This document shows positions 1-64,000 of a stretch of DNA of 64,000 nucleotides, piece after piece. A program made the position numbers and the translations under genes. Under the pieces are notes generated by a model that saw only the letters and a list, made by a program, of their open reading frames with translations, did no database searches and was not told the DNA's origin. Origin of the DNA: Candidatus Levyibacteriota bacterium (GTDB taxonomy: Bacteria > Patescibacteriota > Microgenomatia > Levybacterales > UBA12049); NCBI GenBank assembly GCA_038253825.1, contig JBBSGT010000002.1, forward strand, positions 685-64,684. Reading direction: 5' to 3'. Numbering within the stretch: position 1 is the stretch's first letter; each line of letters starts with the position of its first letter.

Positions 1-482
1 GTAATCATTCGTATTCTCATCCTTCTTTTTCTGGTTTTTGCTATGGACTTGAGCCATTACCTAAAAATGGTGAGAATGATGAAATAGCAAAAACCCAGTC
101 GTTACTTTTTAATTTGACGAAAAAACAAAATACCTTATTTAGATTTCCAGGAGGATGCTATTCGCAAAATGATATTACTCTCTTGCATAAGAAAGGAATT
201 ATCGGGATTCAGTGGGATGTGGTTGGTGATGATGGTTTTAATAATAATGTTGACATAATTAAAAATAATATCTTTAATAATGTTCAGAATGGTTCAATTA
301 TTGTTATGCATATGAATGGTGCTCCTAATGATCCAGTAACAGATGAAGTTTTGCCTAATATAATTTCAACTCTCAAGCAAAGAGGATATGAATTTGAGAC
401 AGTTTCTGAATTACTCGCTCCCCCGCCGAAGAAAGAAATTGTTTCACTTCGTACCCTTTATCCCTTAGGAAATCTTTTATAA
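1..482 (+). CDS. Polysaccharide deacetylase (NodB family), 3' fragment. The gene starts upstream of the window; the reading frame is open from position 3.
   Basis: The frame-0 translation from nt 3 reads NHSYSHPSF..., carrying the NodB motif H-S-x-x-H-P. The C-terminal region (MHMNGAPNDPVTDEVLPNIISTLKQRGYEFETVSELL) is typical of the family. The track's Met at 114 is internal. Confidence 0.7.
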   Translation, partial: NHSYSHPSFSGFCYGLEPLPKNGENDEIAKTQSLLFNLTKKQNTLFRFPGGCYSQNDITLLHKKGIIGIQWDVVGDDGFNNNVDIIKNNIFNNVQNGSIIVMHMNGAPNDPVTDEVLPNIISTLKQRGYEFETVSELLAPPPKKEIVSLRTLYPLGNLL

Positions 483-540
483 TTTGGAAAATACTGGCTA
501 ATTGCCATTTTGCTCTGAACATGCTATGATACTTATAGGT

Positions 541-568
541 CACCCCGCAGTGCGGGGTTATTTATTGA
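541..568 (+). terminator. Rho-independent terminator hairpin (CCCCGCA-GT-GCGGGG followed by a T-rich tail).
   Basis: GC stem CCCCGC/GCGGGG with a short loop, followed by TTATTTATT, 60 nt downstream of the deacetylase stop. Confidence 0.55.
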
Positions 569-574
569 AAAATT

Positions 575-2392
575 ATGAACAATATCAGAAATGTCGGAAT
601 TATTGCACACGTCGATCATGGCAAAACCACGCTGGTGGATGCATTGTTGCGTCAATCTAAAACGAAACTCAACAAAGAAGTTGCTGAATCTGATCTGATC
701 ATGGATAGCAATGAATTGGAAAGAGAACGTGGCATTACTATTTTTTCCAAAAACGCATCAGTCCAATGGAACGAAACAAAAATTAATATTATCGATACTC
801 CAGGACATGCTGACTTTGGCGGTGAAGTTGAACGTGTTCTCACCATGGCCGATGGATGTTTGCTGCTGATCGATGCAAAAGAAGGTCCAATGCCACAAAC
901 ACGATTTGTTCTCAAAAAAGCATTGGAGAAGAAATTAAAGATTATTGTTGTCGTAAACAAAATTGACAAATCTGATGCTCGCATTCATCATGTCCTTGAT
1001 AAAACCCTTGATTTATTTTTAGAACTCGGAGCGGATGATGATACTGCGGACTTCCCTATTGTCTATGCATCAGCAAAATCAGGTCTTGCAGGACTTGAGC
1101 CAAATTTGGAATCCATGACTGATATATCACCAATTTTTGATATGATCCTTAAAGAAGTTCCCTCCTTTTCTGGAGATCCTGAAGCCCCCTTGCAATTATT
1201 GATGACAACACTCGGACGTGATGACCATAAAGGACGAATTGCCATCGGAAGAGTCTACAATGGAAAAGTTACTGCCGGACAAGAAGTTATGCATATCAAC
1301 CGTGATGGTGTCATGAAAAAGAATCGCTTGACATCACTCATGACTTTTGAAGGTTTAGGGAGAATGGACGCACAAGAAGTAAGTGCAGGTGATATTGTTG
1401 CTATTTCTGGAATTTCTGACATTACTATCGGTGAAACAATCGCTGATCCTGAAAACCCTGTTGCCCTCCCGCTACTGGCAATTGAAGAACCGACTGTTAA
1501 GATGGCATTTAGTGTCAACGACTCCCCTTTTGCAGGCCTTGAAGGCGAATTTAAAACATCCCGCCAAATTCGTGAACGATTGATGAAAGAGCTTGAAACT
1601 GATACGGCACTTCGTGTTGAAGATACGGATGATGGGAAATGGATGGTCAGCGGACGTGGTGAACTACATTTAGCTATTCTTATCGAACGCATGCGCCGTG
1701 AAGGATACGAATTTCAAGTTGCGCGACCACAAGTAATTTTGAAAAATGTCGATGGAAAGAAGTTAGCACCATTTGAACGGGTATTTCTTGAAGCGCCACA
1801 GGATTATTCAGGAATTGTAATGCAAAAAATGGGTATTCGTAAAGCTAACCTTGAAGATATGACAACAGATGCTAATGGTATTGCATATTTTGAATTTGTG
1901 ATGCCAACGAGTGCACTTTTTGGGTACCGAAGTGAATTTATTACTGACACCCGCGGATTAGGAATTATTAATACCAACTTTGATCGATATGATGTTGATA
2001 GTGGTGAAACTATTAAGCGAGAGCGCGGTTCTCTAACTGCAAGTGAAAACGGCCAATCTAATTTGTACGGTCTAACAAACATTCAAGAACGTGGCACACT
2101 CTTTATCGGTCCAGGTGTTCAAGTATACAAAGGCCAGGTGGTAGGTGAAAATTCACGCTCTGAAGATATGTCTGTCAACGTCACAAAGGCAAAAGCTCTC
2201 TCCAACATGCGTTCAAAGGGCGATGGTGGTATGGAACACTTTAATGTACCACGAGTTATGGATCTTGAAGAATCGTTGGAATTTGTGAACGATGATGAGT
2301 TGGTAGAAGTTACACCGAAGAATATTCGAATCAGAAAGAAGATCCTGGATGAAGCAGTTGCTCGGAGAATGAAGTCACAAGGATTACTCTAA
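575..2392 (+). CDS. typA: Translational GTPase TypA/BipA.
   Basis: N-terminal G-domain motifs (GIIAHVDHGKTTLVD, DTPGHADF, NKIDK) and full EF-G-like length of 605 aa. Confidence 0.93.
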   Translation: MNNIRNVGIIAHVDHGKTTLVDALLRQSKTKLNKEVAESDLIMDSNELERERGITIFSKNASVQWNETKINIIDTPGHADFGGEVERVLTMADGCLLLIDAKEGPMPQTRFVLKKALEKKLKIIVVVNKIDKSDARIHHVLDKTLDLFLELGADDDTADFPIVYASAKSGLAGLEPNLESMTDISPIFDMILKEVPSFSGDPEAPLQLLMTTLGRDDHKGRIAIGRVYNGKVTAGQEVMHINRDGVMKKNRLTSLMTFEGLGRMDAQEVSAGDIVAISGISDITIGETIADPENPVALPLLAIEEPTVKMAFSVNDSPFAGLEGEFKTSRQIRERLMKELETDTALRVEDTDDGKWMVSGRGELHLAILIERMRREGYEFQVARPQVILKNVDGKKLAPFERVFLEAPQDYSGIVMQKMGIRKANLEDMTTDANGIAYFEFVMPTSALFGYRSEFITDTRGLGIINTNFDRYDVDSGETIKRERGSLTASENGQSNLYGLTNIQERGTLFIGPGVQVYKGQVVGENSRSEDMSVNVTKAKALSNMRSKGDGGMEHFNVPRVMDLEESLEFVNDDELVEVTPKNIRIRKKILDEAVARRMKSQGLL

Positions 2393-2394
2393 CT

Positions 2395-3021
2395 TCAATG
2401 GTCCACGTATAAATCCCAGAGTAGTGTTCCTTCACATTCGTGTGGACGTGAGGGGCATTCGTGTCTGCCAAAGAGAATAAGGCGGGACGGCCAATCAATC
2501 CACATATCTTTTGGTACAATTTCTATCAGATCTTTTTCAATTTTTACTGGATCTTTTTGGGTTGTGAGACCAAGTTTGTTGGACATTCTGATCATATGGG
2601 TATCGATCACAATGCCTTCAGCTTTATGAAATGCTTGTCCGAGAACAACATTTGCGGTTTTTCTTGCAACACCTGGAAGGGCGTCTAGTTCTTCCATTGT
2701 ATTCGGGACTTTACCTCCGTATTTTTCAACAATAATTTGTGCTGCAGCTTTAATATTTTTGGCTTTATTGCCTGAGAAGTTAACTTTACTGATAAGTGCT
2801 TGGATATCCTCAACATTTGCCTGCGCATAATCTTTTGCTGTTTTATATTTTTTGAAAAGCGCCGGTGTTAATGTATTTACAAGTTTATCGGTTGTTTGTG
2901 CGGACATAATTGTGGCGACAAGAAGTTCGAGCGGAGTCGTAAAATCAAGTGCGATTTTCGGATGCGGATAGACTTTGACTAATCTTTTATGTATTTCGAG
3001 TACTTTTTCTTCTTTGATCAT
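2395..3021 (-). CDS. nth: Endonuclease III-like HhH-GPD DNA glycosylase with a degenerate [4Fe-4S] ligand set.
   Basis: Helix-hairpin-helix GPD region (LDALPGVARKTANVVL) with the catalytic K and D context. The C-terminus reads C-x6-C-x2-T-x5-Y where the family normally has C-x6-C-x2-C-x5-C. Confidence 0.75.
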   Translation of the reverse strand: MIKEEKVLEIHKRLVKVYPHPKIALDFTTPLELLVATIMSAQTTDKLVNTLTPALFKKYKTAKDYAQANVEDIQALISKVNFSGNKAKNIKAAAQIIVEKYGGKVPNTMEELDALPGVARKTANVVLGQAFHKAEGIVIDTHMIRMSNKLGLTTQKDPVKIEKDLIEIVPKDMWIDWPSRLILFGRHECPSRPHECEGTLLWDLYVDH

Positions 3022-3101
3022 AAAAGTAGTATACCATAATTCTTAATTCAAAAATTTTCCTACTTGCATTTAGGTCATCTACTTCTGTATAGTAAGTAAT
3101 T

Positions 3102-3587
3102 ATGACACAGATTGGTGATGAACAAGTAATCGAGGGCGAAGTGGCTGAGGATGCTGAATCTAGCGAAGAGCTTGATGTAGCAGTTTCTGAAGCAGGAACA
3201 GATCAAGCGTCTGGGCTGCTTAATCTCGAAGAACTGATAAAAAACCACATCGATAGTATCGACAAACTCAAACTCGAACTCAAAGATCAACGCGAAATGT
3301 ACGAGGATTCATTTAACAACAATCCTACATATCGTGAGCATGATGAAAAAGTAAAGGAAGTCAGTAAAGCAAAAAACGGCGTCCGGCAGGAAATTTCCAA
3401 ACAACCATCTGTCGCGATGCTGGCACAAAAAGTAAAAGATATTAGGTTTGATATCAGTGAACAAGGCAAAACACTTTCTGATCTGCTCCAAGATTATCGT
3501 GAGCAGACAGGTGCTACATCGATCGAAACTCGTGACGGAAAAGTTTTGGAAATTGTTAGTACTGCCCGGCTTGTCAAAAGATCATAA
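3102..3587 (+). CDS. Hypothetical protein with an acidic N-terminus and predicted coiled-coil.
   Basis: Intact 161 aa ORF with coding-like composition and a Glu/Asp-rich N-terminus; no recognisable motif. Confidence 0.4.
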   Translation: MTQIGDEQVIEGEVAEDAESSEELDVAVSEAGTDQASGLLNLEELIKNHIDSIDKLKLELKDQREMYEDSFNNNPTYREHDEKVKEVSKAKNGVRQEISKQPSVAMLAQKVKDIRFDISEQGKTLSDLLQDYREQTGATSIETRDGKVLEIVSTARLVKRS

Positions 3588-3645
3588 ATCCTCAAGTGAT
3601 AAATTGTAAATTGGAAATTTCTCAGCTATACTTACAACTATTCTC

Positions 3646-5163
3646 ATGAAAAAGATGAAGCGATTATTTAATTCGTTTCTGCCTATTATTCCCTACGCAA
3701 TCGTTTTTGTATTCTCTTTGTATGTTCCATCTGATCCTGATTTGGGATGGCATTTGAAATATGGAGAGTATTTTTGGCAGCATGGACAAGTGCTGCGGGA
3801 TAATACCTTTTCAACGATGATGCCAAATTATCATTGGGGAAATACTTCTTGGTTTACTGATGTTATTTCATATACTGCTTATCATCTGGGCGGTTTTGCT
3901 GGGGTAATTCTTCTCGGAGCTGCAGTAGTTACCGCGACATTTTATTTTTTTGCAAAAGCTTCCCAACTAAATATTTGGGAAGAAACATTTATTTTCCCTG
4001 TACTCCTTTATCTGGAAGAACCGATTAATGCTGTTTCTTTCCGGGGACAACAGCTTACTTTACTTTTGGTTGGGGTAATGTTCTACCTTATTTCTTTCTA
4101 TAAAGAAAAACCCAAAACGCTATGGTTTGCAGTACCTCTCTTTTTTTTGTGGGCCAATGTTCATGGTGAATTTGTCCTAGGATTTGTCGTTTTTGGTATG
4201 TGGTTGGTTATCTATTTAGCGCAAAAATTACTCCATAACACATTACAGTTCCAGGGAGATAAATCGAGATGGCAATCATTTCTAAGTAGGCTAAAAGTAA
4301 ATTATCATGTAACCAGAAAGGAAATTTTAACGCTCACAGCTATAGTGTTAGCAAGTATTCTGGTAACTTTTATAAATCCTTTTGGTTATGTACTTCATCA
4401 TGATGCCATTTCACATATTGGAAGTCCGCTTTTGAAGGATATCGCAGAGTATTTGCCATTTGATATGTACTCTACGGTTTGGTGGGCTGAGATTTTCACA
4501 GGCATGTTTGCTGCGGTCGGAATGGCTGTCCTTTATTTTAATGGCAAACTTAGAGATAAATTGCCACTTTTGGGGGGCGGATTATTGTTATTTATTCTTT
4601 CACTGAGTGTCAGACGTTATGCATGGCCGGCATATTATTTATTGATGCCACTTTTCCCCTTAGTCGCCGTCTATTTCAAACCGGACAGCAAAAAGTTCAC
4701 TAACCTGGCAACAATCATATTAGCAATAGGACTGGTGGTTGTTGCTGTTTGGTGGCGGTGGCCGATAAAGAGAGCTGCAACTTTTACTTGGACCGATTAT
4801 TGCAACAATGAAGTTTTGAAATGCAGCCCGAAGTCAGCCGAATTCTTGATCGATCACCATCTCACTCATGATCTCCTTACTCTGTATGGTTGGGGTGGAT
4901 GGTTAATCTGGAACTATCCGCAAATTAAACCTTCCATTGATGGCCGTATGCATCTTTGGTCTGAGCATGGATATAGCGCTTTTACTGATTATTATTCATT
5001 GGAACAGGATATGAAAGATGTAGATAAATCAAAATACAATGTGGTTTATATGTCCACAGACAAACCTGTCTATAATCGTTTGGTAACATTAACAAAGCAA
5101 AATAAATGGGCTGAGGTTTATCAGGATAATGATGCAGCAATCTTTGTCAGAGAAGATCGGTAG
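3646..5163 (+). CDS. Polytopic integral membrane protein, possibly a GT-C-type glycosyltransferase or Wzy/ligase-like; family uncertain.
   Basis: 505 aa with at least 10 hydrophobic helices and aromatic-rich loops (DLGWHLKYGEY, WANVHGEF). Confidence 0.55.
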   Translation: MKKMKRLFNSFLPIIPYAIVFVFSLYVPSDPDLGWHLKYGEYFWQHGQVLRDNTFSTMMPNYHWGNTSWFTDVISYTAYHLGGFAGVILLGAAVVTATFYFFAKASQLNIWEETFIFPVLLYLEEPINAVSFRGQQLTLLLVGVMFYLISFYKEKPKTLWFAVPLFFLWANVHGEFVLGFVVFGMWLVIYLAQKLLHNTLQFQGDKSRWQSFLSRLKVNYHVTRKEILTLTAIVLASILVTFINPFGYVLHHDAISHIGSPLLKDIAEYLPFDMYSTVWWAEIFTGMFAAVGMAVLYFNGKLRDKLPLLGGGLLLFILSLSVRRYAWPAYYLLMPLFPLVAVYFKPDSKKFTNLATIILAIGLVVVAVWWRWPIKRAATFTWTDYCNNEVLKCSPKSAEFLIDHHLTHDLLTLYGWGGWLIWNYPQIKPSIDGRMHLWSEHGYSAFTDYYSLEQDMKDVDKSKYNVVYMSTDKPVYNRLVTLTKQNKWAEVYQDNDAAIFVREDR

Positions 5164-5280
5164 TTTTTCTCTTTACTTGTACCGAGCTTTATGCTATTTT
5201 AAGGGAATGTTTATAAAATATAATTCAGTTTGTTGTAACGCAACTCCTTCGTAGCGAGGTTGCGTTTTTGTGTTTTATGT

Positions 5281-5310
5281 AACCCCGCAAAGTCGGGGTT
5301 TTTTTTATGG
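5281..5310 (+). terminator. Rho-independent terminator (CCCCG-CAAAGT-CGGGG followed by T8).
   Basis: GC hairpin followed by eight T residues, 118 nt after the 3646..5163 stop. It lies inside the track's over-extended N-terminus of the next ORF. Confidence 0.6.
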
Positions 5311-5316
5311 AAAAAT

Positions 5317-6054
5317 ATGAAAGAATTTGCAAGAAGACAAAAAGTTATTAGAGAAGATAGACGCAATTGGGATCAAGCTGTCTTAATTGGTGGACATACC
5401 GATGATGATGCCATGTTTCGTTTAACTAATACACTTGCTAGACAAAAAATTGGTGTAACAATCTTAACTTTAACAAATAGTGATGCTCGCAATTTGCCAA
5501 ATTATGAACCTGAACAATTAGCCAAAGTACGCTGGGAAGAGGCAAGTGCTTCTGGAGTAGTTGCTGGGATAACGGAAGTACGACGTATTGAAATTCCTGA
5601 TGGTAGACTTTATCAGTTTCCAAGACAAGCAAGAGATTTCGTAGGCAATGCAATTGATGAGATAAGACCCATTGCAATCGTTACGCTTCATCCTAGGGAT
5701 CCTCATACAGATCATAGAGCAACATATAGAGTTGGAGCCGAAATAGCAGGTAAAGGATTAGCGCATTATACAACTGATACAATCACGGGTTTGGATCTTA
5801 ATGGTAAACCTTTACAACCTGATTTATATATTCCATTAACCGAAGAAATAGAAGCGATAGAAGAAAAATCCTATATGGCAAATAGCAGCCAAGTTGAAGA
5901 TCTCCCTCCTGAAGAAATAGTGGACGTAATCAATGTTATATCTATGACTGCAAGAAGAGGAAAAGATAAAGGCATACCTTATGCCGCAGTTCTCTTTAGA
6001 GCAAATAATACTCCTCATGCACCATTAGAATCAATCCTCCCGTTAGCAAGTTAA
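5317..6054 (+). CDS. PIG-L/LmbE family N-acetylglucosaminyl deacetylase.
   Basis: GGHTDDD and HPRDPHTDHRATYR motifs match the PIG-L zinc-binding signature. The start was moved to the ATG at 5317 (MKEFARRQ) because the track start at 5260 runs through the upstream terminator. Confidence 0.7.
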   Translation: MKEFARRQKVIREDRRNWDQAVLIGGHTDDDAMFRLTNTLARQKIGVTILTLTNSDARNLPNYEPEQLAKVRWEEASASGVVAGITEVRRIEIPDGRLYQFPRQARDFVGNAIDEIRPIAIVTLHPRDPHTDHRATYRVGAEIAGKGLAHYTTDTITGLDLNGKPLQPDLYIPLTEEIEAIEEKSYMANSSQVEDLPPEEIVDVINVISMTARRGKDKGIPYAAVLFRANNTPHAPLESILPLAS

Positions 6055-6193
6055 AAGAACTCTGGATGGATAAAGCCAGTGAGGGCTGAATTTGTTGGTT
6101 TTAAAAACAATGTCATTTGCTATCCCAAGTTTGTATCCTTTGTTAATCAGCTCCATAGTTTTGAGGGGACAATCATTCGAGTTGAACTTCCTA

Positions 6194-6862
6194 TTATTTT
6201 GAAGAATTCTTGAGTGCGTCATCAATTTTCGCTTTGAAATCATTGTAGGATAACCCGCCTTCTTGCATGACACCATTAATGAAAAAGGTTGGTGTTGCCT
6301 GAACATTGAGTGCATTTCCATCATCAATATCTTGTTGAATTTTCGCTGCGTATTTACTGCTCGCTACATCACTTTTAAATTTATCTGTGTCAAGTTTGAG
6401 TTCTTTAGCGTATTGCATATAGTAATCCATGGCGTTATTTGTCTCTCCCCACTTACCTTGATTGGAATAAAGTAAGTTATACATCTCAAAGAACTTTCCT
6501 TGTGTTCCGGCTGCTTCAGCTGCTTCAGCTGCGCCTTTTGCATTTGGATGCATAGGAAGTGGGAAGTTGCGGAACACAAAAGTAAGTTGGCCTTTGTAAG
6601 TAGCGCGAAGTTGTTCTATAGTTGGATACGCAGTTCCACATGCTGGACATTGGAAGTCACCAAATTCTACTAATGTTACGGCATTTTTCGCAGTGCCTCT
6701 TATAATATGACTATCTTTACGAAAAAGCGCTTGTGTGTTCTTGACCGGTTGAGTATTTGATGCTGAAGAAGTAGATTTGCCACCAAAAATAAGTGCTGCA
6801 CCGACAACTAATACTAACGTAACTACACTAATTCCGATAAGTACTTTTGTTTCACTTGACAT
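6194..6862 (-). CDS. Membrane-anchored DsbA/BdbD-like thiol:disulfide oxidoreductase.
   Basis: Thioredoxin-fold CxxC motif (FGDFQCPACG) with an N-terminal transmembrane helix. Confidence 0.8.
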   Translation of the reverse strand: MSSETKVLIGISVVTLVLVVGAALIFGGKSTSSASNTQPVKNTQALFRKDSHIIRGTAKNAVTLVEFGDFQCPACGTAYPTIEQLRATYKGQLTFVFRNFPLPMHPNAKGAAEAAEAAGTQGKFFEMYNLLYSNQGKWGETNNAMDYYMQYAKELKLDTDKFKSDVASSKYAAKIQQDIDDGNALNVQATPTFFINGVMQEGGLSYNDFKAKIDDALKNSSK

Positions 6863-6863
6863 A

Positions 6864-7295
6864 TTATTTATCTTTTTTTATCTTCTTCGCATATAATAAC
6901 ATAGTCGCTGTAATAAGTGCAAAAGCAATCATGGATCCGAAAGGAATAGTGATAAAACCAAAAAACTCAATTTGCTTGGATGTGCAGGAAATGCCTTGGA
7001 CACATGGCGCAATACTTTCGGGCAAAATATGAAAATATAAAAGATTATGATAAATCGAGATCAATAACCCCAAAATACTTAAAGGCAAGATATAGGTATG
7101 TAAATCTTTTTGCTTTCGAAGAATACTTACCGCACTAATGAAAACCAATGGGTACATACATATGCGTTGATACCAACAGAGAACGCATGGAGTTAGTTTG
7201 AAAATTTCACTAAATGAAAGACTTGCCAACGTTGAAATCAGCGCAAGCATGAAAGCTACATACGGTAAATATTTAACGTAATTTTTCATAAACAT
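6864..7295 (-). CDS. DsbB/BdbC-like disulfide bond formation protein B.
   Basis: The LTPCVLCWYQRICMYP motif with a second Cys pair, four transmembrane helices, and a 1-nt gap to the downstream DsbA-like gene. Confidence 0.8.
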   Translation of the reverse strand: MFMKNYVKYLPYVAFMLALISTLASLSFSEIFKLTPCVLCWYQRICMYPLVFISAVSILRKQKDLHTYILPLSILGLLISIYHNLLYFHILPESIAPCVQGISCTSKQIEFFGFITIPFGSMIAFALITATMLLYAKKIKKDK

Positions 7296-7310
7296 GAGTA
7301 TTATAACAGA

Positions 7311-7538
7311 TTATTTTTTCCTTTTTTGCATCATCTGCATTAAGCGAAAGACATTAAAGATCCCACCAAGAAATCCGATGATAACTCCCCCTATTGTAAA
7401 AAGTCTTCCTGTGTGGAAAAATGAATCTAAAAATATACCGAGAAAAAGTAAAATAATTACTGGCGTTGCAAGGAGCAAAGCAGTACTCATCCCAATCAGA
7501 ATGAAAAAGGTTGTTTTTGATTTAGGTTGCTCCTTCAT
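7311..7538 (-). CDS. Small two-helix membrane protein, AtpZ/AtpI-like.
   Basis: 75 aa ending in a KRKK tail and carrying GxxxG-type helices (IGGVIIGFLGGIF); same strand and operon as dsbB/dsbA. The overlapping plus-strand ORF 7294..7545 was judged less likely. Confidence 0.45.
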   Translation of the reverse strand: MKEQPKSKTTFFILIGMSTALLLATPVIILLFLGIFLDSFFHTGRLFTIGGVIIGFLGGIFNVFRLMQMMQKRKK

Positions 7539-7598
7539 ACTTTAAATATTATAAAATATCTTGTCTAATAAACAAGATTGTAAACTGTCATTCTGGCG

Positions 7599-8894
7599 TT
7601 AGTAAAGTACGCGAAAACGTATGGTGTGTGGTATTTGCTTTAGTTTTTCTAATACAGTATTGTCATATTCTTTATCAACATCCGTAATGACATATCCTAT
7701 TGCAGAAGTGGTCCTCAGATATTGACTGATGATATTTATTTTATGTTTTGCCATAACTGAATTAATCTGTGCCAAAATCCCCGGTTCATTCTTATGAATA
7801 TGCAAGAGTCGATGTGTCTTTTGATGTTTGGGGAGATTAATACTTGGGAGGGTGAGATTTTTATACGTATCGCCTGTATTAATAAAATTAATTATTCTTT
7901 TGGTTACGCTACTATCTTGAAATGCAGCAATCCCCTTCTCACGAAAGAATAACGGCAAGCTTTCCGAAGGTGACATCTTTGTAATACCAACTACTAGTAA
8001 TCGTTGTGCATTCGTCAATACTTCTTCTGATAACTGGTCCAAACTTTCAACATACAGAATCGAGGCTTGTTTCATTTCCTGAATATGAGACGCATCTGAG
8101 ATTGTTTCTTTGAGCTCTTTTATTTGATACTGTTCTTTCCTTAACATTTTTTTTGTTTCCTCAGAAAGCTGCGGCAAAGCAAAAACTCTAATTCTACTTT
8201 TGGGATATGAAAGCGAGCGAGGTAAATTGTTTACATATAAGAATTCATCAAAGGTTGATGCGATTTCATCAGCTTTTTTTACAATAGGTTCGCGAGAGAT
8301 ATTTTCAGTAAATGCTATAAATTTTTTGGCAAGACCGAGCTTCTTTAACTCATAATCAGTGTAGCCATCCCCTATCATGTATAAATCCCCTTTGAGTTTT
8401 AACGATTTGACAACATTCACTTTCCCTTTATCTTGGCTCATAAGATTTTTCGTATCAATTCCCGTAATATCGTCCTTTTGGTCATAGACGAATGTATTGG
8501 CGAAAATATGATCTGATCGAATACCAAACTGTTTTATTACCGGATAAATAAATTCCTTGAAGCCACCTGAAATAATATAAATATGATCTTTATGTTGTAA
8601 AAAGAAGTTTTTATTGTGCAAGATAGAAAGTGAAATTTTTTGTTTGAGCAGATTACCTACCTCTCTCACTTGGGTTTTACTTCCTGAAAGTAAAGCAATA
8701 CGCTTTTGTAAACTTTCTCCAAATGAGATCTTCCCTTCCATCGCTTGGTTGGTAAGCGATGTTATTTTTTCGAGAAGTTCATTTTTATTTTTCTTATCTT
8801 GCAACACAATTTCAGCAAAGATTTCAAGTCCCTCGCCGGTTATGAACGTACTATCAAAATCGATAAGAAAATATGTTTGTTTTGTTTTTTTCAT
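7599..8894 (-). CDS. HAD-family phosphatase (phosphoserine-phosphatase-like) with a C-terminal ACT domain.
   Basis: HAD motif I FLIDFDSTF (DxD), a later GDGxxD motif (IGDGYTDYE), and an ACT-like C-terminus (ILAQINSVMAKHKINIISQY). The likely start is MKKTKQ at 8894; the track start at 8954 is probably over-extended. Confidence 0.6.
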   Translation of the reverse strand: MKKTKQTYFLIDFDSTFITGEGLEIFAEIVLQDKKNKNELLEKITSLTNQAMEGKISFGESLQKRIALLSGSKTQVREVGNLLKQKISLSILHNKNFFLQHKDHIYIISGGFKEFIYPVIKQFGIRSDHIFANTFVYDQKDDITGIDTKNLMSQDKGKVNVVKSLKLKGDLYMIGDGYTDYELKKLGLAKKFIAFTENISREPIVKKADEIASTFDEFLYVNNLPRSLSYPKSRIRVFALPQLSEETKKMLRKEQYQIKELKETISDASHIQEMKQASILYVESLDQLSEEVLTNAQRLLVVGITKMSPSESLPLFFREKGIAAFQDSSVTKRIINFINTGDTYKNLTLPSINLPKHQKTHRLLHIHKNEPGILAQINSVMAKHKINIISQYLRTTSAIGYVITDVDKEYDNTVLEKLKQIPHTIRFRVLY

Positions 8895-9003
8895 CAGAAG
8901 AACATTATAAACTAGCTTCCATAGGATATTCAATTGCAAATTGTCTATTGACACAGTAAAAATGCTTTGTTAATATCCAAACATTCCTGCTCGCTCTTTT
9001 AAT

Positions 9004-9714
9004 TTGAATATGTCACAACTTTCATCAAATTCAACATTTGCGATGTCAGACTTTTCTCAAACAGGATCTTTCAGTTCCGGCTCCAGACTCGGTTCATCTT
9101 CTTCAGTGGGTGGCATGTCTCCAAAAGGCTTTAAGCGCTATTTCAAAAAATCACCGTTCATTCCATTTATAATTATTATGATTGTCGTTTTTGGTATAGC
9201 TATCTTTGCTATCTCTAATGTTATCAGTCGATCAACAAATAATGCTATCCCAAGTTTGGCAAGCACCAATAAACAAGTAAATGTTTCAAAACCGGTTGCG
9301 CAAGAGACTTTGAACAGGTCTTTTGATTTTCCTTTAAAAGATGCCAGCGGAAAAGTTGTAAGTAAGTTGCATTATGTTATTCAAAGTGCAGAGCTGGACA
9401 ATCAAATCATCATTAAAGGACAACAAGCAACAGCAGTACAAGGACGAACATTCTTGGTTCTTAATTTACAAATTACCAATAGTTATGATAAGTCTGTGCA
9501 ATTAAATACACGTGACTATGTTCGTCTGATTGCAAGTAGTTCAACGGAAAAATTAGCAGCTGATATTCACAACGATCCAGTGGAAGTCCAAGCAATCTCT
9601 ACTAAATATACTCGCCTTGGCTTCCCTATCTCTACAGCTGATGCAAGCAATTTAACCTTACAGGTTGGCGAAATTCAAGGCGCGAAACAATCTATAAAAC
9701 TCGACTTGAAATAA
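9004..9714 (+). CDS. Type II membrane-anchored protein with a Ser-rich cytoplasmic N-terminus and an extracellular DUF4352-like beta domain.
   Basis: Ser-rich N-terminus, a single transmembrane helix (FIPFIIIMIVVFGIAIFAI), and a C-terminal beta-rich domain (TFLVLNLQITNSYDKSVQL). Confidence 0.45.
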   Translation: MNMSQLSSNSTFAMSDFSQTGSFSSGSRLGSSSSVGGMSPKGFKRYFKKSPFIPFIIIMIVVFGIAIFAISNVISRSTNNAIPSLASTNKQVNVSKPVAQETLNRSFDFPLKDASGKVVSKLHYVIQSAELDNQIIIKGQQATAVQGRTFLVLNLQITNSYDKSVQLNTRDYVRLIASSSTEKLAADIHNDPVEVQAISTKYTRLGFPISTADASNLTLQVGEIQGAKQSIKLDLK

Positions 9715-9718
9715 GTTT

Positions 9719-9904
9719 ATGAATGATTATTCTACCAAAGAAGCAAGTACAGAGCTACTTGCAGAAATTGCTGAAGCACTAAAAAACATCCGTGGCTGGG
9801 GCAGTGTAGAGATATTTGTACAAGATAATAAAGTAGTACAAATAGTTGAACGAAACATCAAGAAAACCAATCAAATACAAAGTGTCATGAAAACTAGGTC
9901 TTGA
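9719..9904 (+). CDS. YezD/DUF2292 family small protein.
   Basis: 61 aa with the pattern LxxIxEALKNIRxGSVEIxVQDxKVVQIExxxKxx, characteristic of DUF2292. Confidence 0.6.
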   Translation: MNDYSTKEASTELLAEIAEALKNIRGWGSVEIFVQDNKVVQIVERNIKKTNQIQSVMKTRS

Positions 9905-10143
9905 CAACATGATACTGTTTAATATATATTGTTATTAATAACAATGATTAGGTAGGTAAATTTATCAAGTAAACCTAATTGCTGACCGCACACGGAGGCA
10001 TCGTTTTGTTAATAGAATTTTTCTATTAAGAGAAGGATGTCTTTTTTTGTTGGCATAATATATACAAAGTTTATATTTACTATTAATACAGTATAAAAAC
10101 TTATATATGAATAAAAAATACTACAAAAGGGAAATGAAATATC

Positions 10144-10200
10144 GTCAAAACGGAGTTTTCTTCACCTAATTTAATTAGATGAAGTGACCTCCGTTTTTTT
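10144..10200 (+). terminator. Long imperfect hairpin followed by a T-run; terminator or attenuator-like.
   Basis: CAAAACGGAG ... CTCCGTTTTTTT flanking an internal near-palindrome, in the 373-nt leader before the repeat-protein gene. Confidence 0.35.
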
Positions 10201-10277
10201 CTGCTTGCAGAAGAGGACGGAATGAAGTGTTCTCGTCAAAGAGAAACTCTTTATATGAGAGGGGGTGAAAAGAAATT

Positions 10278-11519
10278 ATGACTTTTAATAAACGAATTAC
10301 AACAGCAATCGCAACAGGAGCAGTCTTAGTTAACGCTTTGGCTCCAGTCGCATTTGCGAACACACTTACTGTTTCAGGCAATGGCGCAACATCAAACAGT
10401 GCAGTCAATGTCACAAACAGTTCAAACGCAGTTGTTAATCAAACTAACAACGCAAACATTACTAATAATGTTTCATCAAATGCAACTACAGGTGATAACA
10501 GTTCAAACTTTAACACCGGTGGAAACACTACGATCAGAACAGGTAATGCAAATAACACCGTTAATGTCACAAACGCAGCGAACTTGAATCAAGCTTCTCT
10601 GTCAAATTGTGCATCATGCAACGGCGGAGCAACTAACGTTACTGTTTCAGGTAACGGAGCATTCAGTGATAACGATGGAAGTGTCAATAACACAAGCAAC
10701 GTTTTCCTGAATCAAAATAATGCAGCAAACTTCGACAACAATGTTACGGCTAACTCTACAACTGGTGCAAACGATGCATCGTACAACACAGGTGGAGATA
10801 GTGTTATCTTAACTGGAAACGCAAGAAACACTGTCGGTGTAAGTAACGAAGCTAACGCTAACGTTGCTCAACTCGGCGGCTCTAATGGTACTGCTGGATC
10901 AGCCAGTCTTATCATCAAAGACAACGGTGCATTCAGTGATAACAGTGTAGCTTTGAATCATAACTCAGCAGTTGTGCTGGGTCAAAGTAACGATGCTACT
11001 ATCAGTAACGATGTCGATGCAAATGCTAAAACCGGAAATAACTCATCACAATTCAACACAGGTGGATTCACTGGAATCTCAACTGGAAATGCTACAGACA
11101 AAGTTAACGTAGATAATATGGCTAACTTTAATGCAGCATCACTCGATTGTGGATGTGTTCTAGATGGAACTAACGTTAAAGTAGCAGGAAATGGTGCTGA
11201 ATCTGAGAATTCTGTAGATGCAGCAGCAAACAATGCTGTTTTTAACGATCAAGCTAATAGTGCTGACCTTGGAAACAATGTAAATGGTGATGCTAAAACG
11301 GGTTCTAACGACCTCGGATTTAGTACAGGAGATGTTACAGGTGACCCAGTCATCTACACAGGTGTTTCTAATTCAACCACCGGTGTAAACAACTCAGGTA
11401 ACGTCAATGTCTTAGGCAATGGCGGAACCACTATGCACCTTCCTTGGAACAATACTGAAGTAGGGACTTCATTTGACCTTTCAGGTCTTTGGACTCTTCT
11501 TCACGGCTGGATGGCATAA
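10278..11519 (+). CDS. Secreted N/T/S/G-rich repeat protein, beta-solenoid-like, with about four ~100 aa repeats.
   Basis: Signal peptide (AVLVNALAPVAFA), repeated units (VSGNGAxS ... TGxNxSxFNTGG ... TGNAxNTVNVxNxAN), and a strong RBS (GGGGGTGAAAAG). Confidence 0.7.
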   Translation: MTFNKRITTAIATGAVLVNALAPVAFANTLTVSGNGATSNSAVNVTNSSNAVVNQTNNANITNNVSSNATTGDNSSNFNTGGNTTIRTGNANNTVNVTNAANLNQASLSNCASCNGGATNVTVSGNGAFSDNDGSVNNTSNVFLNQNNAANFDNNVTANSTTGANDASYNTGGDSVILTGNARNTVGVSNEANANVAQLGGSNGTAGSASLIIKDNGAFSDNSVALNHNSAVVLGQSNDATISNDVDANAKTGNNSSQFNTGGFTGISTGNATDKVNVDNMANFNAASLDCGCVLDGTNVKVAGNGAESENSVDAAANNAVFNDQANSADLGNNVNGDAKTGSNDLGFSTGDVTGDPVIYTGVSNSTTGVNNSGNVNVLGNGGTTMHLPWNNTEVGTSFDLSGLWTLLHGWMA

Positions 11520-11593
11520 TAATTTGTTCGGTAGTGGTGCTTTGCTAGCACTTCAGTAAGGCACCCTACCAACAAAGAAAATAAGAATAGAGA

Positions 11594-13888
11594 ATGAGGA
11601 ATGAAGAAAAACAATCTAACTATAACACAATTAATAAACATATGAAAAATTTACTTAAAAAATACATTGCAATAATCACAATCACAGCTGTACTTTTCTT
11701 ACAGGTAAGTCCTGCATTGGTACGGGCGGATGATGTATCTCCAGCACCAACTGTTTCTACAACACCTCCTATAGAACCAACAGCGCCGATTGCACCGACC
11801 GCTCCTGCAGCACCTGATCAAACATCTGGTAATACTGCAAATATCATACCAACTCCTACGCCTGATGCTGTGGCTGTTGCTCGAGATGCACAAAAAGCTG
11901 CAGCAAAAGCAGCATGGGAAGCAGCTTATTATGCTACCCCAACTCCTACTCCAGCAGGGGGCAATACAGGAGTCACTTCAAATGGAAATAACGGAAATAC
12001 AGCAATAAGTACAGGAATTGCAAACAATAATGGTTCAACTGTCACGACAGCGAACACAAATGGAGCAACCGTGCTGGGTGGAACAGGAAAAGGTTCAGGA
12101 TCATCAGCAGTTGTAAATAATGGCAATGGTGTAGGATCAAATAATAATGGTTCTTCGGCTTCAATTGTAAATAGTGACACTAATCAGAACAACAGTGCGC
12201 AGGTGGGTAATGTTTTAAATCAATCATCAACAACTGGATCAAATAATTCCTCAATAAATGTTGGTAATACAAGTATCAACTCCGGTAACTCGAACACTTC
12301 AGGAACAGCAGTTACAGCTGTTAATACGAATATGGCAGGGGTGCAAGTCTCTCAATTTGATGTCAATAATGATACAACGGGAGATCTCGTTCTTACACCA
12401 GAGATGTTTGCAGCCAATTGTGTCTCAAATTGTGGAGGAACAGGCAAGGTCTCCAATACAGGCAACGGGGCAAATTCAAATAATACGGCAGATGCGACAC
12501 AACAAATAAATGGTACGACATTTCAAAACAACGACGCAGCTGTCGGCAATAATATGACTTTGTCCGCAAATTCAGGTAATAACGCTACTTCCTATAACAC
12601 TGGTGGTGACAATACAATTACTACCGGGAATGCCAATGTTTCAGCAAATTCACTCGTATTTGCCAACAACAATATCGCAGGAAATGTTACTTACGGCGTC
12701 GTCAACCTCTACGGCAATCTTACCGGTGATATCGTTATTCCAGATTTTACGAATGGACCGGTCACCGGGACTGGTACTGGTACAACAACAGCAAATACTA
12801 ATAATGGAGCCGGTTCTACGAATAATACTGGTTCTGATAATATCGCTAACTCAAATACCTCCCAGAACAACGACGCAACCATTAACAATAATTTAATTAT
12901 CAATGGCACCACGGGTGGTAATAGTGCAAACGGAACAACAGATGGCAACACTACTCTCGTCACAGGAAGCACTAAGGTTGATGCAAATGTTCTTAATGTT
13001 GCAAATAATAACGTGGACGGTGGTAATATGTGGCTTGTTCTCGTCAACGATGCCGGGAATTGGGTAGGTCAGTTACTCGGTGCACCTGCAGGAGCTAATG
13101 CTGCTGCATCAGCAGGAACAACACTTTCTTATGGGCCTGACGGACAAATTACTGCCTCAAATGGTAGCAATGGAGCTGGCTCTACGAACAATACAAATGT
13201 GTCTAGTTCCACCAATAGTACAAACGGACAAAACAATAACGGAGTCATTAATAATACATTGAACTTATCCGCAAATACTGGCAATAATCAAGCAAATTAC
13301 AATACCGGTGGAAACAACACTATCAAAACCGGTAATGCAAACGTCGTTGCAAATATGGTCAACTTCGTCAACAATAACATCACAGGTACAGGTCATCTCT
13401 ATGTTGTTGTCGTGAATGTGTTCCATGATTGGCTGGGCAATTTAGTAACTCCAGGACAAACTGATCCAAATGATCCTGCCAAGGCAAAAAGCAACACGAC
13501 ACAAAGCGCACAAGCACTACAACCTACAGCAGCACCAACGAATAATACGACAACAACAACTGGACAGACAACTACTGACAGTGTCACACCTTCTGATGCT
13601 CCAGCTGGTACTGAGATAGCAACAAACAGTGGATCATCAACAATTTACTCTTCATCACATAACCGTGCAATAGTACATGGTGGTACAACCGGGAATTTAT
13701 CAAATGCTAAAGTAGCTGGTGCTAGTACCGACAATCCGAATGACAGTCACAATGCAGCTACAGTCCTGGGTGCACAAGATAGTAAAAAGATATTGACTAT
13801 TAACTTAGCATGGCTCTTACTCATTGTTCCGGTTATGCTCTTTGGATTACTTGGAAAGAAGCTACTCGTAAAACGCTTCGCAAAATAA
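11594..13888 (+). CDS. Large surface repeat protein of the same family, with a Pro/Thr/Ala linker and a C-terminal transmembrane anchor.
   Basis: Signal peptide or anchor, the same NTGG/TGNA repeats, a T/N-rich stretch, and a C-terminal hydrophobic helix followed by a basic tail (LLIVPVMLFGLLGKKLLVKRFAK). Confidence 0.7.
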   Translation: MRNEEKQSNYNTINKHMKNLLKKYIAIITITAVLFLQVSPALVRADDVSPAPTVSTTPPIEPTAPIAPTAPAAPDQTSGNTANIIPTPTPDAVAVARDAQKAAAKAAWEAAYYATPTPTPAGGNTGVTSNGNNGNTAISTGIANNNGSTVTTANTNGATVLGGTGKGSGSSAVVNNGNGVGSNNNGSSASIVNSDTNQNNSAQVGNVLNQSSTTGSNNSSINVGNTSINSGNSNTSGTAVTAVNTNMAGVQVSQFDVNNDTTGDLVLTPEMFAANCVSNCGGTGKVSNTGNGANSNNTADATQQINGTTFQNNDAAVGNNMTLSANSGNNATSYNTGGDNTITTGNANVSANSLVFANNNIAGNVTYGVVNLYGNLTGDIVIPDFTNGPVTGTGTGTTTANTNNGAGSTNNTGSDNIANSNTSQNNDATINNNLIINGTTGGNSANGTTDGNTTLVTGSTKVDANVLNVANNNVDGGNMWLVLVNDAGNWVGQLLGAPAGANAAASAGTTLSYGPDGQITASNGSNGAGSTNNTNVSSSTNSTNGQNNNGVINNTLNLSANTGNNQANYNTGGNNTIKTGNANVVANMVNFVNNNITGTGHLYVVVVNVFHDWLGNLVTPGQTDPNDPAKAKSNTTQSAQALQPTAAPTNNTTTTTGQTTTDSVTPSDAPAGTEIATNSGSSTIYSSSHNRAIVHGGTTGNLSNAKVAGASTDNPNDSHNAATVLGAQDSKKILTINLAWLLLIVPVMLFGLLGKKLLVKRFAK

Positions 13889-14257
13889 TGTTGTCCCCAT
13901 TGTAGAAGTTTATTTTTTAGAAGACATTGCCTTTTTAGGAAAGTTGTTGGTATAAAGTACTGTTGCAAACCAACCCCAATTCTTATCATTGTAACTCTTT
14001 GACATCCTGCCAATAGCCACTTTTATTATACGTTTTTGTATATACTTCCGTTGCAATGTCATTTGATACTTTTGGATCTTATGACGCAAACACCATCATA
14101 GCAGCCGTATCATTACTCAGTGAATCATAGTCTACTGCTTTTTTACCAACTAGTAGATAAACCGGACAAAGATCACACAAAACAATGAGTTATATTACAA
14201 ATAGAATTTAAGTTAATAAATATCGTTATATGACGTTTGTAGGATAAATAAATAGTG

Positions 14258-15859
14258 CTAGTTTATTCGTTTAAATATGAGGATATCTTGGGAGGTGTAG
14301 ACTTTCTTAAAATATTTATAAAGATCACCTTGAATTTTTGAGTTATTGTAAATTGCAGACCAAACTGCATCATTCTTTTGCATGACAATCCAGGTTGCAT
14401 ATTTTTCGGGATGTTTTAGCGATTCATCCCAATATGGTTTGTTTCCTACATAAATTACCTTTTGCATAGGAATTGTGCTTTGGGTAATACTTATCGTCCG
14501 AGCATAATCGTCAATGAGTACGAATCCCCCATCGTAATGTTCGTTAATAAATTGCTCTACGTTGGTCGGAACTTTATTGGCTGAAAGGCCATGTGTACCA
14601 TCAGCAAGCGTTATGACAGGGGTATCGCCCATAAAGAAAAGTGCTGTTTGTAATATAAGTAACATGATAAGCACAAGTTTCAAACTCTTATGTACTCTTG
14701 CAACAAGATAGCCAAAGAATACAGCCATAAAAGGAATTATCATAACACCATAGCGAACATTGAATAAATGATAATCAAAATGCTGTGGTGTCAAACCAGG
14801 AATAAAGATAACTGCCTGACCCAAAAAGAGTGAGACTACGTTAAAAACAAAAGGAACAAATAAGACCAAGAGTGTTCCAATTCTTGCTTTAGCAGAATTA
14901 CTTGCCAGAAAAACTATCGACCCAACAAGAGAAATAACGAAAATAAAGAATCCAGTGTTTGCTAGTGCTGTGTAGACATAATAAATAATTGATAAGAGCA
15001 GGTTATGATATGCAGGTAATTCACCTTTTGCCATCCAAGCGAGTTGTTGAGATTTTGCAGAATAAATACTATCAGTAAAATATAAAGGATCACCCAAAAT
15101 TAAACCGCCCCAAACGAACCAGCAAAGGATACCAAATCCGGCCAGGGTCACAAACAAAATCATATCTCCTTTTTGTCTGACAAAAAGTTTACGATTAAAA
15201 ATACCAGGAGAGATAACAATAAGTGTTTCGAAAAGAACGAGAAACCAACCATCATATCGTGTTAAAGATGCACCGAAAGCAAAAAGACCTGCAAGTATCA
15301 GCGAGGATAAAACGTGATTTCCATGAAGGTATTTAACAAAATAATAAGATGACAAGATGAAGAAAGCAATAAGGGGTATTTCAGTCATTGGGGTTGATTG
15401 CAAATATAAAATATTAAGATTCGTGGCAAAAATGGTAAATGCAATAAAAGATGCAAAGTTATGTTGTGTGATGAGTCTTGTGAGTTTAAAGATATAAATA
15501 CAAGCAATGACATAAAAAATACCTGAGATCAGTGAACCTGCAAGACCTGTACGCCATAAAGGATCTGCTATAACAAATGGCAGCATTAAAATATGCGTCA
15601 TCGGTAACCAAATGCCACCGAGTTGCGCAAACCCAGGTGTTAAACCGTTCACTACTTTTTTAGCGATATTGATATGTGATTCAGCGTCGCCGTAAGCAAG
15701 TATCCAGTGATTGATATACGAAATATACGTAGCAATAAACGCAGCACATATCGACAGGAGAAAAATCATTTTTTCCATATTTGTCGAAAAGAAAAGTTTT
15801 ATCTTTTTATTGAAACTCTCCATAAATGTTTGTTGTCTGGTGATAATAAAACTTTGCAT
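14258..15859 (-). CDS. Polytopic membrane protein, family A paralog 1; putative GT-C-like glycosyltransferase.
   Basis: Carries the motif YGDAESHINIAKKVVNGLTPGFAQLGGIWLPMTHILMLPF shared with 27182, 48397 and 50008, about 11 transmembrane helices, and a soluble C-terminal domain. Confidence 0.65.
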   Translation of the reverse strand: MQSFIITRQQTFMESFNKKIKLFFSTNMEKMIFLLSICAAFIATYISYINHWILAYGDAESHINIAKKVVNGLTPGFAQLGGIWLPMTHILMLPFVIADPLWRTGLAGSLISGIFYVIACIYIFKLTRLITQHNFASFIAFTIFATNLNILYLQSTPMTEIPLIAFFILSSYYFVKYLHGNHVLSSLILAGLFAFGASLTRYDGWFLVLFETLIVISPGIFNRKLFVRQKGDMILFVTLAGFGILCWFVWGGLILGDPLYFTDSIYSAKSQQLAWMAKGELPAYHNLLLSIIYYVYTALANTGFFIFVISLVGSIVFLASNSAKARIGTLLVLFVPFVFNVVSLFLGQAVIFIPGLTPQHFDYHLFNVRYGVMIIPFMAVFFGYLVARVHKSLKLVLIMLLILQTALFFMGDTPVITLADGTHGLSANKVPTNVEQFINEHYDGGFVLIDDYARTISITQSTIPMQKVIYVGNKPYWDESLKHPEKYATWIVMQKNDAVWSAIYNNSKIQGDLYKYFKKVYTSQDILIFKRIN

Positions 15860-15863
15860 ACTT

Positions 15864-18080
15864 TTAAATACCTACCATATTTTTCGTTGCCAATTCTTTC
15901 TTTACTACTTGTTTCACTTGATCACTTGTTTCTTTAAGTTTAAGATGCAAACCGTGTTTTGTTTTTGACCAATGATGGGGTTTTACAATAAGTTGATATA
16001 AAGCAATCCATGATGCAATACTCATTGTTAGCCAGTAAAGTGGAACCAGAAAGACATACTGTATAAGATCGTAATGACCATGTTTTGCACAACCGATCAT
16101 GTAGTAATAAAGATATAAGAAATTACCCACTACCAATGAAAATACACCCATATAAAGAACAGGTGCTGGGAAAAAGGATTCAATAAAATCACCGACAAAA
16201 GGACGGAAAATAAAATAAGTCAACGTAATAAACCACATTAACGGATTGATAAAAAGTGAAAGTACTTTTCCACCTATTACCAGTTGGAATGTAATAAGAT
16301 GTACACGTTTATTACTTGGCAAAAAAGTTTTCAGATTTCTGGTATGAACGAGGTATGTTTGCATGTATCCCTTAATCCATCGTGAACGTTGTGCAAACCA
16401 GTTCATAAGGCTGCTATTTGCTTCTTCCAGTGTCTCTGAATCAACAATGGCTGTCGTATAACCTTCTTTAACCAACCGAATTCCAAGATCAGCATCTTCT
16501 GTCACATTAAAACTATCCCATCCTTTGAGTTTGTGTAAGTCTTTGGTTCTAAAATGGTTTGAAGTTCCACCAAGAGGAATTGGGGCTCCAATAGATTGCA
16601 ACCCCGTTAAAACAAGATCAAACCAAAGTGAATATTCAGCGGTAAAGACTCGAGTTAAGAAATTTTGTTGGGGATTATAGAAATTTAATTTGGCTTGGAC
16701 ACAAATCGTATTTCTTCGAGCTTTCGCAAAAGCTATGACTGATTTTTTTAGCTGCAATGGATCAGGTGCATCTTCAGCATCATAAATTACTGCATACTCT
16801 CCTGTCGCTTTGGTCAAACCATAATTACAAGCTTTTGGCTTGGTTTTTGGATAAGAGTGAGGAACAATAACAACTTCAAAATAAGAAGGCAAGTTAAATT
16901 TTGCGACTTGATCAATCGTCTCTTTATCATTTGCTTCCAACAGCAACATAACTTGTAATTTATCTTTGGGATAAATAAGTTTACTCATAGAGTTAACGAA
17001 TTGCGGGATCACCTGCCATTCCTTATAAAGTGGGCAAAAGACTGTGTAGCTAGGCCAAATGTGGTCAGGAATAGCTTGAATTTCTTCGATGGATACTTTA
17101 ATTTCTGCCGGTTTTACAAAGCTTCTGGTAATCAAATAAAGATTAAATAAGAGATCTATAAAATAAAGAAATGTTAAGACTGCGATAAATATAATAATAG
17201 TAGTGTGCCAGTTAATAATAAGTCCGGTCAGAAGTATAAGCAATGTGACAATTATATAGACTCCTTGTTGAAAGGTAATTCTCTGAAAAGCTGTCTCTGC
17301 TGGCTTTAATAATGAATAGTGAATGAATTCTTTTCCGTTATAGTGAAATCCATTTCCTTTTACTTTCCTTGTGTTGCGATGAAATGGGATAATTTCTTTT
17401 CCTTGAAATTTCATTTTTATGGCATTAATGCCGATTTCCCAACTCGATTTTAGTAAATGAATTTTTGTTTCACCTGAGGTGCGTTTTGCTAGTCGCATAT
17501 TTATGGTATCGATTTTGTAACCAGCATCTAAACTTTTTTTCAGAAATTCTAAATCAAATGTCCAAGGTGAAGGATAAATATGCAGTCGTTCTATAATTTC
17601 TTTCTTAAATATTTTTAAGCCTGACTGAATATCGAAGTTCAGTCCATGGAGAATTTTACCAAAAATATAAAGAAAGCTGCGGCTAAAAAAATTACGAATG
17701 AAAGTAGTATTACTGAGAATACGATTCGCTACAACGACATCAGCCCCTCGATTAATTTTATCAAGCATTTCAGGAATTGATTCAGGTTGATACTGCAAAT
17801 CACCGTCGATCATACAAAGAAGATCATATTGAGCATAACTAAATCCTTCAAGAAGCGACTGGGCCTTGCCTGGGATTCCTTGTTTAAGATATAGACGGAC
17901 AGGAAAACGCTGAGCAAAGTGTTTGACGACTGATTGTGTTTTGTCGCTTGAATGATCATCGACCACAATGATCTCGTAAGATATATTTTTGTGGTAAAGC
18001 GTATTATTAATACGCTCAATAAGATGTCCTATATTCCCTACTTCGTTCCAAGTAGGAATGATAATTGAAAGGCTTTGCAT
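15864..18080 (-). CDS. Bifunctional glycosyltransferase: N-terminal DPM1/ArnC-like GT2 fused through transmembrane helices to a processive synthase-like GT2.
   Basis: N-terminal IIIPTWNE...VVDDHSSD...DGDLQY, and a C-terminal D, D, QRSRW (QxxRW) set with YDAEDAPD. Confidence 0.8.
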   Translation of the reverse strand: MQSLSIIIPTWNEVGNIGHLIERINNTLYHKNISYEIIVVDDHSSDKTQSVVKHFAQRFPVRLYLKQGIPGKAQSLLEGFSYAQYDLLCMIDGDLQYQPESIPEMLDKINRGADVVVANRILSNTTFIRNFFSRSFLYIFGKILHGLNFDIQSGLKIFKKEIIERLHIYPSPWTFDLEFLKKSLDAGYKIDTINMRLAKRTSGETKIHLLKSSWEIGINAIKMKFQGKEIIPFHRNTRKVKGNGFHYNGKEFIHYSLLKPAETAFQRITFQQGVYIIVTLLILLTGLIINWHTTIIIFIAVLTFLYFIDLLFNLYLITRSFVKPAEIKVSIEEIQAIPDHIWPSYTVFCPLYKEWQVIPQFVNSMSKLIYPKDKLQVMLLLEANDKETIDQVAKFNLPSYFEVVIVPHSYPKTKPKACNYGLTKATGEYAVIYDAEDAPDPLQLKKSVIAFAKARRNTICVQAKLNFYNPQQNFLTRVFTAEYSLWFDLVLTGLQSIGAPIPLGGTSNHFRTKDLHKLKGWDSFNVTEDADLGIRLVKEGYTTAIVDSETLEEANSSLMNWFAQRSRWIKGYMQTYLVHTRNLKTFLPSNKRVHLITFQLVIGGKVLSLFINPLMWFITLTYFIFRPFVGDFIESFFPAPVLYMGVFSLVVGNFLYLYYYMIGCAKHGHYDLIQYVFLVPLYWLTMSIASWIALYQLIVKPHHWSKTKHGLHLKLKETSDQVKQVVKKELATKNMVGI

Positions 18081-18582
18081 ATTGTATTTACTTGTGAAAA
18101 CAAGATAGAGTTAGTCATAGTAGGCAGTAGAAACGATTATTTCGTTAAGCAAAAGTATATAGTATTTCTCCCAATAAAGCAAGCCTATAGCAAAATGTAG
18201 TAATTTTTTACAATAATATTAGTAAGTTCAATAATGAAAATAGGTATAACTTTCTGTTAGCTACTGAGGATAGAGAGCTTGTATTTTTTTAAAAAACTTT
18301 AATTTTACTTTATCAACTTAGAGTAATTAATATAATGTTTATATTTTTCACAGAGAAATTTCCACGCAAAATATCATACTATCAGATATTTGTCATAATT
18401 CCTTATTGACATGAGGTAAAACTTTCTGTTATCTTATGTACTAAGACTGCCCCAAAAATAGGAGAATTTTAATTTACTACTTTACTATAAGACGGTTATA
18501 GTGTATAATACTCAAAATTAGGATTGGATAATTGCTGATGAAGCTAAAAAAATAATTAGCTTGTAAAAAATCCAGTCCTTTT

Positions 18583-21500
18583 ATGATAATTTATCAGCTC
18601 ATAGTATCATACATTGCAAAATATATGTCAAATAAAATAAAATTATTCAGTGTTATTATACCTGTCTATAACGAAATTGGTAATATAGCGCAGTTTCATC
18701 AACACTTACTAAAAACACTTACCTCGTATAAAAAACGTTTCGAAATCATCTATATCGATGATAATTCGACAGATGGCACGTATGAATGGTTACAAAGTAT
18801 TTCCCTCGCGCCTACTATTAAGGTAATTTTAAAAAATGGCATTAAAGGTAAAGCATATTCACTCATCCAAGGTTTTGATGTAGCTAAAGGAGATGCTTTT
18901 GTCATGATTGACGGTGATCTTCAGTACCCACCGGAAAAAATTCCAGAGATGATTGATGCGCTACAAATATCTGATATTGTGGTAGCGGAACGAAAGAAAT
19001 ATAAAGATAGCACATTACGCAAATTTCTTAGTAAAGGATTCAAGACAGTATTTGGGAAAATGATGTTTGGTCTGAATACTGATATTCAATCGGGTCTGAA
19101 AGCCTTTACAAAAGAAGTCTATCAAACAATTCAGTTTCAGCCTGTTTCTCCATGGACATTCGATCTTGAATTCCTCTACCGTTCACAACAAGCAGGATTT
19201 AGTATTAAAAATGTATCAATCATCTTTGCTCCACGTTTGAGTGGCGAATCAAAAGTGAATGCTCTTAATCAATCATGGGAAATTGGAACCAACGCACTTT
19301 CAATAAAAATGAAAAGAAAGCTTTATTTGCCAATTAAGGCAGTAAAGGGTTCGATGCGTGGTGCAGGTATTGGATATAAAAAGAAAAAATATATTACCCA
19401 TACGACTTTACCTGCTTCCCTGTCTGCTATCGAAACCTTCTCTCTGTCACAGAAAATATTTTTTCTTGGATTTCCAGTTTTGTTAATCCTTGCTCTTTTT
19501 ATGTTCCCATTGCCTGCGGCAAGAACGATCGTAGGGGTTTTGAGTATGCTCTACTTCATTGATGCCCTCTTTAACGTATTTGTGGTAACTCGCAGTTTGC
19601 AAAAAGATCATGACATTAAAGTAAGTGATGATGAACTTTCACTCCTCGATGAAAGCAAATTGCCACTCTATTCTATTCTTTGTCCTTTATATAAAGAAGC
19701 GCACGTTGTACCACAATTTTTGGAAGGTATCGCAAAGCTTGACTATCCAAAAGATAAATTAGATGTGATGTTTCTTCTTGAAGAGGATGATCTAGAAACT
19801 ATTGCAGCCTTTGGTCAGATGACACTTCCTTACTATGCCCGTACAGTTATTGTTCCTGATTCACAACCAAAAACGAAACCCAAAGCTTGTAACTACGGAT
19901 TGTCTTATGCAAAGGGTAAATATCTTGTTATTTTCGATGCAGAAGATTTGCCAGATCCCCTACAACTGAAAAAGGCAGTTATCGGATTCAAAAAAGTTCC
20001 GGCAGATATTAAATGTTTACAAGCAAAGTTGAGTTATTATAACTCACGTCAGAATTTGCTTACTCGCTTCTTTACTGCAGAGTATGCTTTATGGTTTGAT
20101 GTCACACTGCCAGGTTTGCAATCGCTTAACTCAGCATTGCCGTTGGGTGGTACGAGTAACCATTTCGAGACAGCAAACTTACGCGAACTTGAAGGATGGG
20201 ATCCATTTAACGTAACAGAAGATGCTGATTTGGGTGTCCGGTTGTTCAAACATGGGTACCGTACCGCAATTATCGATTCAACAACCTACGAAGAAGCTAC
20301 AAGTGTGACAAAAAACTGGTTACGACAACGCTCCCGATGGCTTAAAGGTTACATGCAAACGTATTTAGTGCAAATGCGCAACATTAACTCATTTGTAAAG
20401 AATAAAGGTGTCTGGCATACCATAATCTTCCAATTGACAGTTGGTGGCAAGATCCTTTTCGTTCTTTTGAATCCATTTATGTGGATTATCACTATTTTGT
20501 ATTTCAGTGCGTATTCTATTTTTGGTCCGGTGATGCAGGAGATCTATCAACCTCCACTTTCCTATTTCGCAGTCTTTTCGTGGATATTTGGCAACTTTAT
20601 GTTCTTATATTGTTACATGATTGCCGTAGGAAAACGTGGTCAATGGGATCTTGCAAAGTATGTTTTGTTAATTCCGTTTTACTGGGTCCTTATGAGTACA
20701 GCTGCTATGGTTGGTTTGTATCAGCTTATCCTGAAACCTCATTATTGGGAAAAGACAATTCATGGATTCCATTTGACCAAAAAGAATCTACCGGTACCAG
20801 CGGTCAAACCGGTTGGACAGCCAATTGCACAACCTGTGTATGTTGCTGCAGCAACACCAGTAAATAAAATTAAAGATACCCCTTTTGTGCTTACAATGCC
20901 TTCACAAATAAATGTTTCAACATTTATCTTACGATGGTTACCACTCTTTGCGATATTAAACACCGATTTGGTCTTGGCACGGTTTTTCTTACCATATGAA
21001 GATGCACAACTTTATATTGTTCTTTCGTTATTTGGCAAAGCTGTTTTCATACTCAGTCAATTCCTTTCCAACGTCTTAACAGCAGCAACTTCTAAAAAGA
21101 GAGTCAGTAAAGGATATTTATATCGATTACTTTTCTTTACGTTCTTATTCAACTGGATCGGATTTGTGGTATTTGGGTTGGAAGGTTCATATACTATTCC
21201 AGCATTGCTTGGAAATACCTATACAGGCATTATTCCATACATGGGCTATTATCTTTTTGGACTTACTTGTTTGGGCTTGACGAATCGTCTTACAACCTTT
21301 AATCTCTACAAGAAAAAATATTCATATACGATGTTATCGGTAGCGATCATCTTGTTACAAGTACCCTTCATTATTCTGCACCATGAAACAGTTTATAACT
21401 TCGTACGCATCTTTGCGTACTTTGGTTCTATTAATCTTTTCGTCCTCGTTGTCCTTCAGATGAGCGTTGTTAAAAACCTCATTATGGAGAACAACTTTAT

Positions 21501-22713
21501 CAGCATATTTAAATTATTTGATAAGCAAGCAAGCAAAAAAGCATGGAATCAAAACAACATGCGTATTCTAATCTTTAACTGGAGAGATACAAAACACATA
21601 TATGCCGGGGGCGCTGAAGTGTATATTCATGAGTTAGCACAACGTTGGGTAAAAAACGGCAATAAAGTAACACTCTTTTCAGGAAATGACAACAATAATT
21701 CTGATTATGAAATAGTGGATGGTGTTGAAATATTTAGACGAGGTGGCACATATACTATCTATATATTTGCATTCCTCTATTACCTGCTCAAATTCCGTGG
21801 CAAATATGATGTCATAATCGATTGTGAGAATGGAATTCCTTTCTTCACACCTTTGTACGCGAAAGAACAAGTTATCTTGCTCGTTCATCATGTCCACCAA
21901 GAAATATTCCGTAACTTCTTGCGCTTTCCATTGAGCATAATTGCTGAACTTTTGGAAGGTAAGATGATGCCACTTGTTTATCAAAACAAAAACGTTGTCA
22001 CAGTCTCAGCTTCTTCACAGAAGGATATCTTTAAGCTCGGATTTACCAATGCGGGTAATATTGAAATTATTCCAAATGGTGTTTCTTCCGGCTTATTTGT
22101 TGACTATCCTAAAACCGATAACCCATCATTTGTCTATTTAGGCAGACTGAAAGAGTATAAAAATATTGATGTCGCCATTAAAGCTTTCGCAAAAGTGTTG
22201 CGTATTCACAAGAAAGCTACACTGGCAATTGTTGGTTCTGGAGAAAGTTTCCCCGTTTTAGCAGATCTGGTTACTGATTTAAATATCCATCACGCAATTA
22301 AATTCTATGGTCGTGTAAGTGAAGCTGAAAAGGCAAAATTATTAGCAAAAAGTTGGGCTGCAATTCAGCCTTCCCAAATTGAAGGCTGGGGAATAACCGT
22401 TATCGAAGCAAATGCAGCAGGTACACCTGTGATTGCCTCCAATGTTAATGGGTTGCAAGACTCAGTTGTCGATGGGCAAACAGGATTACTTGTTCAAGCT
22501 GGAAATGTAACACAATTTGCAAATGCTATGATGAAGATAGCAGAAGATGATGATGTTCGAATTTCACTTTCACAAGAAGCTCAATTATGGGCAAAGAAGT
22601 TCGATTGGGATTCAAGTGCTACAGCTTTTTATGGTCTCATCGGTAAGAACTTGGGTCAAGGTGCAATCCAGCCTTCATATACAGAAGTTGCTTTTACTTC
22701 ATCAGAAAAATAA
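18583..22713 (+). CDS. 1376 aa multi-domain glycosyltransferase: DPM1-like GT2, processive GT2 (QxxRW), an ~8-helix polytopic membrane module, and a C-terminal GT4.
   Basis: IIPVYNE...DDNSTDGT...DGDLQY; YDAEDLPD...QRSRWLKGY; C-terminal GT4 motif EGWGITVIEANAAGTPVIAS (EX7E). Confidence 0.8.
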   Translation: MIIYQLIVSYIAKYMSNKIKLFSVIIPVYNEIGNIAQFHQHLLKTLTSYKKRFEIIYIDDNSTDGTYEWLQSISLAPTIKVILKNGIKGKAYSLIQGFDVAKGDAFVMIDGDLQYPPEKIPEMIDALQISDIVVAERKKYKDSTLRKFLSKGFKTVFGKMMFGLNTDIQSGLKAFTKEVYQTIQFQPVSPWTFDLEFLYRSQQAGFSIKNVSIIFAPRLSGESKVNALNQSWEIGTNALSIKMKRKLYLPIKAVKGSMRGAGIGYKKKKYITHTTLPASLSAIETFSLSQKIFFLGFPVLLILALFMFPLPAARTIVGVLSMLYFIDALFNVFVVTRSLQKDHDIKVSDDELSLLDESKLPLYSILCPLYKEAHVVPQFLEGIAKLDYPKDKLDVMFLLEEDDLETIAAFGQMTLPYYARTVIVPDSQPKTKPKACNYGLSYAKGKYLVIFDAEDLPDPLQLKKAVIGFKKVPADIKCLQAKLSYYNSRQNLLTRFFTAEYALWFDVTLPGLQSLNSALPLGGTSNHFETANLRELEGWDPFNVTEDADLGVRLFKHGYRTAIIDSTTYEEATSVTKNWLRQRSRWLKGYMQTYLVQMRNINSFVKNKGVWHTIIFQLTVGGKILFVLLNPFMWIITILYFSAYSIFGPVMQEIYQPPLSYFAVFSWIFGNFMFLYCYMIAVGKRGQWDLAKYVLLIPFYWVLMSTAAMVGLYQLILKPHYWEKTIHGFHLTKKNLPVPAVKPVGQPIAQPVYVAAATPVNKIKDTPFVLTMPSQINVSTFILRWLPLFAILNTDLVLARFFLPYEDAQLYIVLSLFGKAVFILSQFLSNVLTAATSKKRVSKGYLYRLLFFTFLFNWIGFVVFGLEGSYTIPALLGNTYTGIIPYMGYYLFGLTCLGLTNRLTTFNLYKKKYSYTMLSVAIILLQVPFIILHHETVYNFVRIFAYFGSINLFVLVVLQMSVVKNLIMENNFISIFKLFDKQASKKAWNQNNMRILIFNWRDTKHIYAGGAEVYIHELAQRWVKNGNKVTLFSGNDNNNSDYEIVDGVEIFRRGGTYTIYIFAFLYYLLKFRGKYDVIIDCENGIPFFTPLYAKEQVILLVHHVHQEIFRNFLRFPLSIIAELLEGKMMPLVYQNKNVVTVSASSQKDIFKLGFTNAGNIEIIPNGVSSGLFVDYPKTDNPSFVYLGRLKEYKNIDVAIKAFAKVLRIHKKATLAIVGSGESFPVLADLVTDLNIHHAIKFYGRVSEAEKAKLLAKSWAAIQPSQIEGWGITVIEANAAGTPVIASNVNGLQDSVVDGQTGLLVQAGNVTQFANAMMKIAEDDDVRISLSQEAQLWAKKFDWDSSATAFYGLIGKNLGQGAIQPSYTEVAFTSSEK

Positions 22714-22725
22714 TTATAAAGATTT

Positions 22726-23616
22726 ATGAAACATCTACCTAGTATCTCAATTGGTATCCCGGCTTATAACGAAGCAAGAAATATTAAAAAACTTCTTAAG
22801 TCGCTCCTCGCGCAAAAGGAAGTTGGTTTCCGTTTAGAATCTATTATTGTCGTTTCTGATGGAAGTTTTGATACAACAGGAATCCAAGTAAAGTCTCTCA
22901 AAGACAAACGTATTAAACTCTGGGATGACCATAAGCGACTTGGAAAATCAGCTCGGCTTAATCAACTTTTTCGCAAAAATTCAGCTGATGTATTAATACT
23001 CGCAGACGCGGATATCAAAATTGCCGATCCTAACCTTTTAAGTACCATAATAAATGATAGCGATTTTAAACATGAAGGTATTGTCGCCGTAAATGCCACA
23101 CCAACAAGGGGAAAAACATTTATCGAAAATTCACTCAATGCCGGGGCTTTTGCTGTTAAACAAATGTCGGAAGACTGGAGAAACGGTAATAACTATTTAT
23201 CCTTCAAAGGTTGTTTTCTGGCTTTGGATAAAAATTTAGTGAAGAAAATTTCTATACCTGCAACTCTTGTTAATAATGACGCATTTCTTTACTTTTCAGC
23301 GCTTGCGTATAATTACACACCTGCCTACAGAAAAAATTGCGTCGTTTATTATCGTTCACCTGCAACACTGGATGATCATATTAAACAATCATCAAGATTT
23401 AAAAGCTCAAGTGAAGAATTAAAACAATATTTCAAACTGGATTTAGAAAAAGAATATAAAACACCCATTGCAATTATGCTTAGTAGCATACTACAATCAT
23501 TAATAAAGAGACCGGTCTTTTTCCTTGCTTATCTCGGCATTAATAGTATTTCTCAAATCAAAAAGCAAACCAATATTAAGAGTACATGGAGTATTGCTTC
23601 TTCAACAAAACAGTAA
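22726..23616 (+). CDS. Family 2 glycosyltransferase, DPM1-like.
   Basis: N-terminal ISIGIPAYNEARNI motif, with DGS/DAD aspartates. Confidence 0.7.
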   Translation: MKHLPSISIGIPAYNEARNIKKLLKSLLAQKEVGFRLESIIVVSDGSFDTTGIQVKSLKDKRIKLWDDHKRLGKSARLNQLFRKNSADVLILADADIKIADPNLLSTIINDSDFKHEGIVAVNATPTRGKTFIENSLNAGAFAVKQMSEDWRNGNNYLSFKGCFLALDKNLVKKISIPATLVNNDAFLYFSALAYNYTPAYRKNCVVYYRSPATLDDHIKQSSRFKSSSEELKQYFKLDLEKEYKTPIAIMLSSILQSLIKRPVFFLAYLGINSISQIKKQTNIKSTWSIASSTKQ

Positions 23617-23641
23617 ATATCGCGTTTGACTCTTCTTATCC

Positions 23642-24733
23642 ATGAAAACCGACAAATATCAAAAATTACCATTATTTCATTTTTCTTCAGAGTTGAAGAG
23701 ACGTCATATAAAGAAAAACCTTAAGTGCGTTATCTTTGGCAATTTCGGCGCAATGAATTTAGGGGATGAAGCGATCCTCGCAGGTGAAATACAAGAGTTG
23801 CAAAAACTGCCAAATATAGCAATTACCGTTGTAGCTCGTTACCCTGAAGAAATTAAACGCTTACATCAGGTTCAAAGCATTTCACTTTATAATCTGCGTG
23901 AAATTAGACGGGCTGTAAAGAAATCTGATTTTGTCATAGTTGGTGGCGGTGGTCTTATTAATAAAGTAGAGAGAAGTTTTATTGGATTTGGATATCAGCT
24001 GTATATGTTATTTACGTTCTTTTTTCTCCCGCGTTTTTATAAACGGAAATTATATATCTTTGGTGTCGGAATTTACAGCAACGCAAATTCTCTGATCTTA
24101 CATCTTGCTTATCCATTAATTAAATACGCAAGCATAGTTACTGTTCGTGACCATCATTCTTATGCCTTTTTAAAAAGTAAAAACATTCACGCAATGCTTT
24201 ATAAAGATAATAGTTTTCTTATGGATTTAGCACCAATGGATGTTGTTATGAAAGAGGAAATATTCAAAAAAGAATATAGAAAAGATCGAGATAATATCGG
24301 TATTTCACTTGTAAAACCAGATAGTCCGGCTGAAGAAAAGCGATTGATAAATGAAATCTCAGCCTTTATACTCGATAATCATAAATATTCGGATTTTTGG
24401 TTCTATCCAGCTGATTATAATCCCGAATACGAGGGTGATCATAAACTTATGGAACGTGTTCTTATCAAGGCAAAAAAACAAACAAAAGATCCAATCATAC
24501 TTCATACAGTACCTATGAAAGCAACTCCCCAAGTTTTTTTCGGATCAATTAAATTAATGAATCGTTTTATTGCGATGCGTTTTCATGCAGCTGTTTTTGC
24601 TTATCGCAATAAAGTTCGCTTTACAGGTATATCTTATGATAAAAAAGTAGCGAGTTTTCTGGAAGCAGTCGGAAAAACTTCTTTAAGCCTCAAAACCTTC
24701 AAGGCAAAAGATATCGAAAATAGTATCTTATAG
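23642..24733 (+). CDS. Polysaccharide pyruvyl transferase family protein (CsaB/WcaK-like).
   Basis: FGNFGAMNLGDEAIL N-terminal signature followed by a GGGG loop. Confidence 0.65.
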   Translation: MKTDKYQKLPLFHFSSELKRRHIKKNLKCVIFGNFGAMNLGDEAILAGEIQELQKLPNIAITVVARYPEEIKRLHQVQSISLYNLREIRRAVKKSDFVIVGGGGLINKVERSFIGFGYQLYMLFTFFFLPRFYKRKLYIFGVGIYSNANSLILHLAYPLIKYASIVTVRDHHSYAFLKSKNIHAMLYKDNSFLMDLAPMDVVMKEEIFKKEYRKDRDNIGISLVKPDSPAEEKRLINEISAFILDNHKYSDFWFYPADYNPEYEGDHKLMERVLIKAKKQTKDPIILHTVPMKATPQVFFGSIKLMNRFIAMRFHAAVFAYRNKVRFTGISYDKKVASFLEAVGKTSLSLKTFKAKDIENSIL

Positions 24734-24754
24734 TTTGCATTTCCTGAGTATTTA

Positions 24755-25609
24755 GTGTATAATGCCAGAACCTATAATCTAGGTAAGACTTTGAGTATGT
24801 ATTTATTATTTAAAATAGTAACAAGTATCAGAAAAATGGTATATCAAATACTCGGTTCACTAGACCAATTTGTTTTCCATATGAAAAATCCTGTTGTTAT
24901 CCTCTCGTATCATAGTGTTTCAAATGATGATTGGCGTTTTAGTGTAAGCGAAAAATCACTCAAAAAACAAATCGCTTATCTCAAAAAACATTTTGAGATT
25001 ATTACCCTCAAAAAACTTAGTGACCACCTTTCTGGAAAAAAGAAATTAACCCGTCCCGCCGTTGTACTTACTTTTGATGATGGGTATAAAGATATTTTGA
25101 AAATGGAAGCATATTTTAAGAAAAATAAAATTAAACCTGCATTATTTGTCCTCGCAAATAGTAAAAATCCAAATAGACAAGAATTGGGAAATAAAAAATC
25201 TTTCTTAAGTAAAAAAGAAATTCAATATTTGCACAATTCGGGTTGGGAAATTGGTTGTCACAGCGCAACACACGCAAACCTCGCAAGACTTTCTCAAAAA
25301 GAGCTTGATAAAGAAATTATGCAAGCCAAGCACAAAATGGAAAAGCAATTAGGATTTTCTATCCCCTATTTTGCTTATCCTCGTGGTAAATATAATGCAA
25401 ACGTAGTACGCTTAGTAAAAGTTGCGAACTTTTTAATGGGCTTTACTATGGATGATGGTATTATCAAACCAAATCGTGATGTATATACAATCCCACGGGT
25501 AGGAATTGATAGCACGCATACTTTTAGTGAATTCATTAATACTTTTTCTCCTTCAGTTGTCCGTTTTCGAGGTTTAATAAAGCGAAGTTCTGTGGGGAGG
25601 TATTTATGA
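24755..25609 (+). CDS. Polysaccharide deacetylase (NodB family).
   Basis: VVLTFDDGYKD (TFDDG motif) and HSATH. The true start may be the internal Met near 24881. Confidence 0.7.
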   Translation: MYNARTYNLGKTLSMYLLFKIVTSIRKMVYQILGSLDQFVFHMKNPVVILSYHSVSNDDWRFSVSEKSLKKQIAYLKKHFEIITLKKLSDHLSGKKKLTRPAVVLTFDDGYKDILKMEAYFKKNKIKPALFVLANSKNPNRQELGNKKSFLSKKEIQYLHNSGWEIGCHSATHANLARLSQKELDKEIMQAKHKMEKQLGFSIPYFAYPRGKYNANVVRLVKVANFLMGFTMDDGIIKPNRDVYTIPRVGIDSTHTFSEFINTFSPSVVRFRGLIKRSSVGRYL

Positions 25610-27192
25610 ACAAGTGGTTAGCAAATAAAAAAATTAAAATCTTAGGATATGTTCTGTTCACGTTTTTCTGCGCTTTAGTTTTGACATTATCAGTTCGTGG
25701 ACTTCCGGGCAATCCTGACACGAGTCAACTTAACAGATTAACCTGGAAAGATAACGGACCCCTAGAATTATCACCAGAACGTGGCCGTTACGCGTTGACA
25801 TACGCTATTGCAGAGACACATAAATTCAGTTTTTCACCTGATTTAGCGCGTTTTGCTGCGCCGGACGTGGGCTTTCTCAATGGACAATATGTCTCTCTGT
25901 TCGCGCCTACTGTATCATTTATTATTCTTCCCGGGTATTTGCTAGGAAAAGCAGTTGGGTTTGCACAAGTGGGAAGTTTTGCTGTGATTGCTTTATTTGC
26001 TTTGTTTAATGTCTATCTTATTCGTTCGATTTCCATAAAATTGGGCGCACACCCATTAGCTGGATTGATTGCTGGATTAGTATTCCTTTTTGCGACGCCT
26101 GCTTTTGCCTATGCCGTCACACTGTACCAACACCACATCTCAACATTTATCATTTTATCTGGTATTTATCTGTTAATTAGCTTTGACTCAGTGTGGGCGC
26201 TTATTGGTATTTGGATGCTTTGTGCTTTATCAATTTCGGTTGATTACCCGAATTTCTTTATGATGTTACCTATCGGCATCGGTGCGTTAGGTCGAACCAT
26301 CATAGCTAAAAAGCAACAGTATGGTTACGTTGTTAAAATCCCTGTTATGCGGGTTCTTGCGTTACTTACCATGATTATTCCATTGGCTTTCTTCTTATGG
26401 TTTAACAATGCTTCTTACGGAAGTCCTTTCCAATTATCAGGTACTGTAGATCGTTCGGTCCAAATTAATCCAAATGGTTCTCCTGTTTTGGAAAGTGAAC
26501 AGGTTAAAGCCCGGTTAAAATCAGCCGGCCAGCCTGCAGTAATTCCGCAAAAAAGTGCGTTAGGAGCATTTAATAGTCGGCTTATTATGCAAGGATTTTA
26601 TATTTATTTCTTCAGTCCAGATCGTGGAATAATTGTTTATACGCCTGTTATGCTTTTTGGATTTGCCGGTTTATTCCTAGCGCTCAAACAGAAACTGAAA
26701 TATACATGGTTATTGGTAGCAGTCATTGGATTTAATATTTTATTATACTCTATGTGGGATGATCCATATGGGGGTTGGGCATTTGGTTCACGTTATTTAA
26801 TCCCCTCATATGGAGTCCTGTCAATTTTCTTAGCGTATATATTGACCAGACTTTCAAAATATAATCTCTTTTTACTTTTCTTCTTCGCGATATATGTGTA
26901 TTCAGTAAGTGTCAATACACTTGGAGCACTTACCTCAAACAGAAATCCGCCCCAAGTCGAAGCTGTTGCTCTCTCTAAAGTAACGGGGCATGATGAACCA
27001 TATACCTACATCCGAAATCTGAATATTCTAAACTCAAATGAATCTAAATCAATCGTGTTTGATACGTATGCCACAAATTATATGAGTGCATGGAATTATT
27101 ATAGTTATGTAATGGTTCTTATTATTGTTGTCTCAGCGTTTTTACTGATGACATTGAAGTCGGTAACGAAAGGAGTTAAACATGCACTTTAA
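25606..27192 (+). CDS. Polytopic membrane protein; putative GT-C-type (ArnT/PMT-like) glycosyltransferase.
   Basis: 528 aa with at least 11 transmembrane helices and a large first extracytoplasmic loop with conserved acidic/aromatic residues; its start overlaps the upstream stop. Confidence 0.5.
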   Translation: MNKWLANKKIKILGYVLFTFFCALVLTLSVRGLPGNPDTSQLNRLTWKDNGPLELSPERGRYALTYAIAETHKFSFSPDLARFAAPDVGFLNGQYVSLFAPTVSFIILPGYLLGKAVGFAQVGSFAVIALFALFNVYLIRSISIKLGAHPLAGLIAGLVFLFATPAFAYAVTLYQHHISTFIILSGIYLLISFDSVWALIGIWMLCALSISVDYPNFFMMLPIGIGALGRTIIAKKQQYGYVVKIPVMRVLALLTMIIPLAFFLWFNNASYGSPFQLSGTVDRSVQINPNGSPVLESEQVKARLKSAGQPAVIPQKSALGAFNSRLIMQGFYIYFFSPDRGIIVYTPVMLFGFAGLFLALKQKLKYTWLLVAVIGFNILLYSMWDDPYGGWAFGSRYLIPSYGVLSIFLAYILTRLSKYNLFLLFFFAIYVYSVSVNTLGALTSNRNPPQVEAVALSKVTGHDEPYTYIRNLNILNSNESKSIVFDTYATNYMSAWNYYSYVMVLIIVVSAFLLMTLKSVTKGVKHAL

Positions 27193-28810
27193 TATCAGAA
27201 CATTTTCATTACAATTTTCAATCAACAATAAACCCGTAGAGGCAGCAAAAAAGTTATTTGAAAATCATGCAACAGTCATCCTCTTTTTCATGTTGAGTAT
27301 GATTTCTATTGCGAGCTTCTTATACTTTCTTTCAAATCATTTAGGTGTTGCATACAATGATGCCAGGTCACATTTGGATATTGCCCGTCGTGTTGTCGAA
27401 AATCTTAAACCCGGATTTGCTCAGCTAGGGAGTGTTTGGTTACCGCTTCCTCATTTACTTGCTACGTTGACAGTTTGGAATGACACGATGTGGCATACAG
27501 GACTGGCTGGCGCATTACAATCAATGATTTCGTATGTTGCCACAGGTATTCTTATTTACCGCATTTTGCAAGCACTGGGCGTTACTCTTTATGGTCGATT
27601 AGTAGGTGTTATTGTCTTTGCTTTGAATTTGAATATTATTTACATGCAATCTACAGCGATGACGGAGTTACTGCTTCTCGGTACGATGACTGCCGGCGTC
27701 TATGAATTAATCCAGTGGCACAAAGAAGAAAAAATGACACGACTTCTTATGTCAGGATTGTGGATTATGCTTTCAACGATGATTCGTTATGATGGTTGGT
27801 TTCTCCTTTTCTTTGCCACCATATTGATTATCATTCAGACCATGCGAAAACATAATTATAAAACTACAGAGGGTGTCGTGGTAATCTTCGGAACCTTGGC
27901 TGGATTTGGTATATTCCTCTGGTTTTTCTGGAATTTGATAATTTTTAAAGATCCACTTTACTTTATCTTAGGACCTTATGCAGCGGGAACACAACAACAA
28001 CAGTTGGCTGATGCTGGTGTTCTTGCAACCAAGCATAACCTGCCATTCTCACTCCAAACTTATATCTACGCTATCTTTTATAACAGTGGCGTCTTCACAA
28101 CGATTTTGGCATTTATAGGGGTTATTTTATTCTGGTTTGATAAAAAAATTAGTAAAGAGTTACGATATGCTGCAACTGCACTTTTAGCGCCATTTATATT
28201 CAATGTCCTTTCGCTTTACTTAGGACAATCAGTACTCTTTGTTCAAGGGTTACATGGAAATTCTTGGTTTAACGTCCGTTATGGTTTAATGATGATACCT
28301 TCAATTGCTGTATTTGTCGGTTATCTGACACAGCGAGTAAAACCAGTACGCTATGTCATTTTAGCGTTATTACTTTTTGTGACTTTTTTCAGTTATGTTA
28401 ATCGTGATGCCGTGACTATTGATGATGCTGTATTTGGTGCAAGTGGTAAAAATGTATCACAAGTTAGTAGCTGGCTGAATCAACATGTACCTAACAAGCC
28501 GGGATTTGTCTTAATATCAGTTGCTTCCCATGATGCTATTATTTTCTCTTCAGGTTTACCGATGAGCCGATTTATTCATGAAGGAACTGGTTTGTATTGG
28601 AATGCGGCTATAGCTCACCCTGTGCATTGGGCTCGCTGGATTATTTTGCGCACTGGTGATGCAAACGATCAAACATATAGATTATTGCATAATAATCGAG
28701 AATTCAAGAATGATTATACATTAACAGACCATTATCCTTTTGCTGACATTTATGAAATTAAGCCGCAATACGTGAAAGATCTTCACATCAAACCTTCCCT
28801 GGAACTCTAA
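27182..28810 (+). CDS. Family A membrane protein, paralog 2.
   Basis: Carries the family motif YNDARSHLDIARRVVENLKPGFAQLGSVWLPLPHLL. Confidence 0.65.
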   Translation: MHFNIRTFSLQFSINNKPVEAAKKLFENHATVILFFMLSMISIASFLYFLSNHLGVAYNDARSHLDIARRVVENLKPGFAQLGSVWLPLPHLLATLTVWNDTMWHTGLAGALQSMISYVATGILIYRILQALGVTLYGRLVGVIVFALNLNIIYMQSTAMTELLLLGTMTAGVYELIQWHKEEKMTRLLMSGLWIMLSTMIRYDGWFLLFFATILIIIQTMRKHNYKTTEGVVVIFGTLAGFGIFLWFFWNLIIFKDPLYFILGPYAAGTQQQQLADAGVLATKHNLPFSLQTYIYAIFYNSGVFTTILAFIGVILFWFDKKISKELRYAATALLAPFIFNVLSLYLGQSVLFVQGLHGNSWFNVRYGLMMIPSIAVFVGYLTQRVKPVRYVILALLLFVTFFSYVNRDAVTIDDAVFGASGKNVSQVSSWLNQHVPNKPGFVLISVASHDAIIFSSGLPMSRFIHEGTGLYWNAAIAHPVHWARWIILRTGDANDQTYRLLHNNREFKNDYTLTDHYPFADIYEIKPQYVKDLHIKPSLEL

Positions 28811-28833
28811 TTATTTTCGGGTATAATAAATAT

Positions 28834-29832
28834 ATGACCTTTACCCGGGGAGAAAAAATTTATATTTTCGTTACCTTTCTCGTTGGCATGAGTATTTTTT
28901 CCTTACTTATTTTGCCTAGCCAAAATAACAAACTCCATATGAAACAGACACAATGGCAAATACAATCAATTGATACTATGAAATATTCTCGTGATATGGC
29001 GAAATATAATGCGAGCAATGTGAAATATACTACTGAGGTCAAAAAACAAGTTGCAGATATTGCGAATACAGGCGCAAATTATATTGCGATTGATACGCCT
29101 TATGATGACGAATTTCTTCCGGTATTGAATTTATGGGTATACACAGCAAGAGAACATGGGTTACATATATGGTTCAGGGGAAACTGGTCAGGTTGGGAAG
29201 GTTGGTTTGGGTATAATCGCATTGATGAGCAAACACATCTAGCAAAAACAAAGCAATTTATTAAAGAAAATAAAGATCTTTTTCAAGATGGAGATATATT
29301 TAGCTCCTGTCCGGAATGTGAAAATGGTGATGCGAAGCTCAATTTAGCTAATCAGCAGTCAGTTGCTGCCTATCGACAATTTCTTATTGAAGAATATCAG
29401 GCAACCAAAGATGCATTTGTAGATATCCATAAAAATGTCGCCAGTAACTATTTTTCAATGAATACAGACGTTGCCCGAGAGATCATGGATAGAGAAACAA
29501 CTATTCAGCTTGATGGACTTGTTGTCATTGACCACTATGTTTTAACGCCTGAGCAATTGGCAAATGATGTTTCATTAATTGCTCTGCAAAGTGGCGGAAA
29601 TATTATGTTGGGAGAAATGGGTGCACCAATTCCCAGTATTCATGGCGCAATGACTGATGAACAACAAAGGCAATGGCTTGAGCAATCTTTACACGAGCTC
29701 TCTCAAATAGGTAAATTAAACGGCATAAACTACTGGGTTAATAAAGGTGGTTCGACCGCATTATGGAGACCAGATGGTTCTCCCAAGCCCGCCGTAGCCG
29801 TCATAAAATCCTATTTCACCAAAAACCAATAA
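28834..29832 (+). CDS. Secreted family B protein; putative clan GH-A-like glycoside hydrolase.
   Basis: Signal-anchor helix, the motifs WQIQSIDTMK, GANYIAIDTPYD and WFRGNWSGWEGWF, and candidate catalytic glutamates in CPECENG and GEMGAPIP. Confidence 0.55.
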   Translation: MTFTRGEKIYIFVTFLVGMSIFSLLILPSQNNKLHMKQTQWQIQSIDTMKYSRDMAKYNASNVKYTTEVKKQVADIANTGANYIAIDTPYDDEFLPVLNLWVYTAREHGLHIWFRGNWSGWEGWFGYNRIDEQTHLAKTKQFIKENKDLFQDGDIFSSCPECENGDAKLNLANQQSVAAYRQFLIEEYQATKDAFVDIHKNVASNYFSMNTDVAREIMDRETTIQLDGLVVIDHYVLTPEQLANDVSLIALQSGGNIMLGEMGAPIPSIHGAMTDEQQRQWLEQSLHELSQIGKLNGINYWVNKGGSTALWRPDGSPKPAVAVIKSYFTKNQ

Positions 29833-29936
29833 ATCTTATAAGACTTCTTTAGGCATCTCTATTCTTTGTACAAACCCATGTTATTTCTGGCTAAAGCTTT
29901 ACATTCTATGTACAATAAGTAATATAGTAATTCCCT

Positions 29937-29965
29937 ATTGACAATTATATATTACTCTGTTACAA
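29937..29965 (+). promoter_or_regulatory. Near-consensus sigma70-type promoter (TTGACA-17-TACAAT).
   Basis: TTGACA at 29937-29942, a 17-nt spacer and TACAAT at 29960-29965, about 60 nt upstream of the sortase-substrate gene. Confidence 0.5.
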
Positions 29966-30026
29966 TCCTCTTTACTAAACATATAGGTTTATTAAATTAT
30001 ATATAATCTATCTGTTAGAGAATACT

Positions 30027-30683
30027 ATGTATAAAAAAATATTATTAATGACACCAATCGCTGCGACACTCTTTATGAGTGCAGCTCTTCCTGTGTACGC
30101 AAATCCTATTCCACAATTCGGATCATGTGTTAATCCACAATGGGCACAAACTCAAGTTAATTATGGAGATAGTCATGGTGTCGTTGGTGTCAATAAATTT
30201 CCTGGTGTAGACAGTATTTATTCTTCAAATGGAAATACGATGCAATGCCTCTGTACGAATACAGGTGAAGGTTACCAAACAAATTGGTTAAAAGCCTCAA
30301 ACTATTCTCATGATCAAATTGAATCCTTGCAAGCACAAGGTTGGATCTATATATCGGAAGCAGAAGCTAAGGATAGCTGGGGTTTGGAATCAGGTCCTTA
30401 TCTTGCGAAAAATGAGACCTATGCATGCACAGCTTGTACACCAACTCCTACCGTAACACCCACAGGTACGCTTACTCCTACACCAACAGTGACAACACCC
30501 GGACCAACAGCAACACCAGGACCCGGCGCTACTGCAACGCCTGAAACAAAAGTACAAGGTGCCTCTGCAAACAACAATAATGTCTTGGCTTCCACAGGAA
30601 ATGCTTTAGTTATCTACGTTTCACTCCTTGCCGGAGCAGTATCCTTGATCTTGGGATTGTTCCTGAAAAAGTTTGGTAAATAA
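30027..30683 (+). CDS. Secreted Cys-containing surface protein with a Thr/Pro linker and a C-terminal LASTG (LAXTG-type) cell-wall sorting signal.
   Basis: Signal peptide (AATLFMSAALPVYA), six Cys residues, a TPTPTVTPTG linker, then LASTG followed by a hydrophobic helix and a KKFGK tail. Confidence 0.7.
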   Translation: MYKKILLMTPIAATLFMSAALPVYANPIPQFGSCVNPQWAQTQVNYGDSHGVVGVNKFPGVDSIYSSNGNTMQCLCTNTGEGYQTNWLKASNYSHDQIESLQAQGWIYISEAEAKDSWGLESGPYLAKNETYACTACTPTPTVTPTGTLTPTPTVTTPGPTATPGPGATATPETKVQGASANNNNVLASTGNALVIYVSLLAGAVSLILGLFLKKFGK

Positions 30684-31224
30684 AAGTATGAAACTGCTTG
30701 CCCGTCTCTTCATCATCGCTGGAATTTTTTTGTATGCTTTTGCTGTCTATCAAATTGCTTTGCGGGAAAATCCAAAACGTTTAGCGTTTGACAATTATAT
30801 CTACGGTCAAAACCACAGTGTTAATGATAAAAATCTTCCTACAGAAATTACTATAAAAGACCTCGATATTGATATTCCAGTGTATCCATCAATGGTAACA
30901 AACAATCAGTGGCAGACAACTAATGCCGGCGCATCTTATCTGACTTCTTCTCCTTTACCTGGGGCAAAAGGAAACAGTATTGTTTATGCTCATAATTGGC
31001 GAAGCCTTTTTGGTAATTTAGTTAACGCACACATTGGAGAACAAGTTAGCGTAACCTATCCAAATAAAACGAAGAAAATATTTGTTATTGCTTATACATC
31101 CGTTGTGTCACCTGACCAATCGACAATACTTGCTCCTTCAAATGACAAACGCATAACTCTTTATACCTGCACAGGTATTCTTGATTCGAAACGATTTGTC
31201 GCTGTCGCAATCCTCAAAAGTTGA
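30673..31224 (+). CDS. Sortase; the LAXTG preference of its neighbour suggests class E-like.
   Basis: Catalytic His context (VYAHNW), TLxTC active-site motif (ITLYTCTG), an N-terminal transmembrane anchor, and an 11-nt overlap with the substrate gene. Confidence 0.75.
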   Translation: MVNKSMKLLARLFIIAGIFLYAFAVYQIALRENPKRLAFDNYIYGQNHSVNDKNLPTEITIKDLDIDIPVYPSMVTNNQWQTTNAGASYLTSSPLPGAKGNSIVYAHNWRSLFGNLVNAHIGEQVSVTYPNKTKKIFVIAYTSVVSPDQSTILAPSNDKRITLYTCTGILDSKRFVAVAILKS

Positions 31225-31286
31225 AGCCCTACTCTCGTCAGAGCAAGGCTTCATAAATTCCTAGGAAAAAGATACGCTACTAGCTA

Positions 31287-31889
31287 TTAGTAAAGCGTAT
31301 TTGATGAACCATTAACATGGACAGTTACGTTAGATGTAACGTTTCCTGTACCAACTCCTGTTGTACCACCCGTGTTAAAACTTGAAGAATTACCTCCAGT
31401 CTTTGAGTGTGATGTGACACTTGTCCAGATGTAACTCAAATTTTGTTGAGCAACACTGACCCAGTTGTGATTAGATACGTTTACCTTGTTTGTAGATAAC
31501 GCACCATTGTGTGAAACAGTAACGTGAGTAGTGTTATCAGCTGGTGTCGGGACTATTGCAGTATTTGATGAACCACCAACAGTAACATTGACAGTACTGT
31601 TAGCATCTCCTGTGCCTATAATGGTACTTCCGCCGGTATTAAAATCAGCATTATTACCGCCAGTGTTTGCATGTGAGCTGACATCGGTTAAAACGGTGGA
31701 GTCATTATTTTGGGCAACAGTTGTATTGGTAGTATTACGTACCTGGACTGATGTGTCAGATAAAGCTCCATTATGAGAAACAGTTACATTCGTATTTGCA
31801 AAAGCTGCCGGAGAGACTGCCCCGAGAACAATTGCAGCAGTAGCAACTGCTGTTGTTAATTTAGCATTAAAATTGATCATTCTTTTCAC
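31287..31889 (-). CDS. Secreted N/T/G-rich repeat protein, a short paralog of 10278 and 11594.
   Basis: Signal peptide, the repeats VSHNGALS ... NTGGxxxDFNTGG ... TGDANSTVNVTV, and the same GGAGGTGAAAAGA RBS context as 10278. Confidence 0.65.
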   Translation of the reverse strand: MKRMINFNAKLTTAVATAAIVLGAVSPAAFANTNVTVSHNGALSDTSVQVRNTTNTTVAQNNDSTVLTDVSSHANTGGNNADFNTGGSTIIGTGDANSTVNVTVGGSSNTAIVPTPADNTTHVTVSHNGALSTNKVNVSNHNWVSVAQQNLSYIWTSVTSHSKTGGNSSSFNTGGTTGVGTGNVTSNVTVHVNGSSNTLY

Positions 31890-32263
31890 CTCCTTTCATT
31901 AGAATTTACTTCAAAGATTTTCGATTAGTTAGTATGCTTTTCAAAAAAAATAATTTGTCCTGTGTGTATTGAACCTATGAGCACTTATGAGAAATTTCTT
32001 GGCTCAATCTTCAAAGTGCAATACTATAAAAACAGAACAAACTCAGAGACAAAAGAGGCTGAGTTCCGCACTTCACAGAACCCAGCCTCAAGCACAAAAA
32101 AGCTTTTGAATTCCCCCAAAAACAGAACTCAAAAGCTTAAATAATTTCTACTTGGGCAGTTAATCATTTTGGTAAGTTTAGAATAAATTAATTGCTCTGC
32201 TTTGTCAATTGATGCAAATGTAATACAACTGTATCAAAGTATAATTTCTTGATAATCTTTGGC

Positions 32264-33094
32264 TTATTTGTTAACCTGAAGTATACAATGTAATCCATTA
32301 TGGTCAGAAAGATAGCTTTTTTTGCCACCAGCAAATCTCACAGGCTCGGTCAAAACCTGTGCATTTTTTGTAATTGTTAATTTTTTCGAAACTGTTTTCA
32401 GGAACATATAATCAATCACGGTGGAAGTGTGCGCTGTATAAAGATATTTGAAACGGTTAAAATAATATGTCACGGCTTCTTCTTTTGCGAAAATATCTTT
32501 TGCCTGCGTTGTCGATAAAAACGATTTATAAAGTTCAGAATATTTTCCTATGTTAAAATCACCCATGACAATAACTGCTGGTGATTTTTGAGAGTATTTA
32601 TTCATTTGTCTTGCCGCTTCTTCTGACTGACTTCGTATAAGCTTATAAAGCTTGTTTTTTGATGTTAAATCATGCTCAAGATCAGAGCTAAGATGTGTGG
32701 TGCATAACTTCAGCGCAAAGTCCTTTACGGTAGCAGAAAGCATGCCATTCTGCGCAATTTTTGTATAAAAAGGAATAGTTGCATTTGCTGGGTGAGTATA
32801 GGTAAAAAATTCTTGTTCGGATAACTGATATTTTGAAAAAATTGCCAAACCCCCACGAGGCCCCAAAATATTTTTGTGATATGCCACGTAAGGGAAACTG
32901 GATAATCTCTTTTTAAATAAATAAAAATTATAGTAACTGAAAAGCTCTTGTAAACAAACAATATCATATGATCCATGATTTATTTCTTGGGCAATATATT
33001 TGTAACGCTTTGTTATATCCGGAGCAAAAAAAGGCACTCCAAATGTATTAAGAGTAAGCAAAGAAAGTTGTGTTTTAGCTTCCATAGATGGCAT
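32264..33094 (-). CDS. Endonuclease/exonuclease/phosphatase (EEP) family protein.
   Basis: The motifs LTLNTFG, IVCLQE and GDFN and a C-terminal SDHNGL. Confidence 0.7.
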   Translation of the reverse strand: MPSMEAKTQLSLLTLNTFGVPFFAPDITKRYKYIAQEINHGSYDIVCLQELFSYYNFYLFKKRLSSFPYVAYHKNILGPRGGLAIFSKYQLSEQEFFTYTHPANATIPFYTKIAQNGMLSATVKDFALKLCTTHLSSDLEHDLTSKNKLYKLIRSQSEEAARQMNKYSQKSPAVIVMGDFNIGKYSELYKSFLSTTQAKDIFAKEEAVTYYFNRFKYLYTAHTSTVIDYMFLKTVSKKLTITKNAQVLTEPVRFAGGKKSYLSDHNGLHCILQVNK

Positions 33095-33160
33095 AGACTT
33101 GAAATTGATACGATAAAATTATACCATAGTGTTTTATGAGAAATTAGTGCACTGCGTTTT

Positions 33161-34135
33161 ATGAAAAAATTCTTTGGTTATTTTTTTGGCATCCTCACAC
33201 TAACACTTCTTCTGTCGGGAAGTGCATTGTGGTATTTATATGGAGCAGAGCTGCATAAATCATTTTCCGCTCTCTCTCCGGTTCCTGATTTTCTAATGCT
33301 TAGCAAAAATAACCAGGCAACACTCCTGGACCTTTGGTTTCCTGGTGTCCAGACAGTCCACGGAAATGGTGATGTCTCAGATCTTACAGCGCAGTCGGTT
33401 CTCATGTATGATCTGACCACTGATAAAATTTTATATGAGAAAGATCCAAAGCAACGACGACCAATGGCTTCACTTACCAAAATAATGACAGCAACTATAG
33501 CGATAGAAAATAAAAAGCCAGATGATAAATATCTTGTAACCAAAGACGATATTGTGGGAGAAGACAGTATGGGAGTAAGCTCAGGAGAGATATTATCCTT
33601 TGATGATTTGATTCATGGTCTGCTACTCCCTTCGGGTAATGATGCCGCAGAAGTATTTGCCCACAACTTCCCCACTGGCAGAAATGGATTTGTACAGGCA
33701 ATGAATAATAAAGCCCAAGCACTTGGCTTGAAAGATACACATTTCACTAATCCCTCAGGACTACAAGGAGATGGCAATCAGTACACAACGACTTACGACC
33801 TCCTTGTCATGACACGTTACGCTTTAGAACAATACCCGGATTTTTCCAATACTGTTGCCACAGCAACATATGATATTGCAGCGTCAAATAATCACAAAGA
33901 ATTTAACCTGGTAAATGAGACAAATCTTCTTACGACATATCCAGGTGTGAAAGGAGTAAAGACAGGTTATACGCCTGAGGCAGGTCTTTGTCTAGTTACC
34001 TATCTTGATTTTGAGGGACACCGAATTATTGGTATTATTTTAAATAGTCAGAACCGTCGAGGTGAAATGAAGGAATTACTTGATTATTCTTTACAAACTG
34101 TCGGAGTAACGCCACCTCCGTATCAGGATAATTAA
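33161..34135 (+). CDS. D-alanyl-D-alanine carboxypeptidase (S11 peptidase, PBP5-like).
   Basis: SxxK (ASLTK), SGN (LPSGND) and KTG (KTGYT) motifs with a signal-anchor helix. Confidence 0.8.
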   Translation: MKKFFGYFFGILTLTLLLSGSALWYLYGAELHKSFSALSPVPDFLMLSKNNQATLLDLWFPGVQTVHGNGDVSDLTAQSVLMYDLTTDKILYEKDPKQRRPMASLTKIMTATIAIENKKPDDKYLVTKDDIVGEDSMGVSSGEILSFDDLIHGLLLPSGNDAAEVFAHNFPTGRNGFVQAMNNKAQALGLKDTHFTNPSGLQGDGNQYTTTYDLLVMTRYALEQYPDFSNTVATATYDIAASNNHKEFNLVNETNLLTTYPGVKGVKTGYTPEAGLCLVTYLDFEGHRIIGIILNSQNRRGEMKELLDYSLQTVGVTPPPYQDN

Positions 34136-34169
34136 GATTCAGTATAGTACATGAATATATTTACCCTCC

Positions 34170-34823
34170 GTGCTATACTGGAGTTATATGACAGCCGCGC
34201 TTATTTCTTTTATTGATAAACTGCAAGACTTTTTAGCCAATTTTTTAGTAAGCCAAATTTATCTTGCACCGATTTTCATTTTAGTACTTGAAGAAATGGG
34301 TATTCCGCTTCCCTTTGCAGATGTCGTGATCGCATATACGGGTTATCAAGTTGCAATAGGACGTATTCCCTATTTTGTTGCTTATCTTGTCTTACTTGTT
34401 TCAGATATTTTGGGAGCAACTATTCTCTATCTTATTGCAAGACATTATGGAAGAAAAGTAATTGATAAATTTGGGAAATATATTGATCTTGATCAGAAAA
34501 AATTTACCGCTGTGGAAGAAAAGTTTCGTAAATATGGTCCAGTTGTGATTATTATCGGAAGACATATTATTGGTTTTAAAATCCCTATCACCCTCTTTTC
34601 CGGTATCTCGAAAATGCGTTATCGTACTTTTGCAATAAGTGTCCTGATCTCAGATAGTTTTTGGATTCCTTTCTATCTTTCACTTGGTGAAAAACTTGGA
34701 CCCAAGACACTTCATTTACTCCATGATCATCACTGGTATGTATTACTCTTCCTCTTTCCTATTATTGTCGCGATTATGCCGTTCTTCCTTATGCGCAAGA
34801 ATAAGCATTTTAATTTATTTTAG
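34170..34823 (+). CDS. DedA/SNARE-associated family membrane protein.
   Basis: DedA signature EEMGIPLPFADVV ... ARHYGRKVIDKFG. Confidence 0.7.
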   Translation: MLYWSYMTAALISFIDKLQDFLANFLVSQIYLAPIFILVLEEMGIPLPFADVVIAYTGYQVAIGRIPYFVAYLVLLVSDILGATILYLIARHYGRKVIDKFGKYIDLDQKKFTAVEEKFRKYGPVVIIIGRHIIGFKIPITLFSGISKMRYRTFAISVLISDSFWIPFYLSLGEKLGPKTLHLLHDHHWYVLLFLFPIIVAIMPFFLMRKNKHFNLF

Positions 34824-35061
34824 ATTTTACAAACTCACTTTTACTCATTAATAATTAAATTTCTATGAAAATTATCATCAGCTGACATTTGCGATGGAGA
34901 CAAATTTTAAAGAAATATCATGTCAAGGCCACTGTTTATATCATTACAGTATTTACAGATGGATTTGATTTCAGGAATCAAGCACAAGTGGCTACATCAG
35001 GATACATTTAAGGCGTAGTAAAATTGCTTAGAATGAAAGTAAATTACAAAAAGTAAAAAGT

Positions 35062-35070
35062 ATGCTATAA
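35062..35070 (+). promoter_or_regulatory. Extended -10 promoter element (TGcTATAAT).
   Basis: TG-n-TATAAT directly upstream of a Met-less zinc-ribbon reading frame. Confidence 0.35.
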
Positions 35071-35080
35071 TAGAGATATT

Positions 35081-35332
35081 ATTACGAAAGATTTAACTCA
35101 AAAGTGTTTTCAATGCGGTTCGCCTCTAATTCTGGTCAGTAAGACGACTAGTCAGGTAGAGGGTGTCCGTTATCCACAAACAACAACAATATACCGTTGC
35201 TCGAATACCTCATGTCAGGAAGAAAAAGATAAAGAGACAGCAAAAAGGATCAAACTTCGAGATGATAAAATAAAATCGGATAAAGTTCGCGCCGACAAAA
35301 AACTTGAAGACAAATTAGCGGCAGCTAAATAA
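35081..35332 (+). other. Possible small zinc-ribbon protein reading frame (about 83 codons) with no canonical start codon.
   Basis: Open frame ITKDLTQKCFQCGSPL...YRCSNTSCQEEKDKE...LAAAK* with CxxC...CxxxxC and a Lys/Asp-rich tail. There is no ATG, GTG or TTG in frame after the upstream stop at 35054. Confidence 0.25.
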
Positions 35333-35459
35333 TTAGACAAAAATAATAACGATCATAATAATCCCCAATACTGTAAATAATCCCACACTTACTTTTTTTA
35401 ATTCTTGACATAGGTGATAAATATTGCTTGAATTAAAAAAGGAAGAGTTTTCCCAGTAT

Positions 35460-36455
35460 ATGGCAAAGAAAACAAACAAGAATCAATTATTAAATAAAAA
35501 GAATGTTTATATTGCAGTAGCACTGTTTGCGCTTGGTTTACCTATTGCTATAGTTGCAAGCCAGCAAACGACGGTTACACAACAACACGCGTCACAGTTC
35601 AATGACCTCAATACGTCTACGGCTATTACACAAACAAATAATACTGATGGCACCATGGGATCTGTCGATTCAAGGGGGAATTTTTCAAATACATTTCCTG
35701 ATGTCTATTTAGGTAACCTGAGTTTTCTTGTAACAGATCCTCCTCAAGCGCCACATTATAGTGGAAATGGTAACACCTTTGGTCTTTCCCATAATCCAAC
35801 TTTAACATTGACTCCTGCTCCTACTATAGTTTTACCCACACAAGCCCAAGGGCAAATAAATCAAGGACACGACAGTAACGCTTCGACTTCTCCAGTACAT
35901 GGACAAAATACCTATGTAACGGATTCTGCAAATGGCCACAATGGGGGTCCTCAGGCAGTAACCTCTCTCCAAGTAATCGTGACAAAGGTTGAAGTACATC
36001 TAGCCCATATTGGTTTGCCTGGTGCAAAAAATCAAGCTTACGCATCACCTACTCCTGAAAAGCATTATGGAAAACCAGTCCGTACTTCCAATCAAGAAGT
36101 AGACAAGTGGGAAACATTACAAATTGGCGCTCCTCAATCACTTGATCTGGTACAACTCGCCAATGCACATCTATCAACTTTATTATGCAATACAAAATTG
36201 GTTAATGGGAGATATACAGAAATTCGACTCTATATAAGCAAGGCTTCTGCAACTCTAAAGGATGGCACAAAAGTAGACGTGGTTATTCCTGGAAAAGGTA
36301 ATATTGTGCGGGTTGTGCATCCATTTGTTATCGATTCAAGTAAAACAACATCTATAACTATGGACTTTGATGCACAAAATTCAGTTATCCAAGCTGGAAC
36401 GAAGTACATTCTCAAACCTGTGATCGCAAAAATGGTAGAAAAAGACGTAAATTAG
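35460..36455 (+). CDS. Hypothetical membrane-anchored secreted protein.
   Basis: N-terminal transmembrane helix (VYIAVALFALGLPIAIVA) and a T/N/Q-rich exported domain. The start is taken as MAKKTNK at 35460, which is tentative; the track start is 35424. Confidence 0.5.
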   Translation: MAKKTNKNQLLNKKNVYIAVALFALGLPIAIVASQQTTVTQQHASQFNDLNTSTAITQTNNTDGTMGSVDSRGNFSNTFPDVYLGNLSFLVTDPPQAPHYSGNGNTFGLSHNPTLTLTPAPTIVLPTQAQGQINQGHDSNASTSPVHGQNTYVTDSANGHNGGPQAVTSLQVIVTKVEVHLAHIGLPGAKNQAYASPTPEKHYGKPVRTSNQEVDKWETLQIGAPQSLDLVQLANAHLSTLLCNTKLVNGRYTEIRLYISKASATLKDGTKVDVVIPGKGNIVRVVHPFVIDSSKTTSITMDFDAQNSVIQAGTKYILKPVIAKMVEKDVN

Positions 36456-36526
36456 ACAAACCTCTCTTTAAAAGCTAAAAGTTCGCCAGCTTATCCAAAC
36501 TCTCTAGGCCAGGAATTTGTTATAAT

Positions 36527-37084
36527 TTGTTCGTGAGAGATGAAATTGAAAATTTAATTGCTTCAGTTGCTCCTTATGACAAAATGGAACAAGAACACAT
36601 AACTAATACTCTCCTATGGATCAGAAGTAAAGCTGAGATATTTAGATTGAAAAAACCTGACACACCGCCAAAACATTTAGTCTCCTATTTCGTTTTAGTA
36701 GATAAAAAAAAGAGAAAACTACTTTTAATAAATCATATAAAAACGGGTTTGTGGTTACCTCCCGGAGGACATGTTGAAAACAACGAACATCCTGCGGATA
36801 CTGTTAAACGTGAGATTCAAGAAGAACTAGGGATAAAAGCACTATTTATATTCGATGACCCTTTTTTCATTACGGTAACTAAGACTGTAAATATTGATGC
36901 CGGGCATACTGATGTGAGTCTTTGGTATCTTCTCAAAGGTGATATGTTAAAAAAATTAGAATATGACAAAAGTGAAATGAACGGTTATCGATGGTTTTCA
37001 TTTGAAGAAATATTACAACTAGCAATGAATAAATGTGATCCACATATGCATCGCTTTACAAACAAATTACTAAATTCTGTTTAG
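36527..37084 (+). CDS. NUDIX hydrolase.
   Basis: Nudix box GGHVENNEHPADTVKREIQEELGI (Gx5Ex7REUxEExGU). Confidence 0.8.
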   Translation: MFVRDEIENLIASVAPYDKMEQEHITNTLLWIRSKAEIFRLKKPDTPPKHLVSYFVLVDKKKRKLLLINHIKTGLWLPPGGHVENNEHPADTVKREIQEELGIKALFIFDDPFFITVTKTVNIDAGHTDVSLWYLLKGDMLKKLEYDKSEMNGYRWFSFEEILQLAMNKCDPHMHRFTNKLLNSV

Positions 37085-37200
37085 CTATACTTTTTAGTAC
37101 AATATGTACGTTATTTTAACTTGTCGGTGGTAATTTAAGATGTGAAACAATAATCATGGTTCATATTGCTTATATTTCCTCATTCTGATAAATTTAGAGT

Positions 37201-37866
37201 ATGATAGATGGAGGAGAGGATACGGGTCCTTCGCAAGCAGAAGTAGGCTCAAATAAGGAAAAAAAGCCTGGATTAAGATTATCAAGATGGGTTCGTGGAT
37301 TGAGAGGAAATGTAGATCGGCAGGCTGCTCCGGTTACACCTGTTGTTCCATCAGAGCCTTCTCCTCTTTCAGTTGAATCCCCTGCGGCGCCATGGCTACA
37401 ATTACCACGAGCTGGCGTTTCTTCAGGTGAGCTACTTGAAACACCAGAGAATCAAGCTAGCCCTTTTGTAGTTGTAGGATTAACTGATATGGAAGATTTT
37501 TCTCTCGAAGGTTTCTCTAAAAAGATCGATGAAAATAACCTCATTGATCTAGATGATGCTATGGGAAGTAATATGAAATATATAGTTATACGTCAAGAGA
37601 ATGAAGATCAACCTCCTGCTGATGCTTTATTTGTCTTTTCTGAAGGCGTACAGCACGATAGATTCTTAGAACAATTAACATCAATTGGTTATACGGGAGA
37701 AGCGCAATCAGCCGGATTTTTAGGCCTTACAACTGGTGCCACTCCTTCTCTGTTACTTTCTTCTTCTTCCAGTTCGCTGGATGATAAAGGAGTTCTCTCA
37801 AATTCAGCGTCAAACACTTATAAAATCAATAATCTGGCAAAAAAGTTGGATGCAGATTTGGTTTAA
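37201..37866 (+). CDS. Hypothetical acidic protein.
   Basis: 221 aa intact ORF with a Pro/Ser-rich N-terminus and an acidic core; no recognisable motif. Confidence 0.4.
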   Translation: MIDGGEDTGPSQAEVGSNKEKKPGLRLSRWVRGLRGNVDRQAAPVTPVVPSEPSPLSVESPAAPWLQLPRAGVSSGELLETPENQASPFVVVGLTDMEDFSLEGFSKKIDENNLIDLDDAMGSNMKYIVIRQENEDQPPADALFVFSEGVQHDRFLEQLTSIGYTGEAQSAGFLGLTTGATPSLLLSSSSSSLDDKGVLSNSASNTYKINNLAKKLDADLV

Positions 37867-38238
37867 ATTTGCTTTTGCACTTATTTCTGAAAATAAATGG
37901 TTAGAATAAAATGGGAATAAATTCACTTTTAGTTAACTGATCCACATATTGATAAACTATGCACAATGTACATATCATTGACAATGGGATTACATAAAGA
38001 ATGAATTTGAAACAGAAAAAGTTTTCAAGACTTTCTTACAATTATTTACCTCAGTTAATGAAAGCAACGTTTGTTTGTAAAGAGAATTATTCTTGAACTC
38101 AAACCAATCTATCCCTGGTAACTAGTCGGAATAGTGTACGATTTCAGGAACTAGTAGCATGATATTCCGCAGCTCTATCTAATACGAATTGTTCGAATCA
38201 AGGCTCTCCAGCAAATAGGTTAGTCATAATTTACGAAA

Positions 38239-39403
38239 GTGGCTAAGCAAGCCGGAAAGAGAATAGCAATTTTGTTATATGAGGGTGCAAGCCTCAGTTG
38301 CGGAATAGATAGAAATAACCTAGAATACTATTCTGCTATTATGATTCCAAGAAAACGAACAGAAACTAGTATACCTCAGGCACTTACTGAATTTGGTGCA
38401 CAATTTCAAATTCCTGAAATACAACGCGTTGTTCCCTATGGGAAAGGGAGTATCAATGAAACATTTTTGGTCAAAACAAGTGGTTCACCTTTTATATTAC
38501 AACAGTTACGCCCAGCATATGACTACGGAAGTTTAGAAGACTACGAGGCTATCACTCAATGTGTTGATCGCGCAGGCATCATAACACCTCGTATCGTTCC
38601 AACAAAAACTGGCTTACTTGGTACAATAAAGGACAATCGTTTGTGGCGAATGACTTCGTTTGTGCCCGGTGTAACGCTAAAGCGAAGTCCCACATCTTCT
38701 CAAGTAAAGAGTGCTGCAGCATTACTAGGAAGATGGCATGAGGGGTTGAGTACGCTTGATTATGACTTTCACTTCAAGTTACCTGACTTTCATGATACTC
38801 CTAAAAAAATGATGGATTTACAAGCTGCACTAACAGCGACATGAAGGTACAGAAAAATACGAACAGCTTGCACCACTTGCCGAAGAAGTATTAACAGCTT
38901 ATGCTTCGCTAGGAGCTACAACTATACATTTACCTCGTCGCATTACCCATGGTGATCCAAACATTCATAATGTACGTTTTACAAATGATGGAGATAAAGC
39001 TATAAGTCTCTTAGATTTAGATACCCTAGGACATAATTCAGTGATTATCGATATTGCTGATGCTGTGAGAAGTTTGGCTCAGATAAAAGATAAGCACGCT
39101 CCTCACGATGCTCGATTCGATAGTGCTCTTTTCCAGCTTATACTTGATGGCTATAGAAACACTGCACATTTTTTGACACCTGACGAGCTTTATGCAATTC
39201 CAGATGGTGTTGAGCAATTAACACTTGAATTGTCAGCCAGGTATATTACCGATGCATTCGAGGAAATGTATTTCAGGCATGATCCGATGCAATATCCAAA
39301 TTTATTCGAACAAAACAAAGTAGATGCACTTATTCAACTCAATTTTTATCGTAGTTTTATAACGCAAAGAGCGGGCGTGGAAAGTATGATTATGCAATAT
39401 TGA
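38239..39403 (+). pseudogene. APH/choline-kinase/homoserine-kinase-II-like phosphotransferase interrupted by a single-nucleotide frameshift between about 38813 and 38838.
   Basis: Track ORFs 38239..38844 (frame 1) and 39041..39403 (frame 2) are joined by a stop-free frame-2 stretch 38834..39040 encoding ...ITHGDPNIHNVRF...LLDLDTLG. These are the Brenner HGDxxxxN and DxD motifs of the APH fold. Confidence 0.65.
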
Positions 39404-39706
39404 AGGTACGAGTGCATGTTTATAACAAGTACATTATTTTACCGCATCAAATACTTTATGTATCTCAACTCTTTGTTTGCGGCTTGCGATATGGAAAATT
39501 GTCATTAGGAAGTTTCGCATACCAACGAACTTAATCATTCCACAACATTGTGAAAATATCATATAATATTATTTCGATAAAAAATTCCAAAATTGTCAAG
39601 GCTCTCCAGCAAAAGAATTTTTCTTTAGATTAGCTTCAAAAATAGCACCAATTCTTATAAAAAAGCTCTGGATTCGAAGTATGAGCAAAAATTCTGATAT
39701 AATTTT

Positions 39707-40321
39707 TTGGATATGGAAATAATAATAATCGCTGGAGGTTCTGGATCCGGAAAGTCTGCTCTCGCATATACATTAGAAGATCATTATCCAAATGTGTTTG
39801 AAGTAATGAACTTGGACGATTACCACAAGCTGAAAACTTCTATTGGATTGCCAATGCTAGAGAATAAGATTAATTGGGATCATCCTGGTGTCATACAATG
39901 GGATAAGCTAATAAAAGACATTGCACTACTTCAAAATGGAAAGCCAGTTACCATTAATTCATGGAGTCATCGTTCTAATCGAGATTACTTTAAACATGGG
40001 AAAATGATACCTCGAACAATGGTTCCCAAAAAGGCACTCATCATTGAAGGAAATATGGTTCTTTGGAATAAACAAATCAAGGATTTAAGTAGTAGATCAT
40101 ATTTTTTAAATCTCGATGACGAAACTCGAATGAGGCGTAGAAATAAATTTATCGATCCTGATTATGATAGTAAAGTTCTTCAACCTATGCATAAAATGTA
40201 TGTAGTTCCAACGATGTCCTACGCAGATATAATACTTAATGTTACAAAAATGAATCAAGCAGAAGTTTACTTTAATATTGAACACGATTTAAAAGAAACT
40301 TACACATTTCTTCAAGCATAA
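39707..40321 (+). CDS. Uridine kinase/phosphoribulokinase-family P-loop kinase.
   Basis: P-loop IIAGGSGSGKSALA and the NWDHPGVIQWDKL ... NGKPVTINSWSHRSNRD pattern, which matches Udk-like NFDHPDAFD ... GKxVxxPxYxFxxHxR. Confidence 0.65.
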   Translation: MDMEIIIIAGGSGSGKSALAYTLEDHYPNVFEVMNLDDYHKLKTSIGLPMLENKINWDHPGVIQWDKLIKDIALLQNGKPVTINSWSHRSNRDYFKHGKMIPRTMVPKKALIIEGNMVLWNKQIKDLSSRSYFLNLDDETRMRRRNKFIDPDYDSKVLQPMHKMYVVPTMSYADIILNVTKMNQAEVYFNIEHDLKETYTFLQA

Positions 40322-40735
40322 AAAGCTCCAAGCTCGTCAAGGCTTGCCTGCAAACGGCCGCAGGTATATATATTCTACTTTGTTTGCTATACCTCAGAAG
40401 TGAACGATTTAGTATTCAGTTACTATCGCGATTCAATTTATGAATAAGTATAGGTACCTCATAATATAGCTTTAGAAGAAGCAGATGCTTTTGCGAAGAG
40501 TGGTTCTTGGGACGAAGACCTGAATAATATTCAAACAGTTTATCTAAGTGATGGTGTATTTTTAATAGGACCAGTGGGAATTTGCATAGTAGCTATGGGC
40601 GCAATTAGGAAACTTTCTGAAACCATTTGGGAAATTAAACGAATGAGAGCATGAACTACTATTTGGAAAATCCCTATGATATTCCGCAGCTTTTTCTCAA
40701 ATGATAAGTTCAAATCAAGGCTCTCAGCCACCGTT

Positions 40736-41887
40736 TTATTTAGCACTTTCTTTAAAAAGAACTATGTATTTTTTATATTCATATGACTGACCATACTTTT
40801 CATCCTGATTTCTTGGTGTAAGAATATCCATTTCAATAAATCGGTCTATCACACGTTGCGCTCCTGCTCGAGTATATCCTGTCCATTTTATAATGGTGGC
40901 CACATTGACAATGGGTTGTACATATAATTTCGGTAAAATTATTGCGGCGTTTTCAGATGCTCGAGTTCCAAGCTTTTGTATTTTCTGCATATCGTTCTCG
41001 CGCAATACAGTAATTTTACCAACAATATCTATTGCTTCATTTGCAATTTCAATGACACCATCTAAAAAGAACTCTACCCATTCAGAAACGTTACCATTAT
41101 GATATCTATAGAGTTTTTCATAATAAATTTCTTGAAATTTTTTAAAATATGAAGACAAAAATAGAACAGGCTTTTCTAAAAACTCTTCTTTCCAAAGATA
41201 AAATGTTATTAGCATTCTCCCTGTCCTCCCATTACCATCAAGAAATGGGTGGATTGTTTCGAACTGTGCATGAATGAGTGCTGCTTTTATAAGTGTAAGT
41301 GTTGTTCCATTTTCATATATATACTTTTCAAGATCACTAAGAGCACTTTTCATCTCTTCAATAGGTGGTGGAACAAAACGCGCATTATCTGGTTTTGTTC
41401 CACCAATCCAGTCTTGACTTTTCCTGAATTCACCTGGGCCAGAAAAGTGTGTTGCTCTTGCTTGCTCCATTAATTTTTTATGTAGTTCTCTTATGAATCG
41501 AAGAGATACGGGGAAATTATTACTTGCAACTCTTGTCATGCCATAATCGAGTGCCTTTATATAATGGAGAATATCGTCTACGTCTTCAGGTAAATTTGTA
41601 TTAATATTTGCATCTGCTTCTATTGCATCAATCATCGTCGCTCGGGTCCCTTCAATCTGGCTTGATGAAGCTGCATCTTTTCTGAGATACATAAGTAGGA
41701 AAAAATCAGCGTCAGGTAAGAGTTTAGTTATACCATCTAGCTTTCCAAGCAGTCTTGATGCCTGTTCATTTTTTTTCAAAATCTTTGCATCAAAAAAGAA
41801 TCCTTCTTTAGGCGGGAAGGGTTCGGGAATAAAAGCTTTAAAGCCGCCTGGTTGTTCTTTATTTGCTCCTATTTTTATATTTTTCAT
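40736..41887 (-). CDS. Fic family protein (AMPylase/adenylyltransferase-like) with an N-terminal inhibitory helix.
   Basis: Fic motif HPFLDGNGRTGR and an upstream SxxxEG inhibitory motif (SSQIEG), i.e. class II Fic architecture. Confidence 0.85.
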   Translation of the reverse strand: MKNIKIGANKEQPGGFKAFIPEPFPPKEGFFFDAKILKKNEQASRLLGKLDGITKLLPDADFFLLMYLRKDAASSSQIEGTRATMIDAIEADANINTNLPEDVDDILHYIKALDYGMTRVASNNFPVSLRFIRELHKKLMEQARATHFSGPGEFRKSQDWIGGTKPDNARFVPPPIEEMKSALSDLEKYIYENGTTLTLIKAALIHAQFETIHPFLDGNGRTGRMLITFYLWKEEFLEKPVLFLSSYFKKFQEIYYEKLYRYHNGNVSEWVEFFLDGVIEIANEAIDIVGKITVLRENDMQKIQKLGTRASENAAIILPKLYVQPIVNVATIIKWTGYTRAGAQRVIDRFIEMDILTPRNQDEKYGQSYEYKKYIVLFKESAK

Positions 41888-41927
41888 AGTTTATATCCTT
41901 TCAATAATGCATACAAAGTATATAGTT

Positions 41928-41958
41928 TTGTATCTATTAAGTCAATTGATAGATACAA
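41928..41958. promoter_or_regulatory. Perfect 10-bp inverted repeat (TTGTATCTAT-N11-ATAGATACAA) upstream of fic.
   Basis: The two arms are exact reverse complements; the repeat lies 40-70 nt upstream of the Fic start codon and is operator-like. Confidence 0.4.
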
Positions 41959-42392
41959 ACTTGCAAAACGTGAAAAGTAGTTTTATATTCGGTGGACTGA
42001 TACTTATGGAGGAGCTTGTGATTCACAAGGTACCGGAACTATATGTTTAGGGTACAACACAGTAAATGTCTGTCGTCAATATAATGTAAAAGGAAAGGAC
42101 GCTGAAACGTGGTCGATTAATGAAGAATTAAACAAAAACACACATATTGGACTATTCATAAATGCGGTTGCAAATAATCCTGCCAGTATAAACAGGCAAA
42201 CTATTTTATCAATGATTTCCTCTTTTAAGTTTCTCAGTCAAATACCTAAAAAGTAATTGTTTTATATAAAATGGTATATAAAAAGTTACACTGTTTCTTA
42301 AGGCTCTAGCCAATCAAAAATTCTAAAATCTTCTTTGATGTCCTGCAAAATAAGTAAATTCAAATAAAATTGAGCTCAAACCTGTCAACTTG

Positions 42393-42466
42393 TCGGGGAC
42401 AGAGGACTCGAACCTCCGACCTCACGGTCCCAAACCGCGCGCTCTAGCCAACTGAGCTAGTCCCCG
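42393..42466 (-). tRNA. tRNA-Pro (anticodon TGG).
   Basis: Reverse-complement cloverleaf: acceptor CGGGGAC/GTCCCCG, D-arm GCTCAGTTGGCTAGAGC, anticodon loop TTTGGGA, T-loop TTCGAGT; no encoded CCA. Confidence 0.85.
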
Positions 42467-42516
42467 TTATCGTTGAATTATAACATTTTCGTAAATCTTT
42501 GGCAAAAGCTGAAAAG

Positions 42517-43248
42517 CTACCTATTAGGTCCTACAAATAATTTTCGATGATGTGTAACGCTTTTTACCCAGGTTTTTAATCGCCAAACATGTTTTTTTGT
42601 GTTCTCAAGAAAAGCTCTAGTCGATATTCCTGCAATAAGATCTCGATCAAAGAGTATAATACCATACTGAGAGATATGTAACGCTAGATCGACATCTTCA
42701 TGTACTTTGTAACTATCATGACAAACATCGTTTTTTACTTTTTGCCATGCATGCTTTGTGATAACCATATTTGAACCAAATAATGTTTCATGACCGAGCA
42801 TGATTTTGCTTACTGCGAAGAAACCATAACGTGAAGTGATATCACTCGTTATTTTTCTTAGAGTGCTATCCTGAACAGCGTAAAAATATTGTGGGCCTGA
42901 GACTCCAACAATATCTTGGGCTCTGTTATCAAGTATTCTATGGACTTTCTCAACCCAGTCAATTGGTATACGAGTGTCTGCATCAATTCGTGCTAACAAG
43001 TCCCCCTTTGCAGCATTAAAACCAGCATCACGAGCTGGAATCATCCCTTGTTCGGTTTCATTTATAAGAGTAACGAATGGAAAAGTTTTGGCTATTTCTG
43101 CTGTTTTATCAGTAGAATTATTGTTGACGACAATGACTTCATCAGGGGGAAAGGTTTGTTGTTGTATTGCTTCCATGCATGATCCAATGTACTCCTCTTC
43201 ATTGTATGCAATGACGATAAGAGACAATGCGGGTATATAATGTCGCAT
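42517..43248 (-). CDS. Family 2 glycosyltransferase.
   Basis: [14 protein letters not shown] and DAD/DxD motifs. The track N-terminus (to 43329) runs through tRNA-Leu, so the start was moved to the Met at 43248 ([10 protein letters not shown]). Confidence 0.7.
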
Positions 43249-43260
43249 GGTATACACGAG

Positions 43261-43343
43261 TGCCGCGAGCGAGAGTCGAACTCGCACGCCCTTGCGGACG
43301 GGGGCTCTTAAGGCCCCTGTGTCTGCCATTCCACCACCGCGGC
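43261..43343 (-). tRNA. tRNA-Leu (anticodon TAA), type II with a long variable arm.
   Basis: Reverse complement GCCGCGGTGGTGGAATGGCAGACACAGGGGCCTTAAGAGCCCC..., with anticodon loop CTTAAGA, a long variable arm and T-arm GCGAGTTCGACTCTCGC. Confidence 0.85.
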
Positions 43344-43408
43344 AAAGTGCTATGCTATTTTAACTCAAACGCATGTGATTATTCAAGCCACAAGCAGTAT
43401 TTGATCTA

Positions 43409-43912
43409 TTATTTACTTATTGATTGAGAATTTCTATATTTAATTACTTTAGCAGGGACGCCCCCGACTATCGCATAAGGAGGAACGTTTTTAGTGACTA
43501 CCGCTCCGGCTCCTATTATGGCACCTTTACCTATTGTTAAACCGGGTAAAATAACTGCTTTTGTTCCTATCCAGACATCGTCCTCAATGACAACTTTCTT
43601 TTTTTTTGTAGACTGATGATATATCGGTATTTTTAAATCTTCATGTTCATGTGTTTCGGAAGTTATAAAAACATAAGGGCCGACTAAAACATAATTACCT
43701 ATTTTTATTCCGCCGTTTCCTCCAAAGTCACAACTATGGTTAATGTAGACATGATTTCCTATTTCAATCTTTTTTGGATAATAGAAATGACAGTTATACT
43801 GAATAAAAACAGGGAATCCTATTTTCTTAAAGAGAGGTTTTAAAAAGAGTGATCGAATAAATCCAAAGGCAATATAAATTTTTATGTGAGGAAATATGAG
43901 ATAATTAAACAT
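43409..43912 (-). CDS. Hexapeptide-repeat (LbH) sugar O-acetyltransferase.
   Basis: Left-handed beta-helix hexapeptide repeats ([28 protein letters not shown]). Confidence 0.75.
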
Positions 43913-44251
43913 AATATTTATACTACCATATTAATCATAAATATAGGTTCATTCTTTACAGACCTTGCGCTTTACATAGATGTTTCTTATCTAAGGAAAC
44001 ATTTAGGTTTAGTATACTGCTAAATATATATCGTAGGGCGTATCCTAAACTTATAATGTATATAAGCTAATTAAGTTGAGGTTTACAAGTTTAAAGAACA
44101 TTAGCTTTTTCAGCGTAAGGAGATTATTACGTACGTCTTATTAAAATCGTGCCTAAATCTGATGGGAATACTTATGGCAGAGCTTGCTTACATATGCTAT
44201 AGTTTGTATGCTAAGTTCTCCTACTGAGCTTTAAAAATAAAATCTGTCCGA

Positions 44252-45841
44252 ATGACACAATCTAATTCACGCACGTCCAATAAAATTGTACCCTTTGACG
44301 ATGAAACAGAACGAAAACTAGGCAAAGGGTTCCACCATAAAGGCATTCAATATGTTCATCATTCTCGTCTGCATCCTCATCAAACTGCATTTTTTAGACT
44401 ATCAACATTTCAAAAATATTTTCTTCTCTTCCTTCTACTTCTAGCTGCATGTTGTTTGGCTCTCAATTGGCATTTATCCATTACTATCGCAGTAGCAGTA
44501 CTTATTTTTTTATATTTTGCCGATCTTCTTTTTAATCTATTCCTTATCTATCGAAGTTTTACGAAACGTCCTGAAATCAACGTGACAAACGAAGAACTTA
44601 ACGCAGTTGGTGACAATGAATGGCCTGTTTACACGATCCTCTGTCCACTTTATAAAGAATGGCAAGTTGTACCCCAATTCGCAAAAGCTTTAAGCAATAT
44701 GGATTACCCAAAAGATAAATTACAAGCGATTCTGTTGCTGGAAGAGGATGATCATGAAACGATCAAAAAAGTACAAGAACTGCATTTGCCTCCTTATTTT
44801 GAAACAGTTGTTGTCCCCGACTCAAAACCAAAAACAAAACCTAAAGCCAGCAATTATGGTTTGAAATTCGCCCGTGGAGAATATACTGTTATATATGATG
44901 CAGAAGATGTTCCTGATCCATTACAGTTAAAAAAAGCAATCATTGCTTTTAAAAAAGCAGGTTCGAAAGTTATCTGTATTCAAGCAAAACTGAATTTTTA
45001 TAACCCTCATCAAAATCTATTGACAAGGGTTTTTACAGCGGAATACTCGTTATGGTTTGATTTAGTCTTAACAGGATTGCAATCCATTCATGCGCCAATT
45101 CCTTTGGGCGGCACTTCCAATCATTTCCATACACAAGATCTACACAAGCTGAAAGGTTGGGATTCTTTCAACGTTACAGAGGATGCAGATCTTGGGATGC
45201 GCTTGGTCAAACACGGTTATCGTACCGCTGTTATTGAATCAATAACACTTGAAGAAGCGAATAGTAGCTTGAAAAATTGGTTTGGTCAGCGTTCTCGCTG
45301 GATTAAGGGCTATATTCAGACTTACTTCGTCCATATGCGTAATCCAAGTGAATTTATCAGAACCTGGAACGAGCCTCATTATATTACATTTCAGCTGGTA
45401 ATCGGTGGCAAAGTCATGTCTATGTTTATTAATCCAATGCTTTGGTTAATTACGATTTGTTATTTTGTCTTTCGAGCAAAAATAGGGAGTTTTATTGATT
45501 CATTCTTCCCAGCGCCTGTCCTTTATATGGGAGTTATTTCTTTATTACTTGGTAACTTTTTATACGCATACTATTATATGGTCGGATGTGTCAAACATGG
45601 CCATGATGAATTAGTGAAATATATCTTTCTCGTACCTTTTTATTGGCTTGCAATGAGTATTGCCGCATGGATAGCTGTTTATCGCTTTATTGTTGCTCCC
45701 CATTATTGGTCCAAAACTAAACACGGATTGCATCTGGACAACAAAAAATTTATAACACAGACAGAGGTTCTTCAAGATAAACAAACAAAAGTAATAAGAA
45801 GAGGATTTAAACAATCTACTTCGCGATCTGTAATAGCTTAA
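44252..45841 (+). CDS. Processive synthase-like GT2 (QxxRW); a close paralog of the C-terminal two-thirds of 15864..18080.
   Basis: YDAEDVPD and QRSRWIKGY. Long stretches are nearly identical to the 15864 protein (LNFYNPxQNxLTRVFTAEYSLWFDLVLTGLQSI...GGTSNHF). Confidence 0.8.
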   Translation: MTQSNSRTSNKIVPFDDETERKLGKGFHHKGIQYVHHSRLHPHQTAFFRLSTFQKYFLLFLLLLAACCLALNWHLSITIAVAVLIFLYFADLLFNLFLIYRSFTKRPEINVTNEELNAVGDNEWPVYTILCPLYKEWQVVPQFAKALSNMDYPKDKLQAILLLEEDDHETIKKVQELHLPPYFETVVVPDSKPKTKPKASNYGLKFARGEYTVIYDAEDVPDPLQLKKAIIAFKKAGSKVICIQAKLNFYNPHQNLLTRVFTAEYSLWFDLVLTGLQSIHAPIPLGGTSNHFHTQDLHKLKGWDSFNVTEDADLGMRLVKHGYRTAVIESITLEEANSSLKNWFGQRSRWIKGYIQTYFVHMRNPSEFIRTWNEPHYITFQLVIGGKVMSMFINPMLWLITICYFVFRAKIGSFIDSFFPAPVLYMGVISLLLGNFLYAYYYMVGCVKHGHDELVKYIFLVPFYWLAMSIAAWIAVYRFIVAPHYWSKTKHGLHLDNKKFITQTEVLQDKQTKVIRRGFKQSTSRSVIA

Positions 45842-45846
45842 GGAAT

Positions 45847-46767
45847 ATGAAAAAGAAGCAAAAAAGATTATCAGTATCAATTTGCATCCCAGCATATAAT
45901 GAAGGGAAAAATATCAAAAAGTTACTGCATGCTTTAAGTATGCAAGTAACAAAATATGTTGAAATAAAGAAGATTATTGTTGTGTGTTCGGGTTGTACAG
46001 ATAAAACAGAAAATTGTGTAAAAGCATTTGCTAAAGCCAATAAAAAAATCATTTTAATCACCGAAAAGCAACGAAACGGAAAAGCCTCTGCGATAAATCG
46101 TTTTCTTAAAATCGCACATGAAGAAATAGTTGTCATTGAAAGCGCAGATACTATTCCAGAGAAAGACACGATAGAAAAATTGTGTATACCATTTCTGAAA
46201 GATAAATCTATTGGGATGACAGGGGGCGCACCCATCCCAGTTAATGACCCGAACACATTTTTGGGTTACATTATTCACTCATGGTGGTGGTTTCATCGTA
46301 ACATTCCACGATTTGGAGAAATAATTGCCTATCGAAACATCCTCCCGCAAATCTCAATGAAGACAGCTGTTGATGAAGCATATATTCAGGCAAAACTTGT
46401 TAAGAAAGGTTATAAACCTGTTCACATCGATGAAGCAAGAGTCAAAAATAAAGGTCCGGAAACAGTTGCAGATCTTATCAAACAACGAAGAAGAATTTAT
46501 AATGGCCATGCGCGACTGCATGCCCAAGAGCATGTGAAGATTGATAACATGACTAAATCAAGCGTTTATTTGATTTTATACAAATATAAAATTCACAATA
46601 TCAAACAACTCTTTTGGCTTATTGGTGGCATAGGCTTAGAATTATACGCACGCTTCCTTGGCTTTTACGACACTGTCATAAAGCATAAAAATCCTTATAT
46701 CTGGGATACAGCCAAAACAACCAAACGTTTGGATATAGGTTTGAAAGGTGGTAAGGTTAAAAAATGA
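45847..46767 (+). CDS. Family 2 glycosyltransferase, DPM1-like; a paralog of 22726..23616.
   Basis: VSICIPAYNEGKNIKKLL and DxD context. Confidence 0.7.
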   Translation: MKKKQKRLSVSICIPAYNEGKNIKKLLHALSMQVTKYVEIKKIIVVCSGCTDKTENCVKAFAKANKKIILITEKQRNGKASAINRFLKIAHEEIVVIESADTIPEKDTIEKLCIPFLKDKSIGMTGGAPIPVNDPNTFLGYIIHSWWWFHRNIPRFGEIIAYRNILPQISMKTAVDEAYIQAKLVKKGYKPVHIDEARVKNKGPETVADLIKQRRRIYNGHARLHAQEHVKIDNMTKSSVYLILYKYKIHNIKQLFWLIGGIGLELYARFLGFYDTVIKHKNPYIWDTAKTTKRLDIGLKGGKVKK

Positions 46768-47882
46768 TACTATTCCTGAACTTCGCACCAATAAACTTTA
46801 TGGGCGGGTCTGAAAAATTGGTATTGGAATTAGCAAATGCTACTTCAAAAAAAGAAGATGTCGTTTTAATGGATGTATCAGCGAATATTGCAAATATTTA
46901 TGGTCGGATTTTTCTAAAAAGAACTTTTGATAATCATATAAAAGATCATAACATTGAAAATAACCTTAAACACATATCACTTACCTTCTCAAGTTTTATG
47001 CCATTTACAAAGGATTGGCATTTAATAAGAAATGATTTTCAATCTGCTCGACTTCTGTATGTTCGATACGAATTGCTCGAAATATTAATATGTTTGTATT
47101 TTGGAGGTTTACGTATTTTTGAAAAAATTATAGCAGGTTTAATACTTACACCATTTTACGATTCGCCTCGAGGATTATTAGATCACTTTCATAATTTATT
47201 TTATGGCTCCTTCATCTACAAATATTTGCTTAGGTCAGTTTGTAAAATTCAAGTTCTTAATAAAAGAGAAAAGAAATTGCTTAATGAATATTATAAGGTA
47301 AATAATGTCTATTTTTTACCTGTGGGCATTAATATAAATTCATTAAAAATGAGCAAATATATAAGAAAAGCAGATCAATTAAATATTATCTATGTTGGTG
47401 AACTTTCTACAAGAAAAGGAGTCGATACTCTTTTGGAAATAATAAGTAATTCACCAAAGCATTTTTTATTTCATATTGTAGGAGATGGACCATTAAAAGA
47501 AAGTATTGAAAATTTAGAAAAAGTTAATACCTGTTATTTTTATAAATATGTAAGTAGTGAGAAATTAAATTCTTTATTTAATAAATGTGATGTTTTAGTT
47601 TTTCCTTCTCGATCTGAAGCATTTGGAATAGTGATGGCTGAAGCAATGAGATACGGATTAAAGATAGTAAATTCTGCTGAAGTATCACTTGATTTGCCAA
47701 AAAATATTGAAACTTCTCTAAAAACCCGAGATAAGAATGAGTATATTAAAGCTCTTGAAAATATTTATAAACAAAAAAAACATCATTCTGATGAAAGGGA
47801 AATAATTCAAAAATATGCTATAGATAATTATTCGGATGAAAATATAAATAAAAGGTTCTTAACAAGTATTTTAGAAATATGA
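46764..47882 (+). CDS. GT4 (glycosyltransferase family 1) protein.
   Basis: EX7E motif SEAFGIVMAEAMRYG and a Rossmann-like C-terminal half. Confidence 0.7.
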   Translation: MILFLNFAPINFMGGSEKLVLELANATSKKEDVVLMDVSANIANIYGRIFLKRTFDNHIKDHNIENNLKHISLTFSSFMPFTKDWHLIRNDFQSARLLYVRYELLEILICLYFGGLRIFEKIIAGLILTPFYDSPRGLLDHFHNLFYGSFIYKYLLRSVCKIQVLNKREKKLLNEYYKVNNVYFLPVGININSLKMSKYIRKADQLNIIYVGELSTRKGVDTLLEIISNSPKHFLFHIVGDGPLKESIENLEKVNTCYFYKYVSSEKLNSLFNKCDVLVFPSRSEAFGIVMAEAMRYGLKIVNSAEVSLDLPKNIETSLKTRDKNEYIKALENIYKQKKHHSDEREIIQKYAIDNYSDENINKRFLTSILEI

Positions 47883-48400
47883 ATAAAAGAGTTAAACTGC
47901 ATTTCGGTTGTGGCAATAAATATCTTAAGGGTTTTATTAATTGTGATATTTCGAAGACAGTGAAAACTGATAAGATTTTTGATATGGATATTTCCCCATA
48001 CCCCTTTAAGGCAAATTTCGCGGATGAAATTTAAATGGATATGATTCTTGAACATATTGATAATGTTGTAGACGTAATGGAAGAGCTCTATCGGATCCTA
48101 AAAAATGATGAAATTGTTAGAATATACGCTCCCTATTCCAAAAGTGAATGGGATGTACAAGATCCGACCCATAAACATTTTTTTAATGAAAAAAGTATGG
48201 ATTATTTTATTGACGATTATAGATATAATTATTATACAAATATTAGGTTTAAGAAAATTCATGCTTATTTATATACAAGTGATGAAACGCTTTTGAGTAA
48301 GCTAAGAAACTTAATACCATTTAGAAATGTATTAACATATTTTCTTTTTAATATGTATGATGGAATCTATTTTGAGTTAAAGGCTATAAAAGATTTATGA
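47879..48400 (+). pseudogene. Class I SAM-dependent methyltransferase interrupted by an in-frame TAA at 48032-48034. It is either a split gene or a pseudogene.
   Basis: The N-terminal part (MNKRVKLHFGCGNKYLKGFINCDI..FADEI*) carries motif I. The downstream ORF (MDMILEHIDNVVDVMEELYRILKNDEIVRIYAP) carries the LEH and post-II motifs in the same frame. ATGA overlap with the upstream GT4 stop. Confidence 0.6.
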
Positions 48401-49980
48401 AACTCTTAACCAACATACTTATAAAACATCAGTATAAACTAATTTTATTATTTCTCTTCATTGTTAGTGCATTAGCAATTGAATATTTTTTTCTGTTGGG
48501 GCAACTCACTCTTTATGCTGACACTATGTCCCGCCTGGATATTGCTAGAAAAATCATTGATAATATAACACCAGGATTTGCTCAGGTCGGAAATGTTTGG
48601 CTACCGCTTCCTCAAATACTCATGCTACCTTTTATCTGGAATAGTTATCTATGGCATTCTGGCCTTGCTGGATCTTTCATGTCAATGTTTATGTTTATTA
48701 TTGGTGGCTATTTTGTCTATAAATCCGTATATCTCTTATCACAGTCGCCTTTGAGATCATTCTTATCCTTATTAATTTATTCTCTTAATATAAATTTATT
48801 ATATCTTCAGTCGACAGCGATGTCAGAAACAGCACTGATATGTACAATATCAGCCACGATATATTATTTTCTTGTTTGGACTAAAACCAAAAATAAAATG
48901 GACTTAATTCCTGCTGGGATCGCTGTCAGCTTGATGACGCTGACAAGATATGAAGGATTAGCTATTTTATTTGCTTCAATTCCAATGGTATTTATGATGG
49001 GGTTATTTATGTATAAGAACAGAATAAAATCAGAATCAGCGACTATTATCTATACTGTTTTAGCTATAACTGGGTTTTCTGCATGGACATTGTATTTAGC
49101 TTTAATTTTTGGTGATCCATTTTATTGGATTAATTATTATGCAACTCCCCAAGCGGTAGGTGAATCTCATATAAAATTATATACACAACATAAGTCATTT
49201 ACTGTTGCATCTATACAATATCTTACAGCAATGATTTGGACTATTGGATTGATTCCAATAATTATGTCTATTTTAGGTTCTGTCATACTTATTTATCAGT
49301 CATTTAAAAAGAAAACTCTCTATTTATTTCCTTTATTTCTTCCCCTTGCTATATTTTTGTTCATGGTGCTATCACTACAGCGAAATACACCTATAGGTCA
49401 ACCCGACCTAACAATAACAAACATTTTGTCTGGCAAAACAAGTCATATGGTGGGTTTTAATATCAGATATGGAATAATATTGATACCATGGGTTGCGGTA
49501 ATGTCTTCATTTTTATTCTCAATGAGAAATAGTATAGTAAAATTATTAATCTTTTCTGTTTTCTTTCTACAGATTTATTCATACTTTTTTCCAAAATATA
49601 CCGTGATCTATCAAATTCCCTTACAAATTCATGGTGGAAGAGAGCTTACTCCGTTTGGTGTTTGGTTGAGAAAAAATTATGATGGTGGCAAAATTTTGAT
49701 TAGTGCTATGGATCATGAAGATACAATGTTTGAAATGGGATTTAACTATAGTACATATATTCATGAAGGAAATCAACATTTTTGGAAGGATTCACTTAAA
49801 CATCCAGCTAGATACGCTTCATGGATAGTACTTGACTACGGAACCGGGATATCTAAGGATCCAAAAGTTAAATCACTGATGCATTCACCGGACTTAAAAA
49901 AAGATTATAAATTAGTTTATGTCGAGAATGGACTGCGTATATATAAGATTAAACATAAACCATATCTTGAAATTAAATGA
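48397..49980 (+). CDS. Family A membrane protein, paralog 3.
   Basis: Carries LYADTMSRLDIARKIIDNITPGFAQVGNVWLPLPQILMLPF. Confidence 0.65.
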   Translation: MKLLTNILIKHQYKLILLFLFIVSALAIEYFFLLGQLTLYADTMSRLDIARKIIDNITPGFAQVGNVWLPLPQILMLPFIWNSYLWHSGLAGSFMSMFMFIIGGYFVYKSVYLLSQSPLRSFLSLLIYSLNINLLYLQSTAMSETALICTISATIYYFLVWTKTKNKMDLIPAGIAVSLMTLTRYEGLAILFASIPMVFMMGLFMYKNRIKSESATIIYTVLAITGFSAWTLYLALIFGDPFYWINYYATPQAVGESHIKLYTQHKSFTVASIQYLTAMIWTIGLIPIIMSILGSVILIYQSFKKKTLYLFPLFLPLAIFLFMVLSLQRNTPIGQPDLTITNILSGKTSHMVGFNIRYGIILIPWVAVMSSFLFSMRNSIVKLLIFSVFFLQIYSYFFPKYTVIYQIPLQIHGGRELTPFGVWLRKNYDGGKILISAMDHEDTMFEMGFNYSTYIHEGNQHFWKDSLKHPARYASWIVLDYGTGISKDPKVKSLMHSPDLKKDYKLVYVENGLRIYKIKHKPYLEIK

Positions 49981-50007
49981 TGAGGAAAAATGTAATAACA
50001 AATTATT

Positions 50008-51513
50008 ATGAATAATTCGAATATAATGAATAAGCTAATATTGTTTATCGCAACAATAGTATCGTTGACTTCATTATACTTCTCATTCAATCTTCACTAC
50101 ATCCTCACTTATAATGACGCTGCTTCGCACTTAAATATTGCTCGACGAATGGTGGATAGTCTTACGCCTGGAGTTGCTCAGATTGGGACGGTTTGGTTAC
50201 CTTTACCTCATTTACTTATGTTGCCCTTTGCAATGAACGATTTTCTTTGGCATACCGGGCTTGCGGGAAGTATTGTATCAATAATTGCCTTTATTGCTGG
50301 AGTGTCCTTTCTTTATAAACTTCTGTATATTCTCACCGAAAATATATGGGGTTCTGTAATTGGGACTCTTATTTTTGCTTTAAATCCCAACTTACTATAT
50401 ATGCAAACAACCCCTATGACAGAGACGCTTCTTATTACAGCCATAGTTATATCAATTTATTATCTCGCAAAGTTTTCAAAAACTTATGACATAAATGACC
50501 TAATTCTGTGCAGTGCCTTTGTGTCCGCTGCCACTCTCATTCGTTATGATGGTTGGTTTCTTTTTGCTTGTTTGAGTATATTACTGCCTATCTGGCTTTC
50601 TGTCGTAAGGGGAAGAAGAAGGGCTGAAAGTTCATTTATTTTGTTTGTTGCTTCGGGCGGGTTTGGCATTTATCTCTGGTTTCTATGGAATTATTTTATT
50701 TTTGGAGATGCGTTGTATTTTATAACCGGTCCTTATTCAGCCGCCGCCCAACAGAAAGTGTTACAACAAGTTGGACAACTACCAACCCAACATAACATCT
50801 ATCTCGCCGGATTGTATTATATATGGGCTGTCATTAATAACAACGGTATGTTGCTTACCATAGCGGGCTTTATAGGTATATGCATTGTGCCATTTATTCT
50901 TAGAAAGAAAAGCCAATTACTTGTATTATTTGCTATCATTTCACCTATTATCTTTAATATCATTGCCTTATTTTTAGGTCAATCTGCAATGAATGTTCCA
51001 CAAGCACCCACAAATCCTGGTATGTTTAATATCCGATATGGTATGATGGCATTACCCGCAATTGCTGTGGTGCTTGGTATTGTTGCTTCCAACAAATATG
51101 CTAGGATAATCGTACTTTTCCTACTGATAGCGCAAAGCTATCTCTTTGTTATACAAGGTGTCCCAGTCACATTGGCAGATGGATTACATGGGTTACAGGA
51201 GACATACTATACTATTGAAGCAAGCAAATGGTTGGCAGAGCATTATAAAGGAGGTCTGATTTTGACAAGTCTTGCATCCCATGACGCATTTGTTGCCAGA
51301 GCAGGGATACCCATGAAAAATTACATTCATGAAGGCACTCGTAATCACTGGACAGATGCTTTAAGAGAGCCTTCAAAAAGCGTGCAATATATTGCTGTTC
51401 TTAGCTACCCGCCAGACAGCGTCTATCGAATACTATATAATAATCCCGATTTTTTAGAGAATTATGAAATTATACATACCTACAAGAAATTTGATATATA
51501 TGAGAAGAAGTAG
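50008..51513 (+). CDS. Family A membrane protein, paralog 4.
   Basis: Carries LTYNDAASHLNIARRMVDSLTPGVAQIGTVWLPLPHLLMLPF. Confidence 0.65.
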   Translation: MNNSNIMNKLILFIATIVSLTSLYFSFNLHYILTYNDAASHLNIARRMVDSLTPGVAQIGTVWLPLPHLLMLPFAMNDFLWHTGLAGSIVSIIAFIAGVSFLYKLLYILTENIWGSVIGTLIFALNPNLLYMQTTPMTETLLITAIVISIYYLAKFSKTYDINDLILCSAFVSAATLIRYDGWFLFACLSILLPIWLSVVRGRRRAESSFILFVASGGFGIYLWFLWNYFIFGDALYFITGPYSAAAQQKVLQQVGQLPTQHNIYLAGLYYIWAVINNNGMLLTIAGFIGICIVPFILRKKSQLLVLFAIISPIIFNIIALFLGQSAMNVPQAPTNPGMFNIRYGMMALPAIAVVLGIVASNKYARIIVLFLLIAQSYLFVIQGVPVTLADGLHGLQETYYTIEASKWLAEHYKGGLILTSLASHDAFVARAGIPMKNYIHEGTRNHWTDALREPSKSVQYIAVLSYPPDSVYRILYNNPDFLENYEIIHTYKKFDIYEKK

Positions 51514-52774
51514 ATTAAAAATATTTTCAGGAATATTCGTCTGTGTTTTTCTTTTTGGTATTTTTGCTTTTATTCCACGCGTTTTCCCCGAGGGATCGAC
51601 AGTTCCAGACAAGCTTTGGAAAATTCAATCAATCGATACTATGAAGACCTCGAGAGATAAAGCCAGACAAGAACTCAACAATACGGATTATGATACTAAT
51701 ATCAAAACAGAACTTGGGTTAATAAAGGATACAGGCGCGAACTATGTCGCTATAGATACCCCGTATGATAATGAATTTAAGCCTTACTTAAAACGTTGGG
51801 TAAAGTATGCTCGTGACGCAGGTTTGCATGTTTGGTTCAGGGGTAATTGGTCAGCTTGGGAAGGATGGTTTGATTACCCTAAAAATCTTACGCCAGAAGA
51901 GCATATTGCGAAAACGAGTGAATTTATCAAAAATAATCCAGACCTTTTTGCCGACAAAGATATTTTTGATGCTTGCCCGGAATGTGAAAACGCGCATTAT
52001 TGGCCGCAACCGGCAAAGAATGAAGAATATCTTGCCTTTTTAAGAAAGCAGCAAGCGTCAGATCAAGCAGCTTTCGCTACCATCCATAAAAATGTACATA
52101 CGAATATTGCTTCTGTTATTGGTGGAAGAGCAAAAGAAGTAATGGATCAGGATACAATCAATGCCTATGAAAATGTAGTCTCAATAGACCACTATGTAAA
52201 AAACACTCGGTCTATGTCAGATTATCTCCATTATTTTCCTACAAAACTTAACTCAAAGGTAGTTATAAGTGAATTCGGTGCGCCAATTCCTGATATTAAT
52301 GGAGACATGAGCGAAGATCAGCAAGCAAATTTTATCAATGCAATTTTTGCGACCTTTTATCAAAATAAAGATACTATTCTGGGTGTCAATTATTTCGTCC
52401 TGATGGATGGTACAACTAAACTACTTAACGATGATTATTCTCTACGCAAAGCTTATCAAATTGTAAAGAATTATTATTCTCCGGGAATTATTAAGGGGCA
52501 AGTAACTAACTCACATGGTGATCCACTAGCAAATGTACCTATAAAATCTCCAGAAGGGTTGGTAAATGTTCGAACAGATGAAAATGGTAATTATAGTTTT
52601 GCTATGCCGCCTGGATCAATAACACTTATTGCCGGCGGAGGAAAATATACAATAAAAAACAAAGAAGCGATGATAGCAACGAGTGCTACTGAAGTAACAC
52701 AAAATTTTCAACTTGACCCAATTAACCCTGATATTTTTTACAAAATTAGCGATTATTTACATAAAATAATTTGA
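51500..52774 (+). CDS. Secreted family B (GH-A-like) protein with a C-terminal carboxypeptidase-regulatory-like beta-sandwich.
   Basis: WKIQSIDTMK, GANYVAIDTPYD, WFRGNWSAWEGWF, CPECEN and EFGAPIP, with C-terminal IKGQVTNSHGDPLANVPI...DENGNYSF. The start is probably the Met at 51500. Confidence 0.55.
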   Translation: MRRSRLKIFSGIFVCVFLFGIFAFIPRVFPEGSTVPDKLWKIQSIDTMKTSRDKARQELNNTDYDTNIKTELGLIKDTGANYVAIDTPYDNEFKPYLKRWVKYARDAGLHVWFRGNWSAWEGWFDYPKNLTPEEHIAKTSEFIKNNPDLFADKDIFDACPECENAHYWPQPAKNEEYLAFLRKQQASDQAAFATIHKNVHTNIASVIGGRAKEVMDQDTINAYENVVSIDHYVKNTRSMSDYLHYFPTKLNSKVVISEFGAPIPDINGDMSEDQQANFINAIFATFYQNKDTILGVNYFVLMDGTTKLLNDDYSLRKAYQIVKNYYSPGIIKGQVTNSHGDPLANVPIKSPEGLVNVRTDENGNYSFAMPPGSITLIAGGGKYTIKNKEAMIATSATEVTQNFQLDPINPDIFYKISDYLHKII

Positions 52775-52934
52775 GTAGACTCCATCAATTATTTAGTTTA
52801 AATACGAAGATACCATCTACATATCTTTCCAAACAAAGGAATATAAAATAAGACTTAAACCGAAAGATCAACGCTTGATCTGAAGAATTGGACAAATTGT
52901 TCAAACTCGTTTATAGTGATCAAACATGTAAAAT

Positions 52935-54215
52935 ATGAAAAAAACAATAACTAATCATATAGCATCATCTCTATATAGTATTGCTGTTATCCTGACGCTT
53001 ATGGCGGTTATAGAACCGCAACAAGTTCATGCACAAGACCGAACGAATTTCTGGAAATATCAATGTATCGATACGATGAAAGAATCGCGTGATAATGCAC
53101 GTGCCTCTCTGGATGATCCAACACTGGACAAAAATATTGTTTGGGAAATGAAAACCATTAAATCCTTGGGCGCTAATTGTGTGGCAATTGATACACCATA
53201 CGACGCTGAATTTCTCCCTGTTCTGAATAAATGGGTAGCAGGTGCGCGTGCGGAGGATCTCCATATCTGGTTTCGCGGCAATTTTTCGGGATGGGAAGGA
53301 TGGTTTGGTTACCCAAAAATTACATCTTCTCAAGATGAACTCACTCGGTTAAGTACGTTTATTAAAGCTAACCCTCAAGTATTCCAAGATGGTGATATTT
53401 TCACCGGAACTCCAGAAGCTGAAAATGGTGGTCCGTTAGTTCCTGTAAACCCTGCACATTATCCTGATTATCGCCAATTTTTGATCGATGAATATGCTAC
53501 TGAGAAAGATGCTTTTTCTAGTATTAACAAAAATATAACTCTTAATTGGTTCTCCATGAATGGAGATATTGCTAAACAGATATATGATCAGGTTACTTTG
53601 GATAAAATCGGCAACGTAGTTACAGTTGATCACTATATCAAAGATGCAAATGAAATGGGAGATATTATTAAATATTTTAACACTACTTATGGGAGTAAAT
53701 TTATGCTTGGTGAATTTGGTGCTCCTATCCCCGACATCAATGGTAATATGACTGAGGATCAACAGGCTACTTTCGTCGATCAGGTATTTCAGCAGCTTTA
53801 TCAACAGCGTGAAAAAGTCCTAGGAATAAATTATTGGGATCTTACTGATGGGTCTACGGCACTCATGAACGATGACAAAACTCCTCGTAAGGTTACTGAG
53901 GTCATTAAAAAATATTTCAATCCTCCGGTAGTGAAAGGTAAAGTTACAACTATCGATCATTTCCCACTGGCAGATTTGGATATCTCTACTAATGACAGTA
54001 GTATAATGGTAAAAACAGATAAAGACGGTATGTATTCCTTCCCTACTACAGCGACTGATATCGAACTGCAAGTGAATTATCAAGATAAAGTTGCAACCGC
54101 CTCAGTAAGTCATTTGCAGCCTGATAAAACTTATATTAAAAATTTTATGATTGGTACTATGCAAAAAAGTCTTGTTGAACAACTTCAAGAATTTATCAAA
54201 AAGTGTCTTCAGTAA
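52935..54215 (+). CDS. Secreted family B (GH-A-like) protein, the third paralog, with a C-terminal beta-sandwich.
   Basis: WKYQCIDTMK, GANCVAIDTPYD, WFRGNFSGWEGWF and GEFGAPIPD, with C-terminal VKGKVTTIDHFPLADL...DKDGMYSF. Confidence 0.55.
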   Translation: MKKTITNHIASSLYSIAVILTLMAVIEPQQVHAQDRTNFWKYQCIDTMKESRDNARASLDDPTLDKNIVWEMKTIKSLGANCVAIDTPYDAEFLPVLNKWVAGARAEDLHIWFRGNFSGWEGWFGYPKITSSQDELTRLSTFIKANPQVFQDGDIFTGTPEAENGGPLVPVNPAHYPDYRQFLIDEYATEKDAFSSINKNITLNWFSMNGDIAKQIYDQVTLDKIGNVVTVDHYIKDANEMGDIIKYFNTTYGSKFMLGEFGAPIPDINGNMTEDQQATFVDQVFQQLYQQREKVLGINYWDLTDGSTALMNDDKTPRKVTEVIKKYFNPPVVKGKVTTIDHFPLADLDISTNDSSIMVKTDKDGMYSFPTTATDIELQVNYQDKVATASVSHLQPDKTYIKNFMIGTMQKSLVEQLQEFIKKCLQ

Positions 54216-55109
54216 TTATTTATTTGTTCCGAGTGAAGACATCGTTTTTCCGAAATTAGCAAAGCAAAAAGCCATATCAGCGAAAGCTTTACCCGTATAT
54301 TTGTCAAAGATATCTATAAATGGCTTGTATTTAAGTAAGAAAGTCACAATTACTTTAAAAGGCCATTCAATCATAGTTATAACTGTATCTATAATATATT
54401 TTACCCAGATAGTAAAAGCAATCAATATCGACCAACACCAAGAAAGTATGTCCTGGATGACTGAAACAAAGAAGTGATAAATATTGGCGAAAACAAATGT
54501 TAGAGTTTTCGTGAGCATAACAACTCCCCAGCTAACACTTTTCCATATACTCATTGCAATCATACTTACCCCATGAAAGAACCTAAACAAACCGCTTCCA
54601 GTGTTCAGTATAGCTACTTGCATTGCATGAGAAGTTATTGCAATTGAATCTACGACAGACTGAAAACCAAAGATAAATATTGAAGCAATGTAGGTCACAG
54701 ATGAAGAAAAAGCTTGGTTCATTAAAACAAGTAATGGCTGAAGATTAAGTAATTGAACACTTTGTGTGAGCACACTTGCTGCGGTTCGTAATGCGTATAT
54801 CAGGATGCTTCCAGCGGTCATAAAACTGTTCATCATCACGTCATATCCATACACAATTAACCCTCCGCATAATGTCAAAAAACTGAGTGGGTTTTGCAAT
54901 GAAATCCAAGACAAGTCAAAGCTAAATTGGATCGAAGTTAATGGATTTCGGAAGGGCGAACTTACAACAAATGTTGCCATAAAGACAATTAACATTATGA
55001 AAATCGGAAGCATGCCGTAAAACGATTTAGTAAAGGAAAGCGAGGAATCTTGCTCAGTTTTTTTGGTGTACTTTCTCTTCGGACGATTTTTTATGACGAA
55101 CTTTCTCAT
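54216..55109 (-). CDS. Hypothetical polytopic membrane protein.
   Basis: 297 aa with a basic N-terminus and at least seven hydrophobic helices. Confidence 0.45.
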   Translation of the reverse strand: MRKFVIKNRPKRKYTKKTEQDSSLSFTKSFYGMLPIFIMLIVFMATFVVSSPFRNPLTSIQFSFDLSWISLQNPLSFLTLCGGLIVYGYDVMMNSFMTAGSILIYALRTAASVLTQSVQLLNLQPLLVLMNQAFSSSVTYIASIFIFGFQSVVDSIAITSHAMQVAILNTGSGLFRFFHGVSMIAMSIWKSVSWGVVMLTKTLTFVFANIYHFFVSVIQDILSWCWSILIAFTIWVKYIIDTVITMIEWPFKVIVTFLLKYKPFIDIFDKYTGKAFADMAFCFANFGKTMSSLGTNK

Positions 55110-55210
55110 CGTTGTCGAGCAGTGCCAACATTATACACCATATTCTTTGACTTTGCATAAAGCCATCATGCTTGAGCAAATATCGATTTTTTGCTATACT
55201 CTTAGCATCA

Positions 55211-55281
55211 GCGGGTGTAGTTCAATGGTAGAACAGCAGATTTCCAATCTGCATACGAGAGTCCGATTCTCTTCACCCGCT
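55211..55281 (+). tRNA. tRNA-Gly (anticodon TCC).
   Basis: GCGGGTG acceptor, D-arm TAGTTCAATGGTAGAAC, anticodon stem-loop GCAGA-TTTCCAA-TCTGC, and discriminator T. Confidence 0.8.
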
Positions 55282-55426
55282 CAACCTAATTTAATTTTTT
55301 GACCTGGACAATTCTATTTTCTCCTTTCCTTCTTTTATGCTTGTAACACTTCTTTTAAACTGTTAAAATGAGAATATACTGAGCAATTTGAATTTCTGAT
55401 TGATTTGAATCTTCTGCTCATTCTTT

Positions 55427-56014
55427 ATGGAGACCACTACAAATCTAGCCAAACATACTACGCAGAATCCATTAAGTAAATTTTTCTTAGATAATTTTAA
55501 AAGTCTTTTGCTTGTCCAGGTAAAAGCTCTTCGACCTGAATCAATTCTAGATGTTGGTGCTGGTGAAGGATTTACTTTGGAAATGTTTCGTAAAAATAAT
55601 ATTGGGAAGAAATTGGAAGGAATCGAATATATGGATGAGGCGTTAGTATTTGCTAGACAACTTCACCCACATGTGACGATCAAAAAAGGAGACATTTACA
55701 AACTTCCTTACAAAGATAATGCGTTTGATCTTATTATTTGTACTGAAGTAATGGAACATCTTGATGATCCAGGAAAAGCATTGGAAGAAATAAAGCGAGT
55801 TGCAAAAAAATTCGCCATCCTTTCAGTTCCGAATGAACCATTATTTACGATTCAAAGATTTCTACGAGGTAAAAATATGCTCAAACTTGGAGGTCATCCT
55901 GAACACATTCAGCATTGGAGTTCAGGGCAGTTTGAAAAGTTTGTACGAGAACATATGCTGATAAAAGATGTAAAAACTCCCCTCCCCTGGACAATGATTA
56001 CTGCGAAGAAATAA
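55427..56014 (+). CDS. Class I SAM-dependent methyltransferase (Methyltransf_11-like).
   Basis: Motif I ILDVGAGEG, FDLIICTEVMEHL and LKLGG. Confidence 0.75.
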   Translation: METTTNLAKHTTQNPLSKFFLDNFKSLLLVQVKALRPESILDVGAGEGFTLEMFRKNNIGKKLEGIEYMDEALVFARQLHPHVTIKKGDIYKLPYKDNAFDLIICTEVMEHLDDPGKALEEIKRVAKKFAILSVPNEPLFTIQRFLRGKNMLKLGGHPEHIQHWSSGQFEKFVREHMLIKDVKTPLPWTMITAKK

Positions 56015-56017
56015 AAC

Positions 56018-57007
56018 CTATTTTTGTGCTTCGAGACTTCGATAAATAACAAGGATAAATGAAATAAAAGGAATTGAAAGTAAAGCGCCGACGATACCCA
56101 TCAGATTTGCTCCTACAGTAACGCCAATAATGACCGCGACAGGATTGAGGCCTACTGCCCGTTCCATAATCTTTGGCACCAGCAATTGATTCTCGAGCGC
56201 CTGAATCAGGATATACGTAATCACTACTACTATTGCGAGCGCAGGTGATATCGTCAGTGCTACAATAACTGCCGGAATAGCTGCCAGTGTGGGTCCAAAG
56301 GTAGGCAAGATTTCCAGTACGCCTGCAAGTAACCCCAGCGGAATGGCAAAGGGTACACCCAACACCGTTAACGATATCCAGGTAATAAAACCAATTGAAG
56401 CGCTTAAAATCATTTGACCTTGCAGCCATGCGCCGAGTTTTTCATTGACCTGATCGATTATGGTGAGAACTTTGTCATGTGTATGATGATGAAAAAGGTG
56501 AGCAAATTTCTTCTTAAAGATATCATTATAAAGCAACAGATAAAGACTGACGATAAAAATAGTAATAGCGGTAAAGATACCTCCAAACACTTGTGTCGTT
56601 ACAGTAAGTGCACTTGAACTAAGGTTGGCAAGTTGATTGTTGAAGTATCCTTGTAGCTCATGTGGATTAATTCTCAAACCGACAAATTTAGCAGATTGAT
56701 CCAGTGATTTCGGGAACCCAAGGAAGAGAGATTCTATTTGTGAAACCACAAAAGGAATTAAAGGGATAATAAGTAAGAACAATAAAATAACAATACCAAA
56801 ATATGGAATTAAGACGGATAGTAATTTCGGCACTCTTTTTTTACGAAGAAACTGTGTTATTGGCAAAATAGCGGCCATAATAATATACGAAAGAAATAGA
56901 GAAAAAAGAATCTCCCTGATTTGAAAAAGAAACCATGCAGAAAAAATGATAAAGAGGGCAAAAAGAACCTGATTCTTTGAAAGATAATCAAAAAAGCGCT
57001 GTAACAT
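56018..57007 (-). CDS. AI-2E family transporter (PerM/UPF0118).
   Basis: Eight-helix topology with the C-terminal family signature VGLNPVAVIIGVTVGANLMGIVGALLSIP. Confidence 0.7.
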   Translation of the reverse strand: MLQRFFDYLSKNQVLFALFIIFSAWFLFQIREILFSLFLSYIIMAAILPITQFLRKKRVPKLLSVLIPYFGIVILLFLLIIPLIPFVVSQIESLFLGFPKSLDQSAKFVGLRINPHELQGYFNNQLANLSSSALTVTTQVFGGIFTAITIFIVSLYLLLYNDIFKKKFAHLFHHHTHDKVLTIIDQVNEKLGAWLQGQMILSASIGFITWISLTVLGVPFAIPLGLLAGVLEILPTFGPTLAAIPAVIVALTISPALAIVVVITYILIQALENQLLVPKIMERAVGLNPVAVIIGVTVGANLMGIVGALLSIPFISFILVIYRSLEAQK

Positions 57008-57168
57008 ACTTTACTTAACTATATGAGAAATCGTTCAGCTTGTCAATGAAGCTAGAAGACAATTCAGAAAAAATTTATATCCTTTGAACTGAAAATTAGG
57101 GAAAGATAATAATACAAGTATACGTAATTTCTGAAGGAACTATGTGCTCACTACTATTCAAGTCTTTT

Positions 57169-57840
57169 TTAATCTCCCGCATTCTCACCGTTTGTTCCTG
57201 GTGTTCCAGTGGCTCCCGTTCCACCGGTTGTACTACTTCCTCCATTTGTGCTGGTTACACCATTTATACTATTACCTCCACTTGTACTAGTACTTCCGTT
57301 TACTCCATTTATTCCCGGCAATCCATTTATACTGGTTCCAGAAGTCCCACTGCCACCTAATCCGCCATTTATTCCTGTTCCTCCTCCCAGTCCGGGAGCA
57401 CTGATTGGTCCAATACCATTCTTAAATCTGCCTCCACCGATACCTTTGCCTATACCAGGATTCGTCTTACCTCCAATAAGCGACTGGAGCAAATTAATAA
57501 GCATAGCTATAATATTTTGTTGGCCGCCCATCGTAGGTGCTTGTCCTCCTTGACCCTGTTGTCCTATACCGGAAGGTACTGGTAAACTATTTCCATTTAT
57601 CGGTCCTGGCGCTTGAACCTTTGGGTTCGTTGGTGCAATTGTCGGACAGGAACCCATACATGCCGGAGAAGGGACGGTGGCTGCTTCTTGGCGGAGGTCT
57701 TGGGGCTGCTGGAGGGAAATAATTGTCAAGAAAAGAACGACTACGAGGGAAAGAACGATAATTAAATTTTTAGGAGCAGACTTCCTTTTGGTCTGAGAGA
57801 TAGAAGTTTTTTTAGCTTTTTTTCTCGTTACTGTTTTCAT
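57169..57840 (-). CDS. Membrane-anchored Gly/Pro/Thr/Asn-rich low-complexity protein.
   Basis: Basic N-terminus, one transmembrane helix (LIIVLSLVVVLFLTIISL), then long GxGxG/NGxxG-rich tracts. The start is taken at MKTVTRKK (57840). Confidence 0.45.
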   Translation of the reverse strand: MKTVTRKKAKKTSISQTKRKSAPKNLIIVLSLVVVLFLTIISLQQPQDLRQEAATVPSPACMGSCPTIAPTNPKVQAPGPINGNSLPVPSGIGQQGQGGQAPTMGGQQNIIAMLINLLQSLIGGKTNPGIGKGIGGGRFKNGIGPISAPGLGGGTGINGGLGGSGTSGTSINGLPGINGVNGSTSTSGGNSINGVTSTNGGSSTTGGTGATGTPGTNGENAGD

Positions 57841-58041
57841 AGCCTTTGATGAAAAAATTGTATATATACAGCTTATTGTTTTACTCATGTGTATGTCAAT
57901 AAGCAAAAAAAAAGTATTGGCAAAATAGATTAGAAAAGCATTTTCTTATTTATCTAGCAAGTGATCTACGAATAAGGTAAATCGTCCGAAGCTAAAAAAT
58001 TGCAACTTTGAGGCTTACTTGCTACAATACATGTATAAAAT

Positions 58042-58118
58042 GCGCCCATAGCTCAGCTGGATAGAGCACGTCGGTTCTAACGACATGGTCGGGGGTTCGA
58101 ATCCCTCTGGGCGTACCA
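58042..58118 (+). tRNA. tRNA-Arg (anticodon TCT) with encoded CCA.
   Basis: GCGCCCA acceptor, D-arm GCTCAGCTGGATAGAGC, anticodon loop GTTCTAA, T-loop TTCGAAT and 3' ACCA; it resembles argU-type tRNAs. Confidence 0.8.
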
Positions 58119-58709
58119 TATATCATTTTTTGAATATAATTCAAGTTTAGCCTGATATGACGATCCGATTGTAGATTCGAGCCGGGCTTTTTCCGCATTT
58201 ACCCGTTTTGCTGCTTCTTTATATTTAAAATACAAATATTGAGGCTGAAACTGCAATTTTTGATCTAGTAAGATCAGGTTGAGTCAAATCATTTTGACAA
58301 TAACCTTTTGATCTTCTGGAATATTATTATCAAATATTTTACGGGCACGTAGACCCAAATCAAATGTATCTCGTGCTATTTGTCCCCAATCATCGCCGTT
58401 TGCATCATCAGAAACGATCTGCAATAACTCCCAAAGAACCGTTTTCAGGAGAAACAATGTTGATTGAAACAAGCATCCAGAAAAAACTATGCGAGGGAGT
58501 ATATATAGCCAGTAGTATATGAAGAGAAAGTAACGATTAAAAAAGAAAGCATTGTTGCTAAAAGTAATGATGAAAAAAGGCAAGAAGGCAAACTATCGAG
58601 GGTGTTTCCAGAGAATAAAAAGCTTAAATAATTTGTAGGCGCCCGTACCTACGATAATTTGCTTATTTTGAGCTTAATTGAGAAGAAAACACTGCCTACT
58701 ATATCTCTA

Positions 58710-58738
58710 TTGACAAATTTTATGAAGCTTAGTAAGAT
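58710..58738 (+). promoter_or_regulatory. Sigma70-type promoter of the cop operon (TTGACA-17-TAAGAT).
   Basis: TTGACA at 58710-58715, a 17-nt spacer and TAAGAT at 58733-58738, directly upstream of the operator. Confidence 0.5.
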
Positions 58739-58757
58739 ATCCCCTACAGGGGGATAT
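58737..58757. promoter_or_regulatory. CsoR-type operator: GC-core inverted repeat ATATCCCC-TACAG-GGGGATAT abutting the csoR start codon.
   Basis: 8-nt perfect arms with a 5-nt spacer overlapping the -10 element. It resembles the ATACCC-N-GGGTAT class of CsoR operators. Confidence 0.6.
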
Positions 58758-59033
58758 ATGGCATACCGACCAAAGGATACACAAGATCGAATTCTTCATC
58801 GCCTCAAAATAGCTCGTGGACATCTGGATAAAGTCATTACAATGCTGGAAGAGGATACATATTGTATTGATGTATTACATCAGCTGAATGCAGTTAAAAG
58901 TGGGCTTGACGAAACAGGAAATGTATTGCTTGAACATCATCTAAAAACTTGCGCCGCTGATGCCATTAGTAGAGGCAAGAAAGACGAAGCGATTGCAGAG
59001 ATCATGCAAGTGTTTAAGAGGAAAACTTCATGA
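58758..59033 (+). CDS. csoR: CsoR/RcnR family metal-sensing transcriptional repressor.
   Basis: DUF156 signature RLKIARGHLDKVITMLEEDTYCIDVLHQLNAVKSGLDETGNVLLEHHLKTC, with ligand Cys in YCID and an HxxxC. The start is the internal Met at 58758. Confidence 0.8.
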   Translation: MAYRPKDTQDRILHRLKIARGHLDKVITMLEEDTYCIDVLHQLNAVKSGLDETGNVLLEHHLKTCAADAISRGKKDEAIAEIMQVFKRKTS

Positions 59034-59185
59034 TGGGATATGGAAATATGCAACGTATGATGAACGAAGTGAAAGGAGGAATCTAGGGTTTTGGTTTCCT
59101 AGGGCTTATCACCTGGATCCTTATCTTTATTGTTTTGGTGCTTTTGGTTATAGTTCTCTGGAAACAAATTTAAAAAAAATAATAT

Positions 59186-59545
59186 ATGTCGATGAATAAA
59201 CTTATAGTTACTCTTCTTGACCTATTCGCAATGGGATTTGTTTACTGGTTTTTTCTTATGAAAAACGAAAATGCAACAGAAGTTGGGGATTCAGTAGATA
59301 TTATTGTAGAAGGTGGCTATTCACCTGCAACGGTTGCTATTCAAAAAGGGAAAACAACTAAAATTAATTTTATTCGTAAAGATCCAAGTAGCTGTTTAGA
59401 AGAGGTTGTTATTGGTGATTTCAAAACGCGCAAATTTTTACCTCTAAATAAAAAAGTAACTGTAGAAGTAAAACCCCAAGAAGCAGGAGAAGTAGACTTT
59501 GCTTGTGGTATGAATATGTATCATGGAAAGATTATAGTCAAATAA
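59186..59545 (+). CDS. Membrane-anchored cupredoxin-like copper-binding protein.
   Basis: N-terminal transmembrane helix and a beta-rich domain ending in FACGMNMYHGKIIV (a C...H/M copper-site-like motif). Confidence 0.55.
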   Translation: MSMNKLIVTLLDLFAMGFVYWFFLMKNENATEVGDSVDIIVEGGYSPATVAIQKGKTTKINFIRKDPSSCLEEVVIGDFKTRKFLPLNKKVTVEVKPQEAGEVDFACGMNMYHGKIIVK

Positions 59546-59547
59546 TT

Positions 59548-60084
59548 ATGAAGCATCTGAGAAATTACTTAGCATTTTATATCCCAATCGTAATAATACT
59601 GGTCATTATTATCTTCTTCTTGTGGTATTTATTGACTAGTGCCTCAAATCAAAATATTTCAAATAAATCATTGATGGGACAAGCGGTGAAAGTTTTAAGT
59701 CGCGATCACGTTCCAGACAGAACGAAAATCCAATACAATTCAAATCCACCAGCAGCAGGTGCGCACTATGCACAACCTCAAGATGCTGGAATATATACCG
59801 TCCCACCTGCTGATGGTCATCTTGTTCACAGCTTAGAGCACGGAGCAATTATCCTCTGGTATAACCCAAATGAGCTTTCAAAAGAACAAATTACACAACT
59901 TGAAAATATCTTCAAAAGTATCTCTTTAGATAAGAAAATAATGACACCACTTATAAATTTAGATGTACCTATTGCGCTTACTTCATGGGGAAGGATAATA
60001 AAATTAAAAAGTATTGATGAAAAGCAGATAAAATCATTCTTCGAAACAAATTACGATAGAGGGCCTGAACAAGCACCAATATAG
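59548..60084 (+). CDS. DUF3105 domain membrane protein.
   Basis: The [11 protein letters not shown] and [14 protein letters not shown] patterns typical of DUF3105. The start is at 59548 (MKHLRNY), 2 nt after the cupredoxin stop. Confidence 0.55.
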
Positions 60085-60085
60085 T

Positions 60086-62314
60086 ATGGAAGAAATAAAA
60101 AAAACATACCCAGTAAAAGGCATGCATTGTGCCTCTTGTGTACGGGTCATTGAACGAGCAGTTAAAAGAATTGATGGTGTTGTTGCTTGTAATGTCAATC
60201 TTGCTACAGAACAAGCAACAGTTACCTTTGACAAGAGTAAAGTAACCAAGGATCATATCGCATCAGCTGTGAAAAATGTCGGGTATCGAGCTCTTGTTGA
60301 CGAAGAAATATTGTCAGAAGAAGAACAAAAAAAGCAAAAACATAAAGAGCTCAATGAACTGAGAAATAAAGTGATATTTAGCTTATTTTTTGGTGGCTTA
60401 ATCCTTTGGGGAAGTTTCCCAGGTATTATGGAAACTGCACCTCAAATACTCAAAGACCCCCTTTTACAATTTATGTTTGCGACTCCAGTGCAGCTATGGG
60501 CTGGCTGGGAATTTTATCGTGCAGCCTTTGCTTCACTTCGCCATCGAACCGCAAATATGGATACACTCGTTGCTATCGGTACAACTATTGCCTATGGTTA
60601 TTCTGTTATTGTTACCTTCTTTCCACAACTCTTTAAAGAGCTAGGTATTATGCCTATGCCTTTTTTTGATACCTCAACGATCATTATTGGATTGATATTA
60701 CTTGGTCGTTTTTTTGAAGCACGAGCAAAATCTAGTACATCTGACGCTATTAAAAAACTTGCTGGACTCCAAGCAAAAACTGCGAGAGTAGTAAAAGCTG
60801 GGCAAGAGATAGATATTCCAATAGAACAAGTGGAAATTGGCGATATAATTCGTGTCAGACCTGGAGAGAAAGTACCAACTGATGGCGAGATTACTGAGGG
60901 CGATTCTACACTTGATGAGTCTATGATAACCGGTGAAAGTATTCCGGTTGAGAAATCAAAAGGCGACAGCGTTGTTGGGGCAACCTTAAATAAATCAGGA
61001 ACTTTCCTCTACAAAGCGACAAAAGTTGGGAGTGATACCATGCTTTCACAAATTATTAAACTTGTCCAAGAAGCACAAGGATCTAAAGCTCCGATTCAAC
61101 GAATCGCCGATCTTATTTCTTCCTACTTTGTCCCAATTGTCCTGATGCTTGCTCTTTTGACCTTTGTTGTTTGGTATGATTTTGGTACACAACCAGCTTT
61201 ACTCTTTGCGATATTAAATACAGTAGCAGTCCTTATTATTGCCTGTCCTTGTGCAATGGGACTGGCAACCCCGACTGCAATAATGGTAGGAACAGGAAAA
61301 GGAGCTGAGAATGGCATCCTCATCAAAGATGCAGAAAGCCTTGAAACAGCACATAAAATACAAACGATTATCTTTGATAAAACTGGAACTCTCACAAATG
61401 GAAAGCCTGTGGTGACAGATATTATTACTAGTAATCATATAAATGGAGATGAAATTCTCAAACTTGCAGCCTCTTTAGAAAAAGGTTCAGAACATTCACT
61501 CGCTGAGGCAATAGTAAAAGAAGCAGAAAGCAAACATGTTGTTCTTTTACCAGTTGAAAAATTCCACGCAATTCCCGGACATGGAGTGAAAGGTGTCGTT
61601 GATGGGAAATTGATTCATTTTGGTAATAGAAGGTTTATGGAAAGTAAACAAATTGCCCTAACTGATGTTGAAGAACATGTGAGCAAACTTGAGACAGAGG
61701 GAAAAACAGTTATGCTACTAACTGTTGATAACCGGCTATCAGCACTCATTGCTGTTGCTGACACAGTTAAGGAATCTGCAAAAGAAGGTGTTGAAAAACT
61801 ACAAAAAATGGGTATAGAGGTAGTTATGATAACTGGAGATAACAAACGGACAGCTGAAGCAATTGCAAAGCAAGTAGGTATTACCAGAGTGCTTGCCGAA
61901 GTATTGCCAGAAGAAAAAGAAGCAGAACTGAGAAAAATTCAAGCAGAAGGGAAAAAAGTCGCCATGGTTGGAGATGGTATTAATGATGCCCCAGCACTTG
62001 CCGCAGCTGACTTAGGAATCGCAATGGGAACGGGAACGGATGTGGCAATTGAAGCAGCGGATATAACACTTGTGAATAAAAATTTAAGCTCAGTTGCTTC
62101 TGCTATCACTCTTTCAAAAAAGACCATGCGAACAATTAAAATAAATTTATTTTGGGCATTTGGCTACAATATAATTTTAATTCCTGTCGCAGCAGGAGTT
62201 CTCTACCCCTTTTTCCATTTACTCATGCCTCCAGTTCTTGCCTCAGCTGCAATGGCAATGTCTAGTATTTCTGTTGTATCGAATTCTCTACTTTTGAAGA
62301 AAAGTAAAATTTAG
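60086..62314 (+). CDS. copA: Copper-translocating P1B-type ATPase.
   Basis: HMA domain GMHCASC, CPC motif ([11 protein letters not shown]), DKTGTLT, TGDN and GDGINDAP. Confidence 0.92.
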
Positions 62315-62322
62315 CACAGAAT

Positions 62323-62601
62323 ATGACAGAAAGAGTTGAACGAACAGCAACTGTTTATAACGAAATTGCTTCGAAGTATGCTAAAAACAAAGCGGATAAA
62401 TATTCTGATAGAGCAATATGGACATTTACTGATTTACTCTCTCCAGGCTCTCGAATAATAAGTATTGGCTGTGGTCATGGAAGAGATGAAGCGCTCTTTA
62501 AGCAAAGAGGTTTTGCGCCAGTCGGTGTTGATGTTTCCAAATATTTGTTGCAAATAGCAAGTCAGCAAAATCCTGATATACCATTTGTCATATTGTTATA
62601 G
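62323..62601 (+). pseudogene. Truncated class I SAM-methyltransferase N-terminal fragment.
   Basis: It carries only motif I (IISIGCGHGRD, VGVDVS) and stops after 92 aa. The downstream frame (62604..62726) is Met-less and could be a further gene remnant. Confidence 0.4.
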
Positions 62602-62764
62602 AAGATTGTGATCTTGAAGAGAGTATCAAAATAGTAAAGAAAGTAAAAGAGGAACTTAATCAAAGATATCATATTCAACATGCCACAACTGAAACTGAGC
62701 TAATAGAATACCCACAAATTAAATAGCGTTGTAGAGAGAATATGTACCTGCTACAATATGTCGT

Positions 62765-63145
62765 ATGAAGACAGCAACACTTGGAGAATTAGAACAGCAA
62801 ATAATGGATATTTTTTGGGAGGCTAACACATCTACTGCTAGAGAGATTCTTACCAAACTTGAAAAGACTCGGAAGATTGCATATACGACTGTAACCACAA
62901 TTCTGCAAAGACTCTGTGAAAAAGAGCTTCTCAAAAGAGTAGAAGGTAAATCAGGGTATATTTACTCTCCCAAAGTATCAAAAGAATCGTATAGTAAAAA
63001 TATTGCTCAAACTTTCCTTAAGAAATTTATCAATTCTTTTGGAGATACAGCTATTGCCTCTTTTGCTGAAAGTATTGATTCGCTACCCGTAAAAAGGAAA
63101 GAATATTTTATCAAATTGCTTGAAGACCATGATAAGAGTAAATAA
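62765..63145 (+). CDS. BlaI/MecI/CopY family transcriptional repressor.
   Basis: Winged-helix N-terminus (LGELEQQIMDIFWEANTSTAREILTKL...AYTTVTTILQRLCEKELLKR); it lacks the CopY C-terminal Cys box. Confidence 0.75.
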   Translation: MKTATLGELEQQIMDIFWEANTSTAREILTKLEKTRKIAYTTVTTILQRLCEKELLKRVEGKSGYIYSPKVSKESYSKNIAQTFLKKFINSFGDTAIASFAESIDSLPVKRKEYFIKLLEDHDKSK

Positions 63146-64000
63146 GAAACTTTGTATTTTTTTAGGTTTATTTATTGTATTAGGAACGTCAACTCTCCTT
63201 GCACTACAACGCCTTCTTCCACTTATAAATCATACTGTCTATTATTGCCAATCTATTATGAATTCACTTTCTCTCCCCTTACCTAACTATTTGGGTCTAA
63301 TTCCATTTTTCATATTTTTTGCATTCATAATGATAGCATTTATAAAACTTATTATTCTTTATACAAAAGTTCAGTTATCAAAAAAACAGCTCCTAAAAAA
63401 TTCTCAGCAAAATACTGAATTACTAACGCTTCTTAAAAAAACGTACTTACAAAATAAAACATTCCTTATTCACTCTGAAAAATATTTTGCCTTTTGTTTG
63501 GGGTTTAGAAATCCAAAGATTTATATATCAACTTCATTAGTCAATAGCCTATCGCATAAAGAAATAGAAGCAGTCTTGTATCATGAGCGATATCATCTAA
63601 AAAATAAAGACACGGTAACAATGCTTATTGCCTCTGTAGGTGAATCACTTCTTCCATTTTTTCCACTGTTTTCGGATTTCCTGCGAAACTTCCGTATTGA
63701 AAAAGAGATCAATGCCGATAATGAAGCAATCAAAGAACTTGGTAGTCCAGAGCCGCTTATTTCAGCTCTAAGAAAGTTCCTCTCAATACCTTCAGTTACA
63801 ATAGCTACTGCATCAGCTATTGCAGATTATGATACTCTCGAACCACGAATCAATTCTTTACTTGAAAAAAAAGAAACAATCAAAATATATAAATTGAGAC
63901 ATATTCTTATAAGTATCTTTTCACTTCTCGCTATGAGTATTATCACAATTACTCCGGTTCAAGCTATGGAATTTCATAATAAAGGCGAAGATGCTATGAT
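63129..64000 (+). CDS. BlaR1/MecR1-like M56 family membrane metallopeptidase sensor, 5' partial; it continues beyond the window.
   Basis: Frame 63129..64000 is open with no stop. It begins MIRVNKKLCIFLGLFIVLGT, has several transmembrane helices, and carries HExxH (LYHERYHLKNKD). It overlaps blaI by 17 nt. Confidence 0.7.
   Translation, partial: MIRVNKKLCIFLGLFIVLGTSTLLALQRLLPLINHTVYYCQSIMNSLSLPLPNYLGLIPFFIFFAFIMIAFIKLIILYTKVQLSKKQLLKNSQQNTELLTLLKKTYLQNKTFLIHSEKYFAFCLGFRNPKIYISTSLVNSLSHKEIEAVLYHERYHLKNKDTVTMLIASVGESLLPFFPLFSDFLRNFRIEKEINADNEAIKELGSPEPLISALRKFLSIPSVTIATASAIADYDTLEPRINSLLEKKETIKIYKLRHILISIFSLLAMSIITITPVQAMEFHNKGEDAM

Follow-up and report, generated by a model that had tools for sequence, protein, structure and literature searches.

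How did six copies of a short intergenic repeat come to surround the genes of one small segment in a patescibacterial genome? The segment, at ~38.1-42.4 kb of a 64-kb stretch of Candidatus Levyibacteriota DNA (the window), is of accessory type, and repeat copies flank each of its genes, as a first-pass annotation of this DNA had observed. We suggest, with a probability of about 70%, that the copies are scars of the attachment (att) sites of a large serine recombinase (LSR), which remained around cargo genes after the recombinase was lost.

The segment and its repeat

The features on which the argument draws are as follows, with the assignments to half-site types being predictions.

34824 to 35423, + strand: non-coding stretch with a polysaccharide deacetylase gene remnant, left edge of the variable region
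38159 to 38215, + strand: repeat unit A, candidate attB-type half-site, 21 nt from GTTC to CAG
38239 to 39403, + strand: APH-family phosphotransferase pseudogene (Pfam APH), putative cargo between units A and B
39577 to 39613, + strand: unit B, candidate attP-type half-site, 26-nt spacing
39707 to 40321, + strand: intact PRK/uridine-kinase-like (udk-like) P-loop kinase, putative cargo between units B and C
40318 to 40354, + strand: unit C, candidate attP-type half-site, 26-nt spacing, with the udk-like stop codon inside the overlap
40454 to 40654, + strand: 66-codon open frame without family assignment, between units C and D
40676 to 40730, + strand: unit D, candidate attB-type half-site, 20-nt spacing, core with a 1-nt deletion
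40736 to 41887, - strand: Fic protein (Fic_N and Fic, motif HPFLDGNGRTGR), putative cargo between units D and E
41981 to 42256, + strand: 91-codon open frame without a start codon, a gene 3´ fragment between Fic and unit E
42278 to 42313, + strand: unit E, degenerate candidate attP-type half-site, 25-nt spacing, core CTAGCCAA
42314 to 42349, + strand: unit F, candidate attP-type half-site, 26-nt spacing, AAAAATTCTAA followed by CCTG/CAAAA
42392 to 42466, - strand: tRNA-Pro(TGG), right boundary of the segment, unrelated to the repeat in sequence
43260 to 43343: tRNA-Leu

Pfam matches and tRNA calls confirmed the genes first read from this segment, namely a frameshifted kinase, a udk-like kinase, a Fic protein, tRNA-Pro and tRNA-Leu. 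Pfam APH matches fall in two ORFs in different frames that overlap only at 38834-38844, which places the frameshift there; the frameshifted sequence is also present, identical, in two further assemblies. The 66-codon frame is probably a gene fragment (its reading by eye as a GNAT fragment found no support in Pfam), and a Pfam search with the 91-codon frame gave no matches. Collinearity with the contig of a relative, L152, covers 27440-34807 of the window at ~66% nucleotide identity and stops at the deacetylase remnant. Since collinearity ends at 34.8 kb, the region 3´ of tRNA-Pro varies between relatives, and a frameshifted gene and two gene fragments are present, the suggestion that the 38.1-42.4 kb segment is accessory and variable, with marks of site-specific integration, is supported. 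Neither an LSR nor Rep nor tRNA-Gln was found across the whole 64-kb window, and the earlier statement that no integrase is present holds for its full length.

The repeat is real, but the earlier count of five is one short: there are six copies (A-F) of uneven quality, with unit F unlisted before and the previous coordinates a few bases off. All are on the + strand and confined to the segment; a mismatch scan and profile searches of the ~60 kb outside it found no further copy, in agreement with the first reading. The exact 18-mer TCAAGGCTCTCCAGCAAA is present in both A (38198-38215) and B (39596-39613), and, with up to three mismatches allowed, it matches the window four times against 0.62 matches expected. 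Units A and D, the two longest copies, are 82% identical over 54 nt, close to the ~55 bp at ~80% given earlier, and have in common a 32-nt arm upstream. In leave-one-out profile searches, the best non-training match was the omitted unit for A (E = 0.019), B (2e-4), C (0.12) and D (0.11); F was recovered at E = 0.017, and E, a weak copy, was missed. Unit A reads, in order, T-loop-like GTTCGAAT, CAAGG, CTCTCCA, G and CAAA, and unit B consists of the box AAAAAATTCCAA, a 5-nt insert and TCAAGGCTCTCCAG/CAAA. Similarity between units breaks off sharply past CAGCAAA, and their right half-sites show no conservation. The position of the units relative to genes varies, with some upstream, others directly downstream, and D directly 3´ of the stop codon of the opposite-strand Fic gene (40736). 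Unit F, which is family D1 of the repeat search, follows E immediately and ends 43 nt from the tRNA-Pro 3´ end.

RNA folding, which had been proposed as a check, gave no significant fold for any unit on either strand (z-scores -1.4 to +1.2), and Rfam gave no match at the units, either at the gathering threshold or at E up to 5. A structured RNA, a REP or an attC was rejected on these grounds. An integron attC was also rejected for want of a bulged hairpin and of an IntI tyrosine integrase in the annotated window stretch or related loci. Neither ARAGORN nor the Rfam tRNA model, at E up to 5, called a tRNA at any unit, and no cloverleaf is recognised that would mark a tRNA gene or pseudogene. 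The repeat search found no inverted-repeat pair with both arms in or immediately around one unit, and promoter and terminator scans of the units stayed at background. Template and variable repeats of a DGR were set aside on mismatches between A and D that, judged by eye, are not confined to adenines, and a CRISPR on copies that lie 0.4-1.6 kb apart, unlike an array.

Matches beside serine recombinase genes and the tRNA-Gln 3´ end

Outside the window, all matches to the extended unit lie beside LSR elements, and the external support comes from six loci. A metagenome scan with the 18-mer returned 60 loci, with similarity continuing past the 18-mer in two only, and a metagenome search with the long-form pattern returned none. 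A viral collection contained no relatives of the LSR, and its only match to the 18-mer was a chance one in coding sequence. Synteny searches via a 529-aa GT2 protein (80 loci, best 76% identity) and via a DUF4382 protein (best 60%) reached relatives that are too distant and carry no units.

In the relative's contig L152, an intact 538-aa LSR ORF with Resolvase and Recombinase domains is directly adjoined at its 3´ end by a 39-nt unit (nhmmer 2e-9). Over 50 nt, this unit and unit B are 88% identical, against ~66% across the collinear stretch. The contig, which breaks off shortly before the LSR start codon, has in order a putative attB-type unit, a RibD_C gene, a putative attP-type unit and the LSR. 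L115 likewise has a RibD_C gene to the right of a unit, 5´-truncated where the two meet; the right-hand neighbour of window unit C is only a short fragment ORF without family assignment. In homologues of the L152 LSR (51-86% identical), the last codons overlap an intact tRNA-Gln gene on the opposite strand with a constant junction, A72-G73/CAA followed by codons for YPxLL, and 49 of 120 LSR homologues end in '..DSN..' tails encoded by the T-loop. The unit was also considered as the remnant of a conserved C-terminal domain and rejected as such, as the LSR tail past YPxLL varies with the insertion site and is read-through.

A form with 26-nt spacing is found in L156, L157 and L158, ~5-6 kb from the LSR 3´ end, past the cargo and in tRNA orientation. 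No direct repeat of the tRNA-Gln 3´ end was found at the far end of intact elements, which bears the attP-type arm only. When a model was trained solely on units from other genomes, its top four matches in the window were B (3e-7), C (0.002), A (0.027) and F (0.18), and 1.32 Mb of other CPR loci contained no match with E < 0.1.

The units follow the order of a tRNA-Gln 3´ end: T-loop, T-stem, acceptor, G73 and CAAA. The resemblance covers the 3´-terminal ~25 nt only, of which 21 match between unit A and the tRNA-Gln 3´ end of L154 when counted by hand, and the arm preceding the T-loop does not resemble a tRNA. The tRNA-Pro 3´ end is unlike the repeat and was rejected as att source, and the idea that tRNA-Pro and tRNA-Leu served as integration targets gives way to tRNA-Gln, the target of the associated recombinase family, whose 3´ end the repeat mimics.

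Two spacings between GTTC and CAG separate the units. Unit A, the first L152 unit and three genuine tRNA-Gln genes have 21 nt between the two motifs, and D has 20 nt. A longer distance of 25-26 nt is seen in B, C, E and F, in the second L152 unit and in the units of L156, L157 and L158. In serine-integrase attB half-sites, the motif bound by the zinc-ribbon domain is 5 bp nearer the centre than in attP (PMC3783163), and the units, judged from their sequences, show this attB/attP pattern of a common distal motif shifted by 5 bp. CCAG-CAAAA-CTGG symmetry is present in L152 and L156, the right flank of the L156 attR has an inverted T-arm at attB distance, and the core CCAGCAAA(A) is common to both junctions of the L156 element. 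A crossover in CAAA would put the T-loop box a few bp further out than the LI integrase structure shows for the motif. The units are most likely att sites of the LSR family, as predicted from their sequences.

Proposed integration scars and other explanations

In the model we propose, each unit would be the left half-site plus crossover core of an LSR att site. The LSR family is common in CPR bacteria and is carried on small elements adjoining a Phage_CRI rolling-circle replication gene, with the tRNA-Gln 3´ end as its target. Units A and D, with tRNA spacing, would be attB-type; B, C, E and F, with the box 5 bp outward, would be attP-type and represent the arm at the cargo end of an integrated element. 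The 38.1-42.4 kb region may then be a junction array from successive element insertions, with the APH pseudogene, the udk-like kinase, the short fragment, and Fic plus a gene fragment as the cargo surviving after the junctions, and the recombinase and replication modules presumably deleted as far as the crossover core. Because the repeat would be a leftover LSR docking site that copies the tRNA-Gln end, the segment would be a pile of decayed insertions. Canonical attP x attB recombination duplicates 2 bp only and does not on its own yield attP-type arrays, so the model requires either secondary deletions or non-canonical recombination of attP with attL/attR. Also counting against it are the absence of an LSR, Rep and tRNA-Gln from the window, the unconserved right half-sites of its units, the weakness of copy E, and the finding that no cargo is common to the window and the few intact LSR elements examined. 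We infer the order of events and that the deletions began at the core; the window sites may also still be recombinable by an LSR encoded elsewhere in the genome. The scar reading predicts that the host tRNA-Gln 3´ end reads ...GGTTCGAATC..CTCTCCAG.

It is possible, though we consider it unlikely, that the units instead bound single-gene modules mobile in trans through an LSR acting at tRNA-Gln-like sites, in the style of integron cassettes or recombinase-less SCC elements. Such a CPR gene-cassette system, equally doubtful as a whole, would capture, stack and release modules bounded by attP-type, tRNA-Gln-mimicking half-sites, with the LSR on a small rolling-circle-replicon element. The modules are indeed compact, with one gene each, mostly on the + strand, and an attP-type unit within 0-45 nt after each. 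RibD_C has units on both sides in L152 and L158 and a unit before it in L115, and the L152 succession of attB-type unit, RibD_C, attP-type unit and LSR fits as well. However, units are missing around the nearest relatives of the udk-like kinase gene (56-58% identity) in the three contigs inspected, the truncation of RibD_C at the L115 unit indicates that module boundaries are not conserved, no homology begins at the core in cassette flanks, and neither a circular form nor an empty site was seen.

The units could also be displaced tRNA-Gln 3´ fragments (attL/attR) from tyrosine-integrase islands with T-loop crossover, one of which the L152 LSR used as a secondary target. The T-loop is a common crossover region for such islands, and the tRNA-like part of the units begins there, with an arm upstream that is not tRNA-like. 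We nevertheless regard this as improbable: no tyrosine integrase is present in the window or the related loci examined, and the 5-bp-shifted form has the look of an LSR attP arm and stands at the far end of three LSR elements.

The first-pass annotation had offered two other explanations. A regulatory site common to the accessory genes, whether operator, promoter element or terminator, is very improbable. Units A and B do lie 25-125 nt upstream of + strand genes, and unit C overlaps a terminator-like hairpin, but the hairpin is built from the unique flank of C, the scans do not rise above background, the gene-relative position is inconsistent, a significant fold is lacking, and the homologous unit of L152 is read as LSR coding sequence. 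A REP/MITE-like dispersed element, suggested by short intergenic copies in a single orientation, is scarcely credible, given that the units have no palindrome, stable hairpin, terminal inverted repeats or target duplications, that neither the remaining 60 kb of the window nor 1.3 Mb of CPR loci contain a copy, and that the L152 homologue overlaps the 3´ end of the LSR gene.

If the scars are read correctly, an unexplained intergenic repeat becomes a readable history in which APH, udk-like and Fic genes sit in a stack of integrations left by a recombinase family, abundant in CPR genomes, whose targets are tRNA 3´ ends. Mobile elements and routes of gene gain in Patescibacteria are little described, and such elements and their remnants in other members could be mapped by looking for CAG/CAAA with a T-loop-like box at a distance of 21 or 26 nt. 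LSRs with predicted attB/attP pairs are also candidate integration tools. Were the modules mobile in trans, they would constitute a new cassette-capture system, a functional analogue of integrons and SCC arrays in a lineage with poorly known mobile DNA.

Comparison with known systems

The closest parallels are with the att sites of LSR integrases such as A118/LI, Bxb1 and phiC31. As in those systems, an enzyme with Resolvase and Recombinase domains is encoded beside a unit (in L152, homologous to those of the window), there are two predicted half-site types with a distal 7-9-bp motif shifted by 5 bp (PMC3783163), and a short core is shared by both junctions of the L156 element. Unlike those systems, the target here is a tRNA gene 3´ end, with a recombinase ORF that reads into the tRNA complement, and the window has candidate left half-sites only, several in tandem, without a recombinase gene.

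According to the accounts cited here, the modules of SCC and SCCmec elements are divided by short direct repeats with the sequence of the target gene's 3´ end, their Ccr proteins are large serine recombinases, and pseudo-SCC elements are modules without a recombinase (PMC7029136, 10.1101/336396). The window array of candidate modules separated by direct repeats of a target 3´ end, with an LSR in the relative L152, resembles this arrangement. The differences are that the mimicked gene is tRNA-Gln rather than rlmH, that modules here are single genes of 0.4-1.6 kb rather than many kb, that the host is a CPR bacterium, and that the intact elements carry a Phage_CRI replication gene.

With tRNA-linked islands that leave displaced 3´ fragments, the segment shares direct repeats resembling a tRNA 3´ end that delimit decayed accessory DNA. 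It differs in the serine rather than tyrosine integrase, in the lack of an intact tRNA-Gln at the array end, and in that most window repeats have attP-type spacing and are not exact tRNA fragments. Integron cassette arrays are similar in their compact, mostly co-oriented single-gene modules, each followed by a repeat, but dissimilar in attC folds and IntI, both absent here; the window repeats are conserved in sequence, not in structure.

The repeat and the segment that carries it

The segment at about 38-42 kb had been described in a first-pass annotation as accessory-like, and the genes named there (a frameshifted kinase, a udk-like kinase, a Fic protein, tRNA-Pro and tRNA-Leu) were all recovered by Pfam and tRNA calls.

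Repeat units and genes of the segment
38159-38215, + strand: repeat unit A
38834-38844: overlap of the frames of the two halves of an APH kinase pseudogene, two ORFs in different frames, each matching Pfam APH
39577-39613, + strand: unit B
39707-40321: PRK/uridine-kinase-like (udk-like) ORF
40318-40354, + strand: unit C
40454-40654: 66-codon open frame, no family match
40676-40730, + strand: unit D
40736-41887, - strand: Fic protein, Fic_N and Fic domains
41981-42256: 91-codon open frame lacking a start codon, no family match
42278-42313, + strand: unit E
42314-42349, + strand: unit F
42392-42466, - strand: tRNA-Pro
42517-43254: family-2 glycosyltransferase gene, between the two tRNA genes
43260-43343, - strand: tRNA-Leu

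The 66-codon and 91-codon frames look like gene fragments. APH carries a true frameshift, since its two open frames overlap only at 38834-38844; this 11-nt overlap, not the neighbouring A7 run (38804-38810), is the frameshift site, and the identical sequence in two further assemblies rules out a one-off assembly error. The window (G+C ~36%) is near-identical to contig JBPCRD010000085.1 (GCA_050997215.1) and to the Logan assembly of SRR24807095, the sole difference over ~19 kb being one additional TCT unit in the window at 37767. This microsatellite encodes a serine run in a 221-aa ORF (37201-37866). A protein of the GCA_050997215.1 genome is recorded under Candidatus Levyibacteriota, which belongs to the CPR (Patescibacteria).

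Alignment of the five copies first listed gives a consensus of ~37 nt, ATAAAAAGTTCNAA(0 or 5 nt)TCAAGGCTCTCCAGCAAA. Units A and B have the 18-mer TCAAGGCTCTCCAGCAAA exactly in common, and A and D match at 82% over 54 nt, close to the ~55 bp at ~80% estimated earlier for the two long copies. When the listed copies were left out of the profile one at a time, A, B, C and D were each recovered as the best non-training match and E was not; a sixth copy, F, lies directly after E and scores better. The repeat is real, and its count of five needs amending. Similarity between units stops abruptly past CAGCAAA. As had been noted, the repeat is confined to the segment, with no unit in the window outside 38.1-42.4 kb; two weak inverted unit-like matches at 51312-51392 (E 0.3 and 1.1), within an ORF at 50008-51513, are probably due to chance.

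The explanations first offered for the repeat fared less well. A REP/MITE-like element is disfavoured by folding, in which no copy, read on either strand, was more stable than shuffled sequence, and by the finding of a unit beside a large serine recombinase (LSR) gene at another locus, L152. The single hairpin, at unit C, is built from the unique right flank of C, and Rfam reported four tRNAs only in the window, with no match at the repeat. A shared regulatory site is at odds with promoter-like and terminator-like sites that stay at background level across the units, and with inconsistent positions relative to genes: 5´ of some, directly 3´ of others, and behind Fic, which runs in the opposite direction. 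Integration at tRNA-Pro or tRNA-Leu finds no support: the repeat does not resemble the tRNA-Pro 3´ end, which was rejected as its source; it mimics that of tRNA-Gln.

The accessory nature of the segment was upheld by its decayed genes and by its variability among relatives. The sequence 3´ of tRNA-Pro holds a PIN/antitoxin pair in locus L006 and a 230-aa ORF, NDK-like by eye, in L037. In these two loci and L053, tRNA-Pro and tRNA-Leu are 0-140 nt apart beside an S11 peptidase gene, which implies both an insertion and an inversion in the window lineage. Another locus (L162, 3088-8615) has a 57%-identical udk-like homologue amid Fic, GNAT acetyltransferase, IS (rve) transposase and toxin-antitoxin genes, a mix of functions like that of the window segment, with the repeat absent.

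A recombinase gene and its probable tRNA-Gln target

The closest relative of the flanking 529-aa glycosyltransferase in the species-representative collection is 76% identical, and the 80 loci (1.32 Mb) found through this protein lack the repeat; relatives found through DUF4382 (≤60% identity) have no synteny with the window. A match in the viral collection was discarded as a chance coding match. Scanning metagenomes for the 18-mer returned 60 loci, about the chance expectation, and in 58 of them similarity ends at the 18-mer. The match extends further in two loci of ~35% G+C, L152 (Ga0364867_10218) and L115 (WNFI01159873.1). External support for the units comes to six loci.

L152 is collinear with window positions 27440-34807 (~66% nucleotide and ~70% amino-acid identity), with sortase, repeat protein, S11 peptidase and VTT protein genes in common, and the two part company 3´ of the VTT gene. 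From there L152 continues with a polysaccharide deacetylase gene, a degenerate unit, a RibD_C gene, a unit and an LSR gene.

Features where L152 and the window diverge
L152, 7810-7836: degenerate unit
L152, 8531-8569: unit
L152, 8511-10127, - strand: LSR gene, convergent 538-aa ORF with Resolvase and Recombinase domains; the sequence as read stops just upstream of its start codon
Window, 34824-35423: 600-bp non-coding stretch with a deacetylase remnant (KYHVKATVYIITVFTDGFDF) at ~34.9 kb

Collinearity ends at the deacetylase, intact in L152 and a remnant only in the window. The unit at 8531-8569 is translated as the final LSR codons (...YPVLLESLDDLRTFYQNNFAY), and the window copies give a similar - strand translation, as in unit B (LLLESLDNFGIFYRNNII*). 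Along 50 nt this unit and unit B reach 88% identity, well beyond the 66% at which the shared housekeeping genes match.

Homologues of this LSR number in the thousands and are mostly unnamed, the few named ones belonging to Patescibacteria (CPR) and other uncultured lineages. The nearest (51-92% identity) belong to small elements, where they directly follow a Phage_CRI replication gene. In L153-L155, L157, L158 and L159 the LSR ORF runs, for its final ~60 nt, across an intact tRNA-Gln gene on the opposite strand, and the junction is invariably ...A72 G73 | CAA, then (T/A)(A/T)C(T/A)GGATA, the reversed codons of YPxLL. Tails containing DSN (for example LLRGEDSNLQP), the translated complement of the tRNA T-arm and T-loop, occur in 49/120 LSR homologues (P0039-P0158), and two LSRs of 92% identity part immediately past ...YPVLL. 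Such site-dependent tails are read-through beyond the crossover rather than a protein domain, and gene callers extend many LSR ORFs of the family into tRNA genes. From these sequences, tRNA 3´ ends seem to be the target throughout the family.

The contigs of L153-L155, whose tRNA-Gln-adjoining LSR is 86% identical to that of L152, also encode the cytochrome oxidase subunits COX1-4, which would not be expected in CPR bacteria; the element family may cross lineages. In L156, genes for PLD-like, M23 peptidase, VirB4/TraG-like ATPase and TrbC-like proteins (8501-16361) follow the LSR/Phage_CRI element, which suggests an adjoining conjugation-type module.

Units as probable attachment half-sites

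On the + strand, unit A reads as a T-loop (TTCGAAT), a T-stem strand (CAAGG), an acceptor strand (CTCTCCA), G73 and CAAA, and by hand count it matches the L154 tRNA-Gln 3´ end at 21/25 positions. Neither ARAGORN nor Rfam calls it as a tRNA. Measured from GTTC to CAG, the spacing within units falls into two classes.

Spacing classes
20-21 nt: three real tRNA-Gln genes, units A and D, and the short-spaced L152 unit
25-26 nt: units B, C, E and F, the long-spaced L152 unit, and the units of L156, L157 and L158

In serine integrases, attB half-sites have the distal zinc-ribbon-domain motif 5 bp nearer the centre than attP half-sites do (Rutherford et al., 2013; PMC3783163). Given this shift, the 21-nt class behaves as predicted attB-type arms and the 26-nt class as predicted attP-type arms. 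In L156, L157 and L158, the LSR 3´ end and a 26-nt unit in tRNA orientation are ~5-6 kb apart, so that the unit, past the cargo genes (EamA; OLD-like nuclease; Mrr and RibD_C), is placed where attR is expected. Both L156 junctions have the core CCAGCAAAA in common, and the L156 attR carries an inverted T-arm in its right flank at attB distance. With a profile built from external 26-nt units only, the top four window matches were B (3e-7), C (0.002), A (0.027) and F (0.18). If the units are attachment sites, the host tRNA-Gln is expected to end ...GGTTCGAATC(C/A)AGGCTCTCCAG.

A proposed array of recombination junctions

The segment is best read, from its sequence, as a putative array of att junctions left behind by LSR elements. 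In order, it would comprise A (attB-type) with the APH pseudogene, B (attP-type) with the udk-like gene, C (attP-type) with a fragment, D (attB-type) with Fic and a fragment, then E and F (attP-type) with tRNA-Pro. An attB-type site followed by at least one attP-type junction is also found in L152 and L158.

Could the modules instead be cassettes mobilised in trans by an LSR? The RibD_C gene, which has units on both sides in L152 and L158 and one ahead of it in L115, would fit, but we consider this unlikely: the L115 copy is truncated at its unit, cassette flanks lack homology from the core outward, and no units surround the closest udk-like homologues in the three contigs examined.

For the array of junctions, we suggest deletions starting at the crossover core, which may have taken the recombinase-proximal part of each element and left its cargo beside the attP-type arm. 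This proposal draws on the sharp unit ends, on truncated right-hand genes (a 5´-truncated gene right of the unit in L115; only a short ORF fragment, with no family assignment, right of window unit C) and on the lack of any LSR or Rep trace in the window. The origin of attP-type junction arrays is likewise inferred, as canonical attP x attB integration yields no such arrays.

The first-pass observation was largely right, and the segment is a predicted serine-recombinase composite island of a CPR bacterium. SCC arrays are the closest known system; compared with them, the features of the window island are its tRNA-Gln-mimicking sites and its CPR host.
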